IMG/VR virus record: IMGVR_UViG_3300002461_000841
Span: 503 to 64,502 of that record
Length of the DNA stretch: 64,000 nt
Reading direction: 5' to 3' (one strand)
Source of the DNA: a virus
Shown: positions 1 to 64,000 of the stretch, piece after piece
How the letters are laid out: every line of letters begins with the position of its first letter
How positions within the stretch are numbered: position 1 is the stretch's first letter
Notes under the pieces: generated by a model
The model's database searches: none
What the model saw: only the letters and a program-made list of their open reading frames with translations
Told to the model about the DNA's origin: nothing
Position numbers and translations under genes: made by a program

Positions 1-393
1 GGCCTGATCGAGCATCATCTCGTGCAGGAGCTCGCGCGGCGCACGCACGAACGGCGAGGTCGGGCGCATGTAGACCGCGAACGGCAGCCCGACCTCCATC
101 TTCACGAGCTGGCCCGTCACGACCGCCGTGGCGATGCCGCGATAGATGGTGCGCTCGTCAGCGCTGCCGTAATCGTTCCGCACGGCGTTGACGATCGGAC
201 GGAAGTACGTGGGCGTCCGCAGGGGGACAGCGGCCACGATGGATTCAGTGAGCACGGCGCGATTGCCAGCCTTCCAGGCCCCAGCGCGGCGCCGCATCGA
301 GCGTGCCTCGCGCCGTGCGAAGCGTTTGCTGATCTTGTGCGCGGGATGGATATCCGTACGCGGGCAAGCGTCATGACGACAAATTTTCTGCAT
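1..393 (-). CDS. Hypothetical protein with N-terminal Cx4Cx5Hx2H motif and probable winged helix; runs off the left edge
   Basis: Hand translation MQKICRHDACPRTDIHPAHK...VRNDYGSADERTIYRGI...; open to position 1; absent from ORF track. Confidence 0.55.
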   Translation of the reverse strand, partial: MQKICRHDACPRTDIHPAHKISKRFARREARSMRRRAGAWKAGNRAVLTESIVAAVPLRTPTYFRPIVNAVRNDYGSADERTIYRGIATAVVTGQLVKMEVGLPFAVYMRPTSPFVRAPRELLHEMMLDQA

Positions 394-767
394 GCAAGTC
401 CCCCTACGGCGCGCTCCTCCGACGGAGATCACGCCTTGCTGCGGTCGAATCACGAGCGGTTGCTTACCGACAAGCAAGCCGCGAACGTGACCGCTCACAT
501 GTAGATCGAGCGCCCATGCACGCGCAAGATTTTCTCGTGCTGAATTTTGCTGCGGTGATCTGCCCGCCCGAAAAGACATCAGCCGGTTAGGCCTTCCCCC
601 GATCAAGCTCAAGCCCTCTCAGGCGAGATCGATCAGGTTCCAGCCTACCGGCCAACGTGCTGCATGGCGGGACCGGGGCAGCACCCGGGCTTCTGGCTCA
701 GCTCGGCGGAGGCGCGTAGGAAGGACTACGCGATCCTTTCACCGCACCGAACCCCCCTACCTCGTGA

Positions 768-1304
768 CTAGGCGCGCCGGGCGGAACCCTGCGCCTTCGC
801 GGCCCCATTGGCGGGGGCCTTGTTGGTCACCGGCGGCGCCTTGACCTCGGCCTTCGGCGGCGGCGCATCCTCGAGCGGCTGCTCGTTGATGACGTTCGCG
901 AACACGCCCGCCTCGCGCGGGTTGCCGTTCTGATCGACGCCGGGCTTGCCCTCCTCGTGAACCACGGTGCCGGTGATCTGCTGGCCCATGATCTGCGAGG
1001 CCTGGAACGACGCGAGGCTCGCGCCACACGCCACCATGAGCTGCTTGAGCCGGCCCGCGCCGGGCTTCGTCGTGTAGTTGTAGTTGTTGTAGGCGCGCTG
1101 CCCCTGGCACTCGCCCTCGGCGACCTCGAACGCGACCGAGATCATCGGGTTGCCGTTGTTCGAGTTCTTGTTCTCGACGTTCACGATGGTGAACTTGTAG
1201 TCCCCCGGCGGCACGAGAGGGCGTCTTTCGCCACCCCACGCCTGGACATCATCACCACTGAGATCGAGCTCGACGTTGAAGTCATTGAATTCCTGTTCGG
1301 CCAT
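768..1304 (-). CDS. DUF669-like phage ssDNA-binding protein
   Basis: LVPPGDYKFTI...GNPMISVAFEV pattern, low-complexity tail, next to a Sak4-like ATPase. Confidence 0.7.
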   Translation of the reverse strand: MAEQEFNDFNVELDLSGDDVQAWGGERRPLVPPGDYKFTIVNVENKNSNNGNPMISVAFEVAEGECQGQRAYNNYNYTTKPGAGRLKQLMVACGASLASFQASQIMGQQITGTVVHEEGKPGVDQNGNPREAGVFANVINEQPLEDAPPPKAEVKAPPVTNKAPANGAAKAQGSARRA

Positions 1305-1337
1305 CTTCCATTGTCCTTGTTGTGCCCCCTCGGGCGG

Positions 1338-2249
1338 TTAGCGCTGCTTCACCGCCGACGTGACCGTCGGCTTCGTGACCTGAGTGACGACCGGGAACAC
1401 CTTGGGGGTGGTAGCGGCCTTAGCAGCCGGCGGCGTGGCCGGCGCTGCGGGGCCCCCGCCGATGCGGGGAATCGCGATCGGCTTGGGCAAGAGCTTGCGA
1501 AGCGCAGCAGGATCATACCCGAGCGCGGTGATGAACGTGGAGTAGTCACCGATCAACGGATCGGGCAAGTTGTCGGCCTGCTCGCCGAGGCGGTTGCCGC
1601 AGATGTACGCGCCCCACTGGCGCGTGCGCATCTCATGCGCGACGACTTCCGTCTTGCCGTTGACCTGCTTGGTGTTGACCCGCGTGTGTACGAGGTAGTC
1701 GACACCGGCGGCGAACTTGTCCCCCTGCTTGCCGGGGATGAGCGGGCGGCCCTTGGGATCGTCCTCGTCGGGATGCTTGCAGAGCGTGTTCCACACAACG
1801 CTGGCGCCGAGCCCGTGCGTCGCCACGCGGAGCTCGCGAAGGTGCACGCCAAGGTCACCGTAGAGCCGGCGCGGATCGACAGCCTTGCCGCCGGCCGTCT
1901 GGATGTTGGTGAGGAACGATAGGTAGAGGTCGATGTAGAACGAGAACGCATCGACGACGATCGTCTTGATGCGCCCCGCCGCGATCAACGGCTTCACGCG
2001 CTCGCGGATCTGGAACATGTCGTTCATCGATTCGATGCCCCAGATCACCGGCGGCACATCGGGCTCGAAGAACGCGGCAGGATTCATGCGTTGGACGGTC
2101 TGGTACCCACCCTCGGCCACATCCGCGATGATGAGTGGCCGCGGGCATGTGGCACCCCAGCGCGTCTTGCCCGTGCGCGTGTCACCGTGCGCGAGCATGG
2201 TGAACACGGGAAACTGATCAGGCGGTTCGACTAGAGCGATGTCGCGCAT
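1338..2249 (-). CDS. AAA_24/Sak4-like ATPase (ssDNA annealing)
   Basis: Walker A GDTRTGKT, Walker B IVVDAFS; start moved to ATG 2249. Confidence 0.75.
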   Translation of the reverse strand: MRDIALVEPPDQFPVFTMLAHGDTRTGKTRWGATCPRPLIIADVAEGGYQTVQRMNPAAFFEPDVPPVIWGIESMNDMFQIRERVKPLIAAGRIKTIVVDAFSFYIDLYLSFLTNIQTAGGKAVDPRRLYGDLGVHLRELRVATHGLGASVVWNTLCKHPDEDDPKGRPLIPGKQGDKFAAGVDYLVHTRVNTKQVNGKTEVVAHEMRTRQWGAYICGNRLGEQADNLPDPLIGDYSTFITALGYDPAALRKLLPKPIAIPRIGGGPAAPATPPAAKAATTPKVFPVVTQVTKPTVTSAVKQR

Positions 2250-2518
2250 ACGGAGTGCTCCTTGGCGGTCTTGCCACGCTGGCTGCGCGGCGGTTCGGGC
2301 GGTGGCACCTGCCCCTTCTCGATCGTGCGATCGCAGTCGGTGCAGATCCCGGAGTGATCGACGAGCTTGACGACGTGGCCCCGACAATACGGGCAGCGAA
2401 TGTGCACACCAGCATGAGCCGGGTGAAACTCGTCAACAGGACAGTGCTCGCTACGACAGGGCTTGATGACGCCGATCATGTCGCTATCGTGCCGGTCCCG
2501 ATTGGCCTTGGTACTCAC
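2231..2518 (-). CDS. Small Zn-binding protein (Cx4Cx5Hx2H plus CxxC..CxxC ribbon)
   Basis: CRSEHCPVDEFHPAH, CPYC, CTDC; promoter box directly upstream. Confidence 0.55.
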   Translation of the reverse strand: MSTKANRDRHDSDMIGVIKPCRSEHCPVDEFHPAHAGVHIRCPYCRGHVVKLVDHSGICTDCDRTIEKGQVPPPEPPRSQRGKTAKEHSVCATSL

Positions 2519-2569
2519 GAGGGGCGTCACCCTAACGCATGGGGCTGACAGCGGAGGGGCCATTTGGGG

Positions 2570-3643
2570 CTACTCGGCCGATTCTGTGGGCAGCTCGATG
2601 CGCTCGCCGGTCGCGCAGTGATCGAACCAGTCGCACATGCCGTGACGATCGACGCAGTTGCGCCGTGACCGCGGAAAGCGCCCTGTCGCCCGCGCGAGCG
2701 CCATCTCGGCGGCTTGCTGGCGCAGATCCTCGCGATGCGAGCTGGCGGTGAACGCGCTCGGCGCGATGATCGTACGGTGGAACTGAATCTCCTTGGGCTG
2801 CTTGCCCGTAATGTTGACGATAACGCCCTTGAGCGCGCCCCAGCGCTTGTCGAGCTTGAGGCGCTCCCACAGGTCCATCTGCCCGAGCACCTCGCCCTCG
2901 TTGCCCCAACCATTGAGCGTCGAGTAGTCGAAGCGCGCGGCGGTCTTGTGCTCGAGGATGTACGTGCCGGCGGGGCGGCCGGCAACCTCGTGCGGATAGA
3001 ACGCGATCAAGTCGTAGCGGCACGACTCGCCCGTGCGGGGATCGACGAGATCCTGCTCGACGGCGAGCGGCACGATCTGCTCGTGCTTGTAGTAGAGCAT
3101 GTACGCCTGCGCGATCCGCCAGGCCTCGGCGATGTATGCAGGCTCCGAGAGCCCGTGGAGCTCAGCATGCAGCCCCTCAGGGCTCAGCGGATAACTAGGA
3201 TCGATCATGCGCTGGTAGTAGATCGCGAGGAACGTGTGGAAGAGCCCGCCGATCGCGAGTGCTGCGGCCTCGATGTGCATCGCCGGCTGCGCCCGATCAA
3301 GATAGCGGAGCTTCCACGCGTACCGGCACCGCTGCCAGAGCCCCCATGACGACCACCCCGTGCCCGTCGACGGCCCGCCGAGGCGGGGCAATCCGTACTT
3401 GGCGAACACCTGCATCGTCGCTTCGTCCGTCGGCATGAAGTTTCCGACGAAGAACGCGCGCTGCCTGTTGATCACGATCGGGCTGACGGGTTGATCGTTA
3501 TCGAGCGCGATCCCGTAGGAATCCGTGTAGAGCACCTCACAGTCCGGGACCTCGGGATGCTCCTGGCGCCCGTCCTCGAGCGGCGTGAGATCACGCCCGC
3601 AAAGAAAGCACGTCGAGATGCGCGGCGCGCGACGAATCTGCAT
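2570..3643 (-). CDS. PD-(D/E)XK exonuclease (RecB/AddB/Cas4-like fold)
   Basis: RYDLIA...ILEHKT catalytic motifs; 1+3 Cys pattern (QRC...NC...MCDWFDHC). Confidence 0.75.
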   Translation of the reverse strand: MQIRRAPRISTCFLCGRDLTPLEDGRQEHPEVPDCEVLYTDSYGIALDNDQPVSPIVINRQRAFFVGNFMPTDEATMQVFAKYGLPRLGGPSTGTGWSSWGLWQRCRYAWKLRYLDRAQPAMHIEAAALAIGGLFHTFLAIYYQRMIDPSYPLSPEGLHAELHGLSEPAYIAEAWRIAQAYMLYYKHEQIVPLAVEQDLVDPRTGESCRYDLIAFYPHEVAGRPAGTYILEHKTAARFDYSTLNGWGNEGEVLGQMDLWERLKLDKRWGALKGVIVNITGKQPKEIQFHRTIIAPSAFTASSHREDLRQQAAEMALARATGRFPRSRRNCVDRHGMCDWFDHCATGERIELPTESAE

Positions 3644-3971
3644 CGGGGGCTACCCTACTCGATGGGGCTGACATCGCGGTCCGCAGTCGAGGCATGCGAT
3701 AGCCATACGTTGGATTCCCGGCGGGCGGCCCAGCCTCAAGGACTACCCGCTCGATGACACCCGCCGCCGCGTAGCGTTGAACCACCCGATAGAACGTTCG
3801 CAGGCCCAACACCCCAAAGTTGTTGAGCACGCGATCATAGAGCTCACGTGACTTGATCGGGTAGTACCCGAGGCTACGCCGTCGGGGGCGGATCGCAGGG
3901 CGTGTGCCGGTAGAGGCATCGCTTGCGCAACCCTGATTGCACGACAGCGACGATCTGTTTGCACTTCGCAC
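3591..3971 (-). CDS. Probable winged-helix protein, paralogous to 1..393; 5' end uncertain
   Basis: RVLNNFGVLGLRTFYRVV resembles VRNDYGSADERTIYRGI. Confidence 0.4.
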   Translation of the reverse strand: MRSANRSSLSCNQGCASDASTGTRPAIRPRRRSLGYYPIKSRELYDRVLNNFGVLGLRTFYRVVQRYAAAGVIERVVLEAGPPAGNPTYGYRMPRLRTAMSAPSSRVAPDADSSRAAHLDVLSLRA

Positions 3972-3997
3972 AACGTTGTGAAGCCGACACGCGCCGT

Positions 3998-5617
3998 TTA
4001 CGCCGAGGCAAGGAAATCCTCCATGAGCCGATCAACGTCACCAACCTCGTCAGGGCCCATGATGGCCGTGCGCAAGGCGTCGATCGAATCGACGGCCGCA
4101 CCGACTCCGAGCGGATCAGCGGCCGACAGTTTGGTGATGAGCGCCCGGATGATGCGCTGATCGGTGAGGTGATCAGCGACGACGAAAATGATGTCCATCC
4201 CGCGCTGCGGGTTGTGCGACGGGAACGTGCGCATCTCGGCCTGCCCGATCACGGCCGGCGTGTAGTCGAGCTCGGCGAAGATCGCAACGGGTTTCGACGT
4301 CGGCGCGTGCGAGAGGTCAATGCCGACCTGGCCCACGGCCATCGTCGCGACGAGGAGCCCATTCGAGCACTGCCGCCACGCCTCGATCCGCCGATCGCGC
4401 TCGGCGGCGGCGATGTCGCCGTGGATCACCCATACCTCGTCGATCGGGCTCGACGCGTCGCGCGCGATCTGATTCGCGAAGTCCTTGTGCCAGGTCCACA
4501 CCACGACGGGGTGCCCGGCGGAGCGCAAGCGCGCGGCCTCGTTCGTGACGGTCTTGAGCTTCACACCTGTCACCTGCCGCCGATACGCGGCAAGGTGCGC
4601 GGCCGTGTTCGAGCGCTCGCTGAGGAGATGCCCCGCGAGGATGTCGAGCTTGTTGCGTTCGGTCTGGGGCACCGGAGCGATGATGATGCTGCGCGAGATC
4701 GGGGGCATCTCCTCCGTCACGTCCATCCACTTCCGACGCAGCATGATCTCGCCAAGGCGCGCGCGCAGCTCGGGCCCGTGTGAGAGGCCCGTGTAAACGG
4801 TGCCGTATCCAGACGACTCCGGTGCGCCATAGCGGTTCGCGAAGTCGTAGAAGCTCCCGAAGCCCTTCGGCGCGACGAGCGACAAGATCATCCAGAAGTC
4901 TGGGGGCAGGTCCCACACCGGCGTGCCCGTCATCGCGACGACGTTCTGCGCCTTGGCGGCGATGATCGACGCGGCAACGGCGCGCTTCGTCTTGTGGTTC
5001 GTCAGCGCATGGGCCTCGTCGAACACGACACGTCCATACTCCGACGGGCGCTGCCAGAAACGCAAGATGTCGTAGTGCGCGAACACGAGCGGTTTCTTCG
5101 CTGTTTCGACATCAAATTTCGTGCCGGTGAACACCCCGATCTCGGTATCGGGCCAGAGCTTGCGCATCCACCCGAGCCACACCCCGCGCGCCGGCAACGG
5201 CGCGACGACCACGAGCGGCCCATCGGCTGGATCGTGCGCCATGAGCGCGGATAGCGTCTTGCCGAGGCGCATGTCGTCGCCGAGAAGGGCCCCGCGCCGC
5301 TTGCCGAGGAACGCGGCGGCGTCGAGCTGGGTCGCACGCGGCGTGATGCCGCGCTCGGCGAGGCGCGCTACGAGGGCGTCGCGCGGTTCGGGGTTGCGCG
5401 ACGCGAACTCGAGCGTCAAGCGCGCAGCCTCGCTAGCCTCGATGAGCGGTAGCACGTTGCGATGGATGTGCCCGCTCACGATTGCCTCGACGCCTTGGAC
5501 GCCGCCCTTGAGCGCCGGGACGAGTCCAGGGATGCCACGCCGCGCGAGATCGCGCGCGATGTCGCACGAGACCCAGAACCAATCTGGGCCGTGACGGCGA
5601 TCGGCTGGCTTGATCAC
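3998..5617 (-). CDS. SNF2-family (SF2) helicase
   Basis: DDMRLGKT, FDEAH, MTGTP, GIDL, QAEMR motifs. Confidence 0.85.
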   Translation of the reverse strand: MIKPADRRHGPDWFWVSCDIARDLARRGIPGLVPALKGGVQGVEAIVSGHIHRNVLPLIEASEAARLTLEFASRNPEPRDALVARLAERGITPRATQLDAAAFLGKRRGALLGDDMRLGKTLSALMAHDPADGPLVVVAPLPARGVWLGWMRKLWPDTEIGVFTGTKFDVETAKKPLVFAHYDILRFWQRPSEYGRVVFDEAHALTNHKTKRAVAASIIAAKAQNVVAMTGTPVWDLPPDFWMILSLVAPKGFGSFYDFANRYGAPESSGYGTVYTGLSHGPELRARLGEIMLRRKWMDVTEEMPPISRSIIIAPVPQTERNKLDILAGHLLSERSNTAAHLAAYRRQVTGVKLKTVTNEAARLRSAGHPVVVWTWHKDFANQIARDASSPIDEVWVIHGDIAAAERDRRIEAWRQCSNGLLVATMAVGQVGIDLSHAPTSKPVAIFAELDYTPAVIGQAEMRTFPSHNPQRGMDIIFVVADHLTDQRIIRALITKLSAADPLGVGAAVDSIDALRTAIMGPDEVGDVDRLMEDFLASA

Positions 5618-5946
5618 AGACCGGGCCCACGCTCAAGATAGATTCGATTCGCGCGCACGAAATGCTTCCACGTATGCCGCCCCATGCCCCAGGTCAACGT
5701 GCTGTCAAGCCTTCGACTGGTTACGGTCACGTGCCCATCACGATCGGCACGAATGATCTCTAGCTGCTTGCCCGGCGGTTCGATCCACACCTGCCCGACC
5801 TGGGGCGCGATGTCGCGGGTTCGACGGTGGAGGCGGTACCAGTAGAGCCATTGCCAGCCGATCGCCACTAGCGCCGCAAGGAGGCCGAGCCCCACGAGCG
5901 AGATGACGACGAGCTTGAGCCACCCGAGAATGCGCCAGGGATCCAT
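5614..5946 (-). CDS. Hypothetical membrane protein
   Basis: N-terminal hydrophobic segment; box+TAGCTT promoter upstream. Confidence 0.5.
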   Translation of the reverse strand: MDPWRILGWLKLVVISLVGLGLLAALVAIGWQWLYWYRLHRRTRDIAPQVGQVWIEPPGKQLEIIRADRDGHVTVTSRRLDSTLTWGMGRHTWKHFVRANRIYLERGPGL

Positions 5947-5957
5947 CGTTGGACGCC

Positions 5958-5996
5958 AAGCTATCGTGTCGGGCTGACAGCCCTACGCGGTAAGGT
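5958..5996. promoter_or_regulatory. Bidirectional virus-specific promoter on the dyad GGGCTG-A-CAGCCC
   Basis: + strand CTGACA-11-TAAGGT; - strand CTGTCA-11-TAGCTT. Confidence 0.65.
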
Positions 5997-6009
5997 GCCC
6001 GACTCGCGA

Positions 6010-7565
6010 ATGGGCTCGACCGCGATCACGCTACAAGCCGCGATTCAGCGCCAACGGATCGACCGGATCCGGCGGGATAAACGCATGGATCAACGGGCGC
6101 GCCTGCTCGCACTCTGGAACTACGTGCTCGTCAACGAGCTCACCGAGGGCTCGACGTTCCTGGTCTCCGAACCCGACAAGCGCTGCTACATCGTCCTTGG
6201 CAGCTCGAACGAAGCGATCCGCTTGCCAGCGAAGCACGGCGATCGGTGGAACGCCTACTTCGCTACATCTACGAGGTACTCCGCGCGCACATCCTCGAGA
6301 ACGGCACCCACGTCGAGCTCCGGCGCTTCTCCGCGTTCAGTCGCGCGACCAAGACCGCGTACCTGTCGCAGTACAACGGCAGCATCTGGAAGATCGAAGG
6401 CTCCGAGGCGATCACCGCCGAGCCCAACGGCGTCGATGGCGTGTTCTTCGCCGACGACGACATCATCGACGCCGATCCGAAGTCGGTACACGTCGATCCG
6501 GACATCGGCCCCCACGGGATGCTGCTTCCGCGCCTGCTCACCATGAACTTCGCGACGACGGGCCTAGGCGGCATCACGCCCGAACAACAGCGCATGGCGC
6601 TCACGGTGTGGTTGTTCTGCCTCGCGTTCCCCGACATCATGCCGACCAAGCCCATCCTGCTCGTCGAGGGCGTGCGCGGCTCGGGCAAGAGCGCCAGCAT
6701 GAAGTTCATCCAGCTCGCGCTGATGGGCCAGATGCACCCGATGATCATGCAGAAGTCGAAAGAGGACGACTTCGGCGTGGTCCTGCTCCGGGCGCCGATC
6801 GCTCTCTTCGACAACATGGACAACTACATCGAGTGGGTCCCCGACGCGATCTGCGCCTACACGACCTCGGGCGTGTGGACCCGTCGCCGGCTCTACAGCG
6901 ACGACGACTCGATGACGATCCGCCCGCACGCGTTCATCGCGGTCTCGACGCGCAATCCAGCGAGCTTCCGCCGTGATGACGTAGCCGATCGGTGCATCAT
7001 CATTCGCCTCGAGCGCATCTTGGAGTTCATCCCCGAGGAACAGCTCAAGGCGCGGATCTTGGAGGAGCGCCCCAAGCTCCTCGGTGAGTACATCTGGTAC
7101 ATCGGCAAGATCGTCGACGAGCTACGCAAGGATGCGCTCGGCGTGCGCGGCGAGACCCACCGCATGGCCGACTTCGCGCTCATGGCGCGCGCGATCGGGC
7201 GCGTGATGGGATGGACCGACGCTGACGTCGATGGGCTCATGATCGCGCTGCAGGACGAACGCGACGCCTTCATCAACGAGGACGATCCGCTCATCGAGCT
7301 GCTCGAGATGTGGCTCTCGTACAAGGCCAACTCCGGGATCAAGAACGCGGGTCGCATCATGACGGCGACACAGTTGCACTCGGAGCTCGACACGCTCGCC
7401 CAGGCGAAGAACCTCACATGGCGCGCGTCGGCACGCTCACTATCGCAGCACCTACGCGCGCCACACCTAGAGAAGCTGTTCCTGATCGATCCGGTGACCG
7501 TGCACGGCAGCAAGGGCTTCCGCATCTACCGCCAGACCGAGACCCCGTTGGAGATCGTGGGCTAG
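6010..7565 (+). pseudogene. SF3/D5-like replicative NTPase-helicase with a frameshift near 6246-6262
   Basis: Walker A GVRGSGKS and Walker B LFDN in the 6246 frame; the plausible N-terminus lies in the 5995 frame and turns into S/R/T-rich shadow after WNAYF. Confidence 0.6.
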
Positions 7566-7588
7566 CTGTCAGCCCCACGCGCTAGGGT
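7566..7588 (+). promoter_or_regulatory. TGWCA-box promoter
   Basis: CTGTCA-GCCCCACGCGC-TAGGGT. Confidence 0.65.
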
Positions 7589-7596
7589 TGCGCGTC

Positions 7597-8211
7597 GTGA
7601 AGCAGCAAGGCCGCAAGCCGCCTAGGCGCCGCCAACCCGCGCGCCCGAAGCTCGACGCCGACATGCGCGAGCTCATGACCGTGCTGGCCGAGAACAAGCT
7701 CGACGACTTCGACGCGCAATTTGAGGCCCCATGGCGTGATGGCTGGAACACCGTCGCGCTTTTGTTCGAGGAAGCAATTGCTCGCGGTATCGACCAGGTG
7801 TTTGAAGGCCCCGGGTGGAGCGCGCAACTAGCGCTGTGGATTACCGACCGACTCGTTTCGCCGGACGTCTACCGCCAAGCGGAGCTGATGGAAGTTGGGG
7901 CCCTTCGCGAGCTCATGACGCGCGCGATCGACGCATATGGCCTGCGAGCAATCGCGCTTGCCGCGCGCTGCGCGCAGTTGGTCACCGCCAACACGAGCGC
8001 CGGCGGGCACGCCTTCAATCCGCTGCTCAAGCGATTCTACTCAACGGTGATAGCGACACCAACCGAGCTGAAGCGCATCCGCAAGCACCGCTGCAACGAT
8101 GCCGTCGGGATCGAGCGCGAAGATCACAAGAACGACCGCGAACGTCGCGCCTTCAACATCGCCTGGGAGCGTGGACTCTATCGGGCGGCCTATGCCATCA
8201 AGGGGACCTAG
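7597..8211 (+). CDS. Hypothetical protein
   Basis: GTG 8 nt after TAGGGT; normal composition. Confidence 0.6.
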   Translation: MKQQGRKPPRRRQPARPKLDADMRELMTVLAENKLDDFDAQFEAPWRDGWNTVALLFEEAIARGIDQVFEGPGWSAQLALWITDRLVSPDVYRQAELMEVGALRELMTRAIDAYGLRAIALAARCAQLVTANTSAGGHAFNPLLKRFYSTVIATPTELKRIRKHRCNDAVGIEREDHKNDRERRAFNIAWERGLYRAAYAIKGT

Positions 8212-8529
8212 ATGAAGATCCAGAACGTGATTGTGGTGTACGACGTCTACGTCGCGACGGGCGACGGTGAGGATGCAGGCGAGAACGCGCGCGCGGCCGT
8301 GCTCGAGTTCATCCGCGACGCGGAGCAACCGCTCGCGGTCAGCGAACAGAATGCGCTGCCCGTGACCAACGAGCGCTCGATCCGCGACGCATGGCGCGGC
8401 GAGAAGATCATCGTCGCGCGCTGCGTGTCCGATGCGGACTACGAGAAGATCAAGGGCAAGAGCACCCTCGACGTGTTCAACATGCTCCACACCAAGGCCG
8501 GCAAGGACGCCGCAGCCAAGCCGAAGTAA
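8212..8529 (+). CDS. Hypothetical protein
   Basis: Abuts previous stop; typical codon use. Confidence 0.6.
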   Translation: MKIQNVIVVYDVYVATGDGEDAGENARAAVLEFIRDAEQPLAVSEQNALPVTNERSIRDAWRGEKIIVARCVSDADYEKIKGKSTLDVFNMLHTKAGKDAAAKPK

Positions 8530-8530
8530 G

Positions 8531-8818
8531 ATGCCAGCCGTTCGCGACTTCGTGTTGCCCGAGCATCGCACGGCGTTCAGGGCGCTCTTGTTCGAGGTGG
8601 TCCAATGCCATCCCGAGGCTACCGTGATCATGACGACGATCGCCGATCGGTGCGCCGCGCATCCCGAACGTTGGGCGCGTGATCTTCAACGGAGCGCGCG
8701 GTTCAAAGACATCGTGCGGCATACACTGTCGAGCCTTAGAGAGGCTGGCAAGATCCGTTGCTTGAACCGCGGGCTCCGTGCCCATTGGAAGGTGATCGAT
8801 GGCGACACAAGCCCGTAG
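8531..8818 (+). CDS. Possible winged-helix protein
   Basis: VRHTLSSLREAGKIR...HWKV wing-like ending. Confidence 0.45.
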   Translation: MPAVRDFVLPEHRTAFRALLFEVVQCHPEATVIMTTIADRCAAHPERWARDLQRSARFKDIVRHTLSSLREAGKIRCLNRGLRAHWKVIDGDTSP

Positions 8819-9422
8819 GCCATACCCGCTACAGTGGCCCGAAGGCTGGAAACGCACGACGAATCGCCTCCGTCCAGCGTTCGGTTCTGGGCAGTTCACG
8901 AAGGTGCGGGACTCGGTGATCCGCTCGCTTCGTAAGCGTGGCTCGTTCGTCGTGATCACGTCGAACCTACCGACGAACAGCAAGGGCCTGCCGATCAACA
9001 TCGCGACCGAGGATCCGGGCGTCGCTGTATGGTGGGTGCACCAAGGGCGCGACCACGTGATCGCGTGTGATCGCTGGCGGTCAGCCGCGCTGAACCTGCG
9101 TGCGATCGACATGACCCTCACCGCGATGCGCGGCATCGATCGTTGGGGCACCGGGGAGATGGCCGAGCGCACCTACGCGGGCTTTGCGGCTCTTCCACCC
9201 GGTGCACCGGCGGATCCGGCTGGCAAGCGTCCGTGGCGCGAGGTGCTCAGTGGAGGCGGTGAATGGCCGGTCAACTGGCCGAACGACGACATCCTAGCCC
9301 TCGCCAAGTCGCGCTATCGCCGCGCGATGGGCATCCACCATCCCGATCATGGTGGTTCGGTTGCGCTCGCCGCCGAGCTCACCATTGCCATGCAAGAAGC
9401 CGAAGAGGAATTGACCAGATGA
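8799..9422 (+). CDS. Phage J-domain protein
   Basis: PLQWPEGWKRT N-terminus; C-terminal YRRAM..HHPDHGGS (HPD motif). Confidence 0.8.
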   Translation: MATQARRPYPLQWPEGWKRTTNRLRPAFGSGQFTKVRDSVIRSLRKRGSFVVITSNLPTNSKGLPINIATEDPGVAVWWVHQGRDHVIACDRWRSAALNLRAIDMTLTAMRGIDRWGTGEMAERTYAGFAALPPGAPADPAGKRPWREVLSGGGEWPVNWPNDDILALAKSRYRRAMGIHHPDHGGSVALAAELTIAMQEAEEELTR

Positions 9423-10063
9423 AGTACCGTCGAGAAGTTATCGTTGAGGCCGTTCAGTACAAGCTCGATGATGACGTTTCAGTGGAGGCGATTCGAGCGC
9501 TGGCAGACGCCAACGCGATCGTGAACGCCCGCAAGGAATGCGTCGTCTACACCGCGAGCAACGTGTTCACGCTCACCGGCGGGCGCTGGCTCGTGAAGCA
9601 TGGCCCTGGCGACTTCTCGACGTGGGGCGACGTCGAGTTTCGACGCGACTACATGCCGGCCGACAACCTTGTTGTCGCGAAGCACACGCCGATGCCGGAG
9701 GAGCGCCCCGGCACCACGCACCCATTCAAGCTCCACTACAAGCACAGCAACGGCGTCGGGGATGTGATGAAGTTCTACTTCACCGCTTCGACGTACCCCA
9801 GTGGCCAGCTCGGCGAGGTGTTCGTCAAGGCAGACAAGAGCGGCTCGCTCGCGAGCGGCGCGCTCCAAGTCGTATCGATCTTGATATCCGTCGCGTTGCA
9901 GCATGGCGTGCCGCTCAAGGCGATCCTCTCCAAGCTCCGCCACACGAAGTTCAAACCTGACGGCTTCACCGGCGATCCGGAGTTCCCGTCGTGTGACTCT
10001 CCGGTCGACCTACTCGCGCAGTGGCTCGAGAAGCGATTCATACCCAAGGAGCCAAATCAGTGA
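9419..10063 (+). CDS. Fusion of a small phage domain with a TSCPD (NrdJ-associated) domain
   Basis: GEVFV...ISVALQHGVPL..ILSKL...F.P.G...S.VD pattern; ATGA overlap with previous gene. Confidence 0.6.
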   Translation: MKYRREVIVEAVQYKLDDDVSVEAIRALADANAIVNARKECVVYTASNVFTLTGGRWLVKHGPGDFSTWGDVEFRRDYMPADNLVVAKHTPMPEERPGTTHPFKLHYKHSNGVGDVMKFYFTASTYPSGQLGEVFVKADKSGSLASGALQVVSILISVALQHGVPLKAILSKLRHTKFKPDGFTGDPEFPSCDSPVDLLAQWLEKRFIPKEPNQ

Positions 10064-10896
10064 CGATGATGCACGAACAAGCATGCGTGACGTGCGGCGG
10101 CCTAGACATCGCCTGCCGCTGTACTACCGTGCCCCCGGCGAGTGAGCCAGAGGCGGTACGCGCGGCGCGAGACCTGGCCGCGCTGACTGCCGACGAGCAA
10201 CCCGCAGACGACGCTGAGTGCGAGCGTATCGCAACGCGCTACAGCGACGACATCGTAGTTCGTGACGACATTCGCGTCGTCGCCCGCCACATCCTCGCCC
10301 AGCACGCAGCCGCCGAGCGCGCGAGGGAGGGGATGCCGGAGGCGGTCAGGATTGCGAGGGCCGTTGCCAAATGGGAGGACATCGACGGCCGCACTGGCGG
10401 GGACGCGCTTGCCATCAGCTTCGCCCGCTACATCGTTGAGACCCACGCCGCCGCCGACCGCGCGAGGGAGTCGATGCCTGCCATGGTGCGAGATGCGGCG
10501 GCTCGTCTTGCAGGCGAGACAACGGCCGGGCACCGGGAAATGACGGACCGTGCTCTCGTCGAGTGCCACGCCCAACTCGCCGCGTCGCGCGAGGAGTGCG
10601 AGAGGGTGAGGGGGGAGCTTGGCGTCGAGCGCGTACTGGTGAAACTCGCTGACCAACGCGCCGCTGGTTCGGACAGGGATGCTGCCGCCCTCGCTGCCGA
10701 ACGCGACAAGCTCCAGGCCGAGCTGGAAGCCGCGAACGAGGCACTCGTGATCTTGGGTGAGACGACCACGGAGGCGATGGTAAAACTGCGCGCTGGCCTG
10801 CTTCGTGCGCTGAGCAACTGGGAGCACAAGCGCGCTGTGACCTTCGACGAGTACACCGAGCTGCTCGGGCTCGCGACGGGAGAACCGAAGGCGTAA
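10060..10896 (+). CDS. Helical/coiled-coil protein with internal repeats
   Basis: HAAAERAREGMPEAVR / HAAADRARESMPAMVR. Confidence 0.55.
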   Translation: MTMMHEQACVTCGGLDIACRCTTVPPASEPEAVRAARDLAALTADEQPADDAECERIATRYSDDIVVRDDIRVVARHILAQHAAAERAREGMPEAVRIARAVAKWEDIDGRTGGDALAISFARYIVETHAAADRARESMPAMVRDAAARLAGETTAGHREMTDRALVECHAQLAASREECERVRGELGVERVLVKLADQRAAGSDRDAAALAAERDKLQAELEAANEALVILGETTTEAMVKLRAGLLRALSNWEHKRAVTFDEYTELLGLATGEPKA

Positions 10897-11018
10897 GTTT
10901 TCGGCGCGCTTGCGACATAGGAGCGAAGCGCGGTACAAGATCAACGCGCTCGTCGGCAGTCCCGACGACACCCTCGCCGAGCTCGCTCGACGCGGCTGGT
11001 TTCGTGTACCATCGGCGG

Positions 11019-11870
11019 ATGCCTACTCCGGCCGAGAACGCTCAAGTCTTGTTCGCGTACTGGCGCCTCGCCAACGGCTGGCGCGTCACCACCGAGCCCG
11101 CGGAGATCTTGGCTCGCATCCCCTACGTGGTGAACGCGACGCGAGCAGCCCGCGGGCTCGTCGCCCAGGCGCGTGCGTTGCCCGCCGCGGAAGCTCGCGC
11201 CCAGGTCATCGGATCGCTCGGCGTCCTCGACACCGCACTGATCGCAGAGGCCACCGGGGGCACCGACACGACCTGCGCCGCCGCGCAGAACCTCGTGACC
11301 GCCGTCGACGCGGGCGCGTTCAATCCAGCCAGCGTTTCGATCACGCTTCGGTCGCTCGTCGATGTGCGGCCTCCTCGGCTCATCCTGCTCGAGGGCGTCT
11401 ACGAATGCGCGACTCGGTGGTTTACCTCCGATTACGCCGGCGTGACCTCGTGGGTCAAATCAGTTGGTAACGCGCTCGGCGGCGTGTTGTTCACCATCCG
11501 GGATCAGAACCCGTCCGTGGTCGCGGCGCTCCTGCAGATCCTCGCCGCCGTCCCCATCCCGGAGATGTGGGCTCGAGGCATCACGAACGCCAACGCGCTC
11601 GTCGAGCTCGATGCACGGCTTCCTGGCTCGGGGTGGGCGCAGCCGTCGCGGGTGACCGTCCAGGCGCTCTCTGCGCGCGCCCAGGGTCGAATCGCGCAGG
11701 CGATGACGATGTTCCCTACCGGCGGCTTCCCAATGTTCCCCGACGGCGAGGGTAATCGAGTAGCGACCCTTCCGGCACGTCCGCGGGTCCAATGGGGCCC
11801 GATTCTTGCCGGCGGCTCCGTCGGCCTGCTCGCGGGGGCCATGGCCCAGGTCCGAGCACGGCGCCAATAA
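11019..11870 (+). CDS. C-terminally anchored membrane protein
   Basis: Ends WGPILAGGSVGLLAGAMAQVRARRQ; TACCAT 6 nt before ATG. Confidence 0.6.
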   Translation: MPTPAENAQVLFAYWRLANGWRVTTEPAEILARIPYVVNATRAARGLVAQARALPAAEARAQVIGSLGVLDTALIAEATGGTDTTCAAAQNLVTAVDAGAFNPASVSITLRSLVDVRPPRLILLEGVYECATRWFTSDYAGVTSWVKSVGNALGGVLFTIRDQNPSVVAALLQILAAVPIPEMWARGITNANALVELDARLPGSGWAQPSRVTVQALSARAQGRIAQAMTMFPTGGFPMFPDGEGNRVATLPARPRVQWGPILAGGSVGLLAGAMAQVRARRQ

Positions 11871-11902
11871 TCCTTTCGCTACGTTAGCGGCCTGAACGTC
11901 CT

Positions 11903-12030
11903 TCGTGACTCAGGCTGTTTTTTTTTTCGGGTAAACCTCTAGGGGGTCCCGAAAGTCTTGGTCTACCTAGCCGAAAACTTTCGGGGCCCCCTAACAATAA
12001 TGCTCCAAAAAAAATCAGTGTGAGTCACGA
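11903..12030. repeat. 128-bp imperfect palindrome with three coaxial arms in an AT-rich island
   Basis: TCGTGACTCA/TGAGTCACGA (10/10); CTG-T-run/A-run-CAG; TAGGGGGTCCCGAAAGT/ACTTTCGGGGCCCCCTA (16/17); all centred at 11966/11967. Confidence 0.9.
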
Positions 12031-12192
12031 TCGGCCAAGCCCGCGCAGGAATTGAAGGTGACCTAAAATCCGCCTCCATAACGCATAGCGCCATTAAAGG
12101 CGAACGGGCGTCAAAAAATACTCGACGGATCTTGAAGGTCAGCGTGGCTACAAAACTTGAAATTGTATGTACCGTTCTGATAGTCGATACGT

Positions 12193-13023
12193 ATGGGTCG
12201 ACGTCCAAAAGTTGTGCAAGTGGACCACAGCACGTTCAATGTTCGGCTCACAATACCCAAAAGAATTTGGGACGTGGCCGTGCGGACCGGAGAGGTGATC
12301 GGGGTCCCGCCAAGCGTGGCTGGTGAGGCTGGGATGGCCCTCATATTCAGCCAGCTCAACGGCCAGTTCGCCCACGGCCATGACATGGGCCTCAACGTCG
12401 CCGCGATCAAGCAAGCGATCCAGGACATCTATCGTGCCAATGACGGGCGCGGGAAGCTCGGCGAGGAGATCGACGTCGGACTATTGCATCGCGATCCCAA
12501 GCTCAAGAGTGGGTTCAAGGGCGTGCTCGTGCACTCGAGCGGCGGATGGCGCGCCGAGGCGTTGGTGGACGGGTGTACCAAGCTCCTAGGCGTCGCGCCG
12601 ACCGCAACCGAAGCCGCGTGGGAGCGGCGCCAGTTCTACATCACCAACGGCCTACCGTACGGCGAGCTCGAAACGCAGATCGAGGAGCTGCGCAAGCAGT
12701 ACCCGAGCTACGCGACGGCGCCGCTCGAGGTGTTGATCGAGGAGGTTCGCAAGCACGCTGAGATCGTCGGGCTCACGCAGCAGACCTTCGGGCCAGGCAG
12801 CGCCACGGTCCTACCACCCGGCTACGACGAGGTTGGGAATCGAATCGTGGCGCTGCCGGCGGCCCCCGGCCCGCAATCACCCTCGATCTCGGCGCAGCTC
12901 CGGCTGGCGGCCACTGAACCCCCGAAGATCGAGGCGCTCGGGTTCAAGAATGGGTTGCCGGCCCACCTCGATCCGGCCACCTGGACACCGGGCGCGGGCG
13001 CCGCCGACGACGATCTCGAATGA
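12193..13023 (+). CDS. DNA-binding protein: ribbon-helix-helix-like N-terminus plus AP2-like domain
   Basis: FNVRLTIPKRIWD; SGFKGV...WRA...LLG...TATEAA..R matches the AP2 pattern. Confidence 0.6.
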   Translation: MGRRPKVVQVDHSTFNVRLTIPKRIWDVAVRTGEVIGVPPSVAGEAGMALIFSQLNGQFAHGHDMGLNVAAIKQAIQDIYRANDGRGKLGEEIDVGLLHRDPKLKSGFKGVLVHSSGGWRAEALVDGCTKLLGVAPTATEAAWERRQFYITNGLPYGELETQIEELRKQYPSYATAPLEVLIEEVRKHAEIVGLTQQTFGPGSATVLPPGYDEVGNRIVALPAAPGPQSPSISAQLRLAATEPPKIEALGFKNGLPAHLDPATWTPGAGAADDDLE

Positions 13024-13349
13024 GCCGCCCGAACTACTTCATCTGCGCCGGGCGTTCGCGCGGCGCGCTGGTCGACCTTGAGCACTACGTGGAGCTCACC
13101 GGGCGCACCCGAAAGCAACGGCGCCCGGCGAGCACGTACTTCTCGGGCACCGATCGCGAGTATCGCTGCGCCACGTGCGGGCACCTCGGGTGGTCATCTC
13201 ACGTCGAGCTGCCGATAGTTGCCGCGCGGATCGTGCCGCCGCAGCCAGCCTTACCGAAGCTGTTTAGCCTTGGGCAGCACGACTGTGATCAGGAGGGTGA
13301 GCAACCCGAGCGCGACCACGACGCCGAGAGCCTTCACCCAGGTCGGTAG
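13020..13349 (+). CDS. Hypothetical protein (CxxCxH)
   Basis: ATGA overlap; YRCATCGH; 3' end overlaps a minus-strand ORF. Confidence 0.4.
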   Translation: MSRPNYFICAGRSRGALVDLEHYVELTGRTRKQRRPASTYFSGTDREYRCATCGHLGWSSHVELPIVAARIVPPQPALPKLFSLGQHDCDQEGEQPERDHDAESLHPGR

Positions 13350-13520
13350 GCTCGGCGTCGCGATGTCCTTGATCGTCGGGCCCGCGAGCGCGGCCTCGGC
13401 CGTTGCGGATTGCATCTGCATGAGCCCCGACGTCGGGATGTTCGGTGCGGGCGCCTGCGGGGGCCCAGAGCCCTGAGTGGTGAGGAATGGCGTGGCCGGC
13501 GGGTTCATCCGCCTGAGCAT
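13251..13520 (-). CDS. Small C-terminally anchored membrane protein
   Basis: Ends WVKALGVVVALGLLTLLITVVLPKAKQLR. Confidence 0.55.
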   Translation of the reverse strand: MLRRMNPPATPFLTTQGSGPPQAPAPNIPTSGLMQMQSATAEAALAGPTIKDIATPSLPTWVKALGVVVALGLLTLLITVVLPKAKQLR

Positions 13521-13643
13521 ACACGAAGATGCGGAGGGGCGCCCCACGGTCGAGGGGGCTCACCGTGGGACGCCTAGGTTCGTCGGATGTCGGAGTCCGT
13601 CGACCTGTTGACCGTTCTACACGACCGTGGATCTCGACGCAAA

Positions 13644-14009
13644 TCAGGTCTTGTGCCGAGCCCGCTCACGTTCGCAGTCGACGATCTTGCTCACGAACGC
13701 GGTGAACTCGTTGCATAGGTCGAGATCGTTGTCTGAGAAGTCCGGCAGTCGCGGCAAGTAGGCGGCAACCTCCTCGAGCTGCATCGCGGGCCAACCACGC
13801 GTGGTCTCCGGCGGCAATTGTCCAACAGCGAACTGAACGATCGGCAGCATCGCGCGCACGAGTGGAACGAGATCGCGTTGGGTCGGCGAGAGCTGCGTTG
13901 CGCGCTCCTGCGCGAGACTTGAGATCAGCTTCGCGTTGCTATCGTGGAGCGCCTTCTCGCGGGCGCGCATCTGATCGAGTTCTTCGAGCGTGATCGTGAC
14001 TGTTGCCAT
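13644..14009 (-). CDS. Hypothetical protein
   Basis: Box+TAGCGT 7 nt before ATG. Confidence 0.6.
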   Translation of the reverse strand: MATVTITLEELDQMRAREKALHDSNAKLISSLAQERATQLSPTQRDLVPLVRAMLPIVQFAVGQLPPETTRGWPAMQLEEVAAYLPRLPDFSDNDLDLCNEFTAFVSKIVDCERERARHKT

Positions 14010-14039
14010 GCGCGGGACGCTACCGCGTCGGGCTGACAG

Positions 14040-14249
14040 CTAGTGCTTTGGGGGCATCAAGTCCGGTCGATTCTCAGCCACCAGCCATTGCAGTCGCCGT
14101 GTGAGGTGGACGACCGGGTTTCCGGTGGGCCCTTTGAGCCCGACGCCTGCGTCGGTACACGGCATCAGCGGTTCAGCGTCGCATACACGGCAGCCGACTG
14201 ATAGATCCTTCGCGTACACCTCTTCGGGCGTTCCAAGAGTCGGGGCCAT
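14040..14249 (-). CDS. Small Cys/His protein
   Basis: CRVC...C...H...R pattern; operon spacing. Confidence 0.5.
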   Translation of the reverse strand: MAPTLGTPEEVYAKDLSVGCRVCDAEPLMPCTDAGVGLKGPTGNPVVHLTRRLQWLVAENRPDLMPPKH

Positions 14250-14251
14250 AG

Positions 14252-14581
14252 TTAGCTCTCCTCGATGGCAGAACCCACCGTCTCAAGCCCACGCTGCATG
14301 ATGCCCGCAACGACCGGCGTGAGCACGAGCATCATGAGCCCGACCCCGATCGGCTCAATGCTGATGCTGGTAGTCCAGGCCCTGCCGCGCAGGATGCCGG
14401 TGTCGAGGCGCAACACGAGCGCGGCGATCACGCCATACCAGAAGCCCGAGCACGCGGCGCAGTCCATGAAGCGGGCGAACGGCTTTGGGTATCGCGACCA
14501 CAGCCAGCCCGTGATCTTCGCTCGAGACCCGAGGTAGAAGCACGCGGTGCAGAGGAGCGCGTAGATCAGGATCGCGAGCAC
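14252..14581 (-). CDS. DUF1360-like membrane protein
   Basis: Hydrophobic segments and FMDCAACSGFW motif. Confidence 0.55.
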   Translation of the reverse strand: MLAILIYALLCTACFYLGSRAKITGWLWSRYPKPFARFMDCAACSGFWYGVIAALVLRLDTGILRGRAWTTSISIEPIGVGLMMLVLTPVVAGIMQRGLETVGSAIEES

Positions 14582-14583
14582 GG

Positions 14584-15015
14584 CTAGTTCACCTTGAAGC
14601 GCTTGATCACGTCGTCGCCGGTGACCCCGTCAACCTTGTCGACGAGCTCCTCGGGGAGCGTATCCATGGCGCCGCCGGCGCGCGCGATCGAGGACCCTGC
14701 GCCGGCCACCCACTTCTCGCACAGGTAGGTAGGCTGGATCAGATCGCCCACCGGCTCCCCGGTGGCGGTCTTGCCCACATCGCAGGTCACGAGGCCGCCC
14801 TTGGCGATCACCATGTCGACCTGGTGCACGTTCGTCTTGATCGCCTTGACCCGTGGATCCGCCTCGCCGAGCGGGGCGTCGATCGCGAGGCTGAGGGCGC
14901 GTTGCAGGAGCCCTTCACGCTTGGCCTCCCATAGCTTCTGGGGATCCTTCTGGTTCTTGCAGTTCCAGCATCCGGTTGACCGCTCGAACGTGCGTTTGGG
15001 GAGAGCGACGGGCAT
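14584..15015 (-). CDS. Cys-containing hypothetical protein
   Basis: CWNC, C, CEKW; operon spacing. Confidence 0.55.
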   Translation of the reverse strand: MPVALPKRTFERSTGCWNCKNQKDPQKLWEAKREGLLQRALSLAIDAPLGEADPRVKAIKTNVHQVDMVIAKGGLVTCDVGKTATGEPVGDLIQPTYLCEKWVAGAGSSIARAGGAMDTLPEELVDKVDGVTGDDVIKRFKVN

Positions 15016-15139
15016 TACCCGTACCGTTCCCCCATTCGCCTGCGTCTGTCAAATCCGACCTGCGTGCTCCGGTAAAATTGACACCGTTGGCGCAAATGGC
15101 CATGCTGCCGGGACTCGAATGGGAGGCCGGACCGATCAC

Positions 15140-17197
15140 ATGAGCCGCAAGATGGAACTCGCCCGTAAGGCGTTCGATGATGCCGTCCTGATCACGATGA
15201 CTGAACCCCTCACGGTTCGCGTCGAGAAGATCAAGGGCCACGCGCGCACCCCGATCCCGATGCCCGCCTCCGAGGGCGGCGACGGCTCAGCACCTGGATC
15301 GGGCTACACGAAGGACGACATCAAGAATCTCGAGCAGTGGCTCGTGACTCAGTGGTCCGGCGGTGGCCTCTACGAGATCACGGTCACTGACTCATCGGTC
15401 TCGCCCATCGCCATGAAGTGGGCCCCGCACTGGGACCCACGCGAGTACCCCGAGATCGTGCCGCCGCCGCTGCGTAGCGCCGTGAACGGTAACACCTCCG
15501 CGGCCCCGCCGCAGATCGCTCCCCCTCCCCTTCACCCCAGCCTGCAGGTGCCCCGCATGTCCGCCTTCCCGAACGGCCTCCCCATGACCCCGCTCCCGCC
15601 GCAGCCGCAGCAGCAGCCGCAACCCCAACCCGGCTTCTATCCGTCGCCGTACCAGCAGATGATGCCGCCGCTGCCGCCCCAGTACATCGGAACGCCGCAG
15701 TGGAACCAGTACAATGCGGAGCAGGAGCGTCGGAAGCAGGATGACGAGCTGCGTGCCGAGCGCGCGCGGCGCGAACAACAGGAGCGCGAGATGCTCGCGG
15801 CGAAGCACTCTGCCGAGCTCGAGAAGCTCCGTGCCGAGGCCGATCGGGTCAACCGTGAAGCCGCGCAACGTCACGAGGCCCAGCTCGCCGAGATGCGCTC
15901 CTCGATCGCTGCGCTGACGGCCCAACTCACGAACCAGCCCAAGGAAGATCCGAAGCTCGCTCTCATGCAGGCCGAGCTCGCCGAGGCACGCCGTCGTGAG
16001 GAGGCCGCCAAGGCCGAGCGTGAGCAGGAGCGACGCGATCGCGACATGCGCGATCTGATCAAGGCGCAGCAGGAGGCCACCGAGCGGCGCATCGCCGACC
16101 AGCAGCGTCAGTTCGAGGCGATGATCGCGGCGATCCGCGACAGCGGCAGCAAGCCCGATTCGATGCTGCAGCTCGTGAAGGACATGCAGCGCGAGAACGC
16201 CGACGCGCTCAAGGAGATCGCGCGCACGAGTCAGGCCTCGATCGACAAGTTGCAGGCGTTCATGATGAACCCGCGCGACATGATGCTGATGGCTCGCGAG
16301 AGCCAGCAGGGCACCGAGGCCGCAACCGATCGCATCTCGCGCATGTTCGGTGGCGTCGTCGAGATGCAGCAGAAGGTGATGGAAAACGCGCTCGCGATGC
16401 AGCCGCAGGGCGGCGGCGTTGCTGACGTCGTTCGCGAGGGTATCCAGACCGTGAAGGACACCGCCGAGCGCTATATCGGCGGCAAGGCCTCCGTCGAGCG
16501 CGCACAGGCGCAGGCGCAGGCGGAGATCGCTACCGCGCAGGCGCGTGCGATGGAGGCCCAGGCGCTCGCGAACCACCCCAACGCGCAGGTGATCTACACC
16601 GCAGGGCCGGGCGCCGAGCAGGCTCAGATCCCCCAGGGCGCGGGCCTGAACGGCGCGCAGGAGCCGCAGGCGACCGTCACGCCGATCACCGAGAGCCGGA
16701 AGTCGCGGAAGGCGAAGAAGCGCGACGCTGAGGCGCCCACGGGCCCCGAGGTGAAGCGCCTCGGCAAGACCGATCGCGAGTGGTTCGGGATGGCGTATCC
16801 GCAGGTCATCGAGGAGCTGCGTCCCGCCGTCGCGCGCTACCTCGAGTCATGCGGGATGACCCCGGTGCGCGTCACCAAGACGGGCGCGATCGACGGGTCG
16901 CCGCCCGAGGATGTCGTGCAGGTCGTCATGACCGCGCTCGGCCAGTCCGTGCAGTACGGCGTCAAGATCCCCGCGCTCATCGATCTGCTCATCCCCGAGC
17001 GCTACGCCGATTTCGCGGACGTGCTCCTGCCCGACGCGACCCAGCCGTACCGTGATGACGTCGCGCAGATGCTCGCGGGGGCCGTCGAGCGTTTCAAGGA
17101 GCTCACCGGCGAGAAGCCGGCCAAGGCCGACGCCGACGCCGACGACGACGAGGGCGAAGACGACGACGAGCCCGACGACGACAAGCAGGCGTCGTAG
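15140..17197 (+). CDS. Large Pro/Gln-rich coiled-coil protein with acidic tail
   Basis: PQ-rich linker, long E/R/Q heptad region, DDDEGEDDDEPDDD end; start moved to ATG 15140. Confidence 0.7.
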   Translation: MSRKMELARKAFDDAVLITMTEPLTVRVEKIKGHARTPIPMPASEGGDGSAPGSGYTKDDIKNLEQWLVTQWSGGGLYEITVTDSSVSPIAMKWAPHWDPREYPEIVPPPLRSAVNGNTSAAPPQIAPPPLHPSLQVPRMSAFPNGLPMTPLPPQPQQQPQPQPGFYPSPYQQMMPPLPPQYIGTPQWNQYNAEQERRKQDDELRAERARREQQEREMLAAKHSAELEKLRAEADRVNREAAQRHEAQLAEMRSSIAALTAQLTNQPKEDPKLALMQAELAEARRREEAAKAEREQERRDRDMRDLIKAQQEATERRIADQQRQFEAMIAAIRDSGSKPDSMLQLVKDMQRENADALKEIARTSQASIDKLQAFMMNPRDMMLMARESQQGTEAATDRISRMFGGVVEMQQKVMENALAMQPQGGGVADVVREGIQTVKDTAERYIGGKASVERAQAQAQAEIATAQARAMEAQALANHPNAQVIYTAGPGAEQAQIPQGAGLNGAQEPQATVTPITESRKSRKAKKRDAEAPTGPEVKRLGKTDREWFGMAYPQVIEELRPAVARYLESCGMTPVRVTKTGAIDGSPPEDVVQVVMTALGQSVQYGVKIPALIDLLIPERYADFADVLLPDATQPYRDDVAQMLAGAVERFKELTGEKPAKADADADDDEGEDDDEPDDDKQAS

Positions 17198-17390
17198 TGG
17201 CGCCCGATCAGCCCAAGACGCCGCCGCGGTTGGATGTGATCGTTTCGCGCTCCAACAGCGAGCCCACTGGCGGCTATGACGCGCCCATGATTCGCTACGG
17301 GCACTTCGTCACGCGTGACAAGTTCGGCAACCCGATCAAGTCGAACACGCGCTAGTTGTCAGCCCCACGCGGTAGAACCGAAGCCAGATC

Positions 17391-17657
17391 GTGAAGGCCT
17401 GGCTTAGCTACCTTGCCGATGCTGCTGCGGCCATCGGCTCCATCGTGGTGCTCGTCTTGATCGGCCTACCGGCCTACGTGCTAGTGGTCGGCGCGGCGTT
17501 GCCGGTGCTCGCTTTGGGGGCCCGCGAACGAGCATCTATGATGCTCCCCGAGATATGCGTGTTGGCCTTGATCTGGCCAATCACGCTCGCCGTGTTCATG
17601 CTGCACGTAGCCGTCGGTGCCCGCCGCGCGCTGCCGCCCGGGGACGGTACCCCTTGA
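17391..17657 (+). CDS. Small membrane protein
   Basis: Two hydrophobic stretches; promoter box upstream. Confidence 0.45.
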   Translation: MKAWLSYLADAAAAIGSIVVLVLIGLPAYVLVVGAALPVLALGARERASMMLPEICVLALIWPITLAVFMLHVAVGARRALPPGDGTP

Positions 17658-17901
17658 TGCCCGCAAGCCCGGTCACGCGCGCATCGAAGATGCGGAGCAA
17701 CGTGAAGATCGAGATGAGCCCGCTCGCGATGGCGGCACCGGCGAAGGCCTGCTTGGCGGGCACGCCCACGACCATCATCGGCGGCGCGATCATGATCGTG
17801 CGCGCCACGGTCCACCCGAGAAGCCGGATCCCAGAGCCCTTGTCGCGCTCGAGGACACGGGCAGCAGTGCGGTACGTAGGCAGGGATGCTGGTTGGGACA
17901 T
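17596..17901 (-). CDS. Small membrane protein
   Basis: TAGAAT 8 nt before ATG 17901; hydrophobic segments, basic end. Confidence 0.55.
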   Translation of the reverse strand: MSQPASLPTYRTAARVLERDKGSGIRLLGWTVARTIMIAPPMMVVGVPAKQAFAGAAIASGLISIFTLLRIFDARVTGLAGIKGYRPRAAARGGHRRLRAA

Positions 17902-17928
17902 CGCCCCCGATTCTACCAAAGGAACCCC

Positions 17929-18630
17929 ATGAGCAGCAAAATCAGGCTGGGCCTCGCCGTGATGGCCTACGGCGGCCAGGTCCATTCCAAGCACGTCGGC
18001 ATGTGGCTACGCATCGGAAACACCCTCGCCATGTCGCCGGACCGCTTCGAGCTCGGCGCCGAGGTCATCGTCGACACCAACCCCGTCGATCGCGCGCGTA
18101 ACTTGGCCGTGGCGCAGTGCATGGTGAACCGCTGTGACTGGATGCTGATGATCGACGCCGATACGTGGATCGAGGAGCCCGCGACGATGACGGACGCGCA
18201 CGCGGGCACGCTTGCACTGCGCATGATCTCCGACGCGGATCGCGCGGGGGCTGCCATCGTCGTCGCGCCGGTACAGCGCCGCGTGGTGCCGGGCACCGCC
18301 GAGCGGCAGCTCATGATCTATCGGCATGTCCCAACATCGACAACGCCGATAGGGGAGGCCGCAGTGCGGTTTCATCCTGGGGGGTACACGCCGTTCGACC
18401 ACAATCCAGGGGCCATGGTCGAGATCGACGCTGCCGCGACGGCGGTGATGGCGATCAATCTCAACTGGCTTGCGCAGCATGAGATCATGTTCAAGTTCAC
18501 CGACGACCGCGCGGAGGACATCAACTTCTGCCATGACGTGAAAGCGGCTGGCGGCAAGATTCTCTGCGACGGGCGGGTCCGCACGGGCCATCAATCGAAG
18601 TCCGTCTACCTCTACAGCGACGAAGGATGA
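17929..18630 (+). CDS. GT-A fold (family 2-like) glycosyltransferase
   Basis: RARN...WMLMIDAD (DxD); EDINFC...D.RVRTGH. Confidence 0.7.
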   Translation: MSSKIRLGLAVMAYGGQVHSKHVGMWLRIGNTLAMSPDRFELGAEVIVDTNPVDRARNLAVAQCMVNRCDWMLMIDADTWIEEPATMTDAHAGTLALRMISDADRAGAAIVVAPVQRRVVPGTAERQLMIYRHVPTSTTPIGEAAVRFHPGGYTPFDHNPGAMVEIDAAATAVMAINLNWLAQHEIMFKFTDDRAEDINFCHDVKAAGGKILCDGRVRTGHQSKSVYLYSDEG

Positions 18631-19268
18631 CCAGCACCATGGCGACGAAGAAGACAGCGAAGAAGCCCACGAAGAAGCCTGTAGCCAAGAAGGCGCCAAA
18701 GCAACCGAAGCCAACTCTTGTGACGGTGGCTGTCACCGTCAAGATCGGACGCGAGACGTTCAAGTTCGGAACTGCCGAACCCGAACCGCTCACGCATGCG
18801 GCCGTTGTCGCATTCACGGATGTGTTTGGAGGCGTGATCCATCCAGTATTGCGCGAGTTCATGTCGAAGCGCGATCGTAAGCGCCTCGCGAGCACGCTCA
18901 AGGCCTGGAACAAGGCCAACCCGCGCCCGGTCGATCCGCCCACCACCGTCGACGACGGGCCGATCGCCAATGGCGATGCGGTGGCGGCCGAGAACGAAGC
19001 CAACAACGTCGACGAGGGATTTGATCCAAACGTCGTCGATAAGCTCGATGGTGCCGAGCCCGAGAACGTGGAGCCCACCGAAGACGAGCTGTTGGGCGAG
19101 GAGTCCGACATCGACAAGCTCAAGATCGTCGCCGCCGAGGGTTCCATCCGTGGGCACGTCGCGCGCCGCCGCCTCCGCGAGCTCGGCGAGGGCGCCTACG
19201 TCGAGAGCCTCGGCTTCACGGCCGAGCCCAGCTCCGCGGTCCTCGACGATTCCGGCGAGTACCCCTGA
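18627..19268 (+). CDS. Hypothetical protein, Lys-rich N-terminus, acidic C-half
   Basis: KKTAKKPTKKPVAKK; ATGA overlap. Confidence 0.6.
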   Translation: MTSTMATKKTAKKPTKKPVAKKAPKQPKPTLVTVAVTVKIGRETFKFGTAEPEPLTHAAVVAFTDVFGGVIHPVLREFMSKRDRKRLASTLKAWNKANPRPVDPPTTVDDGPIANGDAVAAENEANNVDEGFDPNVVDKLDGAEPENVEPTEDELLGEESDIDKLKIVAAEGSIRGHVARRRLRELGEGAYVESLGFTAEPSSAVLDDSGEYP

Positions 19269-19432
19269 TGTGGCGGATGATCCACTGGCGGCTCTGGACG
19301 GCTGACCTGTTCTACAAGACGGTCGGGCGTCCGGCCGAGTTCCTCTACTTCGACGACACGGTCACGCCGACGACGGTGCGAGTGACCCCGCGTCGAGGGC
19401 CCACCACGCTGCTTCTGGGAGGCACGACATGA
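19268..19432 (+). CDS. Small hypothetical protein (54 aa)
   Basis: Hand translation MWRMIHWRLWTADLFYKTVGRP...; TGATG and ATGA couplings on both sides. Confidence 0.45.
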   Translation: MWRMIHWRLWTADLFYKTVGRPAEFLYFDDTVTPTTVRVTPRRGPTTLLLGGTT

Positions 19433-19800
19433 GCAACACCACTGCCGAAGAAATGGTCAAAGCGCTCGTCGCCGATGTGATGTTGAAGGCGCTCGACGAG
19501 GCGAAGTTCGAGGAGCTTCGTAAGGGCGCGATCAAGTACCTGCTCGAACCTGAACCACCGTCTAGCCTCGCTTTTGGGGCAAAGCCGGGACCGAGCCGGC
19601 TCGTCGCGATGTTCAATCAGCAGGTCTCGGAGTTGGCGCACAAGGAGCTCAAGAAGTACGTCGCGGACGACGAGGGCATTCGTGACGCGATTCGGGCGGC
19701 GGCCAAGCGCATCATCGAACGACTCATGACCGACGAGCTCGTGCTCGACACCGTTGCTGGCAAGCTCGTCGAAGGTATCCGCCAGCTCAGTTGGCGCTAG
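19429..19800 (+). CDS. Hypothetical helical protein
   Basis: GGAGG SD and ATGA overlap. Confidence 0.6.
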   Translation: MSNTTAEEMVKALVADVMLKALDEAKFEELRKGAIKYLLEPEPPSSLAFGAKPGPSRLVAMFNQQVSELAHKELKKYVADDEGIRDAIRAAAKRIIERLMTDELVLDTVAGKLVEGIRQLSWR

Positions 19801-20039
19801 GACTTCGAGTCTTCGCGGATCAGTTTCACCGTACGGAACACGGTGATCAGCGCGGAGACGGCGACGGCGAACGTCGATACCAGCGAGAGTGCGAACACGC
19901 GATCGTTGTGGGCGTTCATCGTCGCCATGACGTCTTCGATCGAGGCCGGCGCGGTCTGAACGACGGGCACCGTCGGCATGGTCGACGTTCCGGCCGGCAG
20001 CGACGCGCGCGAGTCGCCGAGGCCCGTGATGATCATCAT
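19797..20039 (-). CDS. Small C-terminally anchored protein
   Basis: TGaTACGTT 7 nt before ATG; C-terminal hydrophobic helix. Confidence 0.55.
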   Translation of the reverse strand: MMIITGLGDSRASLPAGTSTMPTVPVVQTAPASIEDVMATMNAHNDRVFALSLVSTFAVAVSALITVFRTVKLIREDSKS

Positions 20040-20234
20040 GGGGTATAACGTATCATGGGCATATCGGACCACGTCGAACCGTTGCACGCCGCTGATTGTG
20101 ATCGCGGTGCAGGCCCGGAGTTTCGTGTTGGCGGGCGCCTGATCAGACTGACGGCGGGCTACACAATCGGTATCGACCTGAACACCCGCCAGCGCATCAC
20201 GCAATGCAATGCGTGCTCTGGTATCGCGGTCGAT

Positions 20235-20468
20235 CTACTTGCCGAGAGCGCTCGCGATGAGGCCGACGGTGAGCGCCACCACGAACGAGCCGCCACCGAC
20301 GAGCCCGATCAGGTCCCACCGGATGCGCGCTGACGTGATGGGCGCGCCGAGCCCGGCGAGCCGCGCGAAGTCACGCTGGTACGGGTTCATGACGACGGTG
20401 GCGCCGGCGAACTGCACCGTCGTGGTGCCGGGCGCGACGCCGACCGACTGCGCGAAACGGATGGCCAT
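20235..20468 (-). CDS. Small C-anchored protein carrying a copy of the putative capsid N-terminal motif
   Basis: VGVAPGTTTVQ; TAGGCT 6 nt before ATG; C-terminal TM. Confidence 0.65.
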   Translation of the reverse strand: MAIRFAQSVGVAPGTTTVQFAGATVVMNPYQRDFARLAGLGAPITSARIRWDLIGLVGGGSFVVALTVGLIASALGK

Positions 20469-20483
20469 GGGCTTAGCCTACCA

Positions 20484-20684
20484 TTAGCGCGCACGTCGCC
20501 GTTCGATACCGCAGGCTTCACTCTTGGCCGTGCGTTCGCTACGCACCATGAACGGAGTCCCACCACGTTCAAAGACCTGCCACAGACCCCGCTTGAACTG
20601 CGTGATCTTGACGTTGCCTTGCTTGGTCGTGAACTGCTTTTGGGTGGTGGTGCTGGTGTTACGGAGCGCGCACTGTTTGGCCAT
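20484..20684 (-). CDS. Small basic protein
   Basis: K/R-rich; TAGGCT 6 nt before ATG. Confidence 0.55.
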   Translation of the reverse strand: MAKQCALRNTSTTTQKQFTTKQGNVKITQFKRGLWQVFERGGTPFMVRSERTAKSEACGIERRRAR

Positions 20685-20693
20685 GCGCTCAGC

Positions 20694-20942
20694 CTACCAC
20701 TTGAACGGTAGGTGCTGCGTGCGCTTGTAGGCGATGAACCCGAGCCCGAGCCCTAGGCCGCCGACGAGGAGCGAACCGAGAATGTATGGCTCGATCGAGG
20801 CCTTGATGGTCGGGATGGCTTCCTCAGCGCCTGCCTTCGCTTGCGCGCGAATGTAGGCCTCGAACTCGGCGAGCTTCCGGTTGACGTTGGCGCCGCCAGG
20901 GATGAGCGCCAAGAGTTCCTTGAGGTCATCCTGAACCGCCAC
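20694..20942 (-). CDS. Small C-anchored protein
   Basis: Ends PYILGSLLVGGLGLGLGFIAYKRTQHLPFKW. Confidence 0.6.
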   Translation of the reverse strand: MAVQDDLKELLALIPGGANVNRKLAEFEAYIRAQAKAGAEEAIPTIKASIEPYILGSLLVGGLGLGLGFIAYKRTQHLPFKW

Positions 20943-20945
20943 GGG

Positions 20946-21224
20946 TTAGCCCTTGCTGCGCTTGTAGAGCTTGTAGCCGCCGAACGCGATGAGCGCGAGC
21001 CCGACGATGACAAGCCACGTCGGGAGCTGGCGGCCGAAGATGGTCATCGTTCCGCTCGAGGCGCTTCCCGCCGAGGCGCCCTGGGGCCAGAAGCCAGGGG
21101 TCACCGTCGGCGCTTGCGAGGCGAACAGGTTGCCCACGATGGTGTGGGTGGCCGCTGCGTTGAACGTCGCGGCGGTTGGAATGGCTCCGAGCTGGGAATC
21201 GTCGACGGGCTTCATGATCATCAT
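20946..21224 (-). CDS. Small C-anchored protein
   Basis: Ends PTWLVIVGLALIAFGGYKLYKRSKG. Confidence 0.6.
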   Translation of the reverse strand: MMIMKPVDDSQLGAIPTAATFNAAATHTIVGNLFASQAPTVTPGFWPQGASAGSASSGTMTIFGRQLPTWLVIVGLALIAFGGYKLYKRSKG

Positions 21225-21226
21225 AG

Positions 21227-21466
21227 CTACTTGACCTTCTTCTTGTAGAGCGCGACACCGCCGACGCCGCCGGCAACGAGGAGGCCGATGCCCCACCACT
21301 TCTTGTACCAGGGCGTTGTCGCCGCGTTGATCGCGGCCTGGATGTTGGCCCCCGCAGCGGCGAACACCTGCTTGGGCTGGGATTGGTAGAATGCGACGCA
21401 GACGGGGTCATTCGGCGCGATCGCGCAGATGTCCGTCTCGCCGAGCGAGCGCCCCATGAGCAGCAT
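21227..21466 (-). CDS. Small C-anchored protein
   Basis: Ends PWYKKWWGIGLLVAGGVGGVALYKKKVK; TAATG coupling. Confidence 0.6.
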   Translation of the reverse strand: MLLMGRSLGETDICAIAPNDPVCVAFYQSQPKQVFAAAGANIQAAINAATTPWYKKWWGIGLLVAGGVGGVALYKKKVK

Positions 21467-21963
21467 TACGCTGCCGCCTTGCGCGGGGCCAGCACGAGCT
21501 TGTACGTGCCGAAGCCGAGGAGCGCGATGAGCACGATGCCGATGGGCGTCTTGTACCAGCCCGGCGCGAAGAACCCGACCGTGGTCGGCGTCGGCGCTGT
21601 GGGGGTGGTCGGCGCCGGGGGGTTCTGGCGGAACTTCACGGCCGCCGTGTTCGCGGCGACGGTGAGGGGGCCCGCGTACTGCGTGATCAGCGACTTCGCC
21701 TGTGAGGTGCTGCCGCCAACCGCGAGGCCAGCCTGCAGCACGACGTAGAGCCATGTCGGAAGCTGTTCGGAGAGGAGCCCAAGTGCGGCGGTCACGGCCG
21801 CGATGGTCTGGGATCCGACGATGCCGTCGATCGGCCCAGGGTTGATAGCGGGGCGAAGGGTCGCTTTCGCGAGGTTCGCGAGCGCGGTCTGCAGGCCAGA
21901 CACCGACGATGAGCCGCCGAGCTGGACGCCATGCCCCGCATCTTGAAGGCCGTAGTGCAACAT
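21466..21963 (-). CDS. Peptidoglycan-binding-domain protein with C-terminal anchor
   Basis: VSGLQTAL...PGPIDGIVGSQTIAAV (PG_binding_1 pattern); C-terminal TM. Confidence 0.65.
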   Translation of the reverse strand: MLHYGLQDAGHGVQLGGSSSVSGLQTALANLAKATLRPAINPGPIDGIVGSQTIAAVTAALGLLSEQLPTWLYVVLQAGLAVGGSTSQAKSLITQYAGPLTVAANTAAVKFRQNPPAPTTPTAPTPTTVGFFAPGWYKTPIGIVLIALLGFGTYKLVLAPRKAAA

Positions 21964-21990
21964 GGCCCTCAGCCTATCACGAGTCGCGCG

Positions 21991-23466
21991 TTAGCTTTTG
22001 CCGCTCGCTAGGATGGCCCCCGCCGCGAGTGCGCCACCGACGATGATGGGCCACGGGACGGTAGACGCCGCTTCGGTGGTCTCGGTGAACTCTTCGGGGA
22101 TCGGGGTTGGCGCGGGCGGCTGGGTCCAGAATTTACACCACGTCGAGATGGCGACATTGGCGGCCGTCACGGCGGCCTGCTCGGCGCTCGTCGGTGGGGT
22201 GCACTTGCAGAGGGCCTCACCCGGCTTGCACGTCTTGCCAGTGCTCTGATTTGAGCAAAGCGTCGACGCCAGCGAGGTGTTGTGCGACTGGATCGCGGTC
22301 TGGTTGGCGCAGATCATGTCGCCCATGGACCGCATCAGGCTAGCGAGCCCGTCGATGGCATCCTGATACCAGGCCTTGTCGTAGGGCGTGATCTTGAACG
22401 TGTAGCGCCGCGCGGCCCCGACGATCACGGAGATGTTGCGATAGCCCCCCATGGCGACGTTCAACCGGAAGGCTTGGCCGTCCTTGGTCTTGCAGAACTC
22501 GTGGCCCTTCTTGTTCGGTCCGCGCCCGAACGTCGGCATGAACTTCGTTTGTGCTGGGTACTCGCCACGAAGCACCGTGGCGTCGAGGAAGTAGCCGCCG
22601 CGCTCGAGGTACGCGAGGGCGCCCCCCTGATTTTTGCGTTCGGAGATCGAGGGGGCGATTGGGTTCAAGCTGTAGCCGGGGTAGTCGACAACCCAGCGAC
22701 CACTGGCGAGGAGCTCGTCAACAGAGTGAAACTTGGTGACCGTCTCGAGGCGCCCGCCGCCGGCGGTGTAGATCTTGACCCCTTTCGAGAACACGTTAAC
22801 GAGGCCTGATGGGCGGCTCGCCGATCCGGTCAGGTTGTCTTCGATACCGTCATCATTCAGGTCCCAGTCGATCTGGTCGCCGAACACGTCACGCGTGATG
22901 TTCGCCTGCGATCGAATGTAGAGCTGGAAGTCGACGGCGAACTGTTGATCGGTCGTGAGTGTTTGGGCAGTAGTGAACGCTTCGGTCTGCAAGCTCGTGA
23001 TCGGGAACGCGACTGTGTTCCAGGCGAAGAAGCCGTAGGGCACAAGCAACGTGTCGATCCCAAAGCTGCCGGCGGTGTAGGGCCATCCGTAACGGTACGG
23101 GGTGCTGAAACTCTTGGCGTTCGATCCGCAGTCCACCGTGGCCACGGCGGCAAGCGCGCGGCTAACAGCCTTGAGGCGTTCGGCGCGCTTCAACACGAAC
23201 TGGCCGTGTGCACGCTGGATCTCGGCGCGGGTGTCGCCGGCCGTCGAGATCTTGGGCATGCACATGAACCCGTTGGGGCCCGGAGTGCCGGGGACGCCGG
23301 CGCGCGCGCGCTGCCAGTGGCCCGCTACGGTGGCCGTAGCCGTTGCCCATGTGTACCCGGGGGGCGGATTCCCACAGGCGACCTCGGTCGCATTGGGGGT
23401 AGATGCTGCCGCGGCAATGACCTGGGCGGCATCGGCGCCGTCCTTGATGAAGTCGAAAAGGCCCAT
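21991..23466 (-). CDS. Large C-anchored putative virion protein with Cys-rich segment
   Basis: LCSNQSTGKTCKPGEALCKC...WCKFW; ends VPWPIIVGGALAAGAILASGKS. Confidence 0.65.
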   Translation of the reverse strand: MGLFDFIKDGADAAQVIAAAASTPNATEVACGNPPPGYTWATATATVAGHWQRARAGVPGTPGPNGFMCMPKISTAGDTRAEIQRAHGQFVLKRAERLKAVSRALAAVATVDCGSNAKSFSTPYRYGWPYTAGSFGIDTLLVPYGFFAWNTVAFPITSLQTEAFTTAQTLTTDQQFAVDFQLYIRSQANITRDVFGDQIDWDLNDDGIEDNLTGSASRPSGLVNVFSKGVKIYTAGGGRLETVTKFHSVDELLASGRWVVDYPGYSLNPIAPSISERKNQGGALAYLERGGYFLDATVLRGEYPAQTKFMPTFGRGPNKKGHEFCKTKDGQAFRLNVAMGGYRNISVIVGAARRYTFKITPYDKAWYQDAIDGLASLMRSMGDMICANQTAIQSHNTSLASTLCSNQSTGKTCKPGEALCKCTPPTSAEQAAVTAANVAISTWCKFWTQPPAPTPIPEEFTETTEAASTVPWPIIVGGALAAGAILASGKS

Positions 23467-23504
23467 CGGTGATGTCAGCCTATCACGTGGTACGCTCGAC
23501 CTTT

Positions 23505-25178
23505 ATGAAGCCCATCTCGGCGCAGCAGCGCAATCAGGTCGCATGGGTCTCGGGCGCCGCGGGTGTCGCCCTCCTCATCCTCGGCGGTGCGATGTACGCC
23601 CGCGAGCGCAAGCTTGGCCGCTCCGGGGGCGGACTTGGGCGCGGCGCGCGCGTCGCGCAGGCCCCGATCCTGAACACGTACTCCGACGGCAACATGCGCG
23701 CGGTGCTCCGCGGCGCGCCCGAGATGCCGATCGAGCAGCGCGTGGCGACGATTCAGGAGCTCATCGAGAAGTCGATCCAGGATCCGCAGATGCGCAAGGT
23801 CGCGCTCGAGGCCACGCGCAACTGCCCCGAGCGCGATGGGCTATGCGAGGCCAAGGCGATCTACGACTACGTCAAGAAGCGCGTCCGCTACACGGGCGAC
23901 ATCGCGCCGATCAAGTGGGCCGATGGCACCGTCGATGGCGTCGACCTCTACCAGACCGCGCGCCGCACGCTCGAGTTCGGTGGGGGTGACTGCTTGCCGA
24001 TCTCCGCACTCGTTCTGACCGACAACTACGAGCTGGTGCCGCTCATCGAGCTGGAGCCCGGACACCGCATCATGGGTGATGGCGGTTGGGCGACAGTGCA
24101 GGATCGCTGGCTGACGGGCGAGAAGCGTCTGCTCGCGTTCGAGCTCTCGAACGGGTGCGTGCTGCGCTGCACGCCCGAGCATCGCATCTTCCGCAACGTC
24201 GCCGGGCGCGTCGAGGAGATTCGTGCGAGCGAGGCGCGTCCTGGCGATGACCTCGTGATGGCCGACAAGATTCCAGTGGCCGGCGAGGATGGCCACGAGT
24301 GGCCAGAGGTCGCGCGGGGGCTCACCGACGACGAGCGCTCGTGGTTGCTCGGTACGTTCGTCGCTGACGGATGGGCCGATGGGAAACAGACCAAGGAAGG
24401 CTTTGCGCCATACCGCATCGGCATCTCCGGCCGTGACGGGCAGCTCAAGGAAGCGCAGAAGCGTGAAGTCGAGGCGCTCATGGCCAAGATCGGCGTCGCT
24501 ACGCGTTGGCATGAGAAGTACATCGCGGTCAACGATTCGGCGTTGGCGTGCTTCTTCGCGGGTGCCGGCAAGCTCGCGCGTAACAAGCACGTGCAGTCGC
24601 TCAAGCAAGTTTCCGAGGATCAGGTCCACGCACTCATCCGGGGCCTAGCTGCGGACGCTGACAACCGCAATGGTGTGTTCGGTACGACATCCGTGAAGCT
24701 CGCGTTGCAGCTTCGGGTGCTCCATCGCATGGTCGGATTCGGTACGCACATCAGTCGCGTCGACAACCACGGCGGGCTCGGAACGCATCCGGTTTATCGG
24801 GTGACGCCGCGCTTTGTCGCCGAGCGGCGTGATCATGAGTTCGCACGGATTCGTGCCATCGCTGATGGTGGCGTGGAGCTCTGCATGGACCTCACCACCG
24901 ACACGGGCAAGTTCTGGTTGCCAGAGTCGGACGTGCTCGTGCACAACTGTGACGACCACACGATCCTCACGTCGACCCTGCTCGCGCTCAACGGCGTCAC
25001 GCCGCGGATCCGCGTGACCAAGGAGTCGCGTCGCGGCGACTGGTCGCACATCTACGTCGGGGCGCTCCTGCCGAAGTTCGGCGCCGGCAAGTTCGTCGCC
25101 GTCGACACCACGCTGCCGGGTGACGCGAGTTTCGGCGTTGAAGCTCCGTACGCCAAGCACGTCGATTTCGACGCGTAG
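23505..25178 (+). CDS. Membrane-anchored transglutaminase-like (papain-fold) enzyme interrupted by an intein
   Basis: N-terminal TM; spliced GGD|CDD, WSHIY, VDTT give a Cys-His-Asp triad. Confidence 0.8.
   Translation: MKPISAQQRNQVAWVSGAAGVALLILGGAMYARERKLGRSGGGLGRGARVAQAPILNTYSDGNMRAVLRGAPEMPIEQRVATIQELIEKSIQDPQMRKVALEATRNCPERDGLCEAKAIYDYVKKRVRYTGDIAPIKWADGTVDGVDLYQTARRTLEFGGGDCLPISALVLTDNYELVPLIELEPGHRIMGDGGWATVQDRWLTGEKRLLAFELSNGCVLRCTPEHRIFRNVAGRVEEIRASEARPGDDLVMADKIPVAGEDGHEWPEVARGLTDDERSWLLGTFVADGWADGKQTKEGFAPYRIGISGRDGQLKEAQKREVEALMAKIGVATRWHEKYIAVNDSALACFFAGAGKLARNKHVQSLKQVSEDQVHALIRGLAADADNRNGVFGTTSVKLALQLRVLHRMVGFGTHISRVDNHGGLGTHPVYRVTPRFVAERRDHEFARIRAIADGGVELCMDLTTDTGKFWLPESDVLVHNCDDHTILTSTLLALNGVTPRIRVTKESRRGDWSHIYVGALLPKFGAGKFVAVDTTLPGDASFGVEAPYAKHVDFDA
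23991..24947 (+). mobile_element. 319-aa intein with LAGLIDADG-type endonuclease region
   Basis: Starts CLPIS, block B CTPEHRIF, LLGTFVADG and IRGLAADAD, ends VLVHN followed by Cys. Confidence 0.92.
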
Positions 25179-25394
25179 CTAGCGCTTGCAGGCGACCGCG
25201 GCGCGCGCGCCCTTGGTCGTGATCTCGTAGTGCTTGCTCTTGGGCGAAATGCGCTTGATGTAGCCGCCTCGCACGAGCTTGCTGACCGATCCTTTGGGGG
25301 CGCGGCGCGAGATGTCGCTCGCCGGGAAGGAATGCCCCCGTTGAAGCGAAATGGTGCGAGCGAGCTGCAGCAGCGAGCAACTGACGTTTGCCAT
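25179..25394 (-). CDS. Small basic protein, winged-helix-like
   Basis: VSKLVRGGYIKR...YEITTKG; TACGTT 5 nt before ATG. Confidence 0.5.
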   Translation of the reverse strand: MANVSCSLLQLARTISLQRGHSFPASDISRRAPKGSVSKLVRGGYIKRISPKSKHYEITTKGARAAVACKR

Positions 25395-25424
25395 GCCTCA
25401 ACGTAACACGATAGGCTGAGCACC

Positions 25425-25841
25425 ATGTTTCAGCTCGCCGGTACCGAGATCGAGACCAGCACGCTCAACTCCGAGATTGATGGCCTGATCAGCCGCTACG
25501 GCGACCCCAGCCGGGTCGATAGCTCGGCGGTCGCCAACTTCCTCGAGCTGTACCCCGCCAGCCAGCGTGACCTTGTCGGGCGCGCGCTGGTCGGCAAGGG
25601 CATCTCGAACGTCGCTGTCGCCAACGCGCTCCGGTGGAACGACACCACGAGCGCGTTCGCGCGGAACAAGAGCACGATCCTCGGCGTGCTCTCGCTCGCG
25701 AGCGCGGCAGCGTGCGGCTTCCACGGCTACCGCCGCAACAACTCGTACGGCTGGGCGGCGGCCTGGTTCATCCTCGGGGGCATCTTCCCCGTGTTCACCC
25801 CTGTCGTGGCCCTTGCCCAAGGGTTTGGCAAGCCCAAGTAG
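25425..25841 (+). CDS. Membrane protein with two C-terminal helices
   Basis: TAGGCT 7 nt before ATG; two hydrophobic segments around YRRN. Confidence 0.65.
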   Translation: MFQLAGTEIETSTLNSEIDGLISRYGDPSRVDSSAVANFLELYPASQRDLVGRALVGKGISNVAVANALRWNDTTSAFARNKSTILGVLSLASAAACGFHGYRRNNSYGWAAAWFILGGIFPVFTPVVALAQGFGKPK

Positions 25842-25863
25842 CCTCGTGATAGCGTAAGCGCTC

Positions 25864-26193
25864 ATGGCGAAGAACACCTTCATGAGTGGCCGGCTCAAGA
25901 TCAACGTCGGCTTCAACGATCGCACTGATTCCTATCGGGTGCGGTTGTGCCCGACCCCGGTGACGCGTCCGGCGAACCGCAAGGAGTTCCCGTGCCAGAC
26001 CGTGACGGTGAGCCTACCCAAAGCCGGCGCGCGTAGCCGCCATGGCAAACGTCTGGCCGTCGACGATCCACGCGCATTCATGAGCGCCGCGAAGGCTGGT
26101 ATCTCGTTCGCGCGGCAGGACATCCAAGACTTCGCTGATTGGAAGGGGCACGGCGCTGTCGTGCGCCCGCCGAAGCGCAAGCGTCGCCGGTAG
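25864..26193 (+). CDS. Basic hypothetical protein
   Basis: TGaTAGCGT 8 nt before ATG; ends PPKRKRRR. Confidence 0.6.
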   Translation: MAKNTFMSGRLKINVGFNDRTDSYRVRLCPTPVTRPANRKEFPCQTVTVSLPKAGARSRHGKRLAVDDPRAFMSAAKAGISFARQDIQDFADWKGHGAVVRPPKRKRRR

Positions 26194-26216
26194 CCGCTCG
26201 TGGTACCCTGGGCGGC

Positions 26217-26447
26217 ATGCTGATCGCCAAGCCCGTCGCCACCATCATGCCGCACGAGTCCACCCAGCTCTCGGGGCCGCGCCTCGGCTACGTGAGCGCG
26301 CAGGAGTGGCTCGGCGCGCCGCCTGCCGGCAGCCTCGCCGGCGTGTTCGATTCGTGGGCCTGGACCAACCGCAAGTGGCTCGCGCTCGGCGGCGTCGGCC
26401 TCGTCCTCGCCGCGATCGGGACCGCGCTCACCGGCGGCCTCAAGTAG
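26217..26447 (+). CDS. Small C-anchored protein
   Basis: TGgTACCCT 7 nt before ATG; ends KWLALGGVGLVLAAIGTALTGGLK. Confidence 0.6.
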   Translation: MLIAKPVATIMPHESTQLSGPRLGYVSAQEWLGAPPAGSLAGVFDSWAWTNRKWLALGGVGLVLAAIGTALTGGLK

Positions 26448-26810
26448 ATGCTGCGCTACGGGCTCAACGGGCACCGCACACCGGGGCTCGGATCGACGTT
26501 CACCGACGCGCAGGCGATTGCCGATGCCCTCGAGCGCGATCCGAACGGTGAAGGCTTCGAGCGGGCGTTCGCGATCCTCGCCAACTACGTCGGCGGGGAC
26601 CTGCAGCTCGTAGCGAACAAGGCGATCGCGCTCGGGGCGCGCCCAGACCTGATCAAGATCATGCTCGATAGCCTAGGCGGCGAGACGATCGAGGTGGTCG
26701 GGACCGCGCCGAGCTCGACGGCGGTGAAGGTCGGCAAGCTCGCGCTCGGTGCCGCCATCGTTGCTGGCCTCGGCGCGGGGCTTGTCGCCTACTCGCGGCG
26801 TGGGGCGTAG
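26448..26810 (+). CDS. C-anchored protein
   Basis: Ends KLALGAAIVAGLGAGLVAYSRRGA. Confidence 0.6.
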   Translation: MLRYGLNGHRTPGLGSTFTDAQAIADALERDPNGEGFERAFAILANYVGGDLQLVANKAIALGARPDLIKIMLDSLGGETIEVVGTAPSSTAVKVGKLALGAAIVAGLGAGLVAYSRRGA

Positions 26811-27382
26811 CTGATCGTGACGCCGTTGAAGTTCACGTAGCTGTCGCGTTGAGCCCAATGCGTCGCCGGGCCGGTACCGAATACAACCTGATGTCGGGCG
26901 GCGTCGTAGTTCTGGTAGTTCGTGAACACGACAAGCACCGGGGTGTATGCACGGGCTTGGATCGCGTCGAACGGTATGTGCGGCTGATAGGCGCCGAACA
27001 GCACCATTTGGTTTGAGCGTTCCTCGGGGCAGCTTCGCGATCCGAACACGGCGGGCGCGTCGGGGTCATCTGGGCGCGTCATGCCGAACGCCCAACGATT
27101 GGCGTCGTAGAACGAGACCACGCCACGAGTGAACGTGTTGGGGATGCCCGAGAACACCATCGGCGGCTCCGTCTCGCGATGGTTCTGGAAGAAGGCCTTG
27201 TTGTAGGCGCTACCGTGCGTACCGCACCCAGTGAATTGCACGATCGTGGGCCCGATCGGGGTCTCGCCGATCTTGTTGGCGAGTAGCTCCTCGAGCTTGA
27301 TGACGACGTAGCCGCTGCCCACGATGTGGTGAAACCCTCCGGGGCACTCGCGCAGCACGCTGAGGGCGTCGGCCCACGCCAT
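26789..27382 (-). CDS. Hypothetical protein
   Basis: Globular composition; TGATG coupling. Confidence 0.55.
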   Translation of the reverse strand: MAWADALSVLRECPGGFHHIVGSGYVVIKLEELLANKIGETPIGPTIVQFTGCGTHGSAYNKAFFQNHRETEPPMVFSGIPNTFTRGVVSFYDANRWAFGMTRPDDPDAPAVFGSRSCPEERSNQMVLFGAYQPHIPFDAIQARAYTPVLVVFTNYQNYDAARHQVVFGTGPATHWAQRDSYVNFNGVTISYAPRRE

Positions 27383-27774
27383 CAGTTGAGCCGCTCGGGT
27401 GCGACCTCGCGCGGCGCGACTTCGCCGTGCGTTAGCGTGAGCTGATCGGTCAGCATCTTGACCACGTGCTCGGTCGAGAGTTTGGTCTCGTTGCAGTAAG
27501 CGCTGATCGCGAGCACGAGCGTGCGCGTGGCGTCCGTGGGGAACAGGATCAGTGCATCAGCGCCCGTGACCTCCTCAGGCAGCCCCAACGCTTCGGCCAT
27601 GAGCGTCGCGCCGGCCGTCGTCACGAACGTGGCGAACTCCTGCGCCTGGGCCTTCGTCGAGAGCTGCATCACGCCGCGGCGAATGGCCGCGTCAACACTA
27701 GCGATGGCCGTGCGACGGCGGCGTGCGAGCGTCGACACGACGCGGCGCTTGCGCTTGGTGATCGGTTTGGCCAT
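27382..27774 (-). CDS. Hypothetical protein, basic N-terminus
   Basis: Box+TAGCGT 7 nt before ATG 27774. Confidence 0.55.
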   Translation of the reverse strand: MAKPITKRKRRVVSTLARRRRTAIASVDAAIRRGVMQLSTKAQAQEFATFVTTAGATLMAEALGLPEEVTGADALILFPTDATRTLVLAISAYCNETKLSTEHVVKMLTDQLTLTHGEVAPREVAPERLN

Positions 27775-27781
27775 GGGGAGA

Positions 27782-27809
27782 ACGCTATCACGTAGGCCTG
27801 ACAGGCCTA
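27782..27809 (-). promoter_or_regulatory. TGWCA-box promoter within a perfect 17-bp dyad
   Basis: TAGGCCTG-A-CAGGCCTA; CTGTCA-11-TAGCGT, ATG 7 nt later. Confidence 0.65.
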
Positions 27810-28382
27810 GCGGCGGTTTCTCCGCTGCATCGACGCGATCACGTCCTCGGGCACGTAGCGCAGCGTGCGCCCGCCACCACGTAGCGACGGGATCTCGCCC
27901 GCCTTCGTCATGCGGCGCACCGTAGGTACGCTGACGCCAAGAATCTCGGCCATGCGCTCGATGTCGACGACGGCCTCGTTGATGCCGCCCGGGTGCGTGG
28001 CCGCTAGCAGCTCTTGGATCGCCGCTTGGCCGATGTGCTGGATGTACGCAAGGAGATCCGCCACCGGATGGAACCAATCATCGCGAATGCGCGCCGCCTC
28101 ATACTGTTCACCGATCGCCTCGGCGTGCTCGAGGGGCGTCATGGTCGAGACGAGCCCAATCAGCATCGGGTCGAACGGGTTGTCACGTGCGAGCTCAGCG
28201 AGCCGGCGGCCGATGTGCGTGCCCTTGGCGCCCTCGATCTTGATCGGGCCTGCACCGCCGGGCGGCGAGACCTGGACGAACATCACCCACGCTTGCCCGT
28301 TGCCGCTCGCGTGGGGCGCGAATGCGGAGGCAGTGGTCGGGCTGACGATGAGCATTGGGGACGCGTGATCACTCGTGATCAA
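27807..28382 (-). CDS. Degenerate T5orf172/GIY-YIG-like domain fused to an excisionase-type HTH
   Basis: GPIKI...RRLAEL...RIRDDWF; MAEILGVSVPTVRRMTKAGEIP...LRY. Confidence 0.6.
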   Translation of the reverse strand: MITSDHASPMLIVSPTTASAFAPHASGNGQAWVMFVQVSPPGGAGPIKIEGAKGTHIGRRLAELARDNPFDPMLIGLVSTMTPLEHAEAIGEQYEAARIRDDWFHPVADLLAYIQHIGQAAIQELLAATHPGGINEAVVDIERMAEILGVSVPTVRRMTKAGEIPSLRGGGRTLRYVPEDVIASMQRRNRR

Positions 28383-28474
28383 TCGAGCCGCCCCCGGCGC
28401 GAATGGATTCGACTAGTTGAGCATCTACGAGTGAGCATGCGTCGTCAAATGCCTACGTAACCAATTGGAATGAT

Positions 28475-28503
28475 TTGACATTTCACTCACGTGCGCGTAG
28501 TGT
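28475..28503 (+). promoter_or_regulatory. Consensus sigma70-type promoter for the capsid cluster
   Basis: TTGACA-17 nt-TAGTGT, ATG 8 nt downstream. Confidence 0.75.
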
Positions 28504-28511
28504 TCTTGACC

Positions 28512-28901
28512 ATGGCGCTCATCATTCGGCAGGACAACCCGGGCTCGCCCATCCGTCCGGATCGCGTCTACGCGACGGGGGTCATCTCGCCGATGAGCGG
28601 ATTCTATCCGCCGAGCTCTGCCCAGCGTGTGCTACAGGCGTTCACGTCCGGCGCGCTGGGCTCGCCGACACTCATGGGGCCCCTCGCGCGCCTCGGGTAC
28701 CGCGTGCGTGCGTTCTTCGCCGCGCGGCGCGCCCGTGCCTTCTCGAACCTCTCCGGCGGCAACGTCGAGGCGCTCCACGCGCAGCGCGTGGCGCCGCAGA
28801 TCGCGCAGCAGGTTCGTGTCCTCGATCGCATCGCGTCGGGCCCCGCGGGCTCGTCGTCGGCGATGGTCGCGCGCAGCAACATCTTTGGGCGTCGGTACTA
28901 G
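28512..28901 (+). CDS. Putative virion protein
   Basis: First gene after the consensus promoter. Confidence 0.55.
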   Translation: MALIIRQDNPGSPIRPDRVYATGVISPMSGFYPPSSAQRVLQAFTSGALGSPTLMGPLARLGYRVRAFFAARRARAFSNLSGGNVEALHAQRVAPQIAQQVRVLDRIASGPAGSSSAMVARSNIFGRRY

Positions 28902-28904
28902 GTC

Positions 28905-29087
28905 ATGGCGAAGGTCATGACGCTCTCTGGCGCCGGTGACCTCGGTGCCCCGCCCAAGCAGGGCGAATGCAAGATGGTCTGCAACACGCGTACGGGGCGC
29001 GCCGCGAAGCTCTGCTTTGTCGGGAAGTCCTCGAAGAATCGAAGCGGCTGGCAGTTCGTAAAGGGCGGCGGCCAGCGCTGCAAGTAA
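28905..29087 (+). CDS. Small basic Cys-containing protein
   Basis: 4 Cys, K/R-rich. Confidence 0.5.
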   Translation: MAKVMTLSGAGDLGAPPKQGECKMVCNTRTGRAAKLCFVGKSSKNRSGWQFVKGGGQRCK

Positions 29088-29128
29088 GTCCGTCACCCTC
29101 AACCCCAGTCAAGGAAGGTACACGTCAA

Positions 29129-29707
29129 ATGGCTCAGCTCCGCGGTTCCGTCAACCTGCTCGGTCTCAACGCCTACGGGCAGAACCCGGGCATGAACCCG
29201 ATCTTCGGCACGCTCATCGGCGGCGGCACTGCGGCTGTCACGACGATCGCGCTCCGCCACACCGGCACCACGAACAACCCCGAGTTGTTCGGGCTCCTCG
29301 GCGGCCTCGCGGCGTCCGGCCTCATGTTCTCGATGAAGTCGACGCGCCACGCGGCGCTCGGCTCGGCGGTTGGCGCGTTCTTCGCGGCCGGCGTGGCCTG
29401 GCTCGAGAAGACCCTCTTCGGCGCGCAGACCGTTGCCGTGCCGGGCGTCGGTATCCCGACGATTCGCGGTCTCGGCATCCCCGCCGCGCGGCAGCTCAAC
29501 GGCGTCGGGATCCCGAACATCTCGAACGTGAGCTCGCCCGTGGGCGTTGCCGGCAACCAGCTCGCGCAGCCGGGGCACTCCTCGCCGCCCGTGAGCCTAC
29601 TCGGCACGCAGTCGCCGCAGGCGGCGCAGCTCCGCGGCATGGGCGGCCCGACGACGCACGGCCTCTCGGCGGCGTACGGCGCGACGCTCATGGGCATGGG
29701 CCGCTAA
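29129..29707 (+). CDS. Gly-rich multi-pass membrane protein
   Basis: AAGGAAGG SD; three hydrophobic segments. Confidence 0.65.
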   Translation: MAQLRGSVNLLGLNAYGQNPGMNPIFGTLIGGGTAAVTTIALRHTGTTNNPELFGLLGGLAASGLMFSMKSTRHAALGSAVGAFFAAGVAWLEKTLFGAQTVAVPGVGIPTIRGLGIPAARQLNGVGIPNISNVSSPVGVAGNQLAQPGHSSPPVSLLGTQSPQAAQLRGMGGPTTHGLSAAYGATLMGMGR

Positions 29708-29741
29708 CGCGACCCTGATCGAATCGCACTAGTTGTCTCTT

Positions 29742-29850
29742 CACGAGCGCCTCGGCGCTCGTGGGCCGAGCACCGATGAGGGTGCCATCGCGCGGGCGTC
29801 GTAGCCCGCTCGGCCCGCTGTTGCCTTCGCGAAGGGGACGTCCCCTCCGC
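29742..29850 (+). promoter_or_regulatory. Structured intergenic leader of the putative capsid gene
   Basis: Hairpin 29742-29763, three-way junction 29763-29816, hairpin 29829-29850. Confidence 0.45.
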
Positions 29851-29888
29851 GCGGGCGCGAACCTGTAATTTTTCAAGGAGAAGAAGAC

Positions 29889-30596
29889 ATGGCCGGCACT
29901 GTTGGTGTTGCTCCCGGAACCACGACCATCCAGATGGCGGATGGCAAGACCATCTCGATCGAGGACTGGATCGACGACAAGCTGTACTCGACGGTGCAGC
30001 TCGTGAATGCGCAGAGCTCGCCCGTCGAGGCGTTCATCGCTGGCCGCAGCCAGCCGATCTCGGGCGGCACGCGCGCGTCCACCCAGGTCGACACGAACGT
30101 TCCGCGCTCGGGCGACTCGGGTCTCATGCAGTCGTGGGAGATGTACATCTACTCCCTCTGCGTGTCCCCGGTCCGCGTGATGCGTCCGCCCACCGGCGCC
30201 GCGAACCCGACCCTGGCCGATGGCTCGGGCGCGCTCTCGAACGTCCCGACGCTGCAAACGCTGCTCTCGGTCGATCGCGTCACGTACCTCAAGTTCCGCT
30301 ACAACGAGAAGGACTACTCGTACGGCGTGATGTCCGACTACCCGGCGGGCAAGGGGTACTCGGTGTTCTCGACCAACGCGATCTTCGAGAACGCGAACAA
30401 CGGCGTCCCGTCGCCGCGCGACCGGCAGGCGCTCGTGCTGCCCATCTGGCTCCGCGAGAACCTCGCGTACAAGATGAGCTTCGCGCCCGAGGCGCCCCTG
30501 GTGATCAACCAGGCGGCGTCGGATGGCCAGACGGCACTGACCTTCATGGACGTGAAGACGTCCGCGTACGGTCTGATCCGCCGCAACGTGACCTAG
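29889..30596 (+). CDS. Putative major capsid protein, single jelly-roll-like
   Basis: Beta-rich alternation (LYSTVQL, WEMYIYSLCV, YLKFRY, LPIWL, VKTSAYG); strong AAGGAG SD; own terminator; no HK97 signature. Fold not verified. Confidence 0.55.
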   Translation: MAGTVGVAPGTTTIQMADGKTISIEDWIDDKLYSTVQLVNAQSSPVEAFIAGRSQPISGGTRASTQVDTNVPRSGDSGLMQSWEMYIYSLCVSPVRVMRPPTGAANPTLADGSGALSNVPTLQTLLSVDRVTYLKFRYNEKDYSYGVMSDYPAGKGYSVFSTNAIFENANNGVPSPRDRQALVLPIWLRENLAYKMSFAPEAPLVINQAASDGQTALTFMDVKTSAYGLIRRNVT

Positions 30597-30622
30597 TCGG
30601 TCACGGGCGAATCGCTCGAGAC

Positions 30623-30659
30623 AACGGCTCCGGCTTCGGTCGGGGCCGTTTCCCGTTTC
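30623..30659 (+). terminator. Intrinsic terminator after the putative MCP
   Basis: AACGGCTCCGGC-TTCG-GTCGGGGCCGTT stem then T-containing tract. Confidence 0.7.
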
Positions 30660-30663
30660 GGGC

Positions 30664-30846
30664 TCAGAACGGCAGCCTCGGATTAGCCTGGCGCCTGCGT
30701 GCCTCGGCCCACGCCTCGCGCTCCGTCGGGTAGGTCCAGATGCAGTGCAGATCGCCCTTGCTGTTCCTGAAGCACAGCGACCAACCAGCGGCTGAGAACT
30801 GACACACCACGTAGTGCTTGCGGATACCTCTGGGGCGCTTGCTCAC
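30664..30846 (-). CDS. Small hypothetical protein
   Basis: Operon spacing with upstream minus-strand genes. Confidence 0.5.
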   Translation of the reverse strand: MSKRPRGIRKHYVVCQFSAAGWSLCFRNSKGDLHCIWTYPTEREAWAEARRRQANPRLPF

Positions 30847-30849
30847 GTC

Positions 30850-31110
30850 TCAACCCTCGCCGGTCTCGTCGACGATGAGGTGCTCGCGCACACGCGTGTG
30901 GTAGTCCGGATCGATACGACTCTGCATGGTGGATTGCAAGGCGTCGAGCACGCCAGTAACGACGACATGGGCGCCGCCGAATGCCGCCTGCTTGCGCGTG
31001 TACATCTCGCTGGTGGCGACGGTCTCGCCGTTGGCGGCGACGATCGTGAACCAGTATTGAGCCGGGTCGATCATGCGGTCCAAGGCCTGCTTGTGGATCT
31101 TGATCTTCAT
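30850..31110 (-). CDS. YegP/DUF1508-like protein
   Basis: YWFTIVAANGETVATSEMYTRKQAA; AGGAG SD. Confidence 0.7.
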   Translation of the reverse strand: MKIKIHKQALDRMIDPAQYWFTIVAANGETVATSEMYTRKQAAFGGAHVVVTGVLDALQSTMQSRIDPDYHTRVREHLIVDETGEG

Positions 31111-31388
31111 GCTTCTCCTGTTTCGTCGACTAGGATCATCTGCCGGAGCTTCACCGTCATCACGCCGCTCGTGGCGCCCGCGAGGGCGGTCACGATGGTG
31201 CGCGTGGTCGGCGAAGCACCGTCCGTCAGGCGGACGAGATGCCCGAACAGGCCCTTGAGCAGGCCGTCGATCTCGCTGAGGGCGGTGAACTTGTTCGGGT
31301 ACGAGCTGCTCACGGCGACCGGGTTGCCGTGATTCTCGAGCGTGAACGCGTAGGCGCCGTGGCCGCGCTTCTGTAGCCGGATCTGCAC
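31107..31388 (-). CDS. Divergent YegP/DUF1508-like paralog
   Basis: YAFTLENHGNPVAVSSSYPNKFTA; shares VDETGE ending. Confidence 0.5.
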   Translation of the reverse strand: MQIRLQKRGHGAYAFTLENHGNPVAVSSSYPNKFTALSEIDGLLKGLFGHLVRLTDGASPTTRTIVTALAGATSGVMTVKLRQMILVDETGEA

Positions 31389-31760
31389 TTAGTTCACGTC
31401 CTCGGCGCCACCAAGCGCGTGCACGATGGTGCGGCCCCAGAACGCAATGCCGACGACGTGGGGCACTTCGTGGTGCGGGATGCCGATGGTGCGGGCGATG
31501 AAGCCCACCACGGTCGTCCATTCCTCGACCTCGCGCTTGCCGTTCACGGTCTCGCGCAGTGACTGGCGATCGACGAACATCTGGACCACGTCGTCGACCT
31601 TGAGCGGGGCGAGAAAGCTCGCGAGCTCCTTGTCGGCATCGGCGCGTTTGAACACCTCGGGCCAGGCCGAGGGCCCCTTCGAGATGTACGCCTTCGGGGT
31701 CACCTCCGGGCGAGTGAAGTGGAGGTCACGGGCGGGCTTCGGCAACGTACTGACAGCCAT
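31389..31760 (-). CDS. Hypothetical protein
   Basis: Abuts next gene; normal composition. Confidence 0.55.
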   Translation of the reverse strand: MAVSTLPKPARDLHFTRPEVTPKAYISKGPSAWPEVFKRADADKELASFLAPLKVDDVVQMFVDRQSLRETVNGKREVEEWTTVVGFIARTIGIPHHEVPHVVGIAFWGRTIVHALGGAEDVN

Positions 31761-31800
31761 TTGGACTTGGCTCCGGGGTATGGGTTAGGATGACGAGACC

Positions 31801-32340
31801 ATGAGCGATACCGAGTTTCCGATGAACGCGCCCGCAGGTACGGCCCCCGGCGGGAAGGGTCTGCCGATCCTCGGGCGCATCCCGTGGGCGATGTCCGGCG
31901 AGATGACCGTGACTTCCGCGATGCCTCCGACCCAGTTGCCGAGTGCGACCTTCGCGAACAACTTCTCCAAGACGTTCGAGATCCACGAGATCACGTTCGC
32001 GTGCGTCGGGCTCGACAACAACGGCGTCGCGTTGCCCCTCAAGACCCAGCCCAGCCAGTTCGCGCTGCAGAGCATGGTGCGCGTGTTCTTCCAGGACTTG
32101 CTGTTCACGCAGCCGCTCACCAAGGTGGCGACGAAGATCGCCACGCTGACCGAGGGTGACGCTACCAATCGGTGGCGCTGGAAGGCGCCGTACAACCTGC
32201 GCAACCAGGGCAACATCGTCGCCACGCTCGAAGGCCTCACGTTTCCGAGCGGCGAGAGCGTCGATCTGATCAGCATTGCCGTTGTGATCACGTTCAAGGG
32301 CTACTTGCTCGTGCAGGGTACGGGCGACTTCACGCCGTAA
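31801..32340 (+). CDS. Putative second/minor capsid protein, jelly-roll-like
   Basis: Beta-rich (FEIHEITF, VRVFFQD, WKAPYNL, VVITFKGY); TAGGAT 9 nt before ATG. Confidence 0.45.
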   Translation: MSDTEFPMNAPAGTAPGGKGLPILGRIPWAMSGEMTVTSAMPPTQLPSATFANNFSKTFEIHEITFACVGLDNNGVALPLKTQPSQFALQSMVRVFFQDLLFTQPLTKVATKIATLTEGDATNRWRWKAPYNLRNQGNIVATLEGLTFPSGESVDLISIAVVITFKGYLLVQGTGDFTP

Positions 32341-32382
32341 GGGCATCGGAGCCACCTACTCTAGCGCGAGGGGCTGACACTC

Positions 32383-32736
32383 ATGGCCGCAGAATCTTCG
32401 TTCATCACGCTCACGCTCCCCGAGGTCGACTCGGGCATGGGTGACGGCAAGGTTGTCGTGATCGCGCAGGCTCCCGCGGATCGTTGGATCCGCGTCCAGG
32501 CTCGCAACATCTCGTTCGGCGCAGGTTGCCGCATCTCGGACAGCGAGAGCGCGCTCGCACTCTTCCCCAACGACTCGAACACCTACTTTTTGCCGGCGGG
32601 GGCCTGTGACGTCTTCGTGCTCTGCCCCGGTCAGCGGCTGTTTGCCTCGAGCGCCAGCGAGACCGCCAAGCTCTGTTTGGCCATCTCCTGGGCGCTTCCC
32701 TCCGACGTCTCCCCGGCGAGGCTGCTCAGCCTGTAG
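32383..32736 (+). CDS. Small beta-rich putative virion protein
   Basis: WIRVQARN...FLPAG..DVFVLCPGQRLFA. Confidence 0.5.
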   Translation: MAAESSFITLTLPEVDSGMGDGKVVVIAQAPADRWIRVQARNISFGAGCRISDSESALALFPNDSNTYFLPAGACDVFVLCPGQRLFASSASETAKLCLAISWALPSDVSPARLLSL

Positions 32737-32748
32737 TACAGTCGGCTG

Positions 32749-33642
32749 ATGGCGGATCAGGCCACTCGGCTCAAGACCATCGCAGACAACCTCGAACAGA
32801 GCTACCAGTCGTTGCGCCTCGCCGGCGCGAACATCGCGGGGCTCTTGCAAGTCGGCAAGGCGACCTGCGAAGAGGTGCGGGCCTACAACATGTGGGCGAC
32901 CGCCATCTACAACACGCAGAAGGGCATGCTGCTCACGCTGCGTCAGCACGGCGAGACCGGCGTGCCTGCCGCGCCTCCGACACCGTTGTTCTTCACGTGG
33001 AAGGGCTCGGGCGGAACCAACATCGACTGCAACACGGCGACCAAGACGTTGCAGGGTGCGATGAAGGCCGCCCTCCGGGGCGCGAGCTCGGCGAGCTTCC
33101 TCTCCACCAACGAGATCAGCATTCAGACCGACGATCAGCACGCGCTCGCCCCCGAGAACAGCCCATCGTTCGCGACGCTCGCAGCGCTCGTGCAGTCGCG
33201 CGAGATGGCCAAGCAGGCGGGCCTGGGCGCAGTCGGCGTCATCATCGCCATCGCCGGCATCGCCATCGCGATCTCTGTCGCGATCGCCGCCATCATGAAG
33301 TACCTCGAAGTCTCCGAGGTTGCTGAGAGCAACACCGAGCAGGTGCGCGAGCAGTCGAAGGCCTTTGCGGTCTACACGGCCGCGCGGCTCGACTGCTTTC
33401 GGAGCTGCCTCGGCGAGGGCAAGACCTCGGAGCAGTGCGCGCCGGTCTGCGATCGCCTCGTCGACAAGCCGAGCTTCTTCGCGCCGGGGTCCGGCGGTAA
33501 GTGGGGCGCGCTGCAATGGATCGGCTTCACCGTCGTCGCTGGTGTCGGCACCGTCGCTGCCCTGAAGCTCTACCAGCGCCACAAGGAAGGTCGGCCGCTC
33601 CTCGAGCTGCCCGACCCGCCCGACTACGCTGAAGCCCCGTAG
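32749..33642 (+). CDS. Two-TM membrane protein with Cys-rich loop
   Basis: TM1 VGVIIAIAGIAIAISVAIAAI; CFRSC...CAPVC; TM2 WIGFTVVAGVGTVAAL. Confidence 0.7.
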   Translation: MADQATRLKTIADNLEQSYQSLRLAGANIAGLLQVGKATCEEVRAYNMWATAIYNTQKGMLLTLRQHGETGVPAAPPTPLFFTWKGSGGTNIDCNTATKTLQGAMKAALRGASSASFLSTNEISIQTDDQHALAPENSPSFATLAALVQSREMAKQAGLGAVGVIIAIAGIAIAISVAIAAIMKYLEVSEVAESNTEQVREQSKAFAVYTAARLDCFRSCLGEGKTSEQCAPVCDRLVDKPSFFAPGSGGKWGALQWIGFTVVAGVGTVAALKLYQRHKEGRPLLELPDPPDYAEAP

Positions 33643-33664
33643 GCGGATCTGGTAGGCTCGGGGG

Positions 33665-33997
33665 ATGCGCATTGACGATCTCACCCGAATGGGCGCCACA
33701 ATTGGCCATGTTGCCCCGGTCACACACGGCCCTGACGTGCTCAACCACAACGGCCCGATCGTGTTCACGTTCGAGGGCCCGAAGGCCAACATGCCCTTCG
33801 ATCTGCCGCCGCGGCTGCACGCCGACAACTTCACCGCCGTGTTGGGTGAACGCGCCGCGCCAAAGCCTGGCCGTGTAGTGCGTGGGGTTCGCGCCATGTT
33901 CCGTGCGGCGCACACCATCCTCGACGCGATCGAAGATGCGATCGAGCTCGCGATCGCCTCACAGACCCCATCGGATCCTGGCAGCCCCACGCAGTAA
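33665..33997 (+). CDS. Hypothetical protein
   Basis: TGgTAGGCT 6 nt before ATG. Confidence 0.5.
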   Translation: MRIDDLTRMGATIGHVAPVTHGPDVLNHNGPIVFTFEGPKANMPFDLPPRLHADNFTAVLGERAAPKPGRVVRGVRAMFRAAHTILDAIEDAIELAIASQTPSDPGSPTQ

Positions 33998-34006
33998 GCT
34001 TCGGGC

Positions 34007-34372
34007 ATGAGCAGCGGCAACGATCTCGTTCACGTCAAGGCGATGATCATCGTGTTCGCGATGAAGGATTGCCCCCATTGCGAGGAGTACAAGCCGCTCC
34101 TTGAGCGCGAGCTCAAGCGCTTCCAGGCTGCCGGGTTCCCGTTCGACATCTACGACGGGAAGATGGTGCCGCCGGGGCGCATCCCGGTGCTGTTCCTCGA
34201 CGCGACGACGCCGGATCCGACCATCCAGAAGCTCATGGACGACTATGGCGTCGAGGGGGTGCCGGTGACGCTCCTGCTCACGCGGAGCGCGAGGCCGTGG
34301 AAGCACGAGGGCCCCCTGCCTCCCGATCAAATCTACGAGTTGCTGCATTCTGCAGCGCTAGCGAATCGCTGA
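34007..34372 (+). CDS. Thioredoxin-fold oxidoreductase
   Basis: DCPHC active site; YGVEGVP cis-Pro loop. Confidence 0.8.
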   Translation: MSSGNDLVHVKAMIIVFAMKDCPHCEEYKPLLERELKRFQAAGFPFDIYDGKMVPPGRIPVLFLDATTPDPTIQKLMDDYGVEGVPVTLLLTRSARPWKHEGPLPPDQIYELLHSAALANR

Positions 34373-34447
34373 TGCGTTATGCAGCACGCAGCCTGAGGGG
34401 CATTTCCGATCTGGGTGCATCCGCTGATAAGATCGGTGGAAGTAGTC

Positions 34448-34948
34448 ATGCAGCCCACGTCGATGCCCCTTTCATCCGTCCCGGCCGTGCCCGATCAGTG
34501 GGCGCAGTTCGGCATCGTCGGCATCGTCGCCTTTCTGTTCTTGGTGGCGGTCGTCTACTTGTTCCTGCGCTCTGACAAGCGCGAGGCGAATCACCTCGTC
34601 GAGCGGCTCAAGGTGGAGTCCGCGCGCAGCGATCAGGAGGAGAAGTTCGCCGTCGAGCGCGAGGGTTGGAAAACCGAGCGGGCGCTCATCGTTGCCGACT
34701 TCGAGCGCAAGCTCCGGGAAGCCGTTGAAAAGCAGTCCATCGACCTCCGTAGCGAACGCGAATCACACGCGCAGATGTTGCGCACCGAGCGCGAAGCCAA
34801 TCGGCAGCACGAGGATCTCGTGCGCAAGGAGTTCACCGAGCTCATGGATCGTGTCAGCTCCCAGCAGTCGGAGTCGGCGGACAAACTCCGTGACCTTCTC
34901 AGCCGGTTCTATGACCGTTTCATCTCACCCGGATCGCGCGGCGGGTAG
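34448..34948 (+). CDS. TM plus coiled-coil protein (holin/lysis-associated type)
   Basis: FGIVGIVAFLFLVAVVYLFL then E/R heptads. Confidence 0.55.
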   Translation: MQPTSMPLSSVPAVPDQWAQFGIVGIVAFLFLVAVVYLFLRSDKREANHLVERLKVESARSDQEEKFAVEREGWKTERALIVADFERKLREAVEKQSIDLRSERESHAQMLRTEREANRQHEDLVRKEFTELMDRVSSQQSESADKLRDLLSRFYDRFISPGSRGG

Positions 34949-35058
34949 GCGCGAGGCGTGCAAGCGCCTCACACGGAACAGCCCCATCAAGGCATGACGC
35001 GTAGATCTCACCCCGGCGGGGTGATAGCGTCGATGGGGTAACTTCACGGAAGGCCCAA

Positions 35059-35316
35059 ATGTCGCATCGTCCCCCTGCCGCTCGCCCATCTCGCCCTCGA
35101 GCTGATGGCTCCATCGGAGTCCTTCCCGTAGCACGTAAGCACGCAGAGCGCGCGATCGACGCGAACAAGCGCGTGTGCAGCGCCGCCGACCGCTTGCTCG
35201 AGGAGCTCGACGAGGTCACCGCGCCGCACGGCATTCCGGTGACGGGCCTCTCCGACGAGGACTCGCTCGTCATCGCGATCGCTGACGTCCGCGCTGCCGG
35301 CGCCGCGCGCAGCTAG
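35059..35316 (+). CDS. Hypothetical protein
   Basis: Plausible ORF in + strand run. Confidence 0.5.
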   Translation: MSHRPPAARPSRPRADGSIGVLPVARKHAERAIDANKRVCSAADRLLEELDEVTAPHGIPVTGLSDEDSLVIAIADVRAAGAARS

Positions 35317-35339
35317 CTGACAGCCCCACGCGCTAGGGT
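35317..35339 (+). promoter_or_regulatory. TGWCA-box promoter
   Basis: CTGACA-GCCCCACGCGC-TAGGGT. Confidence 0.65.
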
Positions 35340-35345
35340 CGGCGT

Positions 35346-35645
35346 ATGAAGCTCGAAGAGCTGCTCCAGTGCGCGCGCAACCTCAAGCCCTCAATTGTCG
35401 GGTGGCCCCAAGGGCACCCGCGTCTCCCCGACGCGGATCTCGTCAACGTGACCCTGCTCGTTGATAGGTTGATTCAGCTCTCCGGCGTCAGCTTCCCATG
35501 TGGCTTCCCCGAGCCCACGCTCGCTAAGGACGAGGCCGGCAACGGTGTCGTCATGTACGACGGGCATGGCTACACGCCCGACGAGGCGCGCGGCATCGCC
35601 ATCGCGATGCTCTACAAGGCCGACGAAGCCGAGGCCGTGTCGTGA
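35346..35645 (+). CDS. Hypothetical protein
   Basis: CTGACA-11-TAGGGT, ATG 6 nt later. Confidence 0.6.
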   Translation: MKLEELLQCARNLKPSIVGWPQGHPRLPDADLVNVTLLVDRLIQLSGVSFPCGFPEPTLAKDEAGNGVVMYDGHGYTPDEARGIAIAMLYKADEAEAVS

Positions 35646-36073
35646 AGCTCCCACCGAGCCTGCAGGCCGTGTTGCGGGAGCTCAAGGGCCGCCCGGCAAC
35701 GGCCATGGAGATCATCACCGTACTGCACCCGGATGGGCCCGTCCTTGGGGTGTTCGATCAGCTAATGGCACGCGGGTTCATCACGGGGGATGTTGGCGCC
35801 ATCGGCGGCTGGAACCCGCACATGACCGTGTTCGAGATCACCGGCCTTGGCGAGCAGGCGCTCGCGATGCACGACGGCGCACAGCGGGGCCAGGCCATGC
35901 TCGATCGGTTCGATCTCGTCGTCGCCAAGGCACGCGAGGAGTACCGCGCGTTTCTTGAGGCGGGGCACATCCCGACAGACATCGAGGTCGGCGTGGTCTC
36001 CTCGTCGCACGTGTTGAAGGTTTGGCTTCGCGCGCCATTCTGGGAGCCCGCGCATGCGTTGGTGCTGCGATGA
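35642..36073 (+). CDS. Hypothetical protein, winged-helix-like N-half
   Basis: LMARGFIT...FEITGLG; GTGA overlap. Confidence 0.5.
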   Translation: MKLPPSLQAVLRELKGRPATAMEIITVLHPDGPVLGVFDQLMARGFITGDVGAIGGWNPHMTVFEITGLGEQALAMHDGAQRGQAMLDRFDLVVAKAREEYRAFLEAGHIPTDIEVGVVSSSHVLKVWLRAPFWEPAHALVLR

Positions 36074-36153
36074 AAAGTTCGAGACCCGCCAAGCCGTGAG
36101 GCCTGACGGGTCCGTTACTGTTTCCACACGTGGTGGATCAGCTACGCGCTAGC

Positions 36154-36417
36154 TTAGCGCAGGCGCGCGGGCGAGAGCTCGGTGAACTGCGTCGAGACGC
36201 AGTTGCGGAACTTCGAGCCCTTGAGGTTCTTGCGCGAGCACGAGCGCGAAGCCGCCGCGAGCGTCTTCTTGAACGGGTTCAGGTGCCCGGTCTTGGGCTT
36301 CGGACGCGGGCCGCACGCTGGTCCGCTCTTGCCGGCGAACTCGATCGTCTTGCCGCGCTTCGTCTTGAACTTGATGGTGGTCCGCTTGCAGCCGGACTTG
36401 GGCTTCTGCTTGGCCAT
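36154..36417 (-). CDS. Highly basic Cys-containing protein (possible DNA-condensing core protein)
   Basis: Very K/R-rich, 4 Cys; AAGGAG SD. Confidence 0.55.
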   Translation of the reverse strand: MAKQKPKSGCKRTTIKFKTKRGKTIEFAGKSGPACGPRPKPKTGHLNPFKKTLAAASRSCSRKNLKGSKFRNCVSTQFTELSPARLR

Positions 36418-36598
36418 GATCCTGTAGCTCCTTCTAGCGCCGGACGTTACGAACCTGCGTCGCCGGGCGCGGAGCGGGACGCGGGCCAGTAGGAGCCACC
36501 GGCCGCACGGGGCGCGTGCAGCACGAAGGCGTGCTCGGGGGCTTACCCTGACTCATGGGCCCAGCATATCACGCCTACGTTGACGTAGGCGCGGCGTG

Positions 36599-37531
36599 CT
36601 AGGGCCGTTCGGGTGACCAACGCGAGGCCACCCATGCGCCCACCACGGTTGCGAGGAGGCCGGCAGCGGCGAGCGTACCGCCGGCCCCAACAACGCTACC
36701 CGGCCCGACGATCGGCCGGCCACAGATCGGAAGGTCGCCCCATGACGGGCGGCCTTGCCCGAGCTGCTCGAGGGTGAGTTGCACTTGCCGCGCCCCGATC
36801 GGTGTCTTGTCCGTCTGCCCCTTGAGCGGCGCACGCGCGAAGATGCTCCACGGGTCGACGTTGGGGAGAGCCCCGACCCAGAACTCGCCCTCACGCGCGC
36901 GGTTGATCACGTGCGCGCGAACGCCGCTCGAGAGGATCGGACGCGTGCAGCTTCCGCAGCGCTTTCCGCTGCCACCAGTGTCCGGGTAATACTCGAGCCC
37001 GACCTGATCGACGGCGCCGCGCCCGAAGTTGGCGCTGGCCCCGGACAGCACGAACTTCGCGAGCATGACGGTGAGGGCAGTGGGGTCCCTCGACGTTGCC
37101 GCCCACCGACCATATGGGGCGCTGTCGACGCCGCTCGGGGGGTGGATCGGGCCGTAGAAGCCGCGGTTGGGATGCCCCGCCTTCTGGCGATAGAGCAGGA
37201 TGCCCGTGACGCCGGCGAGGCGCCACTGCCGCGAGCGGTTCACGGCGATCTCCCCAACGAGCACACGCTCCTCGACCGTGCCAGAGCCCTGCTCGCTTTG
37301 CATGTAACGCGCGAGCGTGTACTCGTCGAGTGTGAGCCCCGGCGGGACCTCGGCGAACGATGTCAGCTTCTCGGCGCACCGCGCGCGCATCGTCTCCGGC
37401 GCGCACGGGGCATTGCCCGTGCTCGAGTTGACGGGGCATCCCACTGACAACGGGATGTTGTACTCGGCGATGCCGCGAAACTTGTCGAACTTCTCGTGCC
37501 ACCACGGTAGGCAGTCGATGGGCGTCGTCAT
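36599..37531 (-). CDS. SleB/Hydrolase_2-like cell-wall hydrolase with C-terminal anchor
   Basis: LARYMQSEQG...VGEIAVNR pattern; C-terminal TM. Confidence 0.6.
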   Translation of the reverse strand: MTTPIDCLPWWHEKFDKFRGIAEYNIPLSVGCPVNSSTGNAPCAPETMRARCAEKLTSFAEVPPGLTLDEYTLARYMQSEQGSGTVEERVLVGEIAVNRSRQWRLAGVTGILLYRQKAGHPNRGFYGPIHPPSGVDSAPYGRWAATSRDPTALTVMLAKFVLSGASANFGRGAVDQVGLEYYPDTGGSGKRCGSCTRPILSSGVRAHVINRAREGEFWVGALPNVDPWSIFARAPLKGQTDKTPIGARQVQLTLEQLGQGRPSWGDLPICGRPIVGPGSVVGAGGTLAAAGLLATVVGAWVASRWSPERP

Positions 37532-37577
37532 GGGGTGGTTTCAGGATACCCCCGCCCCCGTGATAGGGTCTACTTCT

Positions 37578-38060
37578 ATGGGTGACGCCAACGTCGTGAA
37601 CCTACAGCGTGCGCTCAACCGCTTTGCGGCGAGCGTTGGTTTCACCCCGATCGCCGCGGATGGCGTGGTGGGCACGCAGACCTTGATCACCACCAAGCGG
37701 GTGCTCACGTACATCGCCGTTGATCTGACCGAGACGGGTGAACCGTTCTCGCAACAGGCGAGCTACTTCGACGCGAAGACGACCACGAGCACGACGGTGC
37801 TCGCGGTGAGCTCCGCCCAGCTCGCGGCCTTCTTGAACCAGGTCGCAACGGCTTGGGCGCTGCCCGTCACGGGACCGGGCATGATCATCCCGGGTGCTGG
37901 CGGGGGTACTGTCATCGGCACCAAGCCGGGCCTCGCGACGTCGCTTGTCGGGGGCTGGTACAAGCTCGCCGCGTGGCAGAAGGTCGGCGCGGTGTTGCTC
38001 GCGATCATCGCGGCCTTGTGGGGCGCCAAGCAGTGGAAGGCCCGTAAGGGGGGCGTGTAA
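37578..38060 (+). CDS. Peptidoglycan-binding-domain protein with C-terminal anchor
   Basis: VVNLQRALN...IAADGVVGTQT; TGaTAGGGT 8 nt before ATG. Confidence 0.65.
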   Translation: MGDANVVNLQRALNRFAASVGFTPIAADGVVGTQTLITTKRVLTYIAVDLTETGEPFSQQASYFDAKTTTSTTVLAVSSAQLAAFLNQVATAWALPVTGPGMIIPGAGGGTVIGTKPGLATSLVGGWYKLAAWQKVGAVLLAIIAALWGAKQWKARKGGV

Positions 38061-38599
38061 TGGCTGAGACAGTCCGTTTTCCGATCATCCGCGCCAGCAT
38101 CGGGCCGGGCAAGACCTTGCCCTCCGAGGACGATCAGGTTCTCGTGCTCGTCAGCGCGCAGGATTCCTTTCCCCAGGGCGGCGGCAACAACTTCGTGGCG
38201 CTCGCGCCATGGAAGCAGATCGCGGCGGGCTCCGAGACGCCATACACCGATGTCGTGATCGAGTTCATGTACGCGGGCCCCGGTACGCCGAGCTCGTTCC
38301 AGATCGGCGATGGAACTGCCACGACGGCGCTCGGGCTGTTCGGCGAGATCACGGTCCCCTTCAAGGGTGCTACCGCGCCGCAGCGCTTTCTGTTGGGCCG
38401 GCTCGGCCTCAATCAGGGCACGGTCGCCCCGACGATTCCGATCATCTCTTCGACGGTCGGATTCGCGCAGGAGGTGTGCAGCGTCGCCGTGTACGACAAG
38501 CTCGCCATTGGCGGCATCAACACCGTCGTGAGCGTCACCGAGTCGTACCCGATCACGGTACGTGCACGTCCGATTCGTCGTCGGTACTACGGAGGCTAA
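38060..38599 (+). CDS. Beta-rich putative virion protein
   Basis: TAATG coupling; precedes spike genes. Confidence 0.55.
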   Translation: MAETVRFPIIRASIGPGKTLPSEDDQVLVLVSAQDSFPQGGGNNFVALAPWKQIAAGSETPYTDVVIEFMYAGPGTPSSFQIGDGTATTALGLFGEITVPFKGATAPQRFLLGRLGLNQGTVAPTIPIISSTVGFAQEVCSVAVYDKLAIGGINTVVSVTESYPITVRARPIRRRYYGG

Positions 38600-38602
38600 G
38601 CC

Positions 38603-40579
38603 ATGAGCAAGTGCAACGGCTTCGTACCCGGTGGGGGCGGCGGCGATGGTGGTGGTCCGTCCATCCAGACGATCTCCGCCGGAACGACGGTGGCGACCGG
38701 CCCGTTGGTCGCGTTCGGCAACGCCAACGGCGTGACCTTCGGCGTCAACGGCAACACGGTCACCGCGAGCATCGTCGCGGGCGGTGGTGGTTCCGGGTCC
38801 GGTGTCGGCCTATCGGCCGGCACGACCAACGCGACCGCCGGCGTGGTCGTGTTCTCGAACTCGAACTCGATCTCGTTCGGCCTCAACGGCCAGACGATGA
38901 CGGCGCAGTTCTCGTACACCCAGAGCACGGCGCCGGGTGCGATCGCCGCTGGATCGCAGACCGCAGGCTCGGGCACGGTGGTGCTCGCCAACAGCAACGG
39001 CGTCACCTTCGGGATGTCGGGCAGCTCGCAGGTGACGGCGAGTGTCTCGAGCCTCGTTTACTCGAACTCGAACAACATCACGTTCGGCCTCAACGGGTCG
39101 ACCCTGACGGCGTCGGCGTCCTACTCGAACTCGACCGCCCCCGGGGCCTTCGCCGCCGGCACTCAGACCGCAACGTCAGGCACGGTCGCGCTCGTCAACT
39201 CGAACGGTCTCACGTTCGGGATGTCCGGTAGCTCCCAGGTCACTGGCTCGTTTTCGACGCTGGTTTACTCCAACTCCAACAACGTGACGTTCGGGCTCAA
39301 TGGCTCAACGCTCACCGCTTCGGCATCACAGAGCTCGCTCAGCTTCTCGAACGCCAACGGCGTCACCTTTGGCACCAACGGCTCGACGCTCACTGCCTCG
39401 GTGGCGGCGCAGACCTCGCTCGTGTTCTCGAACTCCAACGGCCTCACCTGGGGCACTAACGGGTCGACGATCACGGGCAGTTTCAGCTCGCTCTCGTTCG
39501 CTAACGCGGGCGGGGTGAGCTTTGGGCTCAACGGCTCGACGCTCACGGCCGCAGCCCCTGCGGCGACGAGCCTCGTGTTCTCGAACTCGAACAACGTCTC
39601 GTTCGGGACCAACGGCAGCACGATCACGGCGACGGCGAGCTTCCCGGCGCAGGTCCCGTTCGGGGTGTCCGCCGGGACACAGAGCGTCAGCACCGGCACG
39701 CTGGTGTTCTCGAACTCGAACGGCGTCACGTTCGGGATGAGCGGATCGTCGCGGATCACGGCCTCGGTCGCGGCGCAGACGGCATTCGTGTTCTCGAACT
39801 CGAACAACGTCTCGTTCGGGACCAACGGCAGCACGGTGACGGCGACGGCCACGTTCTCGCAGTCGACGGCGCCCGCCGCGATCTCGGCGGCAGGGTCAAG
39901 CCGCACGTCGGGCACGATCGTGTTCTCGAACTCGAACAACGTGTCGTTCGGGATGAACGGCGGCACGATCACTGCGACGGCGAGTTTTCCGGGTGGCGGC
40001 GGTGGCGGATTCTCGGGCAGCTACTGGGCCCCTGCTGGGAACTTCCCGAACAACCTCGGGATCACTTGGAACCAGAGCCAGTTCAGCGTGCAGCGGGTGT
40101 CGGCGGGGATGTCGTTGTCCGCGACGCGCATGGATCTGCTCGTCGAATACGGCTCGACGGTGTCTGACGCCACGTTCTCGTATGGGGCCACGCTCTACAC
40201 CATCAACTCGACCGGCGGCTATGCTCAGTCGGTGAGCTCCGCGACTGTGACGGCCGCCCTCGGCGCGGCCACCGGCATCCGCTGGCGCTCGATGCCGCTC
40301 GGGACCTGGAACATCACCCCGGGCGAGTACCTGCTCGGCATCAACGGCGCGTATTCATACGCTGGTACCCAGCCACCGACCTGGATGCACTACGGTGCGC
40401 TCATCCCGCCGCAGATCGAGGGCACGGGCAACGAGCCGTTCCTCGCCAATGGCGTGTTTGCGAACACCCTCAACGTCACGCAGACGGTGAGCGCGATCTC
40501 CACGAATGCGGTGACCAACCAGTTCGCCAGCTATGCCATCGCGCAGCCCTACGTGCGCTTCGTTGGAGCGTCGGCGTAA
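38603..40579 (+). CDS. Spike/fibre protein 1 (about 13 FSNSN.V.FG repeats plus C-terminal head)
   Basis: Repeats counted by eye; head with WRSM.LGTWNITPGEY and QPYVRF. Confidence 0.75.
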   Translation: MSKCNGFVPGGGGGDGGGPSIQTISAGTTVATGPLVAFGNANGVTFGVNGNTVTASIVAGGGGSGSGVGLSAGTTNATAGVVVFSNSNSISFGLNGQTMTAQFSYTQSTAPGAIAAGSQTAGSGTVVLANSNGVTFGMSGSSQVTASVSSLVYSNSNNITFGLNGSTLTASASYSNSTAPGAFAAGTQTATSGTVALVNSNGLTFGMSGSSQVTGSFSTLVYSNSNNVTFGLNGSTLTASASQSSLSFSNANGVTFGTNGSTLTASVAAQTSLVFSNSNGLTWGTNGSTITGSFSSLSFANAGGVSFGLNGSTLTAAAPAATSLVFSNSNNVSFGTNGSTITATASFPAQVPFGVSAGTQSVSTGTLVFSNSNGVTFGMSGSSRITASVAAQTAFVFSNSNNVSFGTNGSTVTATATFSQSTAPAAISAAGSSRTSGTIVFSNSNNVSFGMNGGTITATASFPGGGGGGFSGSYWAPAGNFPNNLGITWNQSQFSVQRVSAGMSLSATRMDLLVEYGSTVSDATFSYGATLYTINSTGGYAQSVSSATVTAALGAATGIRWRSMPLGTWNITPGEYLLGINGAYSYAGTQPPTWMHYGALIPPQIEGTGNEPFLANGVFANTLNVTQTVSAISTNAVTNQFASYAIAQPYVRFVGASA

Positions 40580-40582
40580 CTC

Positions 40583-41881
40583 ATGGCGGATACGCAGCCC
40601 ATCGCGTTTGGTTCTTACCAGGCCTCGAGCATGCGCCTGGGCGGTGCGAACCCGTACCCGCAGGGGTCGATCTCGGCGGCTATCGTCGAGCTTGGCAACT
40701 CGGTCGTCTCGTCGATCACGTCGATGGGGACGGACACGAAGTACGTCGAGCTGATCTTGAACAACCGGGGCCCCAACACCGGCGGCGCCGGCAATGGGCT
40801 CACCCTCGTCGGCGGCCTTGCCGGATACCGCATCAACTTCCCAGGCACTGTGGATGCCGGGACCGCCGGCGTGCAGGGCACGCTGGGGATGATCAGCGGG
40901 GTCTCGTGGAACAGCGGATCCCCCGTGGTGTTCTCGAACGGCCTCATGTTCTTCGACAACGCCAACGGGGTGACGTTCGGCGGGTCTGTCAGCGGGCAGA
41001 GCATGACGATCACGGGCTCTGTCGTGGGCGGCGGGTACGCGCTACAAGCCGGCACCCAGAACGCCTCGAGCGGCACCGTGCGCTTCGAGAACTCGAACGG
41101 CGTCACGTTCGGAATGAGTGGCAACAGCCGGGTGACGGCGTCGGTGGCTGGCGTGTCGGCGGTGTCGGCGGGCACCAACGTGATCAGCAACGGCACCGCG
41201 GTGTTCTCGAACTCGAACGGTGTCAGCTTCGGCGTCAGCGGCTCGACGGTTACTGCGCAGCTCGTTCCGGCGCGTTACTGGGACGTGAACACGCCCATCA
41301 CGTCGATGGCGTTCCGCCCGCTGTCATTCGGCTCGGTCACCCTGCAACGCGTGCAGATCCCACGCATGTCCGCAACGCGGATGGAGCTCGCGGCCGAACT
41401 ACGCCAGGTCGGTAACGACGCCATCACGCTCGCCCTGGGGGCCGGGCTCTACGGCATCTCGGGATCGACGATCACGTTGCTCTCTACGGCCTCGGTTGGG
41501 CTCAACCTCACGCGGGTGTCGCTGTCGACCTCGAATCCGCTCATCATCGAGAACCAGACCGGGTACCGTTGGCGATCGATTCCGCTCGGGACGTGGAGCA
41601 TCACACCGGGCGAGTACATGCTCGCGTTGGCGTACAACTACACGAACAGCGGCGGCTTCGCGATCTCCTTCGATCCTTGGGGCAACGTGGTTTCGCAGGC
41701 GATCTACGCCCCCGGTGATACGACGGTCAACTACTCTGCCTACTTCGCCAACGGGATCTTGGGCAGCACGCTTGCCGATGTGACCGCCTTTCCGAGCTCG
41801 TTGCAGCTTTCGCAGATCAACCAGACCGTGGCTGAGGCGCAGAACTCGCCGTACTTGCGTCTCGTCGGTACCGGAGGTTAA
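40583..41881 (+). CDS. Spike/fibre protein 2 (about 3 repeats plus head)
   Basis: MADTQP start; WRSIPLGTWSITPGEY; SPYLRL. Confidence 0.7.
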   Translation: MADTQPIAFGSYQASSMRLGGANPYPQGSISAAIVELGNSVVSSITSMGTDTKYVELILNNRGPNTGGAGNGLTLVGGLAGYRINFPGTVDAGTAGVQGTLGMISGVSWNSGSPVVFSNGLMFFDNANGVTFGGSVSGQSMTITGSVVGGGYALQAGTQNASSGTVRFENSNGVTFGMSGNSRVTASVAGVSAVSAGTNVISNGTAVFSNSNGVSFGVSGSTVTAQLVPARYWDVNTPITSMAFRPLSFGSVTLQRVQIPRMSATRMELAAELRQVGNDAITLALGAGLYGISGSTITLLSTASVGLNLTRVSLSTSNPLIIENQTGYRWRSIPLGTWSITPGEYMLALAYNYTNSGGFAISFDPWGNVVSQAIYAPGDTTVNYSAYFANGILGSTLADVTAFPSSLQLSQINQTVAEAQNSPYLRLVGTGG

Positions 41882-41883
41882 CC

Positions 41884-43245
41884 GTGGACACGCAGCCGAT
41901 TGTCCGGGGCTCGTATGGATCCTCCAACGCGCGCCTAGGAGGCGCGAACCCATACCCGCAGGGGTCGGTGATCGATGCGATCGTCGAGCTTGGCAACTCG
42001 GTCGTCTCGTCGATCACGTCGATGGGGACGGATACGAAGTACGTCGAGCTGCGGCTCAACAATCGTGGGCCCAACACCGGCGGCGCCGGCAACGGCTTGA
42101 CGCTGGTGGGCGGGCTCGCCGGCTACCGCATCAACTTCCCGGGCACCGCTGACGCTGGTACGGCGGGGGTTCAGGGCACGCTGGGGATGATCAGCGGGGT
42201 CTCGTGGAACAGCGGATCCCCCGTGGTGTTCTCGAACGGCCTCATGATGCTGTCGAACGGCAACGGCATCACGTTCGGCGGCTCGATCGATGGCAACTCG
42301 TTGTCCCTGACGGGGTCTTCAGCCGGCGTCAAGGCGCTCGCTGCTGGCACCCAGACCGCAACCTCTGGCACCGTCGTGTTCTCGAACTCGAACGGCGTCA
42401 CGTTCGGGATGTCGGGCAGCTCTCAGGTCACCGCCAACTGGGGTGGAGTCAAGAGCGTCGCCGCTGGCGGCTCGACGATCCCGGCGACCGTTGTGCTTGG
42501 TAGCGCCGACGTCAACTTCGGGATCGCTGGGGTGACGGTCACGGCTGCGCCATTTCGTGTGTCCATGTCGGCCAACAGTGACTCCCCAATCCACCCGGAA
42601 GGCCGGGCGGCGATCACGCAGCAACCTGGGGTTGGTGGATCCTCGTCGTACTACGCCAGCTTTCAGCGCCTATCGTTCGCTAATGCGCTCTCGGCGACGC
42701 GCTTCGATATCGTGGCCCGGATGTTCGGGACGGCTAGCACCGCGAGCTCGATCCAGACACGCTACCCGGGCGGGTCGATCACGATCGTGGCAGCGATCTA
42801 CACGATCAACAACTCGACGATCGGGTCTGTCAGTTCAGCGTCAACGCAGATCAGTTGGGAGCGGCAGTTCACTGACGAGTTCGTCGGTACTGAGTGGTAC
42901 CGGGGGCAAAGTGGGTGGCGATGGCGTTCGATGTCGCTTGCGGATGGCGGTTGGAACGTCACCCCCGGTGAGTACATGGTGCGCATGCACATGTCGATGG
43001 GGGCCCTGCAGTCCGCCGACGACTTCATCTATTTCGAGGTCCCGGCGGCGTACTACAACGGTGGGCCCGGGGTCCCGATCCTGCCTCCGGGGGTATCGAC
43101 CATACAGACGTTGCCGTACTTCGCGAACGGCGTGTACTCGGCGACGGTCAACGTCAACCCGACGACGCTGGGCACGGTACATGTCTCCGAGATCCAATCG
43201 AATAGCGTCGCGCAGCCGTACTTTAGGCTGATCGGTAGCGCTTAG
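41884..43245 (+). CDS. Spike/fibre protein 3 (2-3 repeats plus head)
   Basis: N-terminal ~120 aa nearly identical to spike 2; WNVTPGEY; QPYFRL. Confidence 0.7.
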   Translation: MDTQPIVRGSYGSSNARLGGANPYPQGSVIDAIVELGNSVVSSITSMGTDTKYVELRLNNRGPNTGGAGNGLTLVGGLAGYRINFPGTADAGTAGVQGTLGMISGVSWNSGSPVVFSNGLMMLSNGNGITFGGSIDGNSLSLTGSSAGVKALAAGTQTATSGTVVFSNSNGVTFGMSGSSQVTANWGGVKSVAAGGSTIPATVVLGSADVNFGIAGVTVTAAPFRVSMSANSDSPIHPEGRAAITQQPGVGGSSSYYASFQRLSFANALSATRFDIVARMFGTASTASSIQTRYPGGSITIVAAIYTINNSTIGSVSSASTQISWERQFTDEFVGTEWYRGQSGWRWRSMSLADGGWNVTPGEYMVRMHMSMGALQSADDFIYFEVPAAYYNGGPGVPILPPGVSTIQTLPYFANGVYSATVNVNPTTLGTVHVSEIQSNSVAQPYFRLIGSA

Positions 43246-43261
43246 ATTAGAGTAGGGGTCG

Positions 43262-46200
43262 ATGGCCGACACTCAGCCTCAAGTAACGGGCAGCTACGCG
43301 TCCGTTCAAGACGGCACGTCAACGCTCGGGATCCAGCGGCTCGTGGTCGGGCGTTCGGACGACGCGGGCGGGCACACGATTCAGTTCGGCCAGAGCACGA
43401 ATCCGCTCGAGTTGCACGCCCCGACGGGGCCGTACACGTTGACGTTGCCGCAGGGCAACGGGCGCCTGGGCCTTGTCTCGGCGATCGTCGTCAGCGATCA
43501 GACCTTCACCAACGGACAGGTTGCCTTCGGGGTCAGCAACGGCCTCACGTGGGGCATCTCCACTGACGGCAGCTCGGCCACCATCACCGGATCGATCCCG
43601 CTCTACTCGAGCGTCAGTTTCGCCAACGCGAACAATGTGACGTTCGGGCTCGCGGGCTCGACGCTCACTGCTAGCGCCAGCTACAGCCAGTCGACGGGGC
43701 CGGGGGCCATCAGCGCGGATGGGGGCGCGATCACGAGCGGCACCGTGTTGTTCTCGAACTCCAACGGGGTCTCGTTCGGGGTAGCCGGCCAGACGGTCAC
43801 CGCCAGCGTGGCGGCGCAATCGGTGGCCCCGGGGGCACTCGCCGCCGGCACGCAGACGGCCACCAGTGGCACCGTCGTGTTCTCGAACTCGAACGGCGTC
43901 ACGTTCGGGATGTCGGGGAGCTCGCAGATCACCGCCAGCTATAGCCAGAGCACGGCCCCGTCAGCGGTTGGGGCCGGGGTATCTAACATCACAAGCGGTT
44001 CGGTCTACTTCTCGAACTCGAACAACGTCACCTTCGGCGCCAACGGGCAGCGCATCACTGCCTCGGCCAGCTTCGCCCAATCGACCGCCCCCGGCGCGAT
44101 CGCGGCTGGAACCCAGACCGCCACGAGCGGAACCGTCGTGTTCTCGAACTCGAACAACATCACGTTCGGGATGTCGGGGTCGTCGCGCATCACTGCGAGC
44201 GCGAGCTTTCCCGCGGAAACCCCGTTCGGGGTGTCGGCTGGTACCCAGAGCGTCTCGACGGGAACGCTCGTGTTCTCGAACTCGAACGGCGTCACGTTCG
44301 GGATGTCGGGCAGCTCCCAGGTCACTGCGAGTGTGAGCTCGGTGGTGTTCTCGAACTCGAACAACATCACGTTCGGCCTCAACGCGTCGACGCTAACGGC
44401 ATCGGCAAGTTACAGCCAGAGCACGGCTCCCGGCGCGTTCGCTGCCGGCACGCAGACGGCCACGAGCGGTACGATCGTCCTCGCGAACTCGAACGGGCTC
44501 ACGTTCGGGATGAGCGGATCGTCGCAGATCACGGGCAGCTACAGCCAGTCGACGGCGCCCAGCGCGATCGGTGTGGCGGCCTCGACGGCCTCGAGCGGCA
44601 CGGTCGTCTTCGGTGACGCGAACAACCTGACGTTCGGCATGGTGGGCAACACCGTCACCGCGTCGGCGAGCTTCCCTGCACAGAGCACCGCCCCCGCGGC
44701 CATCTCCGCCGCTGGTAGCTCGGTCTCGAGCGGCACCGTCGTCTGGTCCAACAGCAACAACGTCTCGTTCGGAATGAACGGGAACACGATCACGGCAACG
44801 GCCACGTTCGCGGGGGGCGGTATCGCTGCCGCAGCCGGCACCCAAACCGCCACGAGCGGGACCGTTGTCCTTGCGAACAGCAACGGCTTGACGTTCGGGA
44901 TGTCGGGCAGCTCCCAGGTCACGGGTTCGTTTTCTACCGTCGTGTTCTCGAACTCGAACAACGTCACGCTCGGCTACAACGCCGGCACGCTGACTGCGTC
45001 GGCGAGCTTTCCCGCGGAAACCCCGTTCGGGGTCTCGGCAGGCACGCAGAGTGTCAGCACGGGAACGCTCGTGTTCTCGAACTCGAACGGCGTCACGTTC
45101 GGGATGTCTGGTTCAAGCCGCGTTACCGCGAGCGTCAGCTCGGCGACCTTCTCGAACTCGAACAACGTCACGTTCGGCGTCAACGCGGGGACGGTGACCG
45201 CCAGCGCCAGTTTCAGCCAGAGCACGGCGCCGAGCGCGATCTCGGCGGCTGGCGCCTCGGCCTCGAGCGGCACGGTGGTGTTCTCGAACTCGAACAACGT
45301 CTCGTTCGGGATGAACGGGAACACGATCACCGCGACGGTCACCACGCCGAGCCAGGTCCCGTTCGGGGTGTCTGCCGGGACGCAATCGGTCTCGACGGGG
45401 ACCCTCGTGTTCTCGAACAGCAACGGGGTCACGTTCGGGATGAGCGGATCGAGCCGCGTGACGGCGTCGGTCTCGAGCGTCGTGTTCTCGAACTCGAACA
45501 ACATCACGTTCGGGCTCAATGCGGGCACCCTCACCGCAACGGCCACGTTCTCGCAATCGACGGCCCCCGCGGCGATCAGCGCTGCCGGCAGTTCGGTCTC
45601 AAGCGGCACCGTGGTGTGGAGCAACGCCAACAACGTCTCGTTCGGCATGAACGGCAATACGATCACCGCCACGGCGACCTTCGCCGGGGGCGGGGGCGTC
45701 GCCGCCGCCGCTGGGACGCAGACGGCAACGTCGGGAACGGTCGCCTTCGCGGACAGTAACGGCCTGTCGTTCGGCATGTCGAACAGCTCGCAGATCACCG
45801 CGAGCTTCGAGGCCATCAAATCGGTTGTCGCCGGTACACAGACCGCGGTCGGACCCCAACTCAGCTTCAACAATAGTTGGGGCGTGCTGTTCGGGATGGT
45901 GAACAGCGCCAGCATCACGGCGCGGCTGCAGTTCGACAACGCGTTCGCGGCTGGCGGCAACGTCCAGTTCGGGGTGACCAACAGCTCGATTTGGGGCTCG
46001 GCGCCGGCGCCGATCACGCTCTCGGCGGGGACCAACGTCATCGCGGTAGGCACTGCCGTGTTCTCGAACTCCAACGGGGTCAGCTTCGGCATCAACGGCA
46101 ACACGATCACCGCAAGCGTCGCGCCTGGCGGTGGTGGCGGCGTCGCGGTGTCCGCCGCCGGCAGCTCGGCATCGACTAACACCATCGTGTGGTCGAACTT

Positions 46201-47317
46201 CAACAATGTCTCGTTCGGGATGAACGGGGACACGATCACCGCCACGGCCACGTTCGCGCAGTCGACAAACCTTGCCGCGCTCGCCGCGGCTGGCGGCACG
46301 ATCACGACCGGGACCGCGAGCTTCTCAAACGCCAACGGCGTGAGCTTCGGCGTGAACGGCCAGACCGTCACCGCCTCGGTGGCGGCACAGACGGCGTTCC
46401 AGTTGTCGAACAGCAACGGGATCTCGTTCGGCACGAACGTCTCTACCGTCACCGCGACCTTCGCGGGGATCAAGAGCGTCTCGGGCGGCACCACCCAGGT
46501 CACCAACGGCGAGCTCGTGCTCTCCAACGCCAACGGAGTGACCTTCGGCGTCAACGGCAACACCGTCACCGCCTCGGTCGCCGCCGGCGGTGGCGGTGGG
46601 GTTGCAATCTCCGCCGGCACCCAGACCGCGACGTCGGGCACGGTCGTGTTCTCGAACTCCAACGGCGTCTCCTTCGGTCTGAACGGCCAGACCGTCACCG
46701 CCGCCGTTGGCAAGGTCGCGAACATCAGCTACTTCACGGCACACAACTTCCTCAGCGCATCGGGCGCGGCCGTGGTCACCACCTCCGGCAATCTCAGCCT
46801 GCAGCGCATCGTCGTGAACGCACCGCTACCGGCCACGCGCCTCGAGATATTTGCCAGCCACACGGTGAACGGCAGCCAGGCCGGCTCATACACGATGCGC
46901 GCCGCGCTCTACTCCATGGCGGGCACGTACATCACGCAGCTGTCCAGCAACTCGCAGTCGTACACCTTCGGTACGGGGTCGACCAACTCGTTCTCGGTGT
47001 ACGGCGGCCACTCTGGCATCCGCTCGCGCAGCATGTCCGTGAGTTGGTCGATCGAGCCGGGCGAGTACATGCTCGCCCTGATGATCTCGAACTCCAACCC
47101 GGCTGGCACGACGGGCTCGTGGACTGTGTATGGCAAGTCGGTGCTCGCGCAGTTGGCGCCTATCGGCACGAATGGAACGAGTAACCAGGTCTGGAAGGAC
47201 TGCGTCTATACGGCGTCGGCTTCGAGCTTCATGGACAGCATCCAACTGGTCCAGGTGCAACAGTCCGTCACTGGTGCCCTGCGCCAGCCCTACGTCGAGC
47301 TGGCCGGCACGTTCTAA
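43262..47317 (+). CDS. Spike/fibre protein 4 (about 28 repeats plus head)
   Basis: MADTQP start; long S/T/G/A/N repeat shaft; WSIEPGEY; QPYVEL. Confidence 0.8.
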   Translation: MADTQPQVTGSYASVQDGTSTLGIQRLVVGRSDDAGGHTIQFGQSTNPLELHAPTGPYTLTLPQGNGRLGLVSAIVVSDQTFTNGQVAFGVSNGLTWGISTDGSSATITGSIPLYSSVSFANANNVTFGLAGSTLTASASYSQSTGPGAISADGGAITSGTVLFSNSNGVSFGVAGQTVTASVAAQSVAPGALAAGTQTATSGTVVFSNSNGVTFGMSGSSQITASYSQSTAPSAVGAGVSNITSGSVYFSNSNNVTFGANGQRITASASFAQSTAPGAIAAGTQTATSGTVVFSNSNNITFGMSGSSRITASASFPAETPFGVSAGTQSVSTGTLVFSNSNGVTFGMSGSSQVTASVSSVVFSNSNNITFGLNASTLTASASYSQSTAPGAFAAGTQTATSGTIVLANSNGLTFGMSGSSQITGSYSQSTAPSAIGVAASTASSGTVVFGDANNLTFGMVGNTVTASASFPAQSTAPAAISAAGSSVSSGTVVWSNSNNVSFGMNGNTITATATFAGGGIAAAAGTQTATSGTVVLANSNGLTFGMSGSSQVTGSFSTVVFSNSNNVTLGYNAGTLTASASFPAETPFGVSAGTQSVSTGTLVFSNSNGVTFGMSGSSRVTASVSSATFSNSNNVTFGVNAGTVTASASFSQSTAPSAISAAGASASSGTVVFSNSNNVSFGMNGNTITATVTTPSQVPFGVSAGTQSVSTGTLVFSNSNGVTFGMSGSSRVTASVSSVVFSNSNNITFGLNAGTLTATATFSQSTAPAAISAAGSSVSSGTVVWSNANNVSFGMNGNTITATATFAGGGGVAAAAGTQTATSGTVAFADSNGLSFGMSNSSQITASFEAIKSVVAGTQTAVGPQLSFNNSWGVLFGMVNSASITARLQFDNAFAAGGNVQFGVTNSSIWGSAPAPITLSAGTNVIAVGTAVFSNSNGVSFGINGNTITASVAPGGGGGVAVSAAGSSASTNTIVWSNFNNVSFGMNGDTITATATFAQSTNLAALAAAGGTITTGTASFSNANGVSFGVNGQTVTASVAAQTAFQLSNSNGISFGTNVSTVTATFAGIKSVSGGTTQVTNGELVLSNANGVTFGVNGNTVTASVAAGGGGGVAISAGTQTATSGTVVFSNSNGVSFGLNGQTVTAAVGKVANISYFTAHNFLSASGAAVVTTSGNLSLQRIVVNAPLPATRLEIFASHTVNGSQAGSYTMRAALYSMAGTYITQLSSNSQSYTFGTGSTNSFSVYGGHSGIRSRSMSVSWSIEPGEYMLALMISNSNPAGTTGSWTVYGKSVLAQLAPIGTNGTSNQVWKDCVYTASASSFMDSIQLVQVQQSVTGALRQPYVELAGTF

Positions 47318-47895
47318 GGCTTCACGGCTTGGAGCTTGGCCTCCCAGTCGCTGATCTGGTTGATCTGGTGGGTCATCTTGAGCCGTGCCGCGTCGGGGTG
47401 CAGGAGCGTCAGATCCTGGCTGACCATCGGGTTCGCGCCGCCGATGAAGTTGCACCGCACGTTGTAGTGATCGAGCATGTTGCCCTTGCGGAACTCGGGG
47501 TTCAGGTACGCGAACGTCTCGGCGACGATGTAGCGCGTGTGGGTCGGGTCCTGAAAGCCGCGGTTCGAGAACGCGTTGGGGACGACGATCGTCATCCAGG
47601 CCCCGGGGGCCATGATGCGCCAGCACTCGTCGAAGAACGCGAAGAACGGGTTCTGCCCGTTGACGAGTGGGTACTGCGGGATGTGCTCGATGTAGTGGGA
47701 GCAGTAGAGCTCGGCGACGCTCGAGTCCGGGATCGGGGCGCCATCGACCTGCCACGGGAACTGGTTCAGGTCCCACACGTGCTGGGCCTTCTCGTAGATG
47801 TCGATGCCCTCGAAACCCTCGCGCGGGCGTTGGCCGCAGGCGAGATCGAAGCGGCGAGTAGCGGTGGGCTGAGCGATGATCGGGGGCGTCGTCAT
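47314..47895 (-). CDS. Class I SAM-dependent methyltransferase (type 11-like)
   Basis: DLACG motif I; SHYIEH; ECWRIM.PG; DPTH. Confidence 0.75.
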   Translation of the reverse strand: MTTPPIIAQPTATRRFDLACGQRPREGFEGIDIYEKAQHVWDLNQFPWQVDGAPIPDSSVAELYCSHYIEHIPQYPLVNGQNPFFAFFDECWRIMAPGAWMTIVVPNAFSNRGFQDPTHTRYIVAETFAYLNPEFRKGNMLDHYNVRCNFIGGANPMVSQDLTLLHPDAARLKMTHQINQISDWEAKLQAVKP

Positions 47896-48950
47896 GGGAG
47901 CTGCAAAACCTTTCTGATGTGGGAGCCAACAGCGGTGTAGGAGAAACGTTCCGGGAAGTCGTAGAAGAGGGATTGAGCGGGCCGTGCCGTCGTCGCGCGC
48001 TGCATCGCCAGCGCGAGCTTGGCGTGGTTAACGGTGATCCAAGCGTCGCGGCACGACAGGCCCTGTGGGCGGTGCCCGTCGCAGATGACAAGATCCGGCC
48101 GGCTCTCGACGAGTTGCGCCGACGCGGAGCTCAAGAAGAAGTCGCTGCCGAGGCCCATCGGGGCGATCACGTGTTTGCCCGCGAGCACGGCCTCGAACGC
48201 GGCCAAGCCCCAGGCTTCGCCGTGGCTCGCGGTCACGAAGCAGTCGTGATTGCGCAACGTCGCGTTGCGCCGATCGGGCGGGAAGTCATCGTGTACGACG
48301 CGCAGGGCCGGCAAGTCTGAGGCCCCGATCGCAGCGATCTTGGTCGCATCGTCGAGCTCCTGGCTGTACGCGCCACGCAGGTAGAGCGTGAGCTCGACGG
48401 GGTCTGCGGTCTTGAACGCGGCCGTGTACGCGCACAAGAGCCCGCGCAGATTCTTCCGCGGGGAGCTGTCGCCGCGGTAGTAGAACCGATAGAGGGGGCT
48501 CGGCGTGGCCGGTTGCTGGTGATCGCGGTCTGCATTGTACGCGTGCGGGATCCAGTCCGTGAATGGCTTCGGGCTGGGGGTCGGGCTCCACACATGATCG
48601 AACTTGGCGAGCGCGGCAAGGAGCGCTGGGTCCGTGGGGGTGGCGACGCCCTCCCACGTCGTGTAGACCGCCGTCTCGACGCCATCGAAGCGCGAACTAT
48701 CCATGCGCAGGGATTCCAGCTCGCGCGCGGCGGCGAGTGGCTGCAGATGGATGAGCAGGAGATCCGGCGTGCGCGTCCAGCGATTGAAGTGCGGCGCAAG
48801 CGGGGCTGCGTCGCCTTCCCAGCCTGCCATCGCGCCGTGGCGCCCGATGTCCAGTTCGATGCCGGCGGCGAGGATCGATCGGCACAACCCGGTGCCTGCC
48901 TCGCCGTAGCCTGAGCGCCCGCCAACGTGGCCGTAGTAGCGGATCAGCAC
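47892..48950 (-). CDS. GT-B fold (family 4-like) glycosyltransferase
   Basis: SGYG, RKNLRGLL, DCFVTASHGEAWGLAAFEA; start moved to GTG 48950. Confidence 0.75.
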   Translation of the reverse strand: MLIRYYGHVGGRSGYGEAGTGLCRSILAAGIELDIGRHGAMAGWEGDAAPLAPHFNRWTRTPDLLLIHLQPLAAARELESLRMDSSRFDGVETAVYTTWEGVATPTDPALLAALAKFDHVWSPTPSPKPFTDWIPHAYNADRDHQQPATPSPLYRFYYRGDSSPRKNLRGLLCAYTAAFKTADPVELTLYLRGAYSQELDDATKIAAIGASDLPALRVVHDDFPPDRRNATLRNHDCFVTASHGEAWGLAAFEAVLAGKHVIAPMGLGSDFFLSSASAQLVESRPDLVICDGHRPQGLSCRDAWITVNHAKLALAMQRATTARPAQSLFYDFPERFSYTAVGSHIRKVLQLP

Positions 48951-48954
48951 ACGA

Positions 48955-49773
48955 TCACCACATCTGCTTGCCGGTGGGGTCCGCGAGATCGATGTGCCCG
49001 ACGCGAACGCGCGTGTCGACGGCGAACCGCTTGCCTTTGCGCTTGGCCTTCTCGCAGAAGTAGAGATCCTGCGTGAACCCGACCGGGCCCTTCTCGGGGA
49101 TGATGTCCGAGAGAGTCTGGAACCACGGGCCCTCGATGTCGCGGAACAGGTCCATGCGGTACAGCGAGCAGCCCATCGCGATCCCATTGACCTCGACGAT
49201 GTTGCCGTTCGCGAGCGCGCTGCGGATGTCGCGCGGCCGGAACTCGAGCTCGCCCGTGCGCCGGAAGTGTTCGGGGTCGCCGTACGCCATCGGCATGTTG
49301 AAGTCGCCCTTGGTGAAGTAGAGCCCACCGACGGCATCGAAGCTGCCCGCCTCGATCGCTTCGAGCAGCCGCACGTGGGCGTCGGGCGGCACGAGGTTGT
49401 CGCTCTCGAGCGTCAACACGTACTTCCATTTCGAGAGGTTCGGGTCGGCCAGGATGTTCTTGATCATCTGGTCGTACGCCACCCCGACCTCGTGCCCGAT
49501 GACGTAGAACTTGGCGCGCTTGCCGTTCATCGGCGCGATGAGGCTGTCCCAGGCCTGAACGATGCGCCAATGGAACTTGTGGTCGCGCTCGGGGATGATG
49601 ATGATCGTCGAGTTGTCCTTGTAGGTGGAGCCGGGGATCATCTCGACGCGCTCGAAGCCAAGCATGCGATCGCGCTCCATCGCGGTTTCGATCGCAACCT
49701 TGCCGGTTGCATCGGCGACGGCGCTCGCCGCCGGCAGCGTCACGGACTTCGGGGTAACGTCTTCGTTGGCCAT
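48955..49773 (-). CDS. GT-A fold (family 2-like) glycosyltransferase
   Basis: YVLTLESDN; QDLYFC...VDTRVRVGH; same family as 17929..18630. Confidence 0.7.
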   Translation of the reverse strand: MANEDVTPKSVTLPAASAVADATGKVAIETAMERDRMLGFERVEMIPGSTYKDNSTIIIIPERDHKFHWRIVQAWDSLIAPMNGKRAKFYVIGHEVGVAYDQMIKNILADPNLSKWKYVLTLESDNLVPPDAHVRLLEAIEAGSFDAVGGLYFTKGDFNMPMAYGDPEHFRRTGELEFRPRDIRSALANGNIVEVNGIAMGCSLYRMDLFRDIEGPWFQTLSDIIPEKGPVGFTQDLYFCEKAKRKGKRFAVDTRVRVGHIDLADPTGKQMW

Positions 49774-49852
49774 CGGGGCAGCACCCTAGCGCGTGGGCCT
49801 GACACCAAACGCGCGTTTGCGGGGTGTCTGGGCGATGCGGTACCGTCACCTG

Positions 49853-50170
49853 ATGGAACCCAATCCCTCCTCTTGGACTGATTTCTTCAAGTCGGAGCGC
49901 GGCGTGTTCGCGCTCGCGCTCCTCATCGCGGCCACGGTGCTCGTCGCACTTGGGCACTTCACATCCGAGCAGTGGAAGGAGTTCGCACAGTGGATCGCTG
50001 CCTTCTACCTCGGCGGCAAGAGCCTCACTGGTGCGGCGATGCTCATCGCGAACCGGCCGGTGACCCTCACTGGTGCGGTGATGCCCATCGCGAACCGGCC
50101 GGTGACCCCGACCGTCATCACCAATCCGCCCACCACCAACACCACCACCGTCGTCACCCCGAACGTCTAG
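49853..50170 (+). CDS. Holin-like membrane protein with 14-aa tandem duplication
   Basis: Hydrophobic helices; TACCGT 6 nt before ATG. Confidence 0.5.
   Translation: MEPNPSSWTDFFKSERGVFALALLIAATVLVALGHFTSEQWKEFAQWIAAFYLGGKSLTGAAMLIANRPVTLTGAVMPIANRPVTPTVITNPPTTNTTTVVTPNV
50023..50106 (+). repeat. 42-bp tandem duplication (40/42 identical)
   Basis: 50023-50064 vs 50065-50106. Confidence 0.9.
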
Positions 50171-50182
50171 GAAGGCCCACCC

Positions 50183-50626
50183 ATGAAGCCCCTCAAGTCG
50201 ATCGCCAAGTTCGCCCTCGTCCTCTGCCTGCTCCTCGGTCTGCCCATGTGCGGACCGCCGACGTACGTCGACCCCGTGACCCACGAAGAGATCGCGTGCT
50301 CCGAGCTGCCCGCCGTCACCCTCGAGACGACCATCGCGGAGCTCGCCCAGGTCTACAGCACGAAGGGCTTGCCAGGCGTCTACACGTACGCGCTCGGCAA
50401 GGGCGTCGCTTACGGCGGCTGCGCGCTCGCGTACTTCCTGAATGACCTCCTCACCGTCACCCCCGGCGAGCAACCGCTTTCCGATGCGGAGGCCGTCGCG
50501 GCGCGCAAGACACTCGAGGACGCACGCGCCGAGTTCTTGCGACTCGAACAAGACAAAGCGCTCAAAGCCACGCAGAGCCCGCCGCGTCGGATCATCTGGA
50601 TCGATGCCGAGGGCCACGCGCTGTGA
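50183..50626 (+). CDS. Exported/lipoprotein-like protein
   Basis: Signal-like N-terminus ending ...LGLPMC. Confidence 0.5.
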   Translation: MKPLKSIAKFALVLCLLLGLPMCGPPTYVDPVTHEEIACSELPAVTLETTIAELAQVYSTKGLPGVYTYALGKGVAYGGCALAYFLNDLLTVTPGEQPLSDAEAVAARKTLEDARAEFLRLEQDKALKATQSPPRRIIWIDAEGHAL

Positions 50627-51411
50627 TCTTCGAGGCGCCGCTCGTTGGGCCGCTCGGGGTCTCGCATAGCAAGACGGACTCGCGCACGATCAAGCTCGCC
50701 CAGGTCGCTGTGCGCCGGCCCCTGCGGGCCCCGCCATCGAAAGCGATCTGGGGCGTCCTGCCCACGGGCGGTGTCGTCAAGCGTGGCGAGGCGTACGGCA
50801 ACACCGAGATCGGCAACTGCGTGTTCGCCGAGTGGGGCGGCGTCGACGAGACCGTGTGCGCGCACACCGGAGCGCCGCGCAAGGTCACGCGTGATGTCGC
50901 GATCCAAGGATACTCCGACTACACGAACTACGATCGCGCTACCGGCAAGGGCGACGACGGCTCTTCGATGTACGATGGGATCAAGTGGGCCAAGGCGATC
51001 GGGCTCATCGATGCGTTCGCGCAGATCGAGACGGGCGACGCCGTGCAGTGCAAGGCCGAGATCGAGCTCGCCGTACACTTGACCATGAGCGCCCAGCTCT
51101 CCGTCGCGATGCCGATCGCGTGGCAGTCGCGCAAGGTCTGGGACTCGGCGCCAGCGCAGGGCCGCGATCGGACCTGGGAGTACGGCTCGTGGGGCGGTCA
51201 CGCGATCTCGGTGATCGACTATGACCAGCGCGGGCTCTGGGTCTTCACGTGGGGCGGCGTGAAGTTCATGACGTGGGAAGGCTACCTCTCGTACCGCAAG
51301 AGCGACGCTTACGTCGGCTTCCATCACGCGCTCGCGCGCATGCCCGATGGAAGCCCCACGCCGTGTGGCCTCTACGCATCCGAGATCAAGCGCATCCTCG
51401 CGGGCCTCTGA
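50623..51411 (+). CDS. Papain-like cysteine peptidase (possible endolysin)
   Basis: GNCVFA (Cys), GGHAI (His), FTWG; next to holin-like gene. Confidence 0.6.
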   Translation: MIFEAPLVGPLGVSHSKTDSRTIKLAQVAVRRPLRAPPSKAIWGVLPTGGVVKRGEAYGNTEIGNCVFAEWGGVDETVCAHTGAPRKVTRDVAIQGYSDYTNYDRATGKGDDGSSMYDGIKWAKAIGLIDAFAQIETGDAVQCKAEIELAVHLTMSAQLSVAMPIAWQSRKVWDSAPAQGRDRTWEYGSWGGHAISVIDYDQRGLWVFTWGGVKFMTWEGYLSYRKSDAYVGFHHALARMPDGSPTPCGLYASEIKRILAGL

Positions 51412-51540
51412 TCACAGCCGCAGAATGGGCGGCTGAGCGGGTTTCGCGCGCTTGGGAATGGCCTCGTGATCACGCCCGCAAGCCGTTTGATTTCGCCCCC
51501 CTACCACGTGTACGGTGACAGGTAAGGAGCGAACCAACGC

Positions 51541-51993
51541 ATGGCTATCACCGCAACTCTGGTGGCTGCCGGTAACAACCGGCTCCGCTACCTCCTCTCG
51601 ACGGCAGTCACCACCGCCGACTCGGTCACGATCTCGACCAGCGGCGCGGCGACGCCCGATGTTCGTACCGACTCGCCCGCGGGTCCGATCAAGGCCCTCG
51701 CGCTCGCTGCCGTCAACGGCTACGGGGAGATCGGCCCGGCGAGCATCACCCAGGCGCAGAGCCGGCAGCTCTGGCTGTCGGACAACGGCGATTCGTTCGG
51801 CCCTTCGGTCCGCCCGTCGACGGGCGAGCTCCCGACGGCGCAGTGTACGATCGAAGATCGTACGAGCGGCGCAACGTTCTGGGCCGTCGACGCCAACGTG
51901 TCGGGCGCGAACCCGACGATCGTCGTCAACTCGTTGGGCGCTGCCGGGACGGCGTACCTCGACATCTTCATCCCCGGCGCGATCGGAGCCTAA
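51541..51993 (+). CDS. Beta-rich virion-type protein, paralog 1 of 3
   Basis: TAAGGAG SD; N.LRY, ATPD..TDS.AGPIK, GYG, TQA.AR.LW. Confidence 0.7.
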   Translation: MAITATLVAAGNNRLRYLLSTAVTTADSVTISTSGAATPDVRTDSPAGPIKALALAAVNGYGEIGPASITQAQSRQLWLSDNGDSFGPSVRPSTGELPTAQCTIEDRTSGATFWAVDANVSGANPTIVVNSLGAAGTAYLDIFIPGAIGA

Positions 51994-51996
51994 GTC

Positions 51997-52425
51997 ATGG
52001 CCGTTACCGCTTCCATCGTCTCCATCGGGCACAACCGCCTTCGGTATCGGATCACGCAGGACGGCACCGCCGGCACCACCGTGACCATCACCTCGAGCGG
52101 TGGCGCGACGCCCGACCTCAAGACGGATTCCGTCGCGGGTCCGATCAAGGCGCTCACCAACGCGCCGACGACGGGCTACGGCAGCATCGCCGCTGGCGCG
52201 CTCACTCAGGCCAACGCCCGCACGCTGTGGCAGGCGAACGGCTCGGGCACGAGCCCGTTGCCCTACGCGCGCTGTCAGCTCACCCAGCGCAGCGGAGACC
52301 CCGCGGCTACCTGGGCCGTCGACTCCAACGTGTCGACCGGCATCCCGACGATCGTCGTCACCGCCCCGTCGACGGCGGGCACGGCGTACCTCGACGTCTA
52401 CATCCCTGGCCAGATCGGAGCCTAA
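51997..52425 (+). CDS. Beta-rich virion-type protein, paralog 2 of 3
   Basis: Same motifs; TAAGTCATG junction. Confidence 0.7.
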   Translation: MAVTASIVSIGHNRLRYRITQDGTAGTTVTITSSGGATPDLKTDSVAGPIKALTNAPTTGYGSIAAGALTQANARTLWQANGSGTSPLPYARCQLTQRSGDPAATWAVDSNVSTGIPTIVVTAPSTAGTAYLDVYIPGQIGA

Positions 52426-52428
52426 GTC

Positions 52429-52854
52429 ATGGCGATCACCGCAGCTCTCGTTGCCTCGGGCAACAACTTCCTCCGCTACCTCGTCACGTCCACATCCGGC
52501 GGCGGCGAGGCCGTCACGATTACGTCGACGGGCGCCGCGACGCCGGACCTCCTGACCGACTCCGCCGCGGGGCCGATCAAGAAGATCGCCAGCGTCAAGA
52601 CGGCCGGCTACGGCAAGGTCGCCGCCGGCACCACGATCACGCAGGCGCTCGCGCGGTCGTTGTGGCTCTCGGATGCCGCCGCGACGAACCTGGGCCTGCA
52701 GGGCGCCGCCTGTCGGGTGCAGGATCGCTCGGCGGTCGGCTTCGTCGTCGACGCCGTACAGGGCGTCGACACGGCAACGGCCTCGATCACGGTCACGGCC
52801 GCCAATGCGGGCACGTGCTACGTCGAGGTCGCGTTCGCCGGCGCCATCGGCTAG
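52429..52854 (+). CDS. Beta-rich virion-type protein, paralog 3 of 3
   Basis: Same motifs; TAAGTCATG junction. Confidence 0.7.
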   Translation: MAITAALVASGNNFLRYLVTSTSGGGEAVTITSTGAATPDLLTDSAAGPIKKIASVKTAGYGKVAAGTTITQALARSLWLSDAAATNLGLQGAACRVQDRSAVGFVVDAVQGVDTATASITVTAANAGTCYVEVAFAGAIG

Positions 52855-52880
52855 GCCCCTTCGGCCGGCGGATCACGTAC

Positions 52881-52912
52881 ACGGCCCCGGGCACTCCGGG
52901 GCCGTTGTTCGT
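52881..52912 (+). terminator. Intrinsic terminator between convergent genes
   Basis: ACGGCCCCGG-GCACT-CCGGGGCCGT then TGTTCGTT. Confidence 0.7.
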
Positions 52913-52922
52913 TCAGGCCTCA

Positions 52923-53162
52923 TCACCCGGGCTTCACGGCATGGAGCCATTCCGTCGTGAGCCGTTGCTCGGCTAGGTCACGATCGCGGATCGCCTCGGT
53001 GAGCGCGGCGCGTAGGGTCCCGACCTCGGCGATCAGCGCCGCCCGTTGGGCCTCCCAGCCGATCAACTCCTCGGGGAGCGGTGTCGTCTGCGTTAGCTTC
53101 ACGATCACGGCTAGGAGCTCGTCGCGGCGAATCTCGAGCGCGGCGCAATTCGGGCACGTCAT
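52923..53162 (-). CDS. Small coiled-coil protein with CPNC
   Basis: GAGG SD; heptad pattern. Confidence 0.5.
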   Translation of the reverse strand: MTCPNCAALEIRRDELLAVIVKLTQTTPLPEELIGWEAQRAALIAEVGTLRAALTEAIRDRDLAEQRLTTEWLHAVKPG

Positions 53163-53274
53163 CGGGGTACCTCGATGGTGAAAGGGGCTCGCGAGCGCCG
53201 ATCACGCTCGACCAGCTACGGGCCCGCACACCATGTGCAAGGCATCCGCGCGATCGGCGCTCGCGAGCTAACAG

Positions 53275-53634
53275 CTAGCCGTCGACGGGCGGGGCGTTGA
53301 TCGGGTCCAGTTGGCGCGTACGATCCTCGACGGCGGCCACCCGTGACGACAACAGCGCAACTTGGCTCGCGACACCTTGCACGCGTCCGCCCACCTCGGC
53401 AATCTGCGCCCCGAGCGATGGCGGCCCCCCTAGCACGTCGACGACGCGCGCGAGCTCGGCCTCGCATGCCTGGCAGAATTGCCCGACGTTGGGGACCTGA
53501 TCGACTCCGCTCGCGGCCTCGTATTGCGCGCCACACCACGCGGTGAGGCCCACACTCATGATGCCCGCCTTCGCGGTTCGACGAACAACGCAGCGGGTTC
53601 CGACGGGGACCGCGACCATCGACGGGATCGACAT
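53275..53634 (-). CDS. Hypothetical protein
   Basis: CTGACA-11-TAGAGT, ATG 7 nt later. Confidence 0.5.
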   Translation of the reverse strand: MSIPSMVAVPVGTRCVVRRTAKAGIMSVGLTAWCGAQYEAASGVDQVPNVGQFCQACEAELARVVDVLGGPPSLGAQIAEVGGRVQGVASQVALLSSRVAAVEDRTRQLDPINAPPVDG

Positions 53635-53675
53635 GCCACGCACTCTAGCGCGTGGGGGTGTCAGCGAAGACGCGA

Positions 53676-54026
53676 TCAGCGGATCGGCGTCGGGAACGTA
53701 AACTGCGTGCCCAGCTCGGGCCAGCGCGCAACCGCATCGCTCCATGTCGTCGGCAATTCGCTCGCCGCGTATTGCGCGGCATTGTCCACGATCACGCGTG
53801 CCATCTGCACCGCAAGCGCGCGCGCGAGATCAAACGTGAACTCGTGCCCCGCTTCGCCGAGCATGGTTGCGAGCCCCGCGCGAAGCACATCCGAAATCGA
53901 GACCCCATGAGCCTGGCAGTAGGCCTCCAACTGGATCCGAGTCGCGGTAGGGACCCGACACGCAAGGTAGTGATCCGGCTCCGTACCCCGGGCGGATGGC
54001 CGCTGTAGCTGCGGGCGGATTCCCAT
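53676..54026 (-). CDS. Ribbon-helix-helix (CopG/Arc-like) regulator
   Basis: LACRVPTATRIQLEAYCQAHGVSISDVLRAGL. Confidence 0.6.
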   Translation of the reverse strand: MGIRPQLQRPSARGTEPDHYLACRVPTATRIQLEAYCQAHGVSISDVLRAGLATMLGEAGHEFTFDLARALAVQMARVIVDNAAQYAASELPTTWSDAVARWPELGTQFTFPTPIR

Positions 54027-54088
54027 GGAATTCGGATCAGACTCGCATAACCGTAAAACAATCGCAAACTTACGGGCTTTCCGAGTCT

Positions 54089-54209
54089 TTTCGCATAGTT
54101 ATCCGAGTCATCCGAGCGGCGGGTGTGGCAAGGATTCGACACCTGTTTAACGCATAGTGTCCGAATATCCACACTTTCTACCATGTGATTTCGCATAGTT
54201 ATCCGAGTC
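54089..54209 (+). repeat. Two exact 21-bp direct repeats 100 bp apart in an AT-rich divergent intergenic region
   Basis: TTTCGCATAGTTATCCGAGTC at 54089-54109 and 54189-54209; partial copy near 54151. Confidence 0.9.
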
Positions 54210-54359
54210 CATCCGGTCCGACCGGCAGCTATCCTACCAGATTTCGGCTACTTAGCCGATTGGCCCGGGACTTGGATATTAGGGCACCATGGAATCGAAC
54301 GGTCCGAAAGGCCCGGCCGATTCGACCGACCGACCTACCGACCCAAGGAGCCGATCCGC

Positions 54360-54569
54360 ATGTCTTCCACGTTTGTTCCGGGCAAGCTCAAAAAGCTCCC
54401 CACGCTTTGCACTGCGCAGTGCTGCGATCTCAAGATCGAGAGCGCGAAGCAGCGCGTGTGGTTGTGCCGCGTCAATCACGGGGTGACCGTCGAGCGTTAC
54501 GACGCGCCGAGCGGCCGGTGGGAGATCTACGCCGGTAGCTGCTCCGCCCGCGCGGGGGTGTATCTGTGA
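54360..54569 (+). CDS. Small hypothetical protein
   Basis: AAGGAG SD after ACC(G/T) run. Confidence 0.55.
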   Translation: MSSTFVPGKLKKLPTLCTAQCCDLKIESAKQRVWLCRVNHGVTVERYDAPSGRWEIYAGSCSARAGVYL

Positions 54570-54802
54570 TCGAGCTTAGGAGCAGCTTTCCGAGTGAGCG
54601 CTCGGCGCGCGCGTTTGGTGAGCACGTCTCCGATCGCCTCAATTGCAAACACGCGGTGTCCATACTCGAGGTCAACCGCGAGCCTACTTGCTGGTATCGC
54701 CTCGCGGTTCCCGCGCGGCACATCAAGCGCGCGGAAGAGCTGCGTATCACGTGGGAGGCGGCCATCGCAGCCGTTGGTTCCTCGGAAAGTGAGATCAAGT
54801 AA
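54566..54802 (+). CDS. Small hypothetical protein
   Basis: GTGA overlap. Confidence 0.5.
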   Translation: MIELRSSFPSERSARAFGEHVSDRLNCKHAVSILEVNREPTCWYRLAVPARHIKRAEELRITWEAAIAAVGSSESEIK

Positions 54803-55164
54803 TGCGCGATCGGTATCTGCTTCTGCAACGTGACGGCAAGGTCTACGTGTGTCTCCACACCACGGCCACCGATGAACCCGTCCTGATCTTCCATTGGTGG
54901 CTAACCAAAGCGACCCCAAAGCAAATGGCCGACTACGGCATTGCTGACGGTACCCCGGTCCGCCCGAACAACGATGGCACCTATCAGATCGAGGGGCGCG
55001 GGATCTTCGTCGCGGCCATCAACGGCGGCGCGACGCTCGCCGAGCGCGTCGAGCGCGTCTCGGCCCCAGGACCCGATGCGCGCAAGGTCCGGCGGCGCGC
55101 GGTCCGCTGGTATCAAGGTGGCTGGCAGGTTCTCTCTAAGCGCGAAGGATGGATCGCCCTATGA
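54802..55164 (+). CDS. Hypothetical protein
   Basis: TAATG coupling. Confidence 0.55.
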   Translation: MRDRYLLLQRDGKVYVCLHTTATDEPVLIFHWWLTKATPKQMADYGIADGTPVRPNNDGTYQIEGRGIFVAAINGGATLAERVERVSAPGPDARKVRRRAVRWYQGGWQVLSKREGWIAL

Positions 55165-55346
55165 CGCGCAAGATCACCTATCACGTGGTGCGGCTCGTTG
55201 CACCTAGTGCGTTCTATCCAGACGGCTCGTGTCTAGTGTGCTTTTCGGGCCCGTCGCTGGAACTCGCGACGCAGATCCACGCGCGTGAACTCCGGCAGGG
55301 ATTCGACGCGAATTTGTTGACGCGCATTGCTACCGACGACAACTAG
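55161..55346 (+). CDS. Small hypothetical protein
   Basis: ATGA overlap. Confidence 0.45.
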   Translation: MTRKITYHVVRLVAPSAFYPDGSCLVCFSGPSLELATQIHARELRQGFDANLLTRIATDDN

Positions 55347-55435
55347 CGCGGTTTCGCTCGTCACGCGTGCTCTGGCACGCGAGCCGATCAAAGCCTCGCA
55401 CCGACCGACCAACCGACCGACCGATAGGAGCTTCC

Positions 55436-56014
55436 ATGTCTGATCTCGCTACGCTCGCCGCTGCGGCGGGCATCTCGTCCAAAGCGCTCGCCAAGATCAC
55501 CGCGAATCTCGGCCCCAATGGCCTCGGCACCGCGTCAGAGGCCGAGCTTCGCGCGCATGGCGTCGCACCCGTGCTCGCCAAGCGCCTCTCGGCAGCAATC
55601 GCGCTCGGGCGGACTTGCGTGATCCGTGCGGGGGAGCCCAAAGCGGTGATCGGAATGCCAGCGCTTGCAGCGGCCGAGCTTGCACCGCTGATCGAGGGCC
55701 TACAGCAAGAGCTGTTCTTCACGATCGCCCTCGATGTCCGTAACCGCTTGCTCGGCGTGTTTGAGGTGGCGCGCGGCACGGTGGCTAGTGTCGAGGTCCA
55801 CCCCCGCGAAGTCTTCCGGCCGGCGATCCGCATAGCCGCAGCGGGGATCGTGATCGGGCACAATCATCCGAGCGGGGACCCCACGCCGAGCGCCGAAGAT
55901 ATCGCGCTCACGCACCGCCTCAAAGAGGCGGGGACGATCCTCGGGATCCCGGTGATTGATCACATCGTCATGGGATCCGGTGGCCGCTTTCGTTCGATCG
56001 CGGAGTGCTTCTGA
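55436..56014 (+). CDS. radC: RadC-family JAB-domain protein
   Basis: VHPREVF, HNHPSGDPTPSAED, DHIV. Confidence 0.92.
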   Translation: MSDLATLAAAAGISSKALAKITANLGPNGLGTASEAELRAHGVAPVLAKRLSAAIALGRTCVIRAGEPKAVIGMPALAAAELAPLIEGLQQELFFTIALDVRNRLLGVFEVARGTVASVEVHPREVFRPAIRIAAAGIVIGHNHPSGDPTPSAEDIALTHRLKEAGTILGIPVIDHIVMGSGGRFRSIAECF

Positions 56015-56217
56015 TGCGTACGCTACCATCCACGGGGCGCCCATCAACGCGCGGCAGCGTCGTGCTCACCGTCCGCTTTGACGTGACGGGGTTGACCGCC
56101 GATCAACGCTCGCGGTTCTTAGGCGCGCTGATCGCGCAAGCGGAGGGCCTCGACGACGATCCCGACGGATACCCCGAGCTTCCTTACCTCGACTTCGTGA
56201 TCACTCCAGCCCGCTAG
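56014..56217 (+). CDS. Small hypothetical protein
   Basis: TGATG coupling. Confidence 0.45.
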   Translation: MRTLPSTGRPSTRGSVVLTVRFDVTGLTADQRSRFLGALIAQAEGLDDDPDGYPELPYLDFVITPAR

Positions 56218-56265
56218 CCGATCAACCAACCTACCGACCAACCGACCGCCCAAGGAGCTACCGCC

Positions 56266-57492
56266 ATGAAGATCACAAGCTGCAATCTCACCGGGCCTAC
56301 GGGCATCATCGCCACGCCGATCACCATCGAGGCCTCGATCAACACGTCCACACTACCAGCGTTTCACGTGCCCGCGTTCGGCGATCCTAAGACCTCGCCC
56401 CGGCTCCGTGAGATGTCCACGCGCATGCGCGCGGCGATGTATGCCGTGGAGCTCACGTGGCCCGTGGGACGCATCGACATCGCGATCACGGGCGCCGACA
56501 AGATCCACGCCGCCGCCGCGCTGGATCTGCCGATGGTGCTTGCCATTGCCGGGGCCGGGCTTCCCCTCGACGGGATCATGGTACTCGGTGAGCTGGGATT
56601 CGACGGGTCCGTGCGCGCCGTGCGCGGCGTGACCCAGGCCGTGCTGCTCGCCAAGTCGCTCGGCATGCGCGGGATCCTCGTGCCGGCCGTGAACGCTCGC
56701 GAGGCGTTCGCCGTCGCGGACGGATTCCCGGTCCACGCGGTCCTGAACCTCGCTAACGTGCGCGACGCGCTCGCCGCCGAGGTGACGCAAGTGATCAGCA
56801 CGCGGCCCCGCGTCGACGGGCCGGACTTCCGCGACGTGCGCGGGCAACCAGCCATCGTCCAGGCCGTCGAGGCCGCCGTGAGGGTGCGCGCGCCGATCGC
56901 GTTGTCGGGCCCGCCGGGCACCGGCAAGACCATGATCGCGCGCCGCGTGCCGAGCATCCTGCCCGCGCTCACTCGCATCGAGGCGCTTGCCGTCACCGCC
57001 AACTACAGCGCGTGCGGGCTCGCCGAGGATCTCATCGCCGAGCGCCCGTTTCGCGCGCCCCACCACACGATCTCAACGGCGGCGCTTGTCGGCGGTGGCG
57101 CTGGTCCACGCCCTGGCGAGGCGCAGCTCGCCGCGTATGGGGTTTTGTTCCTAGACGAGTTGCACGAGTTCTCGCGGCTCGCGATCGAGGGCCTCGCAAA
57201 CGTACTCGAGCGCATGCCGGCCCGCGAGCGCCCGCTCGTGATCGCCTCGACGATGCCTTGTCCGTGCGGCTGGCGTGGCTCGGTCGAACGCGTGTGGGCG
57301 CTCACTCAGTGCTGCCAGTGCAGCACTGAAACGGTACGCCGGTTCCGCGAGCGGTGTGAGGGCTTCATGAAGGTTCTCGGGATGGCCGAACCGATCGCCG
57401 TTCAGCCCGTCACCATGACCATGCTCCGCGATGGCGCCGAGGGCGAGGCGAGCGCCGCGATTCGTGCGCGCATCGAGGCCGCCCATGGTTAG
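56266..57492 (+). CDS. Shortened, divergent ComM/YifB (Mg-chelatase-related) ATPase
   Basis: LDLP.. LGELG.DG.VR.V.G, D..DVRGQ, GPPGTGKTM, PFRAPHHT, G.PGEA.LA..GVLFLDE, PCPCG. Confidence 0.85.
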   Translation: MKITSCNLTGPTGIIATPITIEASINTSTLPAFHVPAFGDPKTSPRLREMSTRMRAAMYAVELTWPVGRIDIAITGADKIHAAAALDLPMVLAIAGAGLPLDGIMVLGELGFDGSVRAVRGVTQAVLLAKSLGMRGILVPAVNAREAFAVADGFPVHAVLNLANVRDALAAEVTQVISTRPRVDGPDFRDVRGQPAIVQAVEAAVRVRAPIALSGPPGTGKTMIARRVPSILPALTRIEALAVTANYSACGLAEDLIAERPFRAPHHTISTAALVGGGAGPRPGEAQLAAYGVLFLDELHEFSRLAIEGLANVLERMPARERPLVIASTMPCPCGWRGSVERVWALTQCCQCSTETVRRFRERCEGFMKVLGMAEPIAVQPVTMTMLRDGAEGEASAAIRARIEAAHG

Positions 57493-57682
57493 CCAGGTCG
57501 ACACCGCGCTCGCGGCCCTCAACGCGCATCAACGGCGCTACCGCGGCGAGGTCATGACCGCCGGAACCTTCGCTAGCGCGGAGTTTGATCGCCTCTACAC
57601 CGTGTGGATCTGTGCGCGGTGGGACGCCGGAGACGCGTGGGCCCGTCGGGTCTGGACCACGCGCCCCACGGGGGGCGCATGA
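57485..57682 (+). CDS. Small hypothetical protein
   Basis: Overlap coupling. Confidence 0.45.
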   Translation: MVSQVDTALAALNAHQRRYRGEVMTAGTFASAEFDRLYTVWICARWDAGDAWARRVWTTRPTGGA

Positions 57683-57999
57683 GCGCCATCGGCACCGTGA
57701 TCGAGACGCGCTACGGCACGATCGAGATCACGGGCTGGGATGGAGCCTGGCGCCACGAGATCTATCGGCCCAAGGAACCGCACCCGAGTGAACCCTGGAA
57801 CCGTGAGATCCGCGAGCGCTCGATGGCCACGGGCCCCGACGACATCAGCCCCCCGATCACCATCGGCCTCGACTACCGCGCCGAGTGCCCCGTGTTGCTG
57901 GCTCAACATCAAGCACACCCGCGAGCGCCACGACGCCGCGCTTGCGGCGATTCCTGTCACCCCCACGCGCTAGCTTCCATTCACCGACCAACCGACTAG
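57679..57999 (+). CDS. Hypothetical protein, possible 1-nt frameshift in C4 run 57888-57891
   Basis: Removing one C gives ECPCCWLNIKHTRERHDAAL...TR ending at TAG 57971-57973. Confidence 0.4.
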   Translation: MSAIGTVIETRYGTIEITGWDGAWRHEIYRPKEPHPSEPWNREIRERSMATGPDDISPPITIGLDYRAECPVLLAQHQAHPRAPRRRACGDSCHPHALASIHRPTD

Positions 58000-58011
58000 G
58001 AGGGCCACCCC

Positions 58012-58473
58012 ATGGCTACAATCAAGTTCGCTACGTTCACGCTCATCGTTTCCGACGATCTCGCGGTGCTCGCGGGGTTCACCCTCGACGCCGAAGGCCG
58101 CGCGACACTACCAAAACCGTTCTTTGAGCGGCGCTTCATTGAGGCTTACGACGACATCGCCATGCGCAGGGTCGAGACTGGCCGCGCCGCCCACGATGAT
58201 GCGGTGCTCGTCCGCATGATCGCGCTCAGTGAGCAGGCCTCGCATCGTGCCGACGAGCGCAAGACGGCCGAGCTCGAACTCGACACACAACGCACGCGGC
58301 TCCGCGCCGCCTCACTCGAGACGGCCATCGCGGGGCAGGCCACCGCGATCGGAGCAATCGCGCTCGAAGTGCAATCCAAGCGCGTCGAGGCGTCGCAGAA
58401 TGACCTCGCACTGGGCAAGATTCACGAGGCGATCCATGCGTTCAACACCGAGCGCGCGAAGGCGGCCCAATGA
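58012..58473 (+). CDS. Coiled-coil hypothetical protein
   Basis: AGGAGG SD. Confidence 0.6.
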   Translation: MATIKFATFTLIVSDDLAVLAGFTLDAEGRATLPKPFFERRFIEAYDDIAMRRVETGRAAHDDAVLVRMIALSEQASHRADERKTAELELDTQRTRLRAASLETAIAGQATAIGAIALEVQSKRVEASQNDLALGKIHEAIHAFNTERAKAAQ

Positions 58474-59048
58474 CCATCATGATTGGCCTCACGATCACCA
58501 GCACGTACGGTGCGCCGTCCACCCACACAGACACGCCCGGCGCCCTCGACTACGAGGTCACGCTCACCGACGCCGAGGGCAACGCTACGCAGGGCGAGGT
58601 AACGCTCTGTCCACGACAGTACGACGGCAAGCTCGCCGCCTGGGGCACCCTCGACAATTGGTGCTCGGACGCCCTTGTGAGCGTCGCGTGCCTGCTCACC
58701 GATCATAGCCGCGCAGAATTCTTTGCCGCGATCGTCGCCGATTGCATCGACGACGACACCGAACGCGAAATCGAGGTCGAGTTGTCGGCCGCGAAAGCCG
58801 CCGAGAGTGATGTCACCGAGGTGGCTAACGCGCCCGATGGCATCCAATCGCTTCGCGATGGCGCACGCGTGCCGCCGGCGGTGGAGTGGGGCGAGGCCGC
58901 CGCCAACGCGGCGCGGGCCACCGTGGGCGCATTCCGCCCTATCCCTGAGGTGATCGGCGACGCATGGCGCGCCGCGTACGAGCTTACGGCCGCAAAGCTC
59001 GCCGAAGAATGGGTTGCCGAGCACGATGTCAAGCGGGCGGATGGTTAG
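58470..59048 (+). CDS. Acidic hypothetical protein
   Basis: ATGA overlap. Confidence 0.55.
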   Translation: MTIMIGLTITSTYGAPSTHTDTPGALDYEVTLTDAEGNATQGEVTLCPRQYDGKLAAWGTLDNWCSDALVSVACLLTDHSRAEFFAAIVADCIDDDTEREIEVELSAAKAAESDVTEVANAPDGIQSLRDGARVPPAVEWGEAAANAARATVGAFRPIPEVIGDAWRAAYELTAAKLAEEWVAEHDVKRADG

Positions 59049-59445
59049 CGTGCGCGTATGGAACATCATCAAGCGCGTTGGGCTCGACGCCGAACGCGTG
59101 TTCATGGGCTCCGATCGTGGCTCCGTCGCGCGCGAGTTGGGTACGCCTAACATCGTCGGCGTGCTCGACATCCCCCGCGACGTGCTGCGCGAATGGGATC
59201 CCACCGTCGGCTACGGGCTCGTGTGCCTCGCGCCGGCCTGGTCCCCGGGCGGTCCGCTCGTCCGCAAGAGCCCGATCAACTTCCACCGCTTCGGGGACCG
59301 CGCGCCGATTCGCGTGCCGGTGGTGTGGGTCGCCACCACGCCGGACGGGATCCCGTGCTCGATCGACGAGCCGATCGCGACGTACCTGCTCGCGATGATG
59401 AAGCAGCACGCTCCTATGACCGATCTCGCGGTGGCGGCGTCATGA
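59041..59445 (+). CDS. Hypothetical protein
   Basis: Overlap coupling. Confidence 0.55.
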   Translation: MVSVRVWNIIKRVGLDAERVFMGSDRGSVARELGTPNIVGVLDIPRDVLREWDPTVGYGLVCLAPAWSPGGPLVRKSPINFHRFGDRAPIRVPVVWVATTPDGIPCSIDEPIATYLLAMMKQHAPMTDLAVAAS

Positions 59446-59990
59446 GCGACGAGTTAGCGCTTGACGCGCACGACGCGTTACCAGACCTCGAACTTCCCGA
59501 AGCACCCGTGGCCGACACGGATGCGTTCTACAGCGCGGACAACGGCGTCGGCGTCGACTTGCTCGACGCTAAGCAGTACGTCGAATGTGGCCCCGCGATG
59601 TTCCCGGCCACGGACCCGCTCGAGATGTTGCAACGGCTCGTGCGTGGCGTCGACGGCGCGATCGAGGAGCTATGCGACGGCATCGCCAAGCAGCTCAAGG
59701 AGTACCAGACCGCGACGCGCGCGCTCGTCGCCGCGCGTGAGGCTGCCTACAGCACACGGATCACCGAGCTGCGCGACCAGATCGCGACCCAAGCCGAACG
59801 CCTCGCGGCCCACGCCGCCGCGCGTCCTATGGGGCAGCTACAGCTCGTCGGTGCCGTCGCCGACGCGCTCCCCGTCAACCCCGAAGCCGATCGCGCGGTC
59901 AACCAAGCGCTCGCGCGCCACTCACGCGCCGGCGGTAGCCGCAAGCTCACCGCCAAACCCCGCACGCCTCGAAAGGGCCCCACCAAGTGA
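59442..59990 (+). CDS. Hypothetical helical protein
   Basis: ATGA overlap. Confidence 0.55.
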   Translation: MSDELALDAHDALPDLELPEAPVADTDAFYSADNGVGVDLLDAKQYVECGPAMFPATDPLEMLQRLVRGVDGAIEELCDGIAKQLKEYQTATRALVAAREAAYSTRITELRDQIATQAERLAAHAAARPMGQLQLVGAVADALPVNPEADRAVNQALARHSRAGGSRKLTAKPRTPRKGPTK

Positions 59991-60166
59991 AGATCATCCC
60001 GATCCTGTTCCTGCTCGCGTGCGCGTCCGGCGACGACACCGAGCCCGAGATCCCGACCTGCGCCGAGCTCGGCGCCCAACCCGATGACCCGCTGTTCTGC
60101 ACCGCCGAGGGGCTCTGCACCTACGACGGCATGCAGTGCCGTCGCGTCGAGCCGAAGGCTGAGTAG
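59987..60166 (+). CDS. Small Cys-rich lipoprotein (59 aa)
   Basis: Hand translation MKIIPILFLLAC... (lipobox LLAC) plus 4 further Cys; absent from ORF track. Confidence 0.6.
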   Translation: MKIIPILFLLACASGDDTEPEIPTCAELGAQPDDPLFCTAEGLCTYDGMQCRRVEPKAE

Positions 60167-60168
60167 CC

Positions 60169-60546
60169 ATGGTCACAGACTGGGCTTCCTGGCAAGAACA
60201 GGAGTGGCGGGAGCACGTGAAGCGCCTCGAAGATCTCAAGCGCGCGACGCGCCCGCCACAAGATCGCGACTATCACGTCGAGGTCCGCATGGGGAGTGGC
60301 TACCACATGATCGATTCGGACATGTGCATCACGTGGCTACGGGCCGACACCGGCATCAGCGAGATCATCACGAAGCTCACCGAGTTGATGCCACGGCTCG
60401 CGCGTCGCAAGTACACGTGGGTGTGCATGTATGAGGCCGGAGCGCCTCAGCGTGGCCCATGGTACCTGCCGATCGAGTGCGTCACGAATATCTGGCTGTA
60501 CCCGCAATCAACTGGCACCCCGCACACCGAAGGGCCCTACCGCTGA
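60169..60546 (+). CDS. Hypothetical protein
   Basis: Operon spacing. Confidence 0.55.
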   Translation: MVTDWASWQEQEWREHVKRLEDLKRATRPPQDRDYHVEVRMGSGYHMIDSDMCITWLRADTGISEIITKLTELMPRLARRKYTWVCMYEAGAPQRGPWYLPIECVTNIWLYPQSTGTPHTEGPYR

Positions 60547-60971
60547 TGCCGATCGACTTCCTCGCCAGGCTCTCACCCAAAGCTCGCGCGCGCTACGAGG
60601 CCACCAAGGAGTGGCATGACCGCAGGTGCGCCGAGGCCACGACGTTCACTGACGCCGAGCTTGCCGACAAGCTCACGTACTACATGGCCAACAGCACGCA
60701 GTTGCCACAGTGGGCCCCAGGCGAACCCGTGTACGACGCCGCGATCTGGCACGTGCTTCTGCCCGAGGTGATCAAACGCCTCAAGATACCGCCGCGACTC
60801 GGACCCTCGTCACGCGCCGTAGTGACCCGCCATGTGGTGGACGTGTTCCGGCGCCGCAGCAACACCAACATGCGCGAAGCCGAGGAGCTTGCCCCGCTTC
60901 TCGTCGATGCGGTGCTCGCGGGGCTGCAGCACCTCGGCAGCACGACCGCTACGGACAAGGGACCAACGTGA
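60546..60971 (+). CDS. Hypothetical protein
   Basis: TGATG coupling. Confidence 0.55.
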   Translation: MPIDFLARLSPKARARYEATKEWHDRRCAEATTFTDAELADKLTYYMANSTQLPQWAPGEPVYDAAIWHVLLPEVIKRLKIPPRLGPSSRAVVTRHVVDVFRRRSNTNMREAEELAPLLVDAVLAGLQHLGSTTATDKGPT

Positions 60972-61822
60972 AGCTAACCCCCGAAATTCAGACTACGCTC
61001 GCGAACGTCGAGCTTGCCATCGTCGGTCAGACCCTCGGGCTACGTCTTCCCGCCGGACTCGATCGCGCGCTCTATGTGAAAGCCAACAAGGCGCTCGAGG
61101 CGCTTGGCGGGAAGTGGAACCGCGGCGCGAAGGCGCATCTGTTCGGCAACACGTCGGCCGCCGAGCTCGAAGCGAGCCTTGAACGTGCGATCACGCTCGG
61201 CGAGGTCACGACGGCCGCCGACCTGGGCTTCTTCGCAACCCCGCCCGCGCTCGCGAAGAAGCTCGTGGGGCTCGCTGACGTTCGCCAGGGCATGACCGCG
61301 CTCGAACCGAGCGCCGGCGAGGGCGCCATCGTGCGCGAACTACTCCGCGTTGGCGCTAAGGTCACGATCTGCGAACGCGACCCGAAACGGTTCGCGAAGG
61401 CCGAGGCCGTGGCTAGCGAGTTCAAGCAGGGCGCGCGAGGACCGTTCATCAACTCATGGGGGCGCAAGCCCGAAGATGCTGACGGAGCGTTCCCGGCCTT
61501 CGAGCCGTTCGATGACTTCATGGACGTGCCGGCAGCGCAGGAGTTCGATCGCGTCGTGATGAACCCGCCCTTCTGCAAAGTCGGCAAGGGCGATCACCTC
61601 GATCACGTGTACCACGCGTGGCAGTTCTTGAAGCCCGGCGGCGTGCTCGTCGCCGTGCTGCCGTCGAGCGTCGAGTTCCGCACCGATAAGCGCCATCGCG
61701 AGTTCATCGCGTGGTGGCAGGACGAAGCCTACGCCTTCAACTTGCAACCGCTGCCGGCGGGCTCGTTCAAGGCGAGTGGCACGATGGTGAACACGTGCGT
61801 GCTGCGCATGGTGAAGCCGTGA
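60968..61822 (+). CDS. N6-adenine DNA methyltransferase
   Basis: FFATP, LEPSAGEGAI (motif I), VVMNPPF (motif IV). Confidence 0.85.
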   Translation: MKLTPEIQTTLANVELAIVGQTLGLRLPAGLDRALYVKANKALEALGGKWNRGAKAHLFGNTSAAELEASLERAITLGEVTTAADLGFFATPPALAKKLVGLADVRQGMTALEPSAGEGAIVRELLRVGAKVTICERDPKRFAKAEAVASEFKQGARGPFINSWGRKPEDADGAFPAFEPFDDFMDVPAAQEFDRVVMNPPFCKVGKGDHLDHVYHAWQFLKPGGVLVAVLPSSVEFRTDKRHREFIAWWQDEAYAFNLQPLPAGSFKASGTMVNTCVLRMVKP

Positions 61823-62103
61823 GGCCGCCGGATCCGTCCGGGCCGCCGATCGTGTTCTCGATGGAGGACGCGACGGCCACGGCCCGCATGTGGCGTACGC
61901 TGATGATCATCGGAATCGTAGCAGCCCTGGTCCAGCTCGCGGTTTTCGTCGCGCGCCCGACCGAGCCCCGCGCGCTGCTCGCGTTCACTAACGCGATGGT
62001 GGCGCTGCTATGTCGCCACCAACGCGCGTTCTGGAACCGCCGCATCTGGCGCGCGCTCGTGAAGGCTTCGGTATTCGGGGCCATCAAGCGAGATGTCCAA
62101 TGA
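61819..62103 (+). CDS. Small membrane protein
   Basis: Two hydrophobic helices; GTGA overlap. Confidence 0.5.
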   Translation: MRPPDPSGPPIVFSMEDATATARMWRTLMIIGIVAALVQLAVFVARPTEPRALLAFTNAMVALLCRHQRAFWNRRIWRALVKASVFGAIKRDVQ

Positions 62104-62795
62104 AGCACTACAACAAGCATGAGGAACGCGATTCCGCGTTGCGGTCCGCGCTCAAGGCCTTCGGCGCCGAGCTCGTGGCGACCGAGCCATGCATCAAGAT
62201 TCGGCTGCCCAAGGCGTACGACAAGCAGGCCCTGATCGCGTTGCTCGCCGAGCACGACATCATCGTGAACGAGCCCACGCCATCCAACCTAGACGCGTTC
62301 CTCGCCGCGGTCACGGGCGCCGAACATGGGGGCGCCAATCGCGAGCTGGCCTATCACGAGGCCCCGTTCGCGTCCGGGAAGTACCCGATCCTCCCGCGAG
62401 GCTTCGCGGCGGGCGGCGGCACCGTGACAGGGCGCGCCGAGCGCATCGGCGGCACGCTCGATCTTGATGCGCTGGGGCGCGAGCACGCGAAAGCGTGGCG
62501 CGATTGCGCTGCACTCGTCGCCAATGGCCCCCAAGGGGGCGCGCTGATCGAGGCGCGGCCTGGATGTGCGCTCGCCTACGAGTTCTCCGAATTGGGTTTC
62601 AATCTGTCCGACTACGGCCTCGACGACGCGCCGCTCGGGATCAGCATCTGGGAGGGTACGGCAGAGGCCCAATCACCGCCGTTCGAGAACCCGCTCGAGA
62701 TCGGTATCGACTACGAAGGCGCGTTTCGCCGCCTCACCGCCGAGGAGGCCGCGAAGGTCCAAGCAGGCGAACCGATCTGGGGTTCCGGAAAATGA
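62100..62795 (+). CDS. Hypothetical protein
   Basis: ATGA overlap. Confidence 0.55.
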   Translation: MKHYNKHEERDSALRSALKAFGAELVATEPCIKIRLPKAYDKQALIALLAEHDIIVNEPTPSNLDAFLAAVTGAEHGGANRELAYHEAPFASGKYPILPRGFAAGGGTVTGRAERIGGTLDLDALGREHAKAWRDCAALVANGPQGGALIEARPGCALAYEFSELGFNLSDYGLDDAPLGISIWEGTAEAQSPPFENPLEIGIDYEGAFRRLTAEEAAKVQAGEPIWGSGK

Positions 62796-63178
62796 AGGCG
62801 CTCGCGATCGATTGCCCGAACGGATGCGCACCCGCCGGCACGTTCTGCAACGGGTACGGCGTAGGCCTCGATATCTGTCAGACCCGGATCAACCGGGCTC
62901 GCGCGATCACCCTCGCCAAGCGAAAGGGGTGTGAGTTGCCTCCCCTTGATGCTGTGACCGAGGAGGACTTGGAAGCGTGGCGGGAAGCCTGCACCAAGCG
63001 CGCGGATCGGATCGGAGCGCCGTTCCACGAGAGGACCCTTTGGCGAGGCCGCGAAACCGACGCGCAGATCGCTTTGGGGCGCCTACGTCCGTTCAAGGGT
63101 GGGACCCGCCAGGACTCGCGAAAGCGCGTCGTAGAGGCGATCCGCGCGTACCGAAGGACGTTAGCGCTTGACGCCTAG
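62792..63178 (+). CDS. Hypothetical protein with Cys cluster
   Basis: CPNGC..C..C; ATGA overlap. Confidence 0.5.
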   Translation: MKALAIDCPNGCAPAGTFCNGYGVGLDICQTRINRARAITLAKRKGCELPPLDAVTEEDLEAWREACTKRADRIGAPFHERTLWRGRETDAQIALGRLRPFKGGTRQDSRKRVVEAIRAYRRTLALDA

Positions 63179-63202
63179 GTGTCGGATACCATAGAATATC
63201 CG
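63168..63202 (+). promoter_or_regulatory. Sigma70-like promoter with overlapping inverted repeat
   Basis: TTGACG-18 nt-TAGAAT; CGGATA/TATCCG dyad around the -10. Confidence 0.5.
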
Positions 63203-63356
63203 CTACCTACGTAAAACCCAATGATAACAAGCACTTAACCCTCTAAGTGCCTGATCCCTCGTCAAGCGCGATCTCAAACCCGCCAACCTGCCCCCGCGAG
63301 GGGCCCGTATCCATGTCCGGCACCCGGACAAACGCCAACGTCCCGAAAGGATCCCC

Positions 63357-64000
63357 ATGCCCGTCGATAACTTCCCCGTCTTCGCTCAGCTCGTAGCCGA
63401 ATCGTTTCAGGCCATCGCCAAAAGCTCGGAGGTGTTTGTTGCCGGCGCCGATGGTGACGCGCTCTATGAGGCCTACCTCGCTGTATTCCCCGCGGGCACC
63501 AATCTGACCTTCAAGAAGCGGCCCGAGCACGAATGCTCGACGTGTCGACAGTTCATTCGCCGGGCGGGCAACGTCATCGCCGTCGATGATCAGGGCCCCA
63601 TTCGCACCGTTTGGGAGGAAGCCAGCAAGAAGGCGCCATACCCCTACAACGTTGTGGCTGCCGCGCTGCACGCCATCGTGATCACCGGCGACATCTCCGA
63701 CCTGTTCCGCGTCCGACGCGCTCGCTCTCCGCTGACGGTCAGGCGCTGACGTGGAGCCACCTTCACACGGGTCCGATCCCCAAGCGATTGCAGGCCGCCT
63801 CGCCTGACCAGGTGTGCGGCGATTACCGCACCACGGTGCAGGTATTCACGCGAGGGCTCACCGAGCTCTCGCCCTCGGCGATCGAGACCGTACTCGCGCT
63901 GATCGACGCCAACAACCTCTATCGCGGCGCCGAGCACAAGCACGCCGTTGCCGAGTTCCTGACGGCGCAGCGCGAATACCATCACCGTAAGGCGACAACC
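63357..64000 (+). pseudogene. Phage protein with frameshift at about 63714; runs off the right edge
   Basis: FPAGTN...HECSTCRQFI...DLFRV, then a shifted frame TRSL...TWSHLH...ETVLALIDANNLYRGAEH open to 64000. Confidence 0.6.

What the first reader, a model, noticed from the sequence alone, without database searches (positions are those of the whole stretch)
23505..25178. Intein inserted exactly at the catalytic Cys of a membrane-anchored transglutaminase-like enzyme
Seen: a 319-aa intein (23991-24947) sits in GGD|CDD, so its +1 nucleophile is the presumed catalytic Cys. The spliced product (about 238 aa) has His (HIY) and Asp (VDT) and an N-terminal TM. The second LAGLIDADG motif looks degenerate (IRGLAADAD). 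Established: phage inteins favour replication enzymes and terminases. Inference: the enzyme is an essential virion cross-linker or maturation protease whose activity depends on splicing.
Basis: partly seen in the sequence, partly recalled or inferred. Interest (0 to 1): 0.72.

Follow-up and report, generated by a model that had tools for sequence, protein, structure and literature searches.

The report
Mobile intein splitting viral transglutaminase-like enzyme
A self-splicing, mobile protein element (an intein with its own homing nuclease) sits directly in front of the catalytic cysteine of a small membrane-anchored transglutaminase-fold enzyme of an uncultivated virus. The intein is ordinary in kind, but I found no report of one in this type of host enzyme, and it behaves as a selfish passenger, not a proven regulator.

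Summary
ORF 23505-25178 (+) encodes a 557-aa precursor with a 319-aa class-1 intein (23991-24947) inserted in GGGD|CDDH. All splicing residues are present: Cys1, TPEH, block-F Asp, His-Asn and Cys+1. Removing the intein gives a 238-aa protein that aligns without a gap (71% identity) to natural intein-free alleles.

Those alleles pass Pfam Transglut_core and fold as a transglutaminase core (Z up to 14.1). Cys, His and Asp are invariant. The second LAGLIDADG motif is not degenerate, because its catalytic Asp is invariant in 66 relatives.

The intein is mobile:
- The 16 nearest extein relatives lack it.
- Presence or absence needs at least 16-30 changes on the extein tree.
- Mini-inteins exist.
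- A second, 32%-identical intein lineage uses the same site.
- The intein moved at least twice into a second enzyme family that shares only the GDC[DE] active-site motif.

Whether the enzyme is a cross-linker or a maturation protease is not established. A conserved x-Leu-Gly motif, in its own disordered linker and in neighbouring membrane proteins, gives weak support to a processing protease.

This scan has already noted the same kind of intein in at least 9 other genomes. Verdict: a new host family for a known kind of element. Interest is moderate.

The parts
23505..25178 (+). Precursor gene: 557 aa made of N-extein, intein and C-extein. The ATG at 23505 matches the N-termini of homologues; an upstream in-frame GTG at 23469 is the start that database gene callers used.
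23538..23600 (+). N-terminal transmembrane helix, residues 12-32 (VAWVSGAAGVALLILGGAMYA). There are 2 basic residues before it and 6 after it, so the catalytic domain is predicted to face the cytoplasm.
   Evidence: KD 1.9; 100 of 116 homologues have more K/R after the helix; long helix 3-36 in the model of the intein-free allele
23625..23645 (+). Conserved x-Leu-Gly motif (GGGLGRG, Leu44-Gly45) in the variable, predicted disordered linker between the anchor and the catalytic domain. It is a candidate processing site.
   Evidence: Leu 55/63 and Gly 60/63 conserved while flanks vary in length and sequence; pLDDT below 70 in this stretch
23505..23990 (+). N-extein (162 aa), ending ...RRTLEFGGGD. 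It contains the invariant Cys107/Cys114 pair (CPERDGxCE) and the first half of the Transglut_core domain.
23991..24947 (+). Class-1 intein, 319 aa: Cys1 (CLPIS), block B TPEH, block F Asp300, C-terminal His318-Asn319.
   Evidence: all these residues invariant or nearly so in 66 relatives; only intein in the record
24171..24182 (+). Intein block B, Thr61-Pro-Glu-His64 (TxxH)
   Evidence: His 66/66; Thr or Ser 66/66
24273..24839 (+). Nested LAGLIDADG homing-endonuclease region (about intein residues 95-283). Its borders are inferred from natural mini-inteins that lack it.
   Evidence: P0018 mini-intein, 136 aa; LAGLIDADG_3 hits; weak PI-PkoII match
24345..24371 (+). LAGLIDADG motif 1 (LLGTFVADG)
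   Evidence: Gly121, Asp126 and Gly127 invariant in 66/66
24633..24659 (+). LAGLIDADG motif 2 (LIRGLAADA)
   Evidence: Gly218 and Asp222 invariant in 66/66; Ala223 is the family consensus (51/66)
24948..24950 (+). Cys+1 (TGT). It is the splicing nucleophile and also the predicted catalytic Cys of the enzyme (Cys163 of the spliced product).
24948..25178 (+). C-extein (76 aa plus stop), carrying catalytic His515 (25047-25049) and Asp534 (25104-25106) in precursor numbering

Best explanation
The gene encodes a small (238 aa after splicing), N-terminally membrane-anchored enzyme of the transglutaminase-like (papain-fold, Cys-His-Asp) superfamily. It is a conserved syntenic gene of a poorly known group of uncultivated, temperate, high-GC viruses of about 70-138 kb. 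In this virus the gene has been invaded by a class-1 intein carrying a LAGLIDADG homing endonuclease, inserted between Asp162 and the catalytic Cys. After translation the intein should excise itself: Cys1 N-S acyl shift, attack by Cys+1, Asn319 cyclisation, then S-N shift. This joins GGGD to CDDH and only then creates the active site, because the Cys sits at the N-terminus of the catalytic helix. At the DNA level, the nuclease is predicted to cut intein-free alleles at the conserved active-site codons (GGnGGnGAC|TGyGAy) during co-infection and copy the intein in. The intein is best read as a selfish passenger that survives because it sits at a site the enzyme cannot afford to lose or change. 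What the sequence and tools show: the intein anatomy, the seamless extein, the fold and triad conservation, and the patchy, horizontally transferred distribution. What is inferred: actual splicing, actual nuclease activity, cytoplasmic orientation, and the enzyme's substrate. My best guess for the enzyme itself (about 35-40%) is a processing protease. It would cut a short x-Leu-Gly motif found in its own linker and in the many single-pass membrane proteins encoded around it.
For: Intein:
- The junctions and all catalytic blocks are present and conserved in 66 full-length relatives.
- Pfam Intein_splicing, Hint and LAGLIDADG_3 hit weakly in this copy and above threshold in relatives.

Extein:
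- The in-silico spliced product aligns over 238 residues at 71% identity, with no gap at the junction, to the natural intein-free allele P0122.
- P0122 passes the Transglut_core gathering score (29.0 bits against 23) over profile positions 11-107.
- Among 63 intein-free alleles, Cys162, His195 and Asp214 are invariant.
- The AlphaFold model (pLDDT 92.7) puts the Cys at the start of helix 162-175, the His in strand 193-202, and the Asp just after strand 209-212.
- VIA-align gives Z 14.1 (3kd4), 11.8 (3isr), about 10-10.7 (TG3, factor XIII, TG2), 10.3 (PeiP) and 9.6 (LapG, PeiW). Foldseek and the Atlas agree.

Mobility:
- An empty site in a syntenic relative is 75/90 nt identical.
- The 16 nearest extein relatives are all intein-free.
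- Intein presence needs 30 changes on the extein tree, of which at least 16 are forced by supported branches.
- Intein and extein identities are decoupled: P0035 has 58% intein identity and no extein similarity; P0051 has 32% intein and 56% extein identity.
- The intein tree nests the second extein family twice inside the first.
- Mini-inteins occur.
- Intein GC3 is 0.79 against 0.90 for the extein.

Protease lead:
- Leu-Gly is conserved (55/63 and 60/63) in an otherwise variable, disordered linker.
- x-Leu-Gly is conserved in orthologues of six neighbouring proteins.
- GLG occurs 10 times against 3.1 expected in the 19.7-37.6 kb block (3 of 1000 shuffles reach this), against 4 observed and 7.7 expected elsewhere.
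Against: - No splicing, nuclease or enzyme activity has been measured for any member.
- In this copy the Pfam intein and LAGLIDADG hits are below the gathering scores.
- The nearest solved inteins match only at E 0.25-0.6 by sequence.
The triad rests on topology, invariance and fold matches.
- The fold does not discriminate between protease, isopeptidase, amidase and transamidase.
- The GLG enrichment is modest. Three of the ten counts come from one GLGLGLG run in a membrane helix, and the count used a crude gene call.
- The intein-containing and intein-free sets came from two length-limited searches, so their ratio is not a frequency.
Confidence: 0.8

Rival explanations
1. The intein has been co-opted as a conditional switch. 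Splicing, and hence enzyme activation, would be delayed or gated (for example by redox state through Cys1 and Cys+1, or by assembly), so the enzyme fires only at the right stage of infection.
For: The enzyme cannot be active before splicing. Cys1 and Cys+1 could form a disulfide. The virus encodes a thioredoxin-like protein at 34007-34372. Redox-sensitive inteins are described, for example the DnaB intein paper PMC6195587 listed.
Against: Most close relatives do without the intein: all 16 nearest exteins are intein-free. Presence is patchy, with at least 16-30 gains or losses. The nuclease residues are under conservation, as expected for an element that persists by homing. The same intein also sits in an unrelated-looking enzyme family. 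None of this requires a host benefit.
Confidence: 0.08
2. The enzyme is a true transglutaminase that covalently cross-links virion proteins (Gln-Lys isopeptide bonds).
For: The model matches real transglutaminases (TG3, factor XIII, TG2) at Z about 10-10.7, and the Cys-His-Asp triad is shared.
Against: The best matches are putative bacterial cysteine proteases (3kd4 at Z 14.1, 3isr at Z 11.8). Hydrolases of the same fold (PeiP, LapG, PNGase, CPR-C4) score as well as the transamidases. No evidence of cross-linked products or of conserved Gln/Lys substrate motifs was found. In my background knowledge, most characterised small prokaryotic members of this superfamily are hydrolases.
Confidence: 0.08
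3. The enzyme is a cell-wall peptidase or isopeptidase used at entry or lysis, membrane-anchored like a signal-anchor-release endolysin and comparable to the transglutaminase-fold pseudomurein endoisopeptidases PeiW and PeiP of archaeal viruses.
For: Fold matches to PeiP (Z 10.3), PeiW (Z 9.6) and psiM2 PeiP in BFVD. The N-terminal helix is Gly/Ala-rich. The gene lies among virion-type membrane protein genes.
Against: The positive-inside rule places the catalytic domain in the cytoplasm in 100 of 116 homologues. An intein in a domain that must cross the membrane unfolded would be unusual (background knowledge). No cell-wall-binding domain was detected. The complete relative G003 has a separate protein matching endolysin families.
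Confidence: 0.15
4. The insert is a decayed, non-splicing relic and the gene is a pseudogene in this virus.
For: In this copy the Pfam scores for the intein and nuclease domains are below the curated cut-offs.
Against: The frame is open over all 557 codons. Every catalytic splicing and nuclease residue is intact and matches the family invariants. The identical gene occurs on 9 contigs from several samples.
Confidence: 0.03

Closest known systems
Class-1 inteins with nested LAGLIDADG homing endonucleases (e.g. PI-SceI in yeast VMA1, PI-PkoII in Thermococcus DNA polymerase, phage terminase and RNR inteins)
   Same: Cys1, TxxH, block-F Asp, His-Asn and Cys+1. Two LAGLIDADG motifs with invariant Asp. 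Insertion in the most conserved active-site motif of the host protein. Patchy distribution, with empty sites and mini-intein derivatives.
   Different: Only remote sequence similarity to solved inteins (E 0.25 to PI-PkoII). The host protein is a transglutaminase-like cysteine enzyme. I found no such extein in the full-text library or in the main text of three intein surveys (PMC4760082, PMC5050341, 10.1101/2025.01.02.630785). The +1 nucleophile is itself the enzyme's catalytic nucleophile.
Bacterial transglutaminase-like cysteine proteases (PDB 3kd4 BDI_1141, 3isr; Pfam PF01841 Transglut_core)
   Same: Core fold (Z 14.1 and 11.8; 142-143 residues aligned). Cys at the helix N-terminus with His and Asp on the following strands. 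The Pfam threshold is passed by the 71%-identical intein-free allele.
   Different: No sequence-level match to any solved chain. It has an N-terminal membrane anchor and a disordered linker with a conserved Leu-Gly motif, and it is viral. The functions of 3kd4 and 3isr are themselves only putative.
LapG / BTLCP (Pfam PF06035, MEROPS C93; PDB 4fgo, 4u65)
   Same: Small single-domain transglutaminase-fold Cys-His-Asp protease (Z 9.4-9.6; Foldseek E 8e-5). LapG cuts after a di-alanine motif in a membrane-proximal linker (background knowledge), which is a comparable logic to an x-Leu-Gly site.
   Different: No PF06035 hit at E 0.05 or better. LapG is periplasmic and calcium-dependent, whereas here the domain is predicted to be cytoplasmic. 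No calcium-site residues were examined.
Adenovirus protease (adenain) and other maturation cysteine proteases of membrane-containing or jelly-roll-capsid viruses
   Same: This is 'works like' only. A viral cysteine protease would trim several virion proteins at a short Gly-containing motif; adenain sites are (M/I/L)XGG-X and (M/I/L)XGX-G (background knowledge). Here x-Leu-Gly is conserved in the enzyme's linker and in neighbouring membrane proteins.
   Different: It belongs to a different fold family (transglutaminase-like, not clan CE). No cleavage has been observed. The motif evidence is weak.
Chlamydomonas eugametos ClpP intein
   Same: A precedent for an intein interrupting a protease (cited in PMC4760082 and PMC5050341).
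   Different: ClpP is a serine protease and its intein is unusual. There is no relation in sequence or in insertion logic.

Membership tests
Intein (class 1) | N-terminal Cys/Ser and +1 Cys/Ser/Thr at in-frame junctions | tested here: met
   Cys163 (CLPIS) and Cys482 (CDDH). Both are invariant in 66 relatives.
Intein (class 1) | Block B TxxH, block F Asp, C-terminal His-Asn | tested here: met
   TPEH (His64 66/66), Asp300 66/66, His318 (57 His, 9 Ser), Asn319 66/66.
Intein (class 1) | Precise removal restores a contiguous homologue of intein-free proteins | tested here: met
   The 238-aa spliced product aligns at 71% identity over its full length to P0122, with no gap at the junction. The empty DNA site in a syntenic relative is 75/90 nt identical.
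Intein (class 1) | Hint-fold profile match above the curated threshold | tested here: inconclusive
   The window copy scores 24.4 bits on PF14890 against a cut-off of 35.8. Relatives P0079 (50.6 bits) and P0088 (36.8 bits) pass.
Intein (class 1) | Protein splicing demonstrated | not testable with these tools
   Needs expression and mass spectrometry.
LAGLIDADG homing endonuclease (two-motif, monomeric) | Two LAGLIDADG helices, each with the catalytic acidic residue | tested here: met
   LLGTFVADG (Asp126) and LIRGLAADA (Asp222). Gly and Asp are invariant in 66/66, as are Lys153, Glu154 and Lys157 (Gln156 65/66).
LAGLIDADG homing endonuclease (two-motif, monomeric) | Profile match above the curated threshold | tested here: inconclusive
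   PF14528 scores 16.9 bits against 22.5 in the window copy. The 58%-identical intein of P0035 scores 34.5 bits.
LAGLIDADG homing endonuclease (two-motif, monomeric) | Site-specific cleavage of the empty allele | not testable with these tools
   Indirect support only: patchy distribution and horizontal transfer.
Transglutaminase-like superfamily (Pfam PF01841 Transglut_core) | Profile match above the gathering score across the core | tested here: met
   Intein-free allele P0122 (71% identical to the spliced product) scores 29.0 bits against 23 over profile 11-107 of 108. In the interrupted window protein only the N-terminal half matches (19.8 bits), as expected.
Transglutaminase-like superfamily (Pfam PF01841 Transglut_core) | Cys-His-Asp triad conserved, with the Cys at a helix N-terminus | tested here: met
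   Cys162, His195 and Asp214 are invariant in 63 alleles. Secondary-structure positions in the pLDDT 92.7 model are as expected. Inter-residue distances were not measurable here.
Transglutaminase-like superfamily (Pfam PF01841 Transglut_core) | Transglutaminase-core fold | tested here: met
   89 PDB chains score Z 8 or more. All 50 listed rows (Z 8.6-14.1) that have a telling name are of this fold, with the top hit at Z 14.1. The Atlas gives TM 0.72 to a viral PF01841 cluster.
LapG/BTLCP (PF06035, MEROPS C93) | Profile match to PF06035 | tested here: not met
   No PF06035 hit at E 0.05 or better for P0122, P0129 or the intein-containing forms.
LapG/BTLCP (PF06035, MEROPS C93) | Periplasmic location and calcium-binding site | not tested
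   Charge distribution suggests a cytoplasmic domain. Calcium ligands were not examined.
Viral maturation protease (functional class) | Cleaves virion precursors at a shared short motif | tested here: inconclusive
   Conserved x-Leu-Gly in the enzyme's linker and in six neighbouring proteins' orthologue alignments. GLG occurs 10 times against 3.1 expected. There are no cleavage data.

The most novel reading that the evidence does not exclude
The transglutaminase-fold enzyme is the maturation protease of an undescribed lineage of large (70-138 kb), temperate, internal-membrane viruses with single-jelly-roll capsid proteins. It trims its own anchor linker and the many single-pass virion membrane proteins at x-Leu-Gly sites. 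In intein-bearing strains, splicing at the catalytic Cys additionally gates when that protease becomes active.
Probability: 0.1. Interest if true: 0.8.

Novelty: new member of a known kind. Interest (0 to 1): 0.42.

Why it matters
- It adds a whole enzyme class, transglutaminase-like cysteine hydrolases, to the list of intein hosts. More than 100 natural alleles, matching empty sites, mini-inteins and two independent intein lineages all use one insertion point.
- The +1 splicing nucleophile is also the enzyme's catalytic nucleophile. This is a clean natural case of an intein protected by the one residue the host cannot change.
- The intein jumped at least twice between two enzyme families that share little beyond the GDC[DE] motif. 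This is a useful data set for studying how homing endonucleases reach new targets.
- In practice, automatic annotation misses these genes: most are labelled 'hypothetical' and the Transglut_core hit is split. Virus annotators should splice them in silico.
- The enzyme is a conserved marker of a poorly known virus group whose capsid candidate looks like those of internal-membrane viruses. That may be the more important lead.

Tried and rejected
- DNA and protein searches of 50,697 deposited phage genomes found no relative of the locus. The only hit was an intein segment in a Thermus phage RNR, at E 8e-4.
- PHROGs gave no family for the precursor.
- A profile of the intein-free alleles found no solved structure by sequence.
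- The intein matched solved inteins only at E 0.25 or weaker.
- hhalign between the two extein families gave only a 47-column match around the active site (probability 14%, E 0.002). I do not claim that they are homologous beyond the shared motif.
- At the DNA level the two families' target sites share only the core GGnGAC|TGyGAC.
- Literature searches for intein with transglutaminase terms returned only biotechnology papers.
- Terminase_6N and Phage_capsid profiles found nothing in this record or in four relatives, two of them complete. This is absence of detection only.
- The 491-aa divergently transcribed neighbour gave no informative Pfam, PHROG or Atlas match.
- Model coordinates are not exposed to the script box, so triad distances could not be measured.
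- I did not send the in-silico spliced protein to remote tools, because it is not a letter-for-letter product of the DNA. The natural intein-free allele P0122 was used instead.
Full report
**1. The observation.** A single open frame runs from 23469/23505 to 25178 on the + strand. Homologues start at the position of ATG 23505. That gives a 557-aa precursor.

Residues 163-481 (DNA 23991-24947, 319 aa) begin CLPIS and end LVHN, and are followed by CDDH. Pfam sees the three expected pieces, all weakly because the copy is divergent: Intein_splicing (E 2.8e-5), LAGLIDADG_3 (7.7e-3) and the N-terminal half of Transglut_core (1e-3).

**2. The insert is a class-1 intein with a nuclease that looks functional.** I aligned 66 full-length relatives, which run from about 32% to 71% identity to this copy.

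- Splicing residues: Cys1, His64 of block B (TPEH here), Asp300 of block F, Asn319 and Cys+1 are invariant. The penultimate residue is His in 57 and Ser in 9.
- Nuclease residues: both LAGLIDADG helices keep their Gly and catalytic Asp in all 66 sequences (Gly121/Asp126/Gly127 and Gly218/Asp222). Lys153, Glu154 and Lys157 are also invariant, and Gln156 is kept in 65 of 66.
It differs from the textbook string only in ways that are the consensus of this family, so that description is not supported.
- Similarity to solved inteins is remote (PI-PkoII at E 0.25).
- The record holds no other intein.

**3. The host protein is a transglutaminase-fold Cys-His-Asp enzyme, and the junction is seamless.** A search with the N-extein alone found 119 proteins of about 230-240 aa without any insert. 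Some are named 'transglutaminase-like putative cysteine protease' by JGI.

- The in-silico spliced product aligns to the nearest of these proteins (P0122) over all 238 residues at 71% identity, with no gap at the junction.
- P0122 passes the Transglut_core gathering score across almost the whole profile (29.0 bits against 23).
- In 63 intein-free alleles, Cys162, His195 and Asp214 are invariant. They correspond to Cys482, His515 and Asp534 of the precursor. A CPERDGxCE cysteine pair is also invariant.
- An AlphaFold model of P0122 built with that alignment has pLDDT 92.7. It places the Cys at the N-terminus of a helix, the His in the next long strand, and the Asp just after the following strand.
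- Structural comparison is unambiguous about the fold: Z 14.1 to 3kd4, 11.8 to 3isr, about 10-10.7 to TG3, factor XIII and TG2, 10.3 to PeiP, 10.1 to TglA, 9.6 to LapG and PeiW, 9.4 to PNGase.
- The fold is silent about chemistry. Proteases, isopeptidases, amidases and transamidases all score alike.
- I could not measure triad distances, because coordinates are not exposed.

**4. Anchor and orientation.** Residues 12-32 form a hydrophobic helix (Kyte-Doolittle 1.9). Two basic residues precede it and six follow it. In 100 of 116 homologues the basic excess is on the C-terminal side. By the positive-inside rule the catalytic domain therefore faces the cytoplasm. That suits a domain which must fold and splice before it works. 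This is inference.

**5. The intein is mobile and selfish in pattern.**

- A syntenic relative (L005) carries the intein-free gene in the same neighbourhood. Its empty site is 75/90 nt identical to the fused flanks here.
- The 16 nearest extein relatives of this enzyme all lack the intein.
- On a tree of 184 exteins, intein presence needs 30 changes, at least 16 of them forced by supported branches.
- Six relatives carry shortened or mini-inteins of 136-254 aa.
- Intein GC3 (0.79) is below that of the extein (0.90).
- Two deeply separated intein lineages use the same site in this enzyme family. One ends in His-Asn (this copy). The other ends in Ser-Asn and is only 32% identical, although its exteins are 56% identical.
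- Conversely, inteins 57-58% identical to this one sit at G-x-G-D|C-[DE] in a second family of about 181-aa enzymes. Those exteins show no BLAST similarity to this one and only a 47-column profile match around the active site.
- On the intein tree that second family is nested twice within inteins of the first family, which requires at least two host switches.
- These members lie on virus-like contigs with almost no annotated genes.

**6. What the enzyme does.** This part is weakly constrained. The gene is a conserved syntenic member of a block rich in small single-pass membrane proteins.

Earlier notes of this scan (e1-5344151, e1-3508340) proposed that such proteins share an x-Leu-Gly motif that could be a protease site. 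I checked this in part.

- In the 63 intein-free alleles, the linker after the anchor varies in length and sequence and is predicted disordered, yet Leu and Gly are kept in 55 and 60 of 63.
- Orthologue alignments of the products of 19797, 21466, 26139/26217, 28905, 28967/29129 and 32749 keep an x-Leu-Gly at matching positions.
- GLG occurs 10 times against 3.1 expected in the 19.7-37.6 kb block (3 of 1000 shuffles reach this) and 4 times against 7.7 expected elsewhere. Three of the ten come from a single GLGLGLG membrane run, and my gene call was crude.

I therefore rank the readings as follows: processing protease first (about 35-40%), then cell-wall isopeptidase (about 15%), then cross-linking transglutaminase (below 10%). 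No datum supports cross-linking specifically.

**7. Context noticed on the way.** The record is a 69.9-kb IMG/VR contig, estimated 65% complete.

- It encodes an integrase, a Sak4-like protein, a DUF669-type SSB, an SNF2 helicase, a PD-(D/E)XK nuclease and a ComM-like ATPase.
- No large terminase, portal or HK97 capsid protein was detected here or in a complete 85.6-kb relative.
- The most conserved protein of the block (29889-30596, 235 aa; 66-71% identical in relatives) models as a jelly roll (pLDDT 87.5).
- Its best PDB matches are capsid proteins of internal-membrane viruses: SPV1 Z 7.7, HHIV-2 7.1, HCIV-1 6.7, STIV 6.5, P23-77 VP17 6.0. Z below 8 is not decisive, and Foldseek found nothing below 1e-3.
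- This agrees with the first-stage note e1-5344140 but belongs to another finding.

**8. Novelty.** Inteins at active-site motifs, nested LAGLIDADG nucleases, patchy distributions and mini-inteins are all textbook. What seems new is the host enzyme.

- No paper in the searchable library pairs inteins with transglutaminase-like proteins in this sense.
- The main texts of three intein surveys (PMC4760082, PMC5050341 and the 2025 actinobacteriophage preprint) do not mention such an extein.
- I could not consult InBase.
- The scan itself has already noted the same arrangement in at least nine other genomes, with three follow-ups reaching the same verdict. This window is one more instance, not a first sighting.

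**Verdict:** a new member of a known kind, of moderate interest.

Noticed in passing
window 29889-30596 (+): This is the most conserved protein of the structural block (66-71% identity in relatives). It models as a jelly roll (pLDDT 87.5). Its best solved matches are capsid proteins of internal-membrane viruses: SPV1 Z 7.7, HHIV-2 7.1, HCIV-1 6.7, P23-77 VP17 6.0. All are below Z 8, so this is a lead and not a proof.
   Followed up: partly
whole record G000 and complete relative G003 (L026-L030, 85,650 bp with a 90-bp terminal overlap): Pfam and PHROGs detected no large terminase, portal or HK97-type capsid protein, although replication, integrase, methylase and spike-like genes are recognised. 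The virus group may not be tailed.
   Followed up: partly
window 19797-37531: An x-Leu-Gly motif is conserved at matching positions in orthologues of several small membrane proteins. GLG occurs 10 times against 3.1 expected in this block and 4 times against 7.7 elsewhere. These could be processing sites.
   Followed up: partly
P0051, P0063 and about 20 other database proteins (same enzyme family): A second intein lineage, only about 32% identical and ending in Ser-Asn instead of His-Asn, occupies exactly the same insertion point.
   Followed up: partly
L007:4545-6077 (P0035, NCBI MAG contig JBFONC010000030.1, 217 kb) and 43 similar proteins: A second family of enzymes, about 181 aa after splicing (G-x-G-D|C-[DE]-x-L-x-x-W-R), carries inteins 57-58% identical to this one. 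Its contigs are 190-217 kb with almost no annotated genes, so they may be jumbo viruses.
   Followed up: partly
window 23823-23846 (Cys107...Cys114 of the precursor) and 34007-34372: An invariant CPERDGxCE cysteine pair lies in the enzyme, and a virus-encoded thioredoxin-like protein lies 9 kb downstream, syntenic in relatives. A disulfide or redox link is possible but untested.
   Followed up: no
L008:787-1899 (genome 64786-65898, just beyond the window): A 370-aa protein matches the C-terminal half of PHROG 1735 at E 1.7e-112 (function unknown). It is the only strong link of this record to catalogued phage proteins.
   Followed up: no
window 36599-37531 (-): A 310-aa protein with a C-terminal membrane helix has a conserved YTLARYMQSE...ERV.VGE.AVNR stretch that recalls SleB-type cell-wall hydrolases (from memory). 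Pfam gave no hit at E 0.01.
   Followed up: no

Follow-up and report, generated by a model that had tools for sequence, protein, structure and literature searches.

Four paralogous genes built on an FSNSNG repeat, a putative array of receptor-binding fibres in an uncultivated virus

Four neighbouring genes of an uncultivated virus encode proteins that combine one shaft repeat, FSNSNG, with related C-terminal heads. We propose, with a probability of about 0.7, that these paralogs are arranged like an operon and encode homotrimeric receptor-binding fibres of the virion that differ in reach and specificity. This proposal builds on gene structure, repeats, head homology, head fold class and family spread, all of which were observed. 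Receptor-binding fibres decide which hosts can be infected, and their shafts represent a small set of known trimeric folds; here, the kind of protein, a fibre, is familiar and the repeat family is new. The window (the whole stretch of 64,000 nucleotides that was analysed) belongs to a high-GC dsDNA genome with activated-carbon, biofilter and drinking-water metagenomes as sources. The context in the window is viral, with genes for a SNF2 helicase, a primase, a Sak4-like annealing protein, an SSB and an exonuclease, and the neighbouring Atlas clusters are 87–97% viral. The sequencing runs listed in a search for the sequence included no RNA run.

Gene array and shaft repeat

According to the listing of open reading frames, the array comprises four tightly spaced plus-strand genes of 658, 432, 453 and 1351 aa, with intergenic gaps of 3, 2 and 16 nt in the order of genes 1–4. 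A further gene precedes them directly. The features are:

38060..38599, + strand: upstream gene, 179 aa, directly 5' of gene 1 and sharing its frame
38603..40579, + strand: gene 1, 658 aa, with a short Gly-rich N-terminus, shaft and head
38675-40012, + strand: gene 1 shaft (aa ~25-470), 13 units
40013-40576, + strand: gene 1 head (aa 471-658)
40583..41881, + strand: gene 2, 432 aa, with anchor, shaft and head
40583-40927, + strand: gene 2 anchor domain, N-terminal, 115 aa
40928-41266, + strand: gene 2 shaft, 3 units
41267-41878, + strand: gene 2 head
41884..43245, + strand: gene 3, 453 aa, GTG start with GGAGG upstream
41884-42225, + strand: gene 3 anchor domain, protein 87–100% identical to the gene 2 anchor
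42226-42615, + strand: gene 3 shaft, 2–3 units
42616-43242, + strand: gene 3 head, divergent
43262..47317, + strand: gene 4, 1351 aa, with anchor, shaft and head
43262-43516, + strand: gene 4 anchor domain, 85 aa
43517-46726, + strand: gene 4 shaft, 26–28 units
46727-47314, + strand: gene 4 head

The 179-aa gene gave no match in the family libraries searched; its product may be a fibre-associated or vertex protein. A read-through fusion of this frame to gene 1 was rejected: the stop codon is TAA, and gene 1 starts from an ATG of its own, with GGAGG 8 nt ahead of it. Long antisense open reading frames (e.g. 44974-46725, minus strand) were rejected as frame shadows of the high-GC repeat. At the other end of the array, the stop codon of gene 4 overlaps that of a convergent methyltransferase gene.

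All four proteins contain the unit motif FSNSN(G/N)V(T/S)FG. The first-pass annotation had described a single unit in short and long forms with about 13, 3, 2–3 and 28 copies, and our pattern counts bear this out: a strict 10-residue pattern finds 13, 3, 2 and 26 units in genes 1–4, and degenerate extra copies raise gene 3 to 3 units and gene 4 to about 28. The units are spaced by ~25 aa in the short form or by 40–45 aa (~43) in the long form, which dominates across the family and has the Ser/Thr/Gly/Asn-rich consensus SAGT...G..VFSNSNGVTFG..G...TAS. The resulting shafts are ~445, 110, 130 and 1070 residues long, an about ten-fold range; they consist of 29–30% Ser+Thr and almost lack charged residues. 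At the DNA level, a 55-nt core occurs in 33 copies with 60–82% identity. The translations also confirm the common start M(A)DTQP...GSY of genes 2–4.

Searches of the four proteins against Pfam, NCBIfam and PHROGs gave nothing credible, and sub-threshold matches to Milton and SLFN were rejected as composition noise. PDB sequence searches with the single proteins and the repeat profile returned nothing below E 0.46, tblastn found no match to gene 1 or to one short homologue in 50,697 GenBank phage records, and a full-text literature search with repeat motif strings turned up only an unrelated nematode paper. As judged from these sequence comparisons, the FSNSNG repeat is new at the family level, with no Pfam, NCBIfam, PHROG or PDB relative. 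The earlier suggestion that the repeat may be a new beta-spiral family thus holds for the novelty of the family. The shaft may be a beta-spiral, a triple beta-helix or another fold, but its period does not fit the first of these: triple beta-spirals have a repeat of 15–20 residues, with a fixed hydrophobic pattern and a beta-turn Gly/Pro, and FSNSNG units are spaced by 40–45 (~43) or ~25 aa.

The repeat is common in metagenomes, where it occurs in 2,337 protein clusters with proteins of up to 3,125 aa. Because it has no library model, no sequence relative among solved structures and no GenBank phage match, a repeat profile would newly annotate thousands of hypothetical proteins as fibres. Related viral contigs carry 1, 3 or 7 such paralogs with heads from several well-separated clades. 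One fibre from a related locus, L007 (1,348 aa from its ATG in a 1,351-codon frame), was considered as an orthologue of gene 4 and rejected, as it is 37–39% identical and its repeats are shifted. Chromosomes of Patescibacteria encode membrane-anchored proteins with one repeat unit and a head-like domain, and the repeat-head module is therefore not exclusively viral.

Predicted trimer, head fold and proposed function

To model the shaft and head, we predicted the complex of three copies of gene 2 aa 130-432 with its own alignment. The homotrimer scored 0.83 and the best of three controls 0.00; the same mark was reached by 20/30 proteins with a solved homodimer and by 1/23 proteins with a solved single chain, counts that hold only roughly here because an own alignment and three copies were used. 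At least 86% of contacts recur between runs, the pLDDT of the partners is at least 77, and 87 of the 99 shaft residues lie at the predicted interface. As a monomer, the gene 2 shaft folds poorly (pLDDT 55.6, pTM 0.27). By prediction only, as read from the contact list of the model, the shaft chains are intertwined in a homotrimer: the Ala in SAG contacts both the conserved Phe and the Gly/Val at the FG motif of neighbouring chains. As these proteins have no sequence relative among PDB chains, the prediction is unlikely to have been copied from a known complex. Some family members carry other N-termini, Collagen (30.3 bits, cut-off 27.2) or Mtd_N (52 bits, cut-off 26.3), both of which come from trimeric phage fibres.

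A related head closing all four proteins had been noted before, and an alignment of the four C-termini supports it. The heads (~190 aa) are homologous and 24–40% identical (30–40% in the alignment of the C-termini), with the invariant motifs QR, ATR, R.RS, W...PGEY and PY, and an HMM built for the head hits 79 of 122 homologues, in each case at the C-terminus. The head is a jelly-roll of the lectin/CBM-like type that resembles distal domains of phage tail proteins; its structure matches have moderate Z scores (about 10) at 10–14% identity and show the fold class, not the function. A beta-sandwich jelly roll thus stands at the distal end, as in phage receptor-binding proteins. Matches to TNF-like knobs in Foldseek were weak (E 4e-3 to 2e-2, TM 0.16–0.27). 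We found no support for conserved head motifs as marks of the predicted trimer interface: conserved residues are not enriched there (6/23 vs a background of 22%, p=0.5).

We suggest the following division of labour, in which attachment to the virion, receptor binding and specialization are putative roles. The N-terminal part would fix each fibre to the particle, with MADTQP..GSY as the candidate anchor in genes 2–4. Gene 1 lacks this common anchor domain, which counts against our explanation. In the shaft, three chains would wrap round each other such that nearly every residue contacts another chain. The divergent heads would bind different surface structures, most likely glycans; that the targets probably differ follows from the identity of only 24–40% between heads. 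Assuming a rise per residue of 0.6–0.9 Å, the range known from trimeric beta fibres, the graded shafts would hold the heads from ~5–10 nm up to 60–90 nm away from the particle. Long shafts may serve long-range capture and short shafts close-range binding, much as fibres of different length do in other viruses. The multi-length receptor-binding array that had been postulated from the letters of the sequence is thus supported by the predicted homotrimer, the tail-protein-like head fold and the paralog arrays in related viral contigs. With 2 to 28 copies of one unit, the four genes are a natural series for relating shaft length to adsorption.

Virion type, neighbouring enzymes and recombination

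The same fibres, working in the same way, could sit as tail fibres on the baseplate of a tailed phage instead of forming spikes at the vertices of an icosahedral virus without a tail. The head fold matches siphophage tail-tip and minor-tail proteins, other family members carry the tail-fibre N-terminus Mtd_N, and the Atlas clusters are labelled Uroviricota. We nevertheless regard a tail-mounted position as unlikely: among the ~64 open reading frames of the window, Pfam and PHROGs revealed no portal, large terminase, HK97 capsid, tail tube, tape-measure or baseplate family, and the sole packaging or structural match is a weak HTH-type 'small terminase'. Candidate capsid proteins are encoded at 28967-29707 and 29889-30596.

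Downstream of the array, three genes on the opposite strand encode enzymes of glycan synthesis and modification:

47314..47895, - strand: class I SAM methyltransferase, conserved as the third gene in the trio of fibre, GT2 and methyltransferase
47892..48950 (start provisional), - strand: GT4-family (GT-B) glycosyltransferase, PF20706, 29.6 bits, cut-off 26
48955..49773, - strand: GT2-like (GT-A) glycosyltransferase, with homologues in related loci

The GT2-like protein is 57–68% identical to the gene product that follows the fibre genes in 5/5 related viral loci and 35–62% identical to its counterparts in 43 genome loci. The order fibre, GT2, methyltransferase is found in 5/5 viral loci and in 40–43 of 58 genome loci, many of them from Patescibacteria; for the genomic setting of the trio in Patescibacteria, one locus (L062) was examined. 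In the present window, the GT4 gene sits between the methyltransferase and GT2 genes. This conserved order suggests a dedicated glycosylation of the fibres. The linkage of glycosyltransferase and methyltransferase in viruses and CPR bacteria is a lead to fibre glycosylation in prokaryotic viruses. A bolder reading, which we offer as a doubtful but conceivable one, is that FSNSNG is a new intertwined trimeric beta-fibre fold within a fibre/GT2-like/SAM methyltransferase module that builds methylated glycans on the Ser/Thr-rich fibre, and that one and the same module provides the virion fibre of a large lineage of uncultivated viruses and a surface fibre, anchored in the membrane, of Patescibacteria (CPR) cells. 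If true, the shared module would suggest that these viruses and ultra-small bacteria have exchanged attachment structures.

The neighbouring enzymes could also mean that the four genes encode a glycosylated surface coat or fibrils, made with the adjacent enzymes, that shield or stabilise the particle and are not attachment proteins. Apart from the conserved gene order, the GT4 enzyme in the window and sugar 4,6-dehydratase/epimerases in three relatives would fit such a coat, as would the Ser+Thr-rich shafts with scarcely any charge. There is a precedent in chloroviruses, where virus-encoded sets of glycosyltransferases and methyltransferases decorate virion proteins (PMC9614988). However, divergent lectin-like heads on graded shafts are a hallmark of receptor-binding fibres, and glycosylation and receptor binding can coexist. 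Furthermore, N-X-S/T sequons are not enriched in genes 1–4 (18, 7, 3 and 22 vs shuffle means of 15.8, 6.5, 5.6 and 31.0), and the action of the enzymes on the fibres is putative. We thus consider a pure coat function quite improbable.

Returning to the array of receptor-binding fibres, the first-pass annotation had further proposed that it can change length or swap heads by recombination. Genes 2 and 3 share two identical tracts in their anchor-coding 5' ends, the longer of which had been reported correctly:

40874..40948 = 42172-42246, + strand: 75-bp identical tract
40682-40734 = 41980-42032, + strand: 53-bp identical tract

Both tracts are probable gene-conversion patches, to go by their sequence. 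Between genes 2 and 3, wobble-position identity of the anchor falls to 0.5–0.6 (~0.45 by chance), and together with the 87–100% identical protein this points to strong purifying selection on a shared docking surface.

Substrates and old traces of recombination are thus present, whereas four public runs revealed neither a length nor a head variant, a weak test as contigs from short reads break inside the repeats. In one co-occurring strain, the gene 4 head differs by ~8%; this divergence is not specific to the spike because the flank at 50.3–51.0 kb diverges too. Taken further, the array could be a fast-switching cassette in which repeats cross over unequally and paralogs exchange their heads, creating length and specificity variants within populations. 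In addition to the tracts above, exact matches of 30–51 bp link repeats of different genes (e.g. 42366 = 43867, 44258 = 45059), relatives vary widely in paralog number and shaft length, and the heads of one genome belong to different clades. Yet repeat cores average only 60% DNA identity with a wobble-position identity of 0.65, so that the duplications appear old, and Tandem Repeats Finder detects one weak array only. Drinking-water and biofilter runs of 2024 yield contig pieces of 0.5–5 kb that match, without any difference, a sequence present in 2015 activated-carbon runs, and this recurrence also argues against fast switching. Apparent joints in the four runs have sides of 20–50 nt inside repeats and are untrustworthy, and neither an invertase nor a reverse transcriptase nor a template repeat was found within the window. 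A fast-switching cassette is therefore very unlikely. Nor does the array resemble an Mtd-type diversity-generating system: the scanned open reading frames of the window include no reverse transcriptase, there is no near-identical TR/VR pair, and the head is a jelly roll and not a C-type-lectin variable domain, with Mtd_N found only in other family members.

Comparison with known fibre systems

Adenovirus fibres and the vertex spike P5 of PRD1 are homotrimers with an N-terminal capsid anchor, a repeated beta shaft and a C-terminal jelly-roll knob. In adenovirus-type fibres, the number of repeats, each a triple beta-spiral element of 15–20 aa, sets the length of the shaft, and human adenovirus 40/41 and fowl aviadenoviruses have two fibre genes of different length. 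The array shares with these systems the anchor-shaft-knob plan and, in a single genome, paralogs of unequal length with different knobs. It differs in the ~43-aa (or 25-aa) unit, in its motif, in the absence of a sequence relation and in having four paralogs.

The predicted contacts, which link almost all shaft residues to another chain, are similar to those in gp5, gp12 and gp34 of T4, which form triple-stranded beta-helices with chains interdigitated about a common axis and small or hydrophobic core residues (PMC4576200, PMC5537660), although repeat periods and motifs differ. In the gp5/gp12 type, each rung of the three-faced helix takes one strand from every chain. An S74 intramolecular chaperone had no Pfam match in the four proteins, each of which ends with the head. 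One homologue is annotated by JGI as a trimeric autotransporter adhesin. For the four proteins, this class was rejected as Pfam detected in them neither a YadA domain nor a C-terminal YadA anchor family; Atlas structure rows for YadA proteins have a TM of 0.18–0.24.

The head can be likened to a carbohydrate-binding-type outer domain in the tail tip of the mycobacteriophage Bxb1 (PDB 9d93 chain Pa, residues 200-407), and baseplate accessory proteins with CBM-like folds bind cell-wall glycans (PMC13252515). The domains of siphophage tail-tip and minor tail proteins are, however, only 10–14% identical to the head, lack the FSNSNG shaft and are tail-mounted, and the matching Bxb1 domain is internal whereas the head is C-terminal.

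Several receptor-binding proteins with a common anchor are also known from phage CBA120 (tailspikes 1–4). Like these tailspikes and the MAT (mosaic adhesive trimer) fibres of Bdellovibrio (PMC10769870), the array joins a conserved N-terminal handle to shafts and tips that vary, with genes that lie in tandem or form a repertoire. The families differ, as MAT fibres are owned by the cell and the tailspikes are enzymes with single-chain beta-helices, and the Bd1399 chain is a weak match to the head in Foldseek (E 1.6e-2, TM 0.21). The logic would be the same in all three: a wider range of surface targets.

Four probable fibre genes and their shaft repeat

The four paralogous genes noticed in the first-pass annotation, their repeat units and their related heads were confirmed. 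They lie in tandem behind a small gene:

38060-38599, +, 179-aa gene, directly upstream of gene 1 and in frame with it
38603-47317, +, first of four fibre genes: gene 1, 658 codons
38603-47317, +, second of four: gene 2, 432 codons
38603-47317, +, third of four: gene 3, 453 codons
38603-47317, +, last of four: gene 4, 1351 codons

The gaps within the array measure 3, 2 and 16 nt, GGAGG is found 8 nt upstream of the start codon in genes 1 and 3, and gene 4 and a convergent methyltransferase gene overlap at their stop codons. Between the 179-aa gene and gene 1 lie only a TAA stop and one codon, and the 179-aa product had no match in the family libraries searched. In the related viral contig L005, a small domain of different sequence lies upstream of the fibres, once on its own (8624-9013) and once joined to the first fibre (9023-10624); it and the 179-aa protein may be vertex or adaptor proteins. 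Antisense ORFs of up to 583 aa with an 'FEFENT' periodicity also occur within 38.6-47.3 kb (e.g. 44974-46725, -). Their high GC3 arises because their wobble positions are shared with the repeat frame; we rejected them as genes and regard them as shadows of this high-GC frame, which an automatic gene caller could mis-annotate.

A pattern search for the strict core F-S-N-S-N-(G/N)-(V/I)-(T/S)-F-G found 13, 3, 2 and 26 units in genes 1, 2, 3 and 4, and the copy numbers proposed earlier (13, 3, 2-3 and about 28) are reached once degenerate copies are included. Spacing between units is about 25 aa in the short form and 40-45 aa in the long form, which predominates over 260 family members. Their consensus comprises about ten variable residues, SAGT, a turn that closes on G, VFSNSNGVTFG, another turn containing G, and TAS. 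A 55-nt DNA core is present in 33 copies of 60-82% identity, Tandem Repeats Finder detected one weak array only, and wobble-position identity at identical residues of the units averages 0.65 versus 0.45 expected from composition. Judged from these sequences, the units are old at the DNA level. Ser and Thr make up 29-30% of the shafts and charged residues are nearly absent. The suggestion of a new beta-spiral family holds in that the repeat is undescribed in the libraries searched, but its 43/25-aa period is unlike the 15-20 aa of the classical beta-spiral; the shaft may fold as a beta-spiral, a triple beta-helix or something new.

Genes 2-4 start with M(A)DTQP..GSY. The 115-aa N-terminal domain common to genes 2 and 3 has 87-100% protein identity with a wobble-position identity of only 0.5-0.6 across much of its length, which indicates strong purifying selection after an old duplication. 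Gene 4 carries a shorter version, whose relationship to the 'SNFQD' N-termini of fibres from related viruses is detectable. Gene 1, like several paralogs in relatives, has a short Gly-rich N-terminus followed at once by repeats.

Trimer model and heads

The segment aa 130-432 of gene 2, comprising three repeats and the head, was modelled as a three-copy assembly from a 32-row alignment. The homotrimer scored 0.83 compared to 0.00 for the best of three controls; the score mark is reached by 20 of 30 solved one-chain-pair proteins and 1 of 23 solved single-chain proteins, a calibration that is only rough here since the trimer used its own alignment and three copies. Contact agreement between runs was at least 86% and partner pLDDT at least 77. 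As no PDB chain is similar in sequence to the four fibre proteins, it is unlikely that the predictor merely reproduced a known complex. Of the 99 shaft residues in the model, 87 contact another chain. The Ala of the SAG motif touches the conserved Phe of neighbouring chains as well as their Gly/Val at the FG motif, and strands pair between chains around VFS and TVTA. The same shaft folds poorly as a lone chain (pLDDT 55.6, pTM 0.27). Some family members begin with collagen triple-helix repeats or with Mtd_N, which lends the trimer independent support.

That all four proteins end in a related head is borne out by the alignment of their last ~190 residues, with the invariant motifs QR, ATR, R.RS, W...PGEY and PY and 24-40% identity. 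An HMM of this region matched 79 of 122 homologues, in each case at the C-terminal end. The head model (30-sequence alignment; pLDDT 71.8, pTM 0.70) is all-beta. Among solved chains it best matches jelly rolls of the lectin, CBM and PHR types, and TNF-family knobs only weakly. Against predicted viral structures there were 71 matches at E<=1e-3, mostly parts of actinophage minor tail proteins and fibres with collagen repeats; such outer domains of mycobacteriophage baseplates reportedly bind glycans of the cell wall (PMC13252515). In the head tree, the three heads of L005 fall into three different well-supported clades and those of contig L001 are spread over at least three, so that multi-head sets are a habit of the lineage, drawn from anciently diverged head types. 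The window's heads have long branches, with those of genes 1-3 in a loose group and that of gene 4 placed elsewhere.

The best reading is that genes 1-4 would encode four homotrimeric receptor-binding fibres whose lengths are graded and whose lectin-like heads are divergent. The trimer model, the lectin-like head fold and the arrays in relatives favour the proposed multi-length receptor-binding array. Window genes include an SNF2 helicase, a primase-like protein, a Sak4-like annealing protein, SSBs, an exonuclease and an intein-bearing enzyme. Genes for a portal, a large terminase, an HK97 capsid or a tail could not be recognised, and the fibres may be either vertex spikes or tail fibres. The record comprises 69,887 bp with no terminal repeat.

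Relatives and recombination

The four proteins had no match in Pfam, PHROGs or NCBIfam, tblastn against 50,697 GenBank phage records gave none, and the motif did not turn up in the literature that could be searched. Among 1.84 billion representatives, a three-unit profile matched 2,337 clusters, of which 1,814 reached E<=1e-10 and 1,014 E<=1e-30; the proteins measure up to 3,125 aa and their N-termini are of many kinds. A C-terminal region of ~160-350 aa is present in most of the 138 newly listed representatives, and Atlas neighbour clusters are 87-97% viral. Five IMG/VR contigs contain relatives:

L001, seven tandem fibre paralogs, one truncated
L001 7215-7589, 124-aa ORF, fibre anchor domain and a single repeat unit, then a stop
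L001 3432-4109 and 2590-3423, SGNH/GDSL-like protein and a homologue of a 310-aa protein encoded in the window, both upstream of the fibre genes
L002 and L004, one short fibre each
L003, a single 1,213-aa fibre with 19 units
L005, three fibre paralogs

The window's 310-aa protein (36599-37531, -) is 38% identical to its L001 homologue, which has a C-terminal hydrophobic tail, as does the SGNH/GDSL-like protein. The 124-aa ORF looks like a truncated fibre paralog or a leftover of within-array recombination.

Recombination that changes fibre length or swaps heads, as put forward in the first-pass annotation, has substrates. Genes 2 and 3 are identical in two patches (75 and 53 bp) of the N-terminal domain that look like gene conversion, exact matches of 30-51 bp link units of different genes or positions, and relatives vary in paralog number and shaft length. 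However, neither length nor head variants could be demonstrated from the metagenome contigs, which break within the repeats; the sides of the reported joints are very short, and the sequence was stable across nine years. Recombination in the array is thus plausible as an evolutionary mechanism rather than established as a population-level switch. The stretch is present in activated-carbon metagenomes (2015) and in drinking-water and biofilter metagenomes (2024), the latter including identical contig pieces of 0.5-5 kb. Two 2024 runs contain, beside identical pieces, a second strain diverged by ~8% in the gene 4 head (46564-47316) and ~17% in the flank (50257-50990); related strains therefore coexist in the sampled water systems.

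Neighbouring glycosyltransferase and methyltransferase genes

The fibre array is followed by an inverted enzyme block (47314-49773, -) with an extra GT4 gene:

47314-47895, -, methyltransferase, directly downstream of the array
within 47314-49773, -, GT4 glycosyltransferase (PF20706), between the methyltransferase and GT2-like genes
48955-49773, -, GT2-like glycosyltransferase, downstream of the array

All five related viral contigs preserve the order fibre, GT2-like glycosyltransferase, SAM methyltransferase; their enzymes are 57-68% (GT2) and 37-50% (methyltransferase) identical to those of the window, and three of the contigs also have a sugar 4,6-dehydratase/epimerase. Scanning species-representative genomes with the repeat pattern as sole criterion gave 58 loci, of which 34 lie in MAGs that carry Patescibacteria group labels. 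On the same strand, the repeat protein is followed by a GT2 homologue in 43 of the 58 loci (35-62% identity) and by a methyltransferase homologue in 40 (29-44%), all 40 having both enzymes; conserved-order loci range from 35 to 67% GC. A hydrophobic N-terminal anchor is present in 15 of 33 Patescibacteria loci, giving membrane-anchored CPR proteins of ~500-600 aa (L062 7290-8957, L050 7209-8813 and 13 others). The two examined, L062 and L050, have a different extracellular domain, then one FSNSNG unit and a head-like C-terminus, and are again followed by GT2 and methyltransferase genes. The L062 trio adjoins prfB and ftsEX and its context looks cellular, so the module seems to have a cell-owned version too.

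The use of the module by both viruses and Patescibacteria, together with the conserved glycosylation trio, is most worth following. N-linked sequons are not enriched in the four fibre proteins. Putative dedicated glycosylation of the fibres by the neighbouring enzymes is a serious possibility given the Ser- and Thr-rich, nearly uncharged shafts and the precedent of chloroviruses, in which virus-encoded sets of glycosyltransferases and methyltransferases decorate virion proteins (PMC9614988). The fibre design is familiar; its shaft repeat is undescribed and very widespread.

Follow-up and report, generated by a model that had tools for sequence, protein, structure and literature searches.

A virus contig from IMG/VR encodes, close to an intact RadC, a shortened form of ComM (YifB), the motor that drives branch migration specifically during transformation in Gram-negative bacteria. 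Alignment to full-length ComM proteins showed that the predicted viral protein keeps the cis-face ATP pocket, and that it has lost the elements that would act on a neighboring subunit or on DNA, along with the domain that serves as a docking site for DprA. Judged by its sequence, this short ComM is a host-derived copy, and its relatives form a conserved family of ComM-derived proteins. The pattern of lost motifs favors a subunit that would be acted on by its neighbor but would not act on it, i.e., a poison, a cap, or at least a protein with a non-motor role. We tentatively prefer, with somewhat less than even confidence, the reading that the short ComM is an ATP-binding subunit, unable to act on its neighbor, that caps or poisons the ComM of the host.

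A viral locus with RadC and a short ComM

The window analyzed here is a stretch of 64,000 nucleotides (positions 503 to 64,502 of record IMGVR_UViG_3300002461_000841) from an uncultivated large virus of a water system; the contig, a virus record in IMG/VR, is 69,887 bp long. An ORF check reproduced the coordinates that an earlier note on this DNA had assigned to RadC, to the small ORF that follows it, and to the 408-aa ComM/YifB-like protein (Table 1). The leader of RadC is polymorphic, with one additional ACCA unit (an insertion at 55403) in a drinking-water population from 2024. The 70-aa ORF is probably translationally coupled to RadC; its sole database match was itself, and Pfam, PHROGs, PADLOC, and the ESM Atlas were also uninformative. 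Neither Pfam nor PADLOC returned a match for the 69-aa ORF, and nothing informative was found for the 153-aa ORF in Pfam, PHROGs, PADLOC, or the ESM Atlas. Between 53 and 59 kb, no sigma-70 promoter-like site and no convincing terminator were detected. A contig joint from 54343 to 56218, seen in one sequencing run, was rejected as a repeat artifact, as one of its sides consisted of 21 letters within the ACCN repeats. The orphan methyltransferase further downstream resembles the methyltransferase modules of very long “polyvalent” proteins of phages and plasmids (PHROG profiles of 1259–3925 positions).

Table 1. Features of the RadC–ComM locus, in window coordinates.
Feature	Position	Strand	Remarks
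69-aa orphan ORF (54360–54569) with (ACCN)5 leader and AAGGAG	54325..54569	+	First of four ACCN-leader genes
(ACCN)6 leader before the RadC SD (TAGGAG)	55400..55423	+	
RadC, 192 aa: HhH-like N-terminal part and intact JAB/MPN domain	55436..56014	+	PF04002
70-aa orphan ORF, acidic C-terminal half	56005..56217	+	10-nt overlap with RadC end
(ACCN)6 leader before the short-ComM SD (AAGGAG)	56225..56248	+	
Short ComM, 408 aa: Lon-like N-domain, linker, AAA+ core with embedded 4-Cys zinc site, one lid helix	56266..57492	+	
Lon-protease-like (ChlI) domain core, aa 46–143	56401..56694	+	PF13541
Walker A GPPGTGKT, aa 215–222	56908..56931	+	
Walker B VLFLDE, aa 293–298	57142..57159	+	
Sensor-3 position (Ala311) and contracted pre-sensor-1 hairpin	57196..57234	+	Alignment, AF2 model
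Sensor-1 codon: Met330, not Asn	57253..57255	+	
Zinc site C332, C334, C350, C352, and 6-aa insert found only in the window copy	57259..57321	+	
Replaced SGPLLDRIDL segment; Gly372 at the equivalent of Legionella R381	57355..57390	+	
153-aa orphan ORF (58012–58473) with (ACCN)3 leader and TAGGAGG	57983..58473	+	Fourth ACCN-leader gene
Orphan DNA methyltransferase	60710..61822	+	PHROG matches; PADLOC mad2, E 1.5e-22

RadC had been described as intact, which agrees with our analysis: PF04002 was matched with an E-value of 4e-36, and the HNHPSGD...SxED metal motif is complete, with H142, H144, P145, S146, D148, S152, and D155 invariant among viral RadCs. The protein scored 132.1 bits against TIGR00608 (cut-off 133.85), its N-terminal part aligning from model position 45, and 139.9 bits against NF000642 (cut-off 180). 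The named best cellular relatives of the viral RadC were RadC proteins of Kofleriaceae.

RadC was located beside a ComM-like gene in three other IMG/VR records, or four virus records including the window, one of which also encoded a DinG-like helicase and a DUF932 protein nearby. None of 199 cellular ComM loci contained an adjacent RadC. RadC was not found in two further viruses with a short ComM (the 221-kb relative G002, and G003), the 80 viral RadC loci that ranked best had no ComM-like gene within 6 kb, and none was found in the five whole RadC-bearing records that were searched. The pairing is thus facultative.

The short ComM has lost trans-acting and DNA-contacting elements

Pfam detected the Lon-like N-domain (PF13541, aa 46–143, E 1.1e-13) and the Mg_chelatase AAA+ core (PF01078, E 1e-42) in the 408-aa protein, but not the C-terminal domain PF13335. 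The full-length ComM models scored below their cut-offs, with 205.9 bits for TIGR00368 (cut-off 362.4; positions 8–415 of 499 aligned) and 129.9 bits for NF007365 (cut-off 530). The Walker A and B motifs and the PCPCG motif (331–335) are retained, as the earlier note had reported, and the “contracted segment” that it had pointed out after Walker B corresponds to a deletion of 11 residues relative to full-length ComM, which takes out the first strand and the tip of the pre-sensor-1 β-hairpin. The early stop is likewise real, as the protein ends just past the first lid helix. No credible remnant of the C domain was found 3′ of the stop in any frame; a frameshifted remnant was considered on the basis of one weak match in the +1 frame (19 bits, with one of seven queries) and dismissed as noise. 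The proposed alignment to full-length ComM mapped the hairpin, the three trans-acting arginines (Legionella R316, R381, and R463), and the C domain as missing. It also revealed three losses that had previously been overlooked: the sensor-1 Asn is replaced by Met, the LLDRIDL arginine motif is replaced, and the sensor-3 Arg is replaced by Ala.

An AF2 model of the short ComM was compact (pLDDT 94.6, pTM 0.92) and contained no hairpin, with about 7 residues between helix 304–316 and strand 324–329. Its best fold match was Legionella ComM (8rxd, E 4.5e-29), and the N-domain also matched the Lon-domain hexamer 8rxs. In comparison with Legionella, two of three DNA-contact positions in the Lon domain are still positively charged.

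We counted motifs among 36 proteins of the short family and 166 full-length ComM proteins, naming residues after the Legionella structure paper (PMC11612176). In Legionella ComM, the γ-phosphate is coordinated in trans by R316 and R463, and Ps1-β (324–336, containing R328) is turned toward the DNA (PMC11612176). The sensor-3 Arg (R316) was present in 7 of the 36 short proteins, the equivalent of R381 in one, and the R463 Arg finger in one, with no equivalent of the latter in the window protein; each was found in at least 159 of the 166 full-length proteins. The same high frequency among full-length proteins applied to the pre-sensor-1 hairpin Arg, deleted in 32 of the 36 short proteins, and to the C domain, missing from 35. 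This Mg-chelatase C domain is the docking site through which DprA recruits ComM (bioRxiv 10.1101/2024.10.21.619469). The sensor-1 Asn was found in 161 of the 166 full-length proteins versus 26 of the 36 short ones, with S, C, A, M, or D in the other 10. Two further motifs are lost in the short family: LAPADxxKxG in the Lon domain, which is conserved in full-length ComM, and GGHN preceding Walker A. Their loss could weaken ring formation itself.

Other parts of the protein have been maintained. The Walker A Lys and the Walker B Asp are present in all 36 short proteins and the Walker B Glu in 35, with each of the three found in at least 159 of the 166 full-length proteins. The zinc cysteines C332, C334, C350, and C352 are invariant, the helix-2-insert loop and the Lon-like ring domain are kept, and conservation of the PGE loop, the RPFRxPH motif, Walker A/B, and the four zinc cysteines is as strong across the short family as in real ComM.

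The short ComM belongs to a conserved family under purifying selection

The short family comprises at least 36 proteins of 389–449 aa, which are 40–53% identical to each other, carry one common internal deletion, and stop at an equivalent point. In the phylogeny that the earlier note had called for, the short clade was monophyletic (99% support), with Kofleriaceae-like Myxococcota ComM as its sister group (98% support); the nearest full-length ComM is only 43–45% identical to the family. A search of 301 Myxococcota genomes, with six candidates scored in each, yielded no short form, and the six top scorers were full-length. The idea that the short form is an ordinary chromosomal gene of Myxococcota was therefore dropped. 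Polyangium sp. 6x1 has a second ComM-like gene, but this is a full-length divergent paralog.

Three lineages of the short family were found on virus records. No relative was present among the INPHARED phages, where protein matches were mostly to contaminating or flanking bacterial comM; no PHROGs family matched the short ComM, and BFVD contained one distant two-domain analog only. A scan of metagenome contigs yielded, among the matches listed, almost exclusively full-length bacterial ComM, and the pattern RP.V[VI]A..NPCPCG detected ordinary Polyangiaceae ComM and one short-type fragment (L165) in genome contigs. Nine of ten further ComM-like genes in IMG/VR likewise lacked the C domain, so that the phenomenon may be general. 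G002 has the short ComM (46% identical) and about 15 other genes (27–56%) in common with the window virus. The neighbors of the short ComM in G002 and G003 had no matches in Pfam, PHROGs, PADLOC, or the ESM Atlas; apart from RadC, the genes surrounding the short ComM are unconserved orphans.

As dS is saturated at 40–53% identity, selection was assessed from differences between near relatives rather than from a family-wide dN/dS. In these near relatives, which came from low-depth contigs (depth 2–4), the short ComM showed 12 synonymous and 8 non-synonymous differences, where 26% synonymous is expected under neutrality; 13 of the 20 fell on third codon positions (p=0.004), and pN/pS was approximately 0.24. 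For RadC, the same comparison gave 12 synonymous and 2 non-synonymous differences. A relative carries an in-frame 9-nt indel in the short ComM. The C-terminal tail is comparatively rich in non-synonymous differences, and it too is affected by an indel in a relative. The region 56067–58538 was 100% identical in an independent 2024 study, with samples taken 9 years apart. The pattern of differences from near relatives shows that the short ComM is under purifying selection.

The term “degenerate,” used for this gene in the earlier note, thus applies in the catalytic sense but not in that of a decaying gene, considering both the purifying selection and the conserved family; neither full-length domain content nor neutral decay, either of which had been thought to speak against the proposal, was found. 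The suggestion of a remnant of integration at comM did not hold: the gene is N-terminally complete, lies within the contig, and is preceded by a strong SD and a leader of its own. We reject it because the family is monophyletic with the same deletion and stop, is under purifying selection, and has its own leader. Also nearly refuted, in our view, is a neutral relic, i.e., a captured or interrupted comM heading for loss: the window copy does depart from family-conserved positions more often than any other member (16 times, with N330M and the 6-aa insert among the departures), and its tail is less constrained, but most of these departures are conservative, the intact ORF has a dedicated leader, the family is monophyletic with a narrow length range, the low pN/pS and the identity over 9 years contradict decay, and the gene has diverged from its G002 counterpart to the same extent as core genes have.

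Host proteins as plausible partners

No RecA, YraN, or DprA above the cut-off, and no second ComM-like gene, was found in G000, G002, or G003, which makes host proteins plausible partners of the short ComM. In the proposed search for an integrase and att sites, a tyrosine recombinase with XerC/D-like architecture was located about 10 kb downstream, but there was no sign of an att site, a tRNA, or a flank of host DNA. A temperate lifestyle is therefore unproven; the recombinase may only resolve dimers, while a persistent lifestyle of the virus is possible. PADLOC reported only generic AAA+/Lon matches at the locus (RtcR, 26 bits; BrxL, 16 bits, E 7.6e-4), with no match for RadC or the small ORFs.

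Possible functions of the short ComM

As we picture the preferred mechanism, the short ComM and RadC would be made from their own strong leaders, after which the short ComM would join host ComM on DNA in an ATP-dependent manner, forming a mixed hexamer. There it would bind ATP and be clamped by the arginines of the neighboring subunit, but would fail to activate the next subunit, to move along DNA, or to be recruited by DprA. The mixed hexamer would be capped or poisoned, and branch migration driven by ComM suppressed. RadC, as a JAB protein predicted to process nucleic acids, would be regulated together with the short ComM and act as its partner on these DNA intermediates. Inactivation of comM is known to make the gain or deletion of large inserts about 100-fold less frequent and to shield islands from curing (PMC11441513), and mobile genetic elements gain from disabling comM because branch migration serves to remove or replace long heterologous DNA. 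The family is old, however, at 40–53% mutual identity and 43–45% identity to the nearest full-length ComM, so that co-assembly with a given host ComM is not assured.

The main competing explanation, which we regard as unlikely but deserving of serious consideration, is that of a non-motor viral DNA-handling factor: an ATP-switched DNA-binding ring or adaptor that works with RadC. Through its Lon-like ring, helix-2-insert loop, and zinc site, it would form a helicase-like/nuclease-like pair with RadC on viral replication or recombination intermediates, perhaps comparable to ComM–YraN and RadA–CoiA minus translocation. The ComM-like conservation of the Walker motifs, PGE loop, RPFRxPH, and zinc cysteines is consistent with this, as are the two positively charged DNA-contact positions and the proximity of RadC in four virus records. 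Furthermore, a cognate nuclease exists for both ComM and RadA (PMC13663708), and the divergent ComM paralog of Polyangium sp. 6x1 adjoins a RecA paralog. The short ComM has, however, kept neither the main DNA pore loop nor any trans-arginine, and the absence of a viral RecA, YraN, or DprA leaves no evident viral recombination pathway for the short ComM to serve. In addition, two other short-ComM viruses lack RadC, and the remaining neighbors are unconserved.

We consider it improbable that the short ComM is a decoy, either for a partner of ComM or for a host sensor of ComM-like rings, acting, for example, through sequestration of the nuclease YraN or mimicry of a Lon-AAA+ defense protein such as BrxL, instead of poisoning ComM. 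YraN binds ComM directly and coevolves with it (PMC13663708), but no YraN interface on ComM is given in the sections consulted. The Lon-like domain is structurally akin to that of BrxL, and the block contains an orphan methyltransferase, typical of anti-defense regions, but the PADLOC matches, including that to BrxL, are generic. DprA cannot be the target of a decoy, as the domain that binds it is deleted.

Even less probable is that the short ComM has remained an active homo-oligomeric ATPase or helicase in which Arg322-Pro323 and other residues replace the lost arginines and pore loop. These two residues, at the hairpin stump, are 86–89% conserved in the short family, the Walker B Glu and sensor-1 Asn persist in 35 and 26 of the 36 proteins, respectively, and the fold model is confident and compact. 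The lid has been lost, however, together with three independent trans elements, and RP also occurs in ordinary Polyangiaceae ComM (FPARPLVVAA), meaning that it is not a new invention of the short family. The sensor-1 Met of the window copy and the variability of this position in 10 of the 36 proteins argue that hydrolysis is dispensable.

Comparison with known systems

The short ComM is homologous to the ComM proteins of Legionella (PDB 8RXD) and Vibrio cholerae over aa 10–361 (phmmer E 2e-42), sharing the Lon-like N-domain, MCM-type AAA+ core, Walker A/B, helix-2-insert loop, and 4-Cys zinc site. It differs in being virus-encoded and about 100 residues shorter, in its sensor-1 Met, and in lacking the hairpin tip, the sensor-3 Arg, the LLDRIDL Arg, and the C domain with R463 and the DprA surface.

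Inactivation of comM by insertion has been reported for the AbaR islands of Acinetobacter baumannii, phage WO, and other elements (PMC11441513). The presumed target pathway and the pay-off, protection from transformation-driven removal, would be the same in our preferred reading, but those elements break the host comM in cis, whereas the short ComM, as an intact, conserved, and diffusible protein, would act in trans; no insertion into comM was seen. AAA+ paralogs with an incomplete ATPase that retain the fold and oligomer contacts and function only in mixed assemblies include BchD of Mg-chelatase, beside BchI, and the clamp-loader subunits delta and delta-prime. Like these, the short ComM keeps the fold and has lost part of the ATPase machinery. 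Unlike these cooperative proteins, which are encoded with their partners, it has a host protein as its only candidate partner, and its effect may be inhibitory.

The arrangement of a ComM-type protein adjoining a small predicted nucleic-acid-processing enzyme is reminiscent of ComM–YraN, but the viral neighbor is a RadC of the JAB fold rather than a YraN of the PD-(D/E)XK type, and the viral ComM-type protein lacks the motor elements. Mobile-element RadC/JAB proteins are also encoded by the YeeS-type prophage genes of E. coli. The window RadC resembles mobile-element RadCs in being a stand-alone protein with an intact metal motif near a DNA methyltransferase, and differs from them in being paired with a ComM derivative. 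RadC/JAB domains also occur within polyvalent proteins of conjugative elements (PMC5512222).

In a broader sense, and more doubtfully, large viruses of GC-rich bacteria may have repeatedly kept C-domain-less ComM proteins, incapable of acting on an adjacent subunit, as diffusible antagonists of branch migration in the host, sometimes with RadC. Such proteins would constitute the first protein inhibitor of ComM and would achieve in trans what mobile elements are well known to achieve by inserting into comM. As a conserved viral ComM with only the ATP-accepting half of the interface, the short ComM would be a concrete candidate for switching ComM off in trans. It would also offer a natural separation-of-function allele with respect to hexamer assembly, recruitment by DprA, and the role of the pore hairpin, and the locus would add a further case to the question of why RadC, a protein without a known function, travels with mobile elements.

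Structure of the short ComM

The window covers most of its source record (IMG/VR, virus, 69,887 bp), has a G+C content of 65%, and consists mainly of orphan genes. ORF and Pfam analysis bore out what the earlier note had read at this locus: radC is followed by a small ORF and a gene for a shortened, 408-aa ComM/YifB-like protein ("short ComM"), which scores far under the curated YifB cut-offs. Alignment to Legionella pneumophila ComM (PDB 8RXD; residues 10-361, E 2e-42), whose numbering is used here, likewise confirmed the intact Walker A and B motifs, the contracted segment after Walker B, and the early stop.

In Legionella ComM, Walker A spans residues 218-225 and E302 is the catalytic glutamate. 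R316 (sensor 3) and R463 (arginine finger, C-terminal domain) contact the gamma-phosphate of the adjacent subunit, R381 is an additional sensing arginine, and the DNA pore loop is the pre-sensor-1 hairpin 324-336 (R328), with a second loop at 281-289 (PMC11612176). The C-terminal Mg-chelatase domain is the route by which DprA recruits ComM (preprint 10.1101/2024.10.21.619469). Both Walker motifs, the second loop (PRPGE), and the four zinc cysteines are retained in the window copy. The R316 position is alanine, the R381 position glycine, and the sensor-1 asparagine has become methionine. The hairpin lacks its first strand and its tip, both lost in a deletion of 11 residues. R463 and the surface for DprA are missing as well, because the ORF goes no further than the first lid helix. 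The full-length domain content that the earlier note had allowed for was not seen, as PF13335 is absent and no credible C-domain remnant was found downstream of the stop. An AlphaFold2 model from 50 sequences was very confident (pLDDT 94.6, pTM 0.92) and has a mere short linker at the hairpin site; its closest structural match is ComM 8rxd (E 4.5e-29, TM 0.72).

Features of the locus and of related loci (G000, source record; G002, 221-kb relative; L numbers, fetched loci)
Feature	Location	Strand	Remarks
RadC	55436-56014	+	PF04002, E 4e-36
70-aa orphan ORF	56005-56217	+	overlaps RadC end
Short ComM, 408 aa	56266-57492	+	PF13541 and PF01078 present, PF13335 absent
Orphan DNA methyltransferase	60710-61822	+	best PHROG matches inside polyvalent-protein-type profiles of 1,259-3,925 positions; PADLOC mad2 match
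ACCN runs (3-6 tetramers)	54325-54344, 55400-55423, 56225-56248, 57983-57994		upstream of strong SDs
Tyrosine recombinase, 312 aa	G000:C1:67412-67912 / L376:3089-4027		XerC/D-like architecture, N-terminal SAM-like domain; PF00589, 64 bits
RadC beside C-domain-less ComM-like gene	L011:9776-12894		GC-rich IMG/VR record; DUF932 and DinG-like helicase nearby
RadC beside C-domain-less ComM-like gene	L017:1451-4297		GC-rich IMG/VR record; 320-aa N-terminal extension on ORF
RadC beside C-domain-less ComM-like gene	L049:185-2103		GC-rich IMG/VR record; mycobacteriophage GP88-family gene
Replication block	1338-7565; G002 197,665-204,900		shared by window and G002
235-aa protein	29889-30596; G002 72,870-73,574		56% identical, best-conserved gene
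Second ComM paralog region, Polyangium sp. 6x1	L323:1401-9306		contig of 16,961 bp

Conservation and phylogeny of the short family

Among 5.8 billion proteins searched, relatives of 393-432 aa (45-53% identity) formed one block, all without PF13335, and full-length proteins (510-560 aa, 43-45% identity) ranked after it, several of them named Kofleriaceae or Deltaproteobacteria. An exhaustive representative search added some 20 short clusters at the 50% level. The hairpin segment was shortened in 43 of 267 collected proteins (22 residues, 17-25 in a few, versus 33), nearly all of which also had a replaced arginine motif and an early stop.

Conservation of motor elements in 36 complete short-family members (389-449 aa) and 166 full-length ComM proteins
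Element	Short	Full-length
Walker A Lys	36/36	163/166
Walker B Asp	36/36	164/166
Walker B Glu	35/36	163/166
Sensor-1 Asn	26/36	161/166
Sensor-3 Arg	7/36	160/166
Hairpin Arg	deleted in 32/36	kept in 163/166
R381-equivalent	1/36	159/166
C-domain Arg	1/36	160/166

In a column-by-column scan, 53 positions reached 90% conservation or more in the short and the full-length proteins alike; the Lon-domain LAPADxxKxG and GGHN before Walker A, conserved in real ComM, are relaxed in the short family. Sensor 1 is relaxed across the family and lost in the window copy, which has the most departures from family-conserved positions (16, mostly conservative).

The short family was a single clade with support 99 in both a FastTree tree of 100 rows and an IQ-TREE LG+C20 tree of 44 rows. 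In the latter, Kofleriaceae-like Myxococcota ComM is its sister (support 98), to the exclusion of Polyangiales, other Myxococcota, and other phyla. The closest named cellular relatives of the window RadC are also Kofleriaceae, and both proteins therefore indicate the same host lineage. Three short-family lineages were found on IMG/VR virus records, and one short-type fragment came from a contig of 2.9 kb that had been placed in the bin of a Kofleriaceae MAG. Across 301 Myxococcota genomes only full-length ComM was detected, the six best scorers (380-417 bits) all being Kofleriaceae-like. Cultured Polyangium sp. 6x1 has a second ComM, a divergent but full-length paralog that is apparently encoded in two separate frames. 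A MoxR-VWA pair lies on one side of it and, on the other, a RecA paralog and then DndB; this neighborhood looks like a conflict or defense island.

The C domain is also missing from nine of ten additional ComM-like proteins of IMG/VR, which are spread over several lineages. More divergent ComM-like genes (353-419 aa) without PF13335 occur on IMG/VR contigs of 89-301 kb (L013, L021/L024, L033, L055, L058), some with shortened hairpins of their own, which suggests that ComM was trimmed repeatedly or anciently in large viral or virus-like contigs.

Association with RadC and shared leaders

RadC was the sole recurrent neighbor among 19 viral ComM-like loci, adjoining the ComM-like gene in the window, L011, L017, and L049 and lying within 9 kb of it in L020/L022 and L027. 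It was found near none of 80 full-length metagenome ComM loci and none of 119 cellular ComM loci. In the other direction, no ComM-like gene lay within 6 kb at the 80 best viral RadC loci or anywhere in five whole RadC-bearing records, and neither G002 nor G003 (a 136-kb record), which both carry a short ComM, contains RadC. The association is thus significant, though facultative. One 203-aa protein (P0270, contig of 50,774 bp) is 95% identical to the window RadC across 67% of its length without a Pfam RadC call, and may be the rearranged or frameshifted RadC of a close relative.

A strong SD immediately preceded by repeated ACCN tetramers occurs at exactly four genes in the 64-kb window: a 69-aa ORF at 54360, RadC, short ComM, and a 153-aa ORF at 58012 (13 pattern matches versus 3.7 expected). 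This argues for deliberate, shared expression, and the run may act either as a regulatory site or as an unstructured leader that enhances translation. The RadC run has one extra ACCA unit in the 2024 drinking-water population; the leader is absent upstream of short ComM in G002 and G003.

The main alternative to a block of host ComM, and the somewhat less likely of the two, is that short ComM and RadC act together on viral DNA in a role other than that of a motor. Such a partnership would have counterparts in transformation, with its helicase/nuclease pairs, and in polyvalent proteins, with their RadC and RadA/Sms modules (PMC5512222).

Maintenance of the gene

A remnant of integration at comM, another origin raised in the earlier note, is effectively excluded by the conserved single-clade family. 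No tRNA, att site, or host flank was seen. For an integrase, which the earlier note had suggested looking for, the candidate is a tyrosine recombinase ~10 kb downstream of short ComM and ~2.9 kb past the window end, whose role may be that of an integrase or of a dimer resolvase of the Xer type. Two genes of this kind occur in G002, one of them lying ~11 kb upstream of the short ComM there; no serine recombinase was found in the virus.

Neutral decay is effectively excluded too, by third-position bias and by persistence. Compared with more distant relatives from two other studies, short ComM has 12 synonymous and 8 non-synonymous changes and one in-frame 9-nt deletion, and RadC 12 and 2, counts that rest on low-depth contigs. 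Third positions hold 13 of the 20 changes in short ComM (p=0.004; neutral expectation 26% synonymous), a concentration that would not arise from sequencing errors. The stretch is present both in metagenomes of activated-carbon filters (2015) and in drinking-water metagenomes (2024), and positions 56067-58538 are identical between contigs of the two, a 2,472-bp contig of 2024 showing zero differences. Engineered water-system communities therefore include this virus as a stable member. A biofilter metagenome contained a diverged relative.

G002 (CheckV 100%) has ~15 genes in common with the window at 27-56% identity. Its short ComM (46%) falls within this range, so that its divergence matches that of core genes. 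Gene order around short ComM differs between the two. With G003, short ComM is the only gene in common.

Possible function of the short ComM

A literature search returned no account of a virus-encoded, C-domain-less ComM, and no PHROG family or named viral structure matched it. The ComM family and fold are familiar; new are its viral carriage and the systematic loss of the half that acts on the neighboring subunit. The losses are asymmetric: the ATP-binding, arginine-receiving face is conserved, and the arginine-donating face is gone along with the DNA hairpin, lid, and DprA dock.

The most likely, though tentative, reading is that short ComM would enter host ComM assemblies ATP-dependently and, once joined, block them. 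We favor it because the losses are asymmetric, because ComM assembles into hexamers only when ATP and DNA are both present (background given in PMC11612176), and because the virus itself encodes no partner for such a protein: neither RecA nor YraN, the cognate nuclease of ComM (PMC13663708), nor DprA over the cut-off was found in G000, G002, or G003, nor a second ComM-like gene in the virus. A block of host ComM would also fit the demonstrated benefit that mobile elements gain from comM disablement (PMC11441513).
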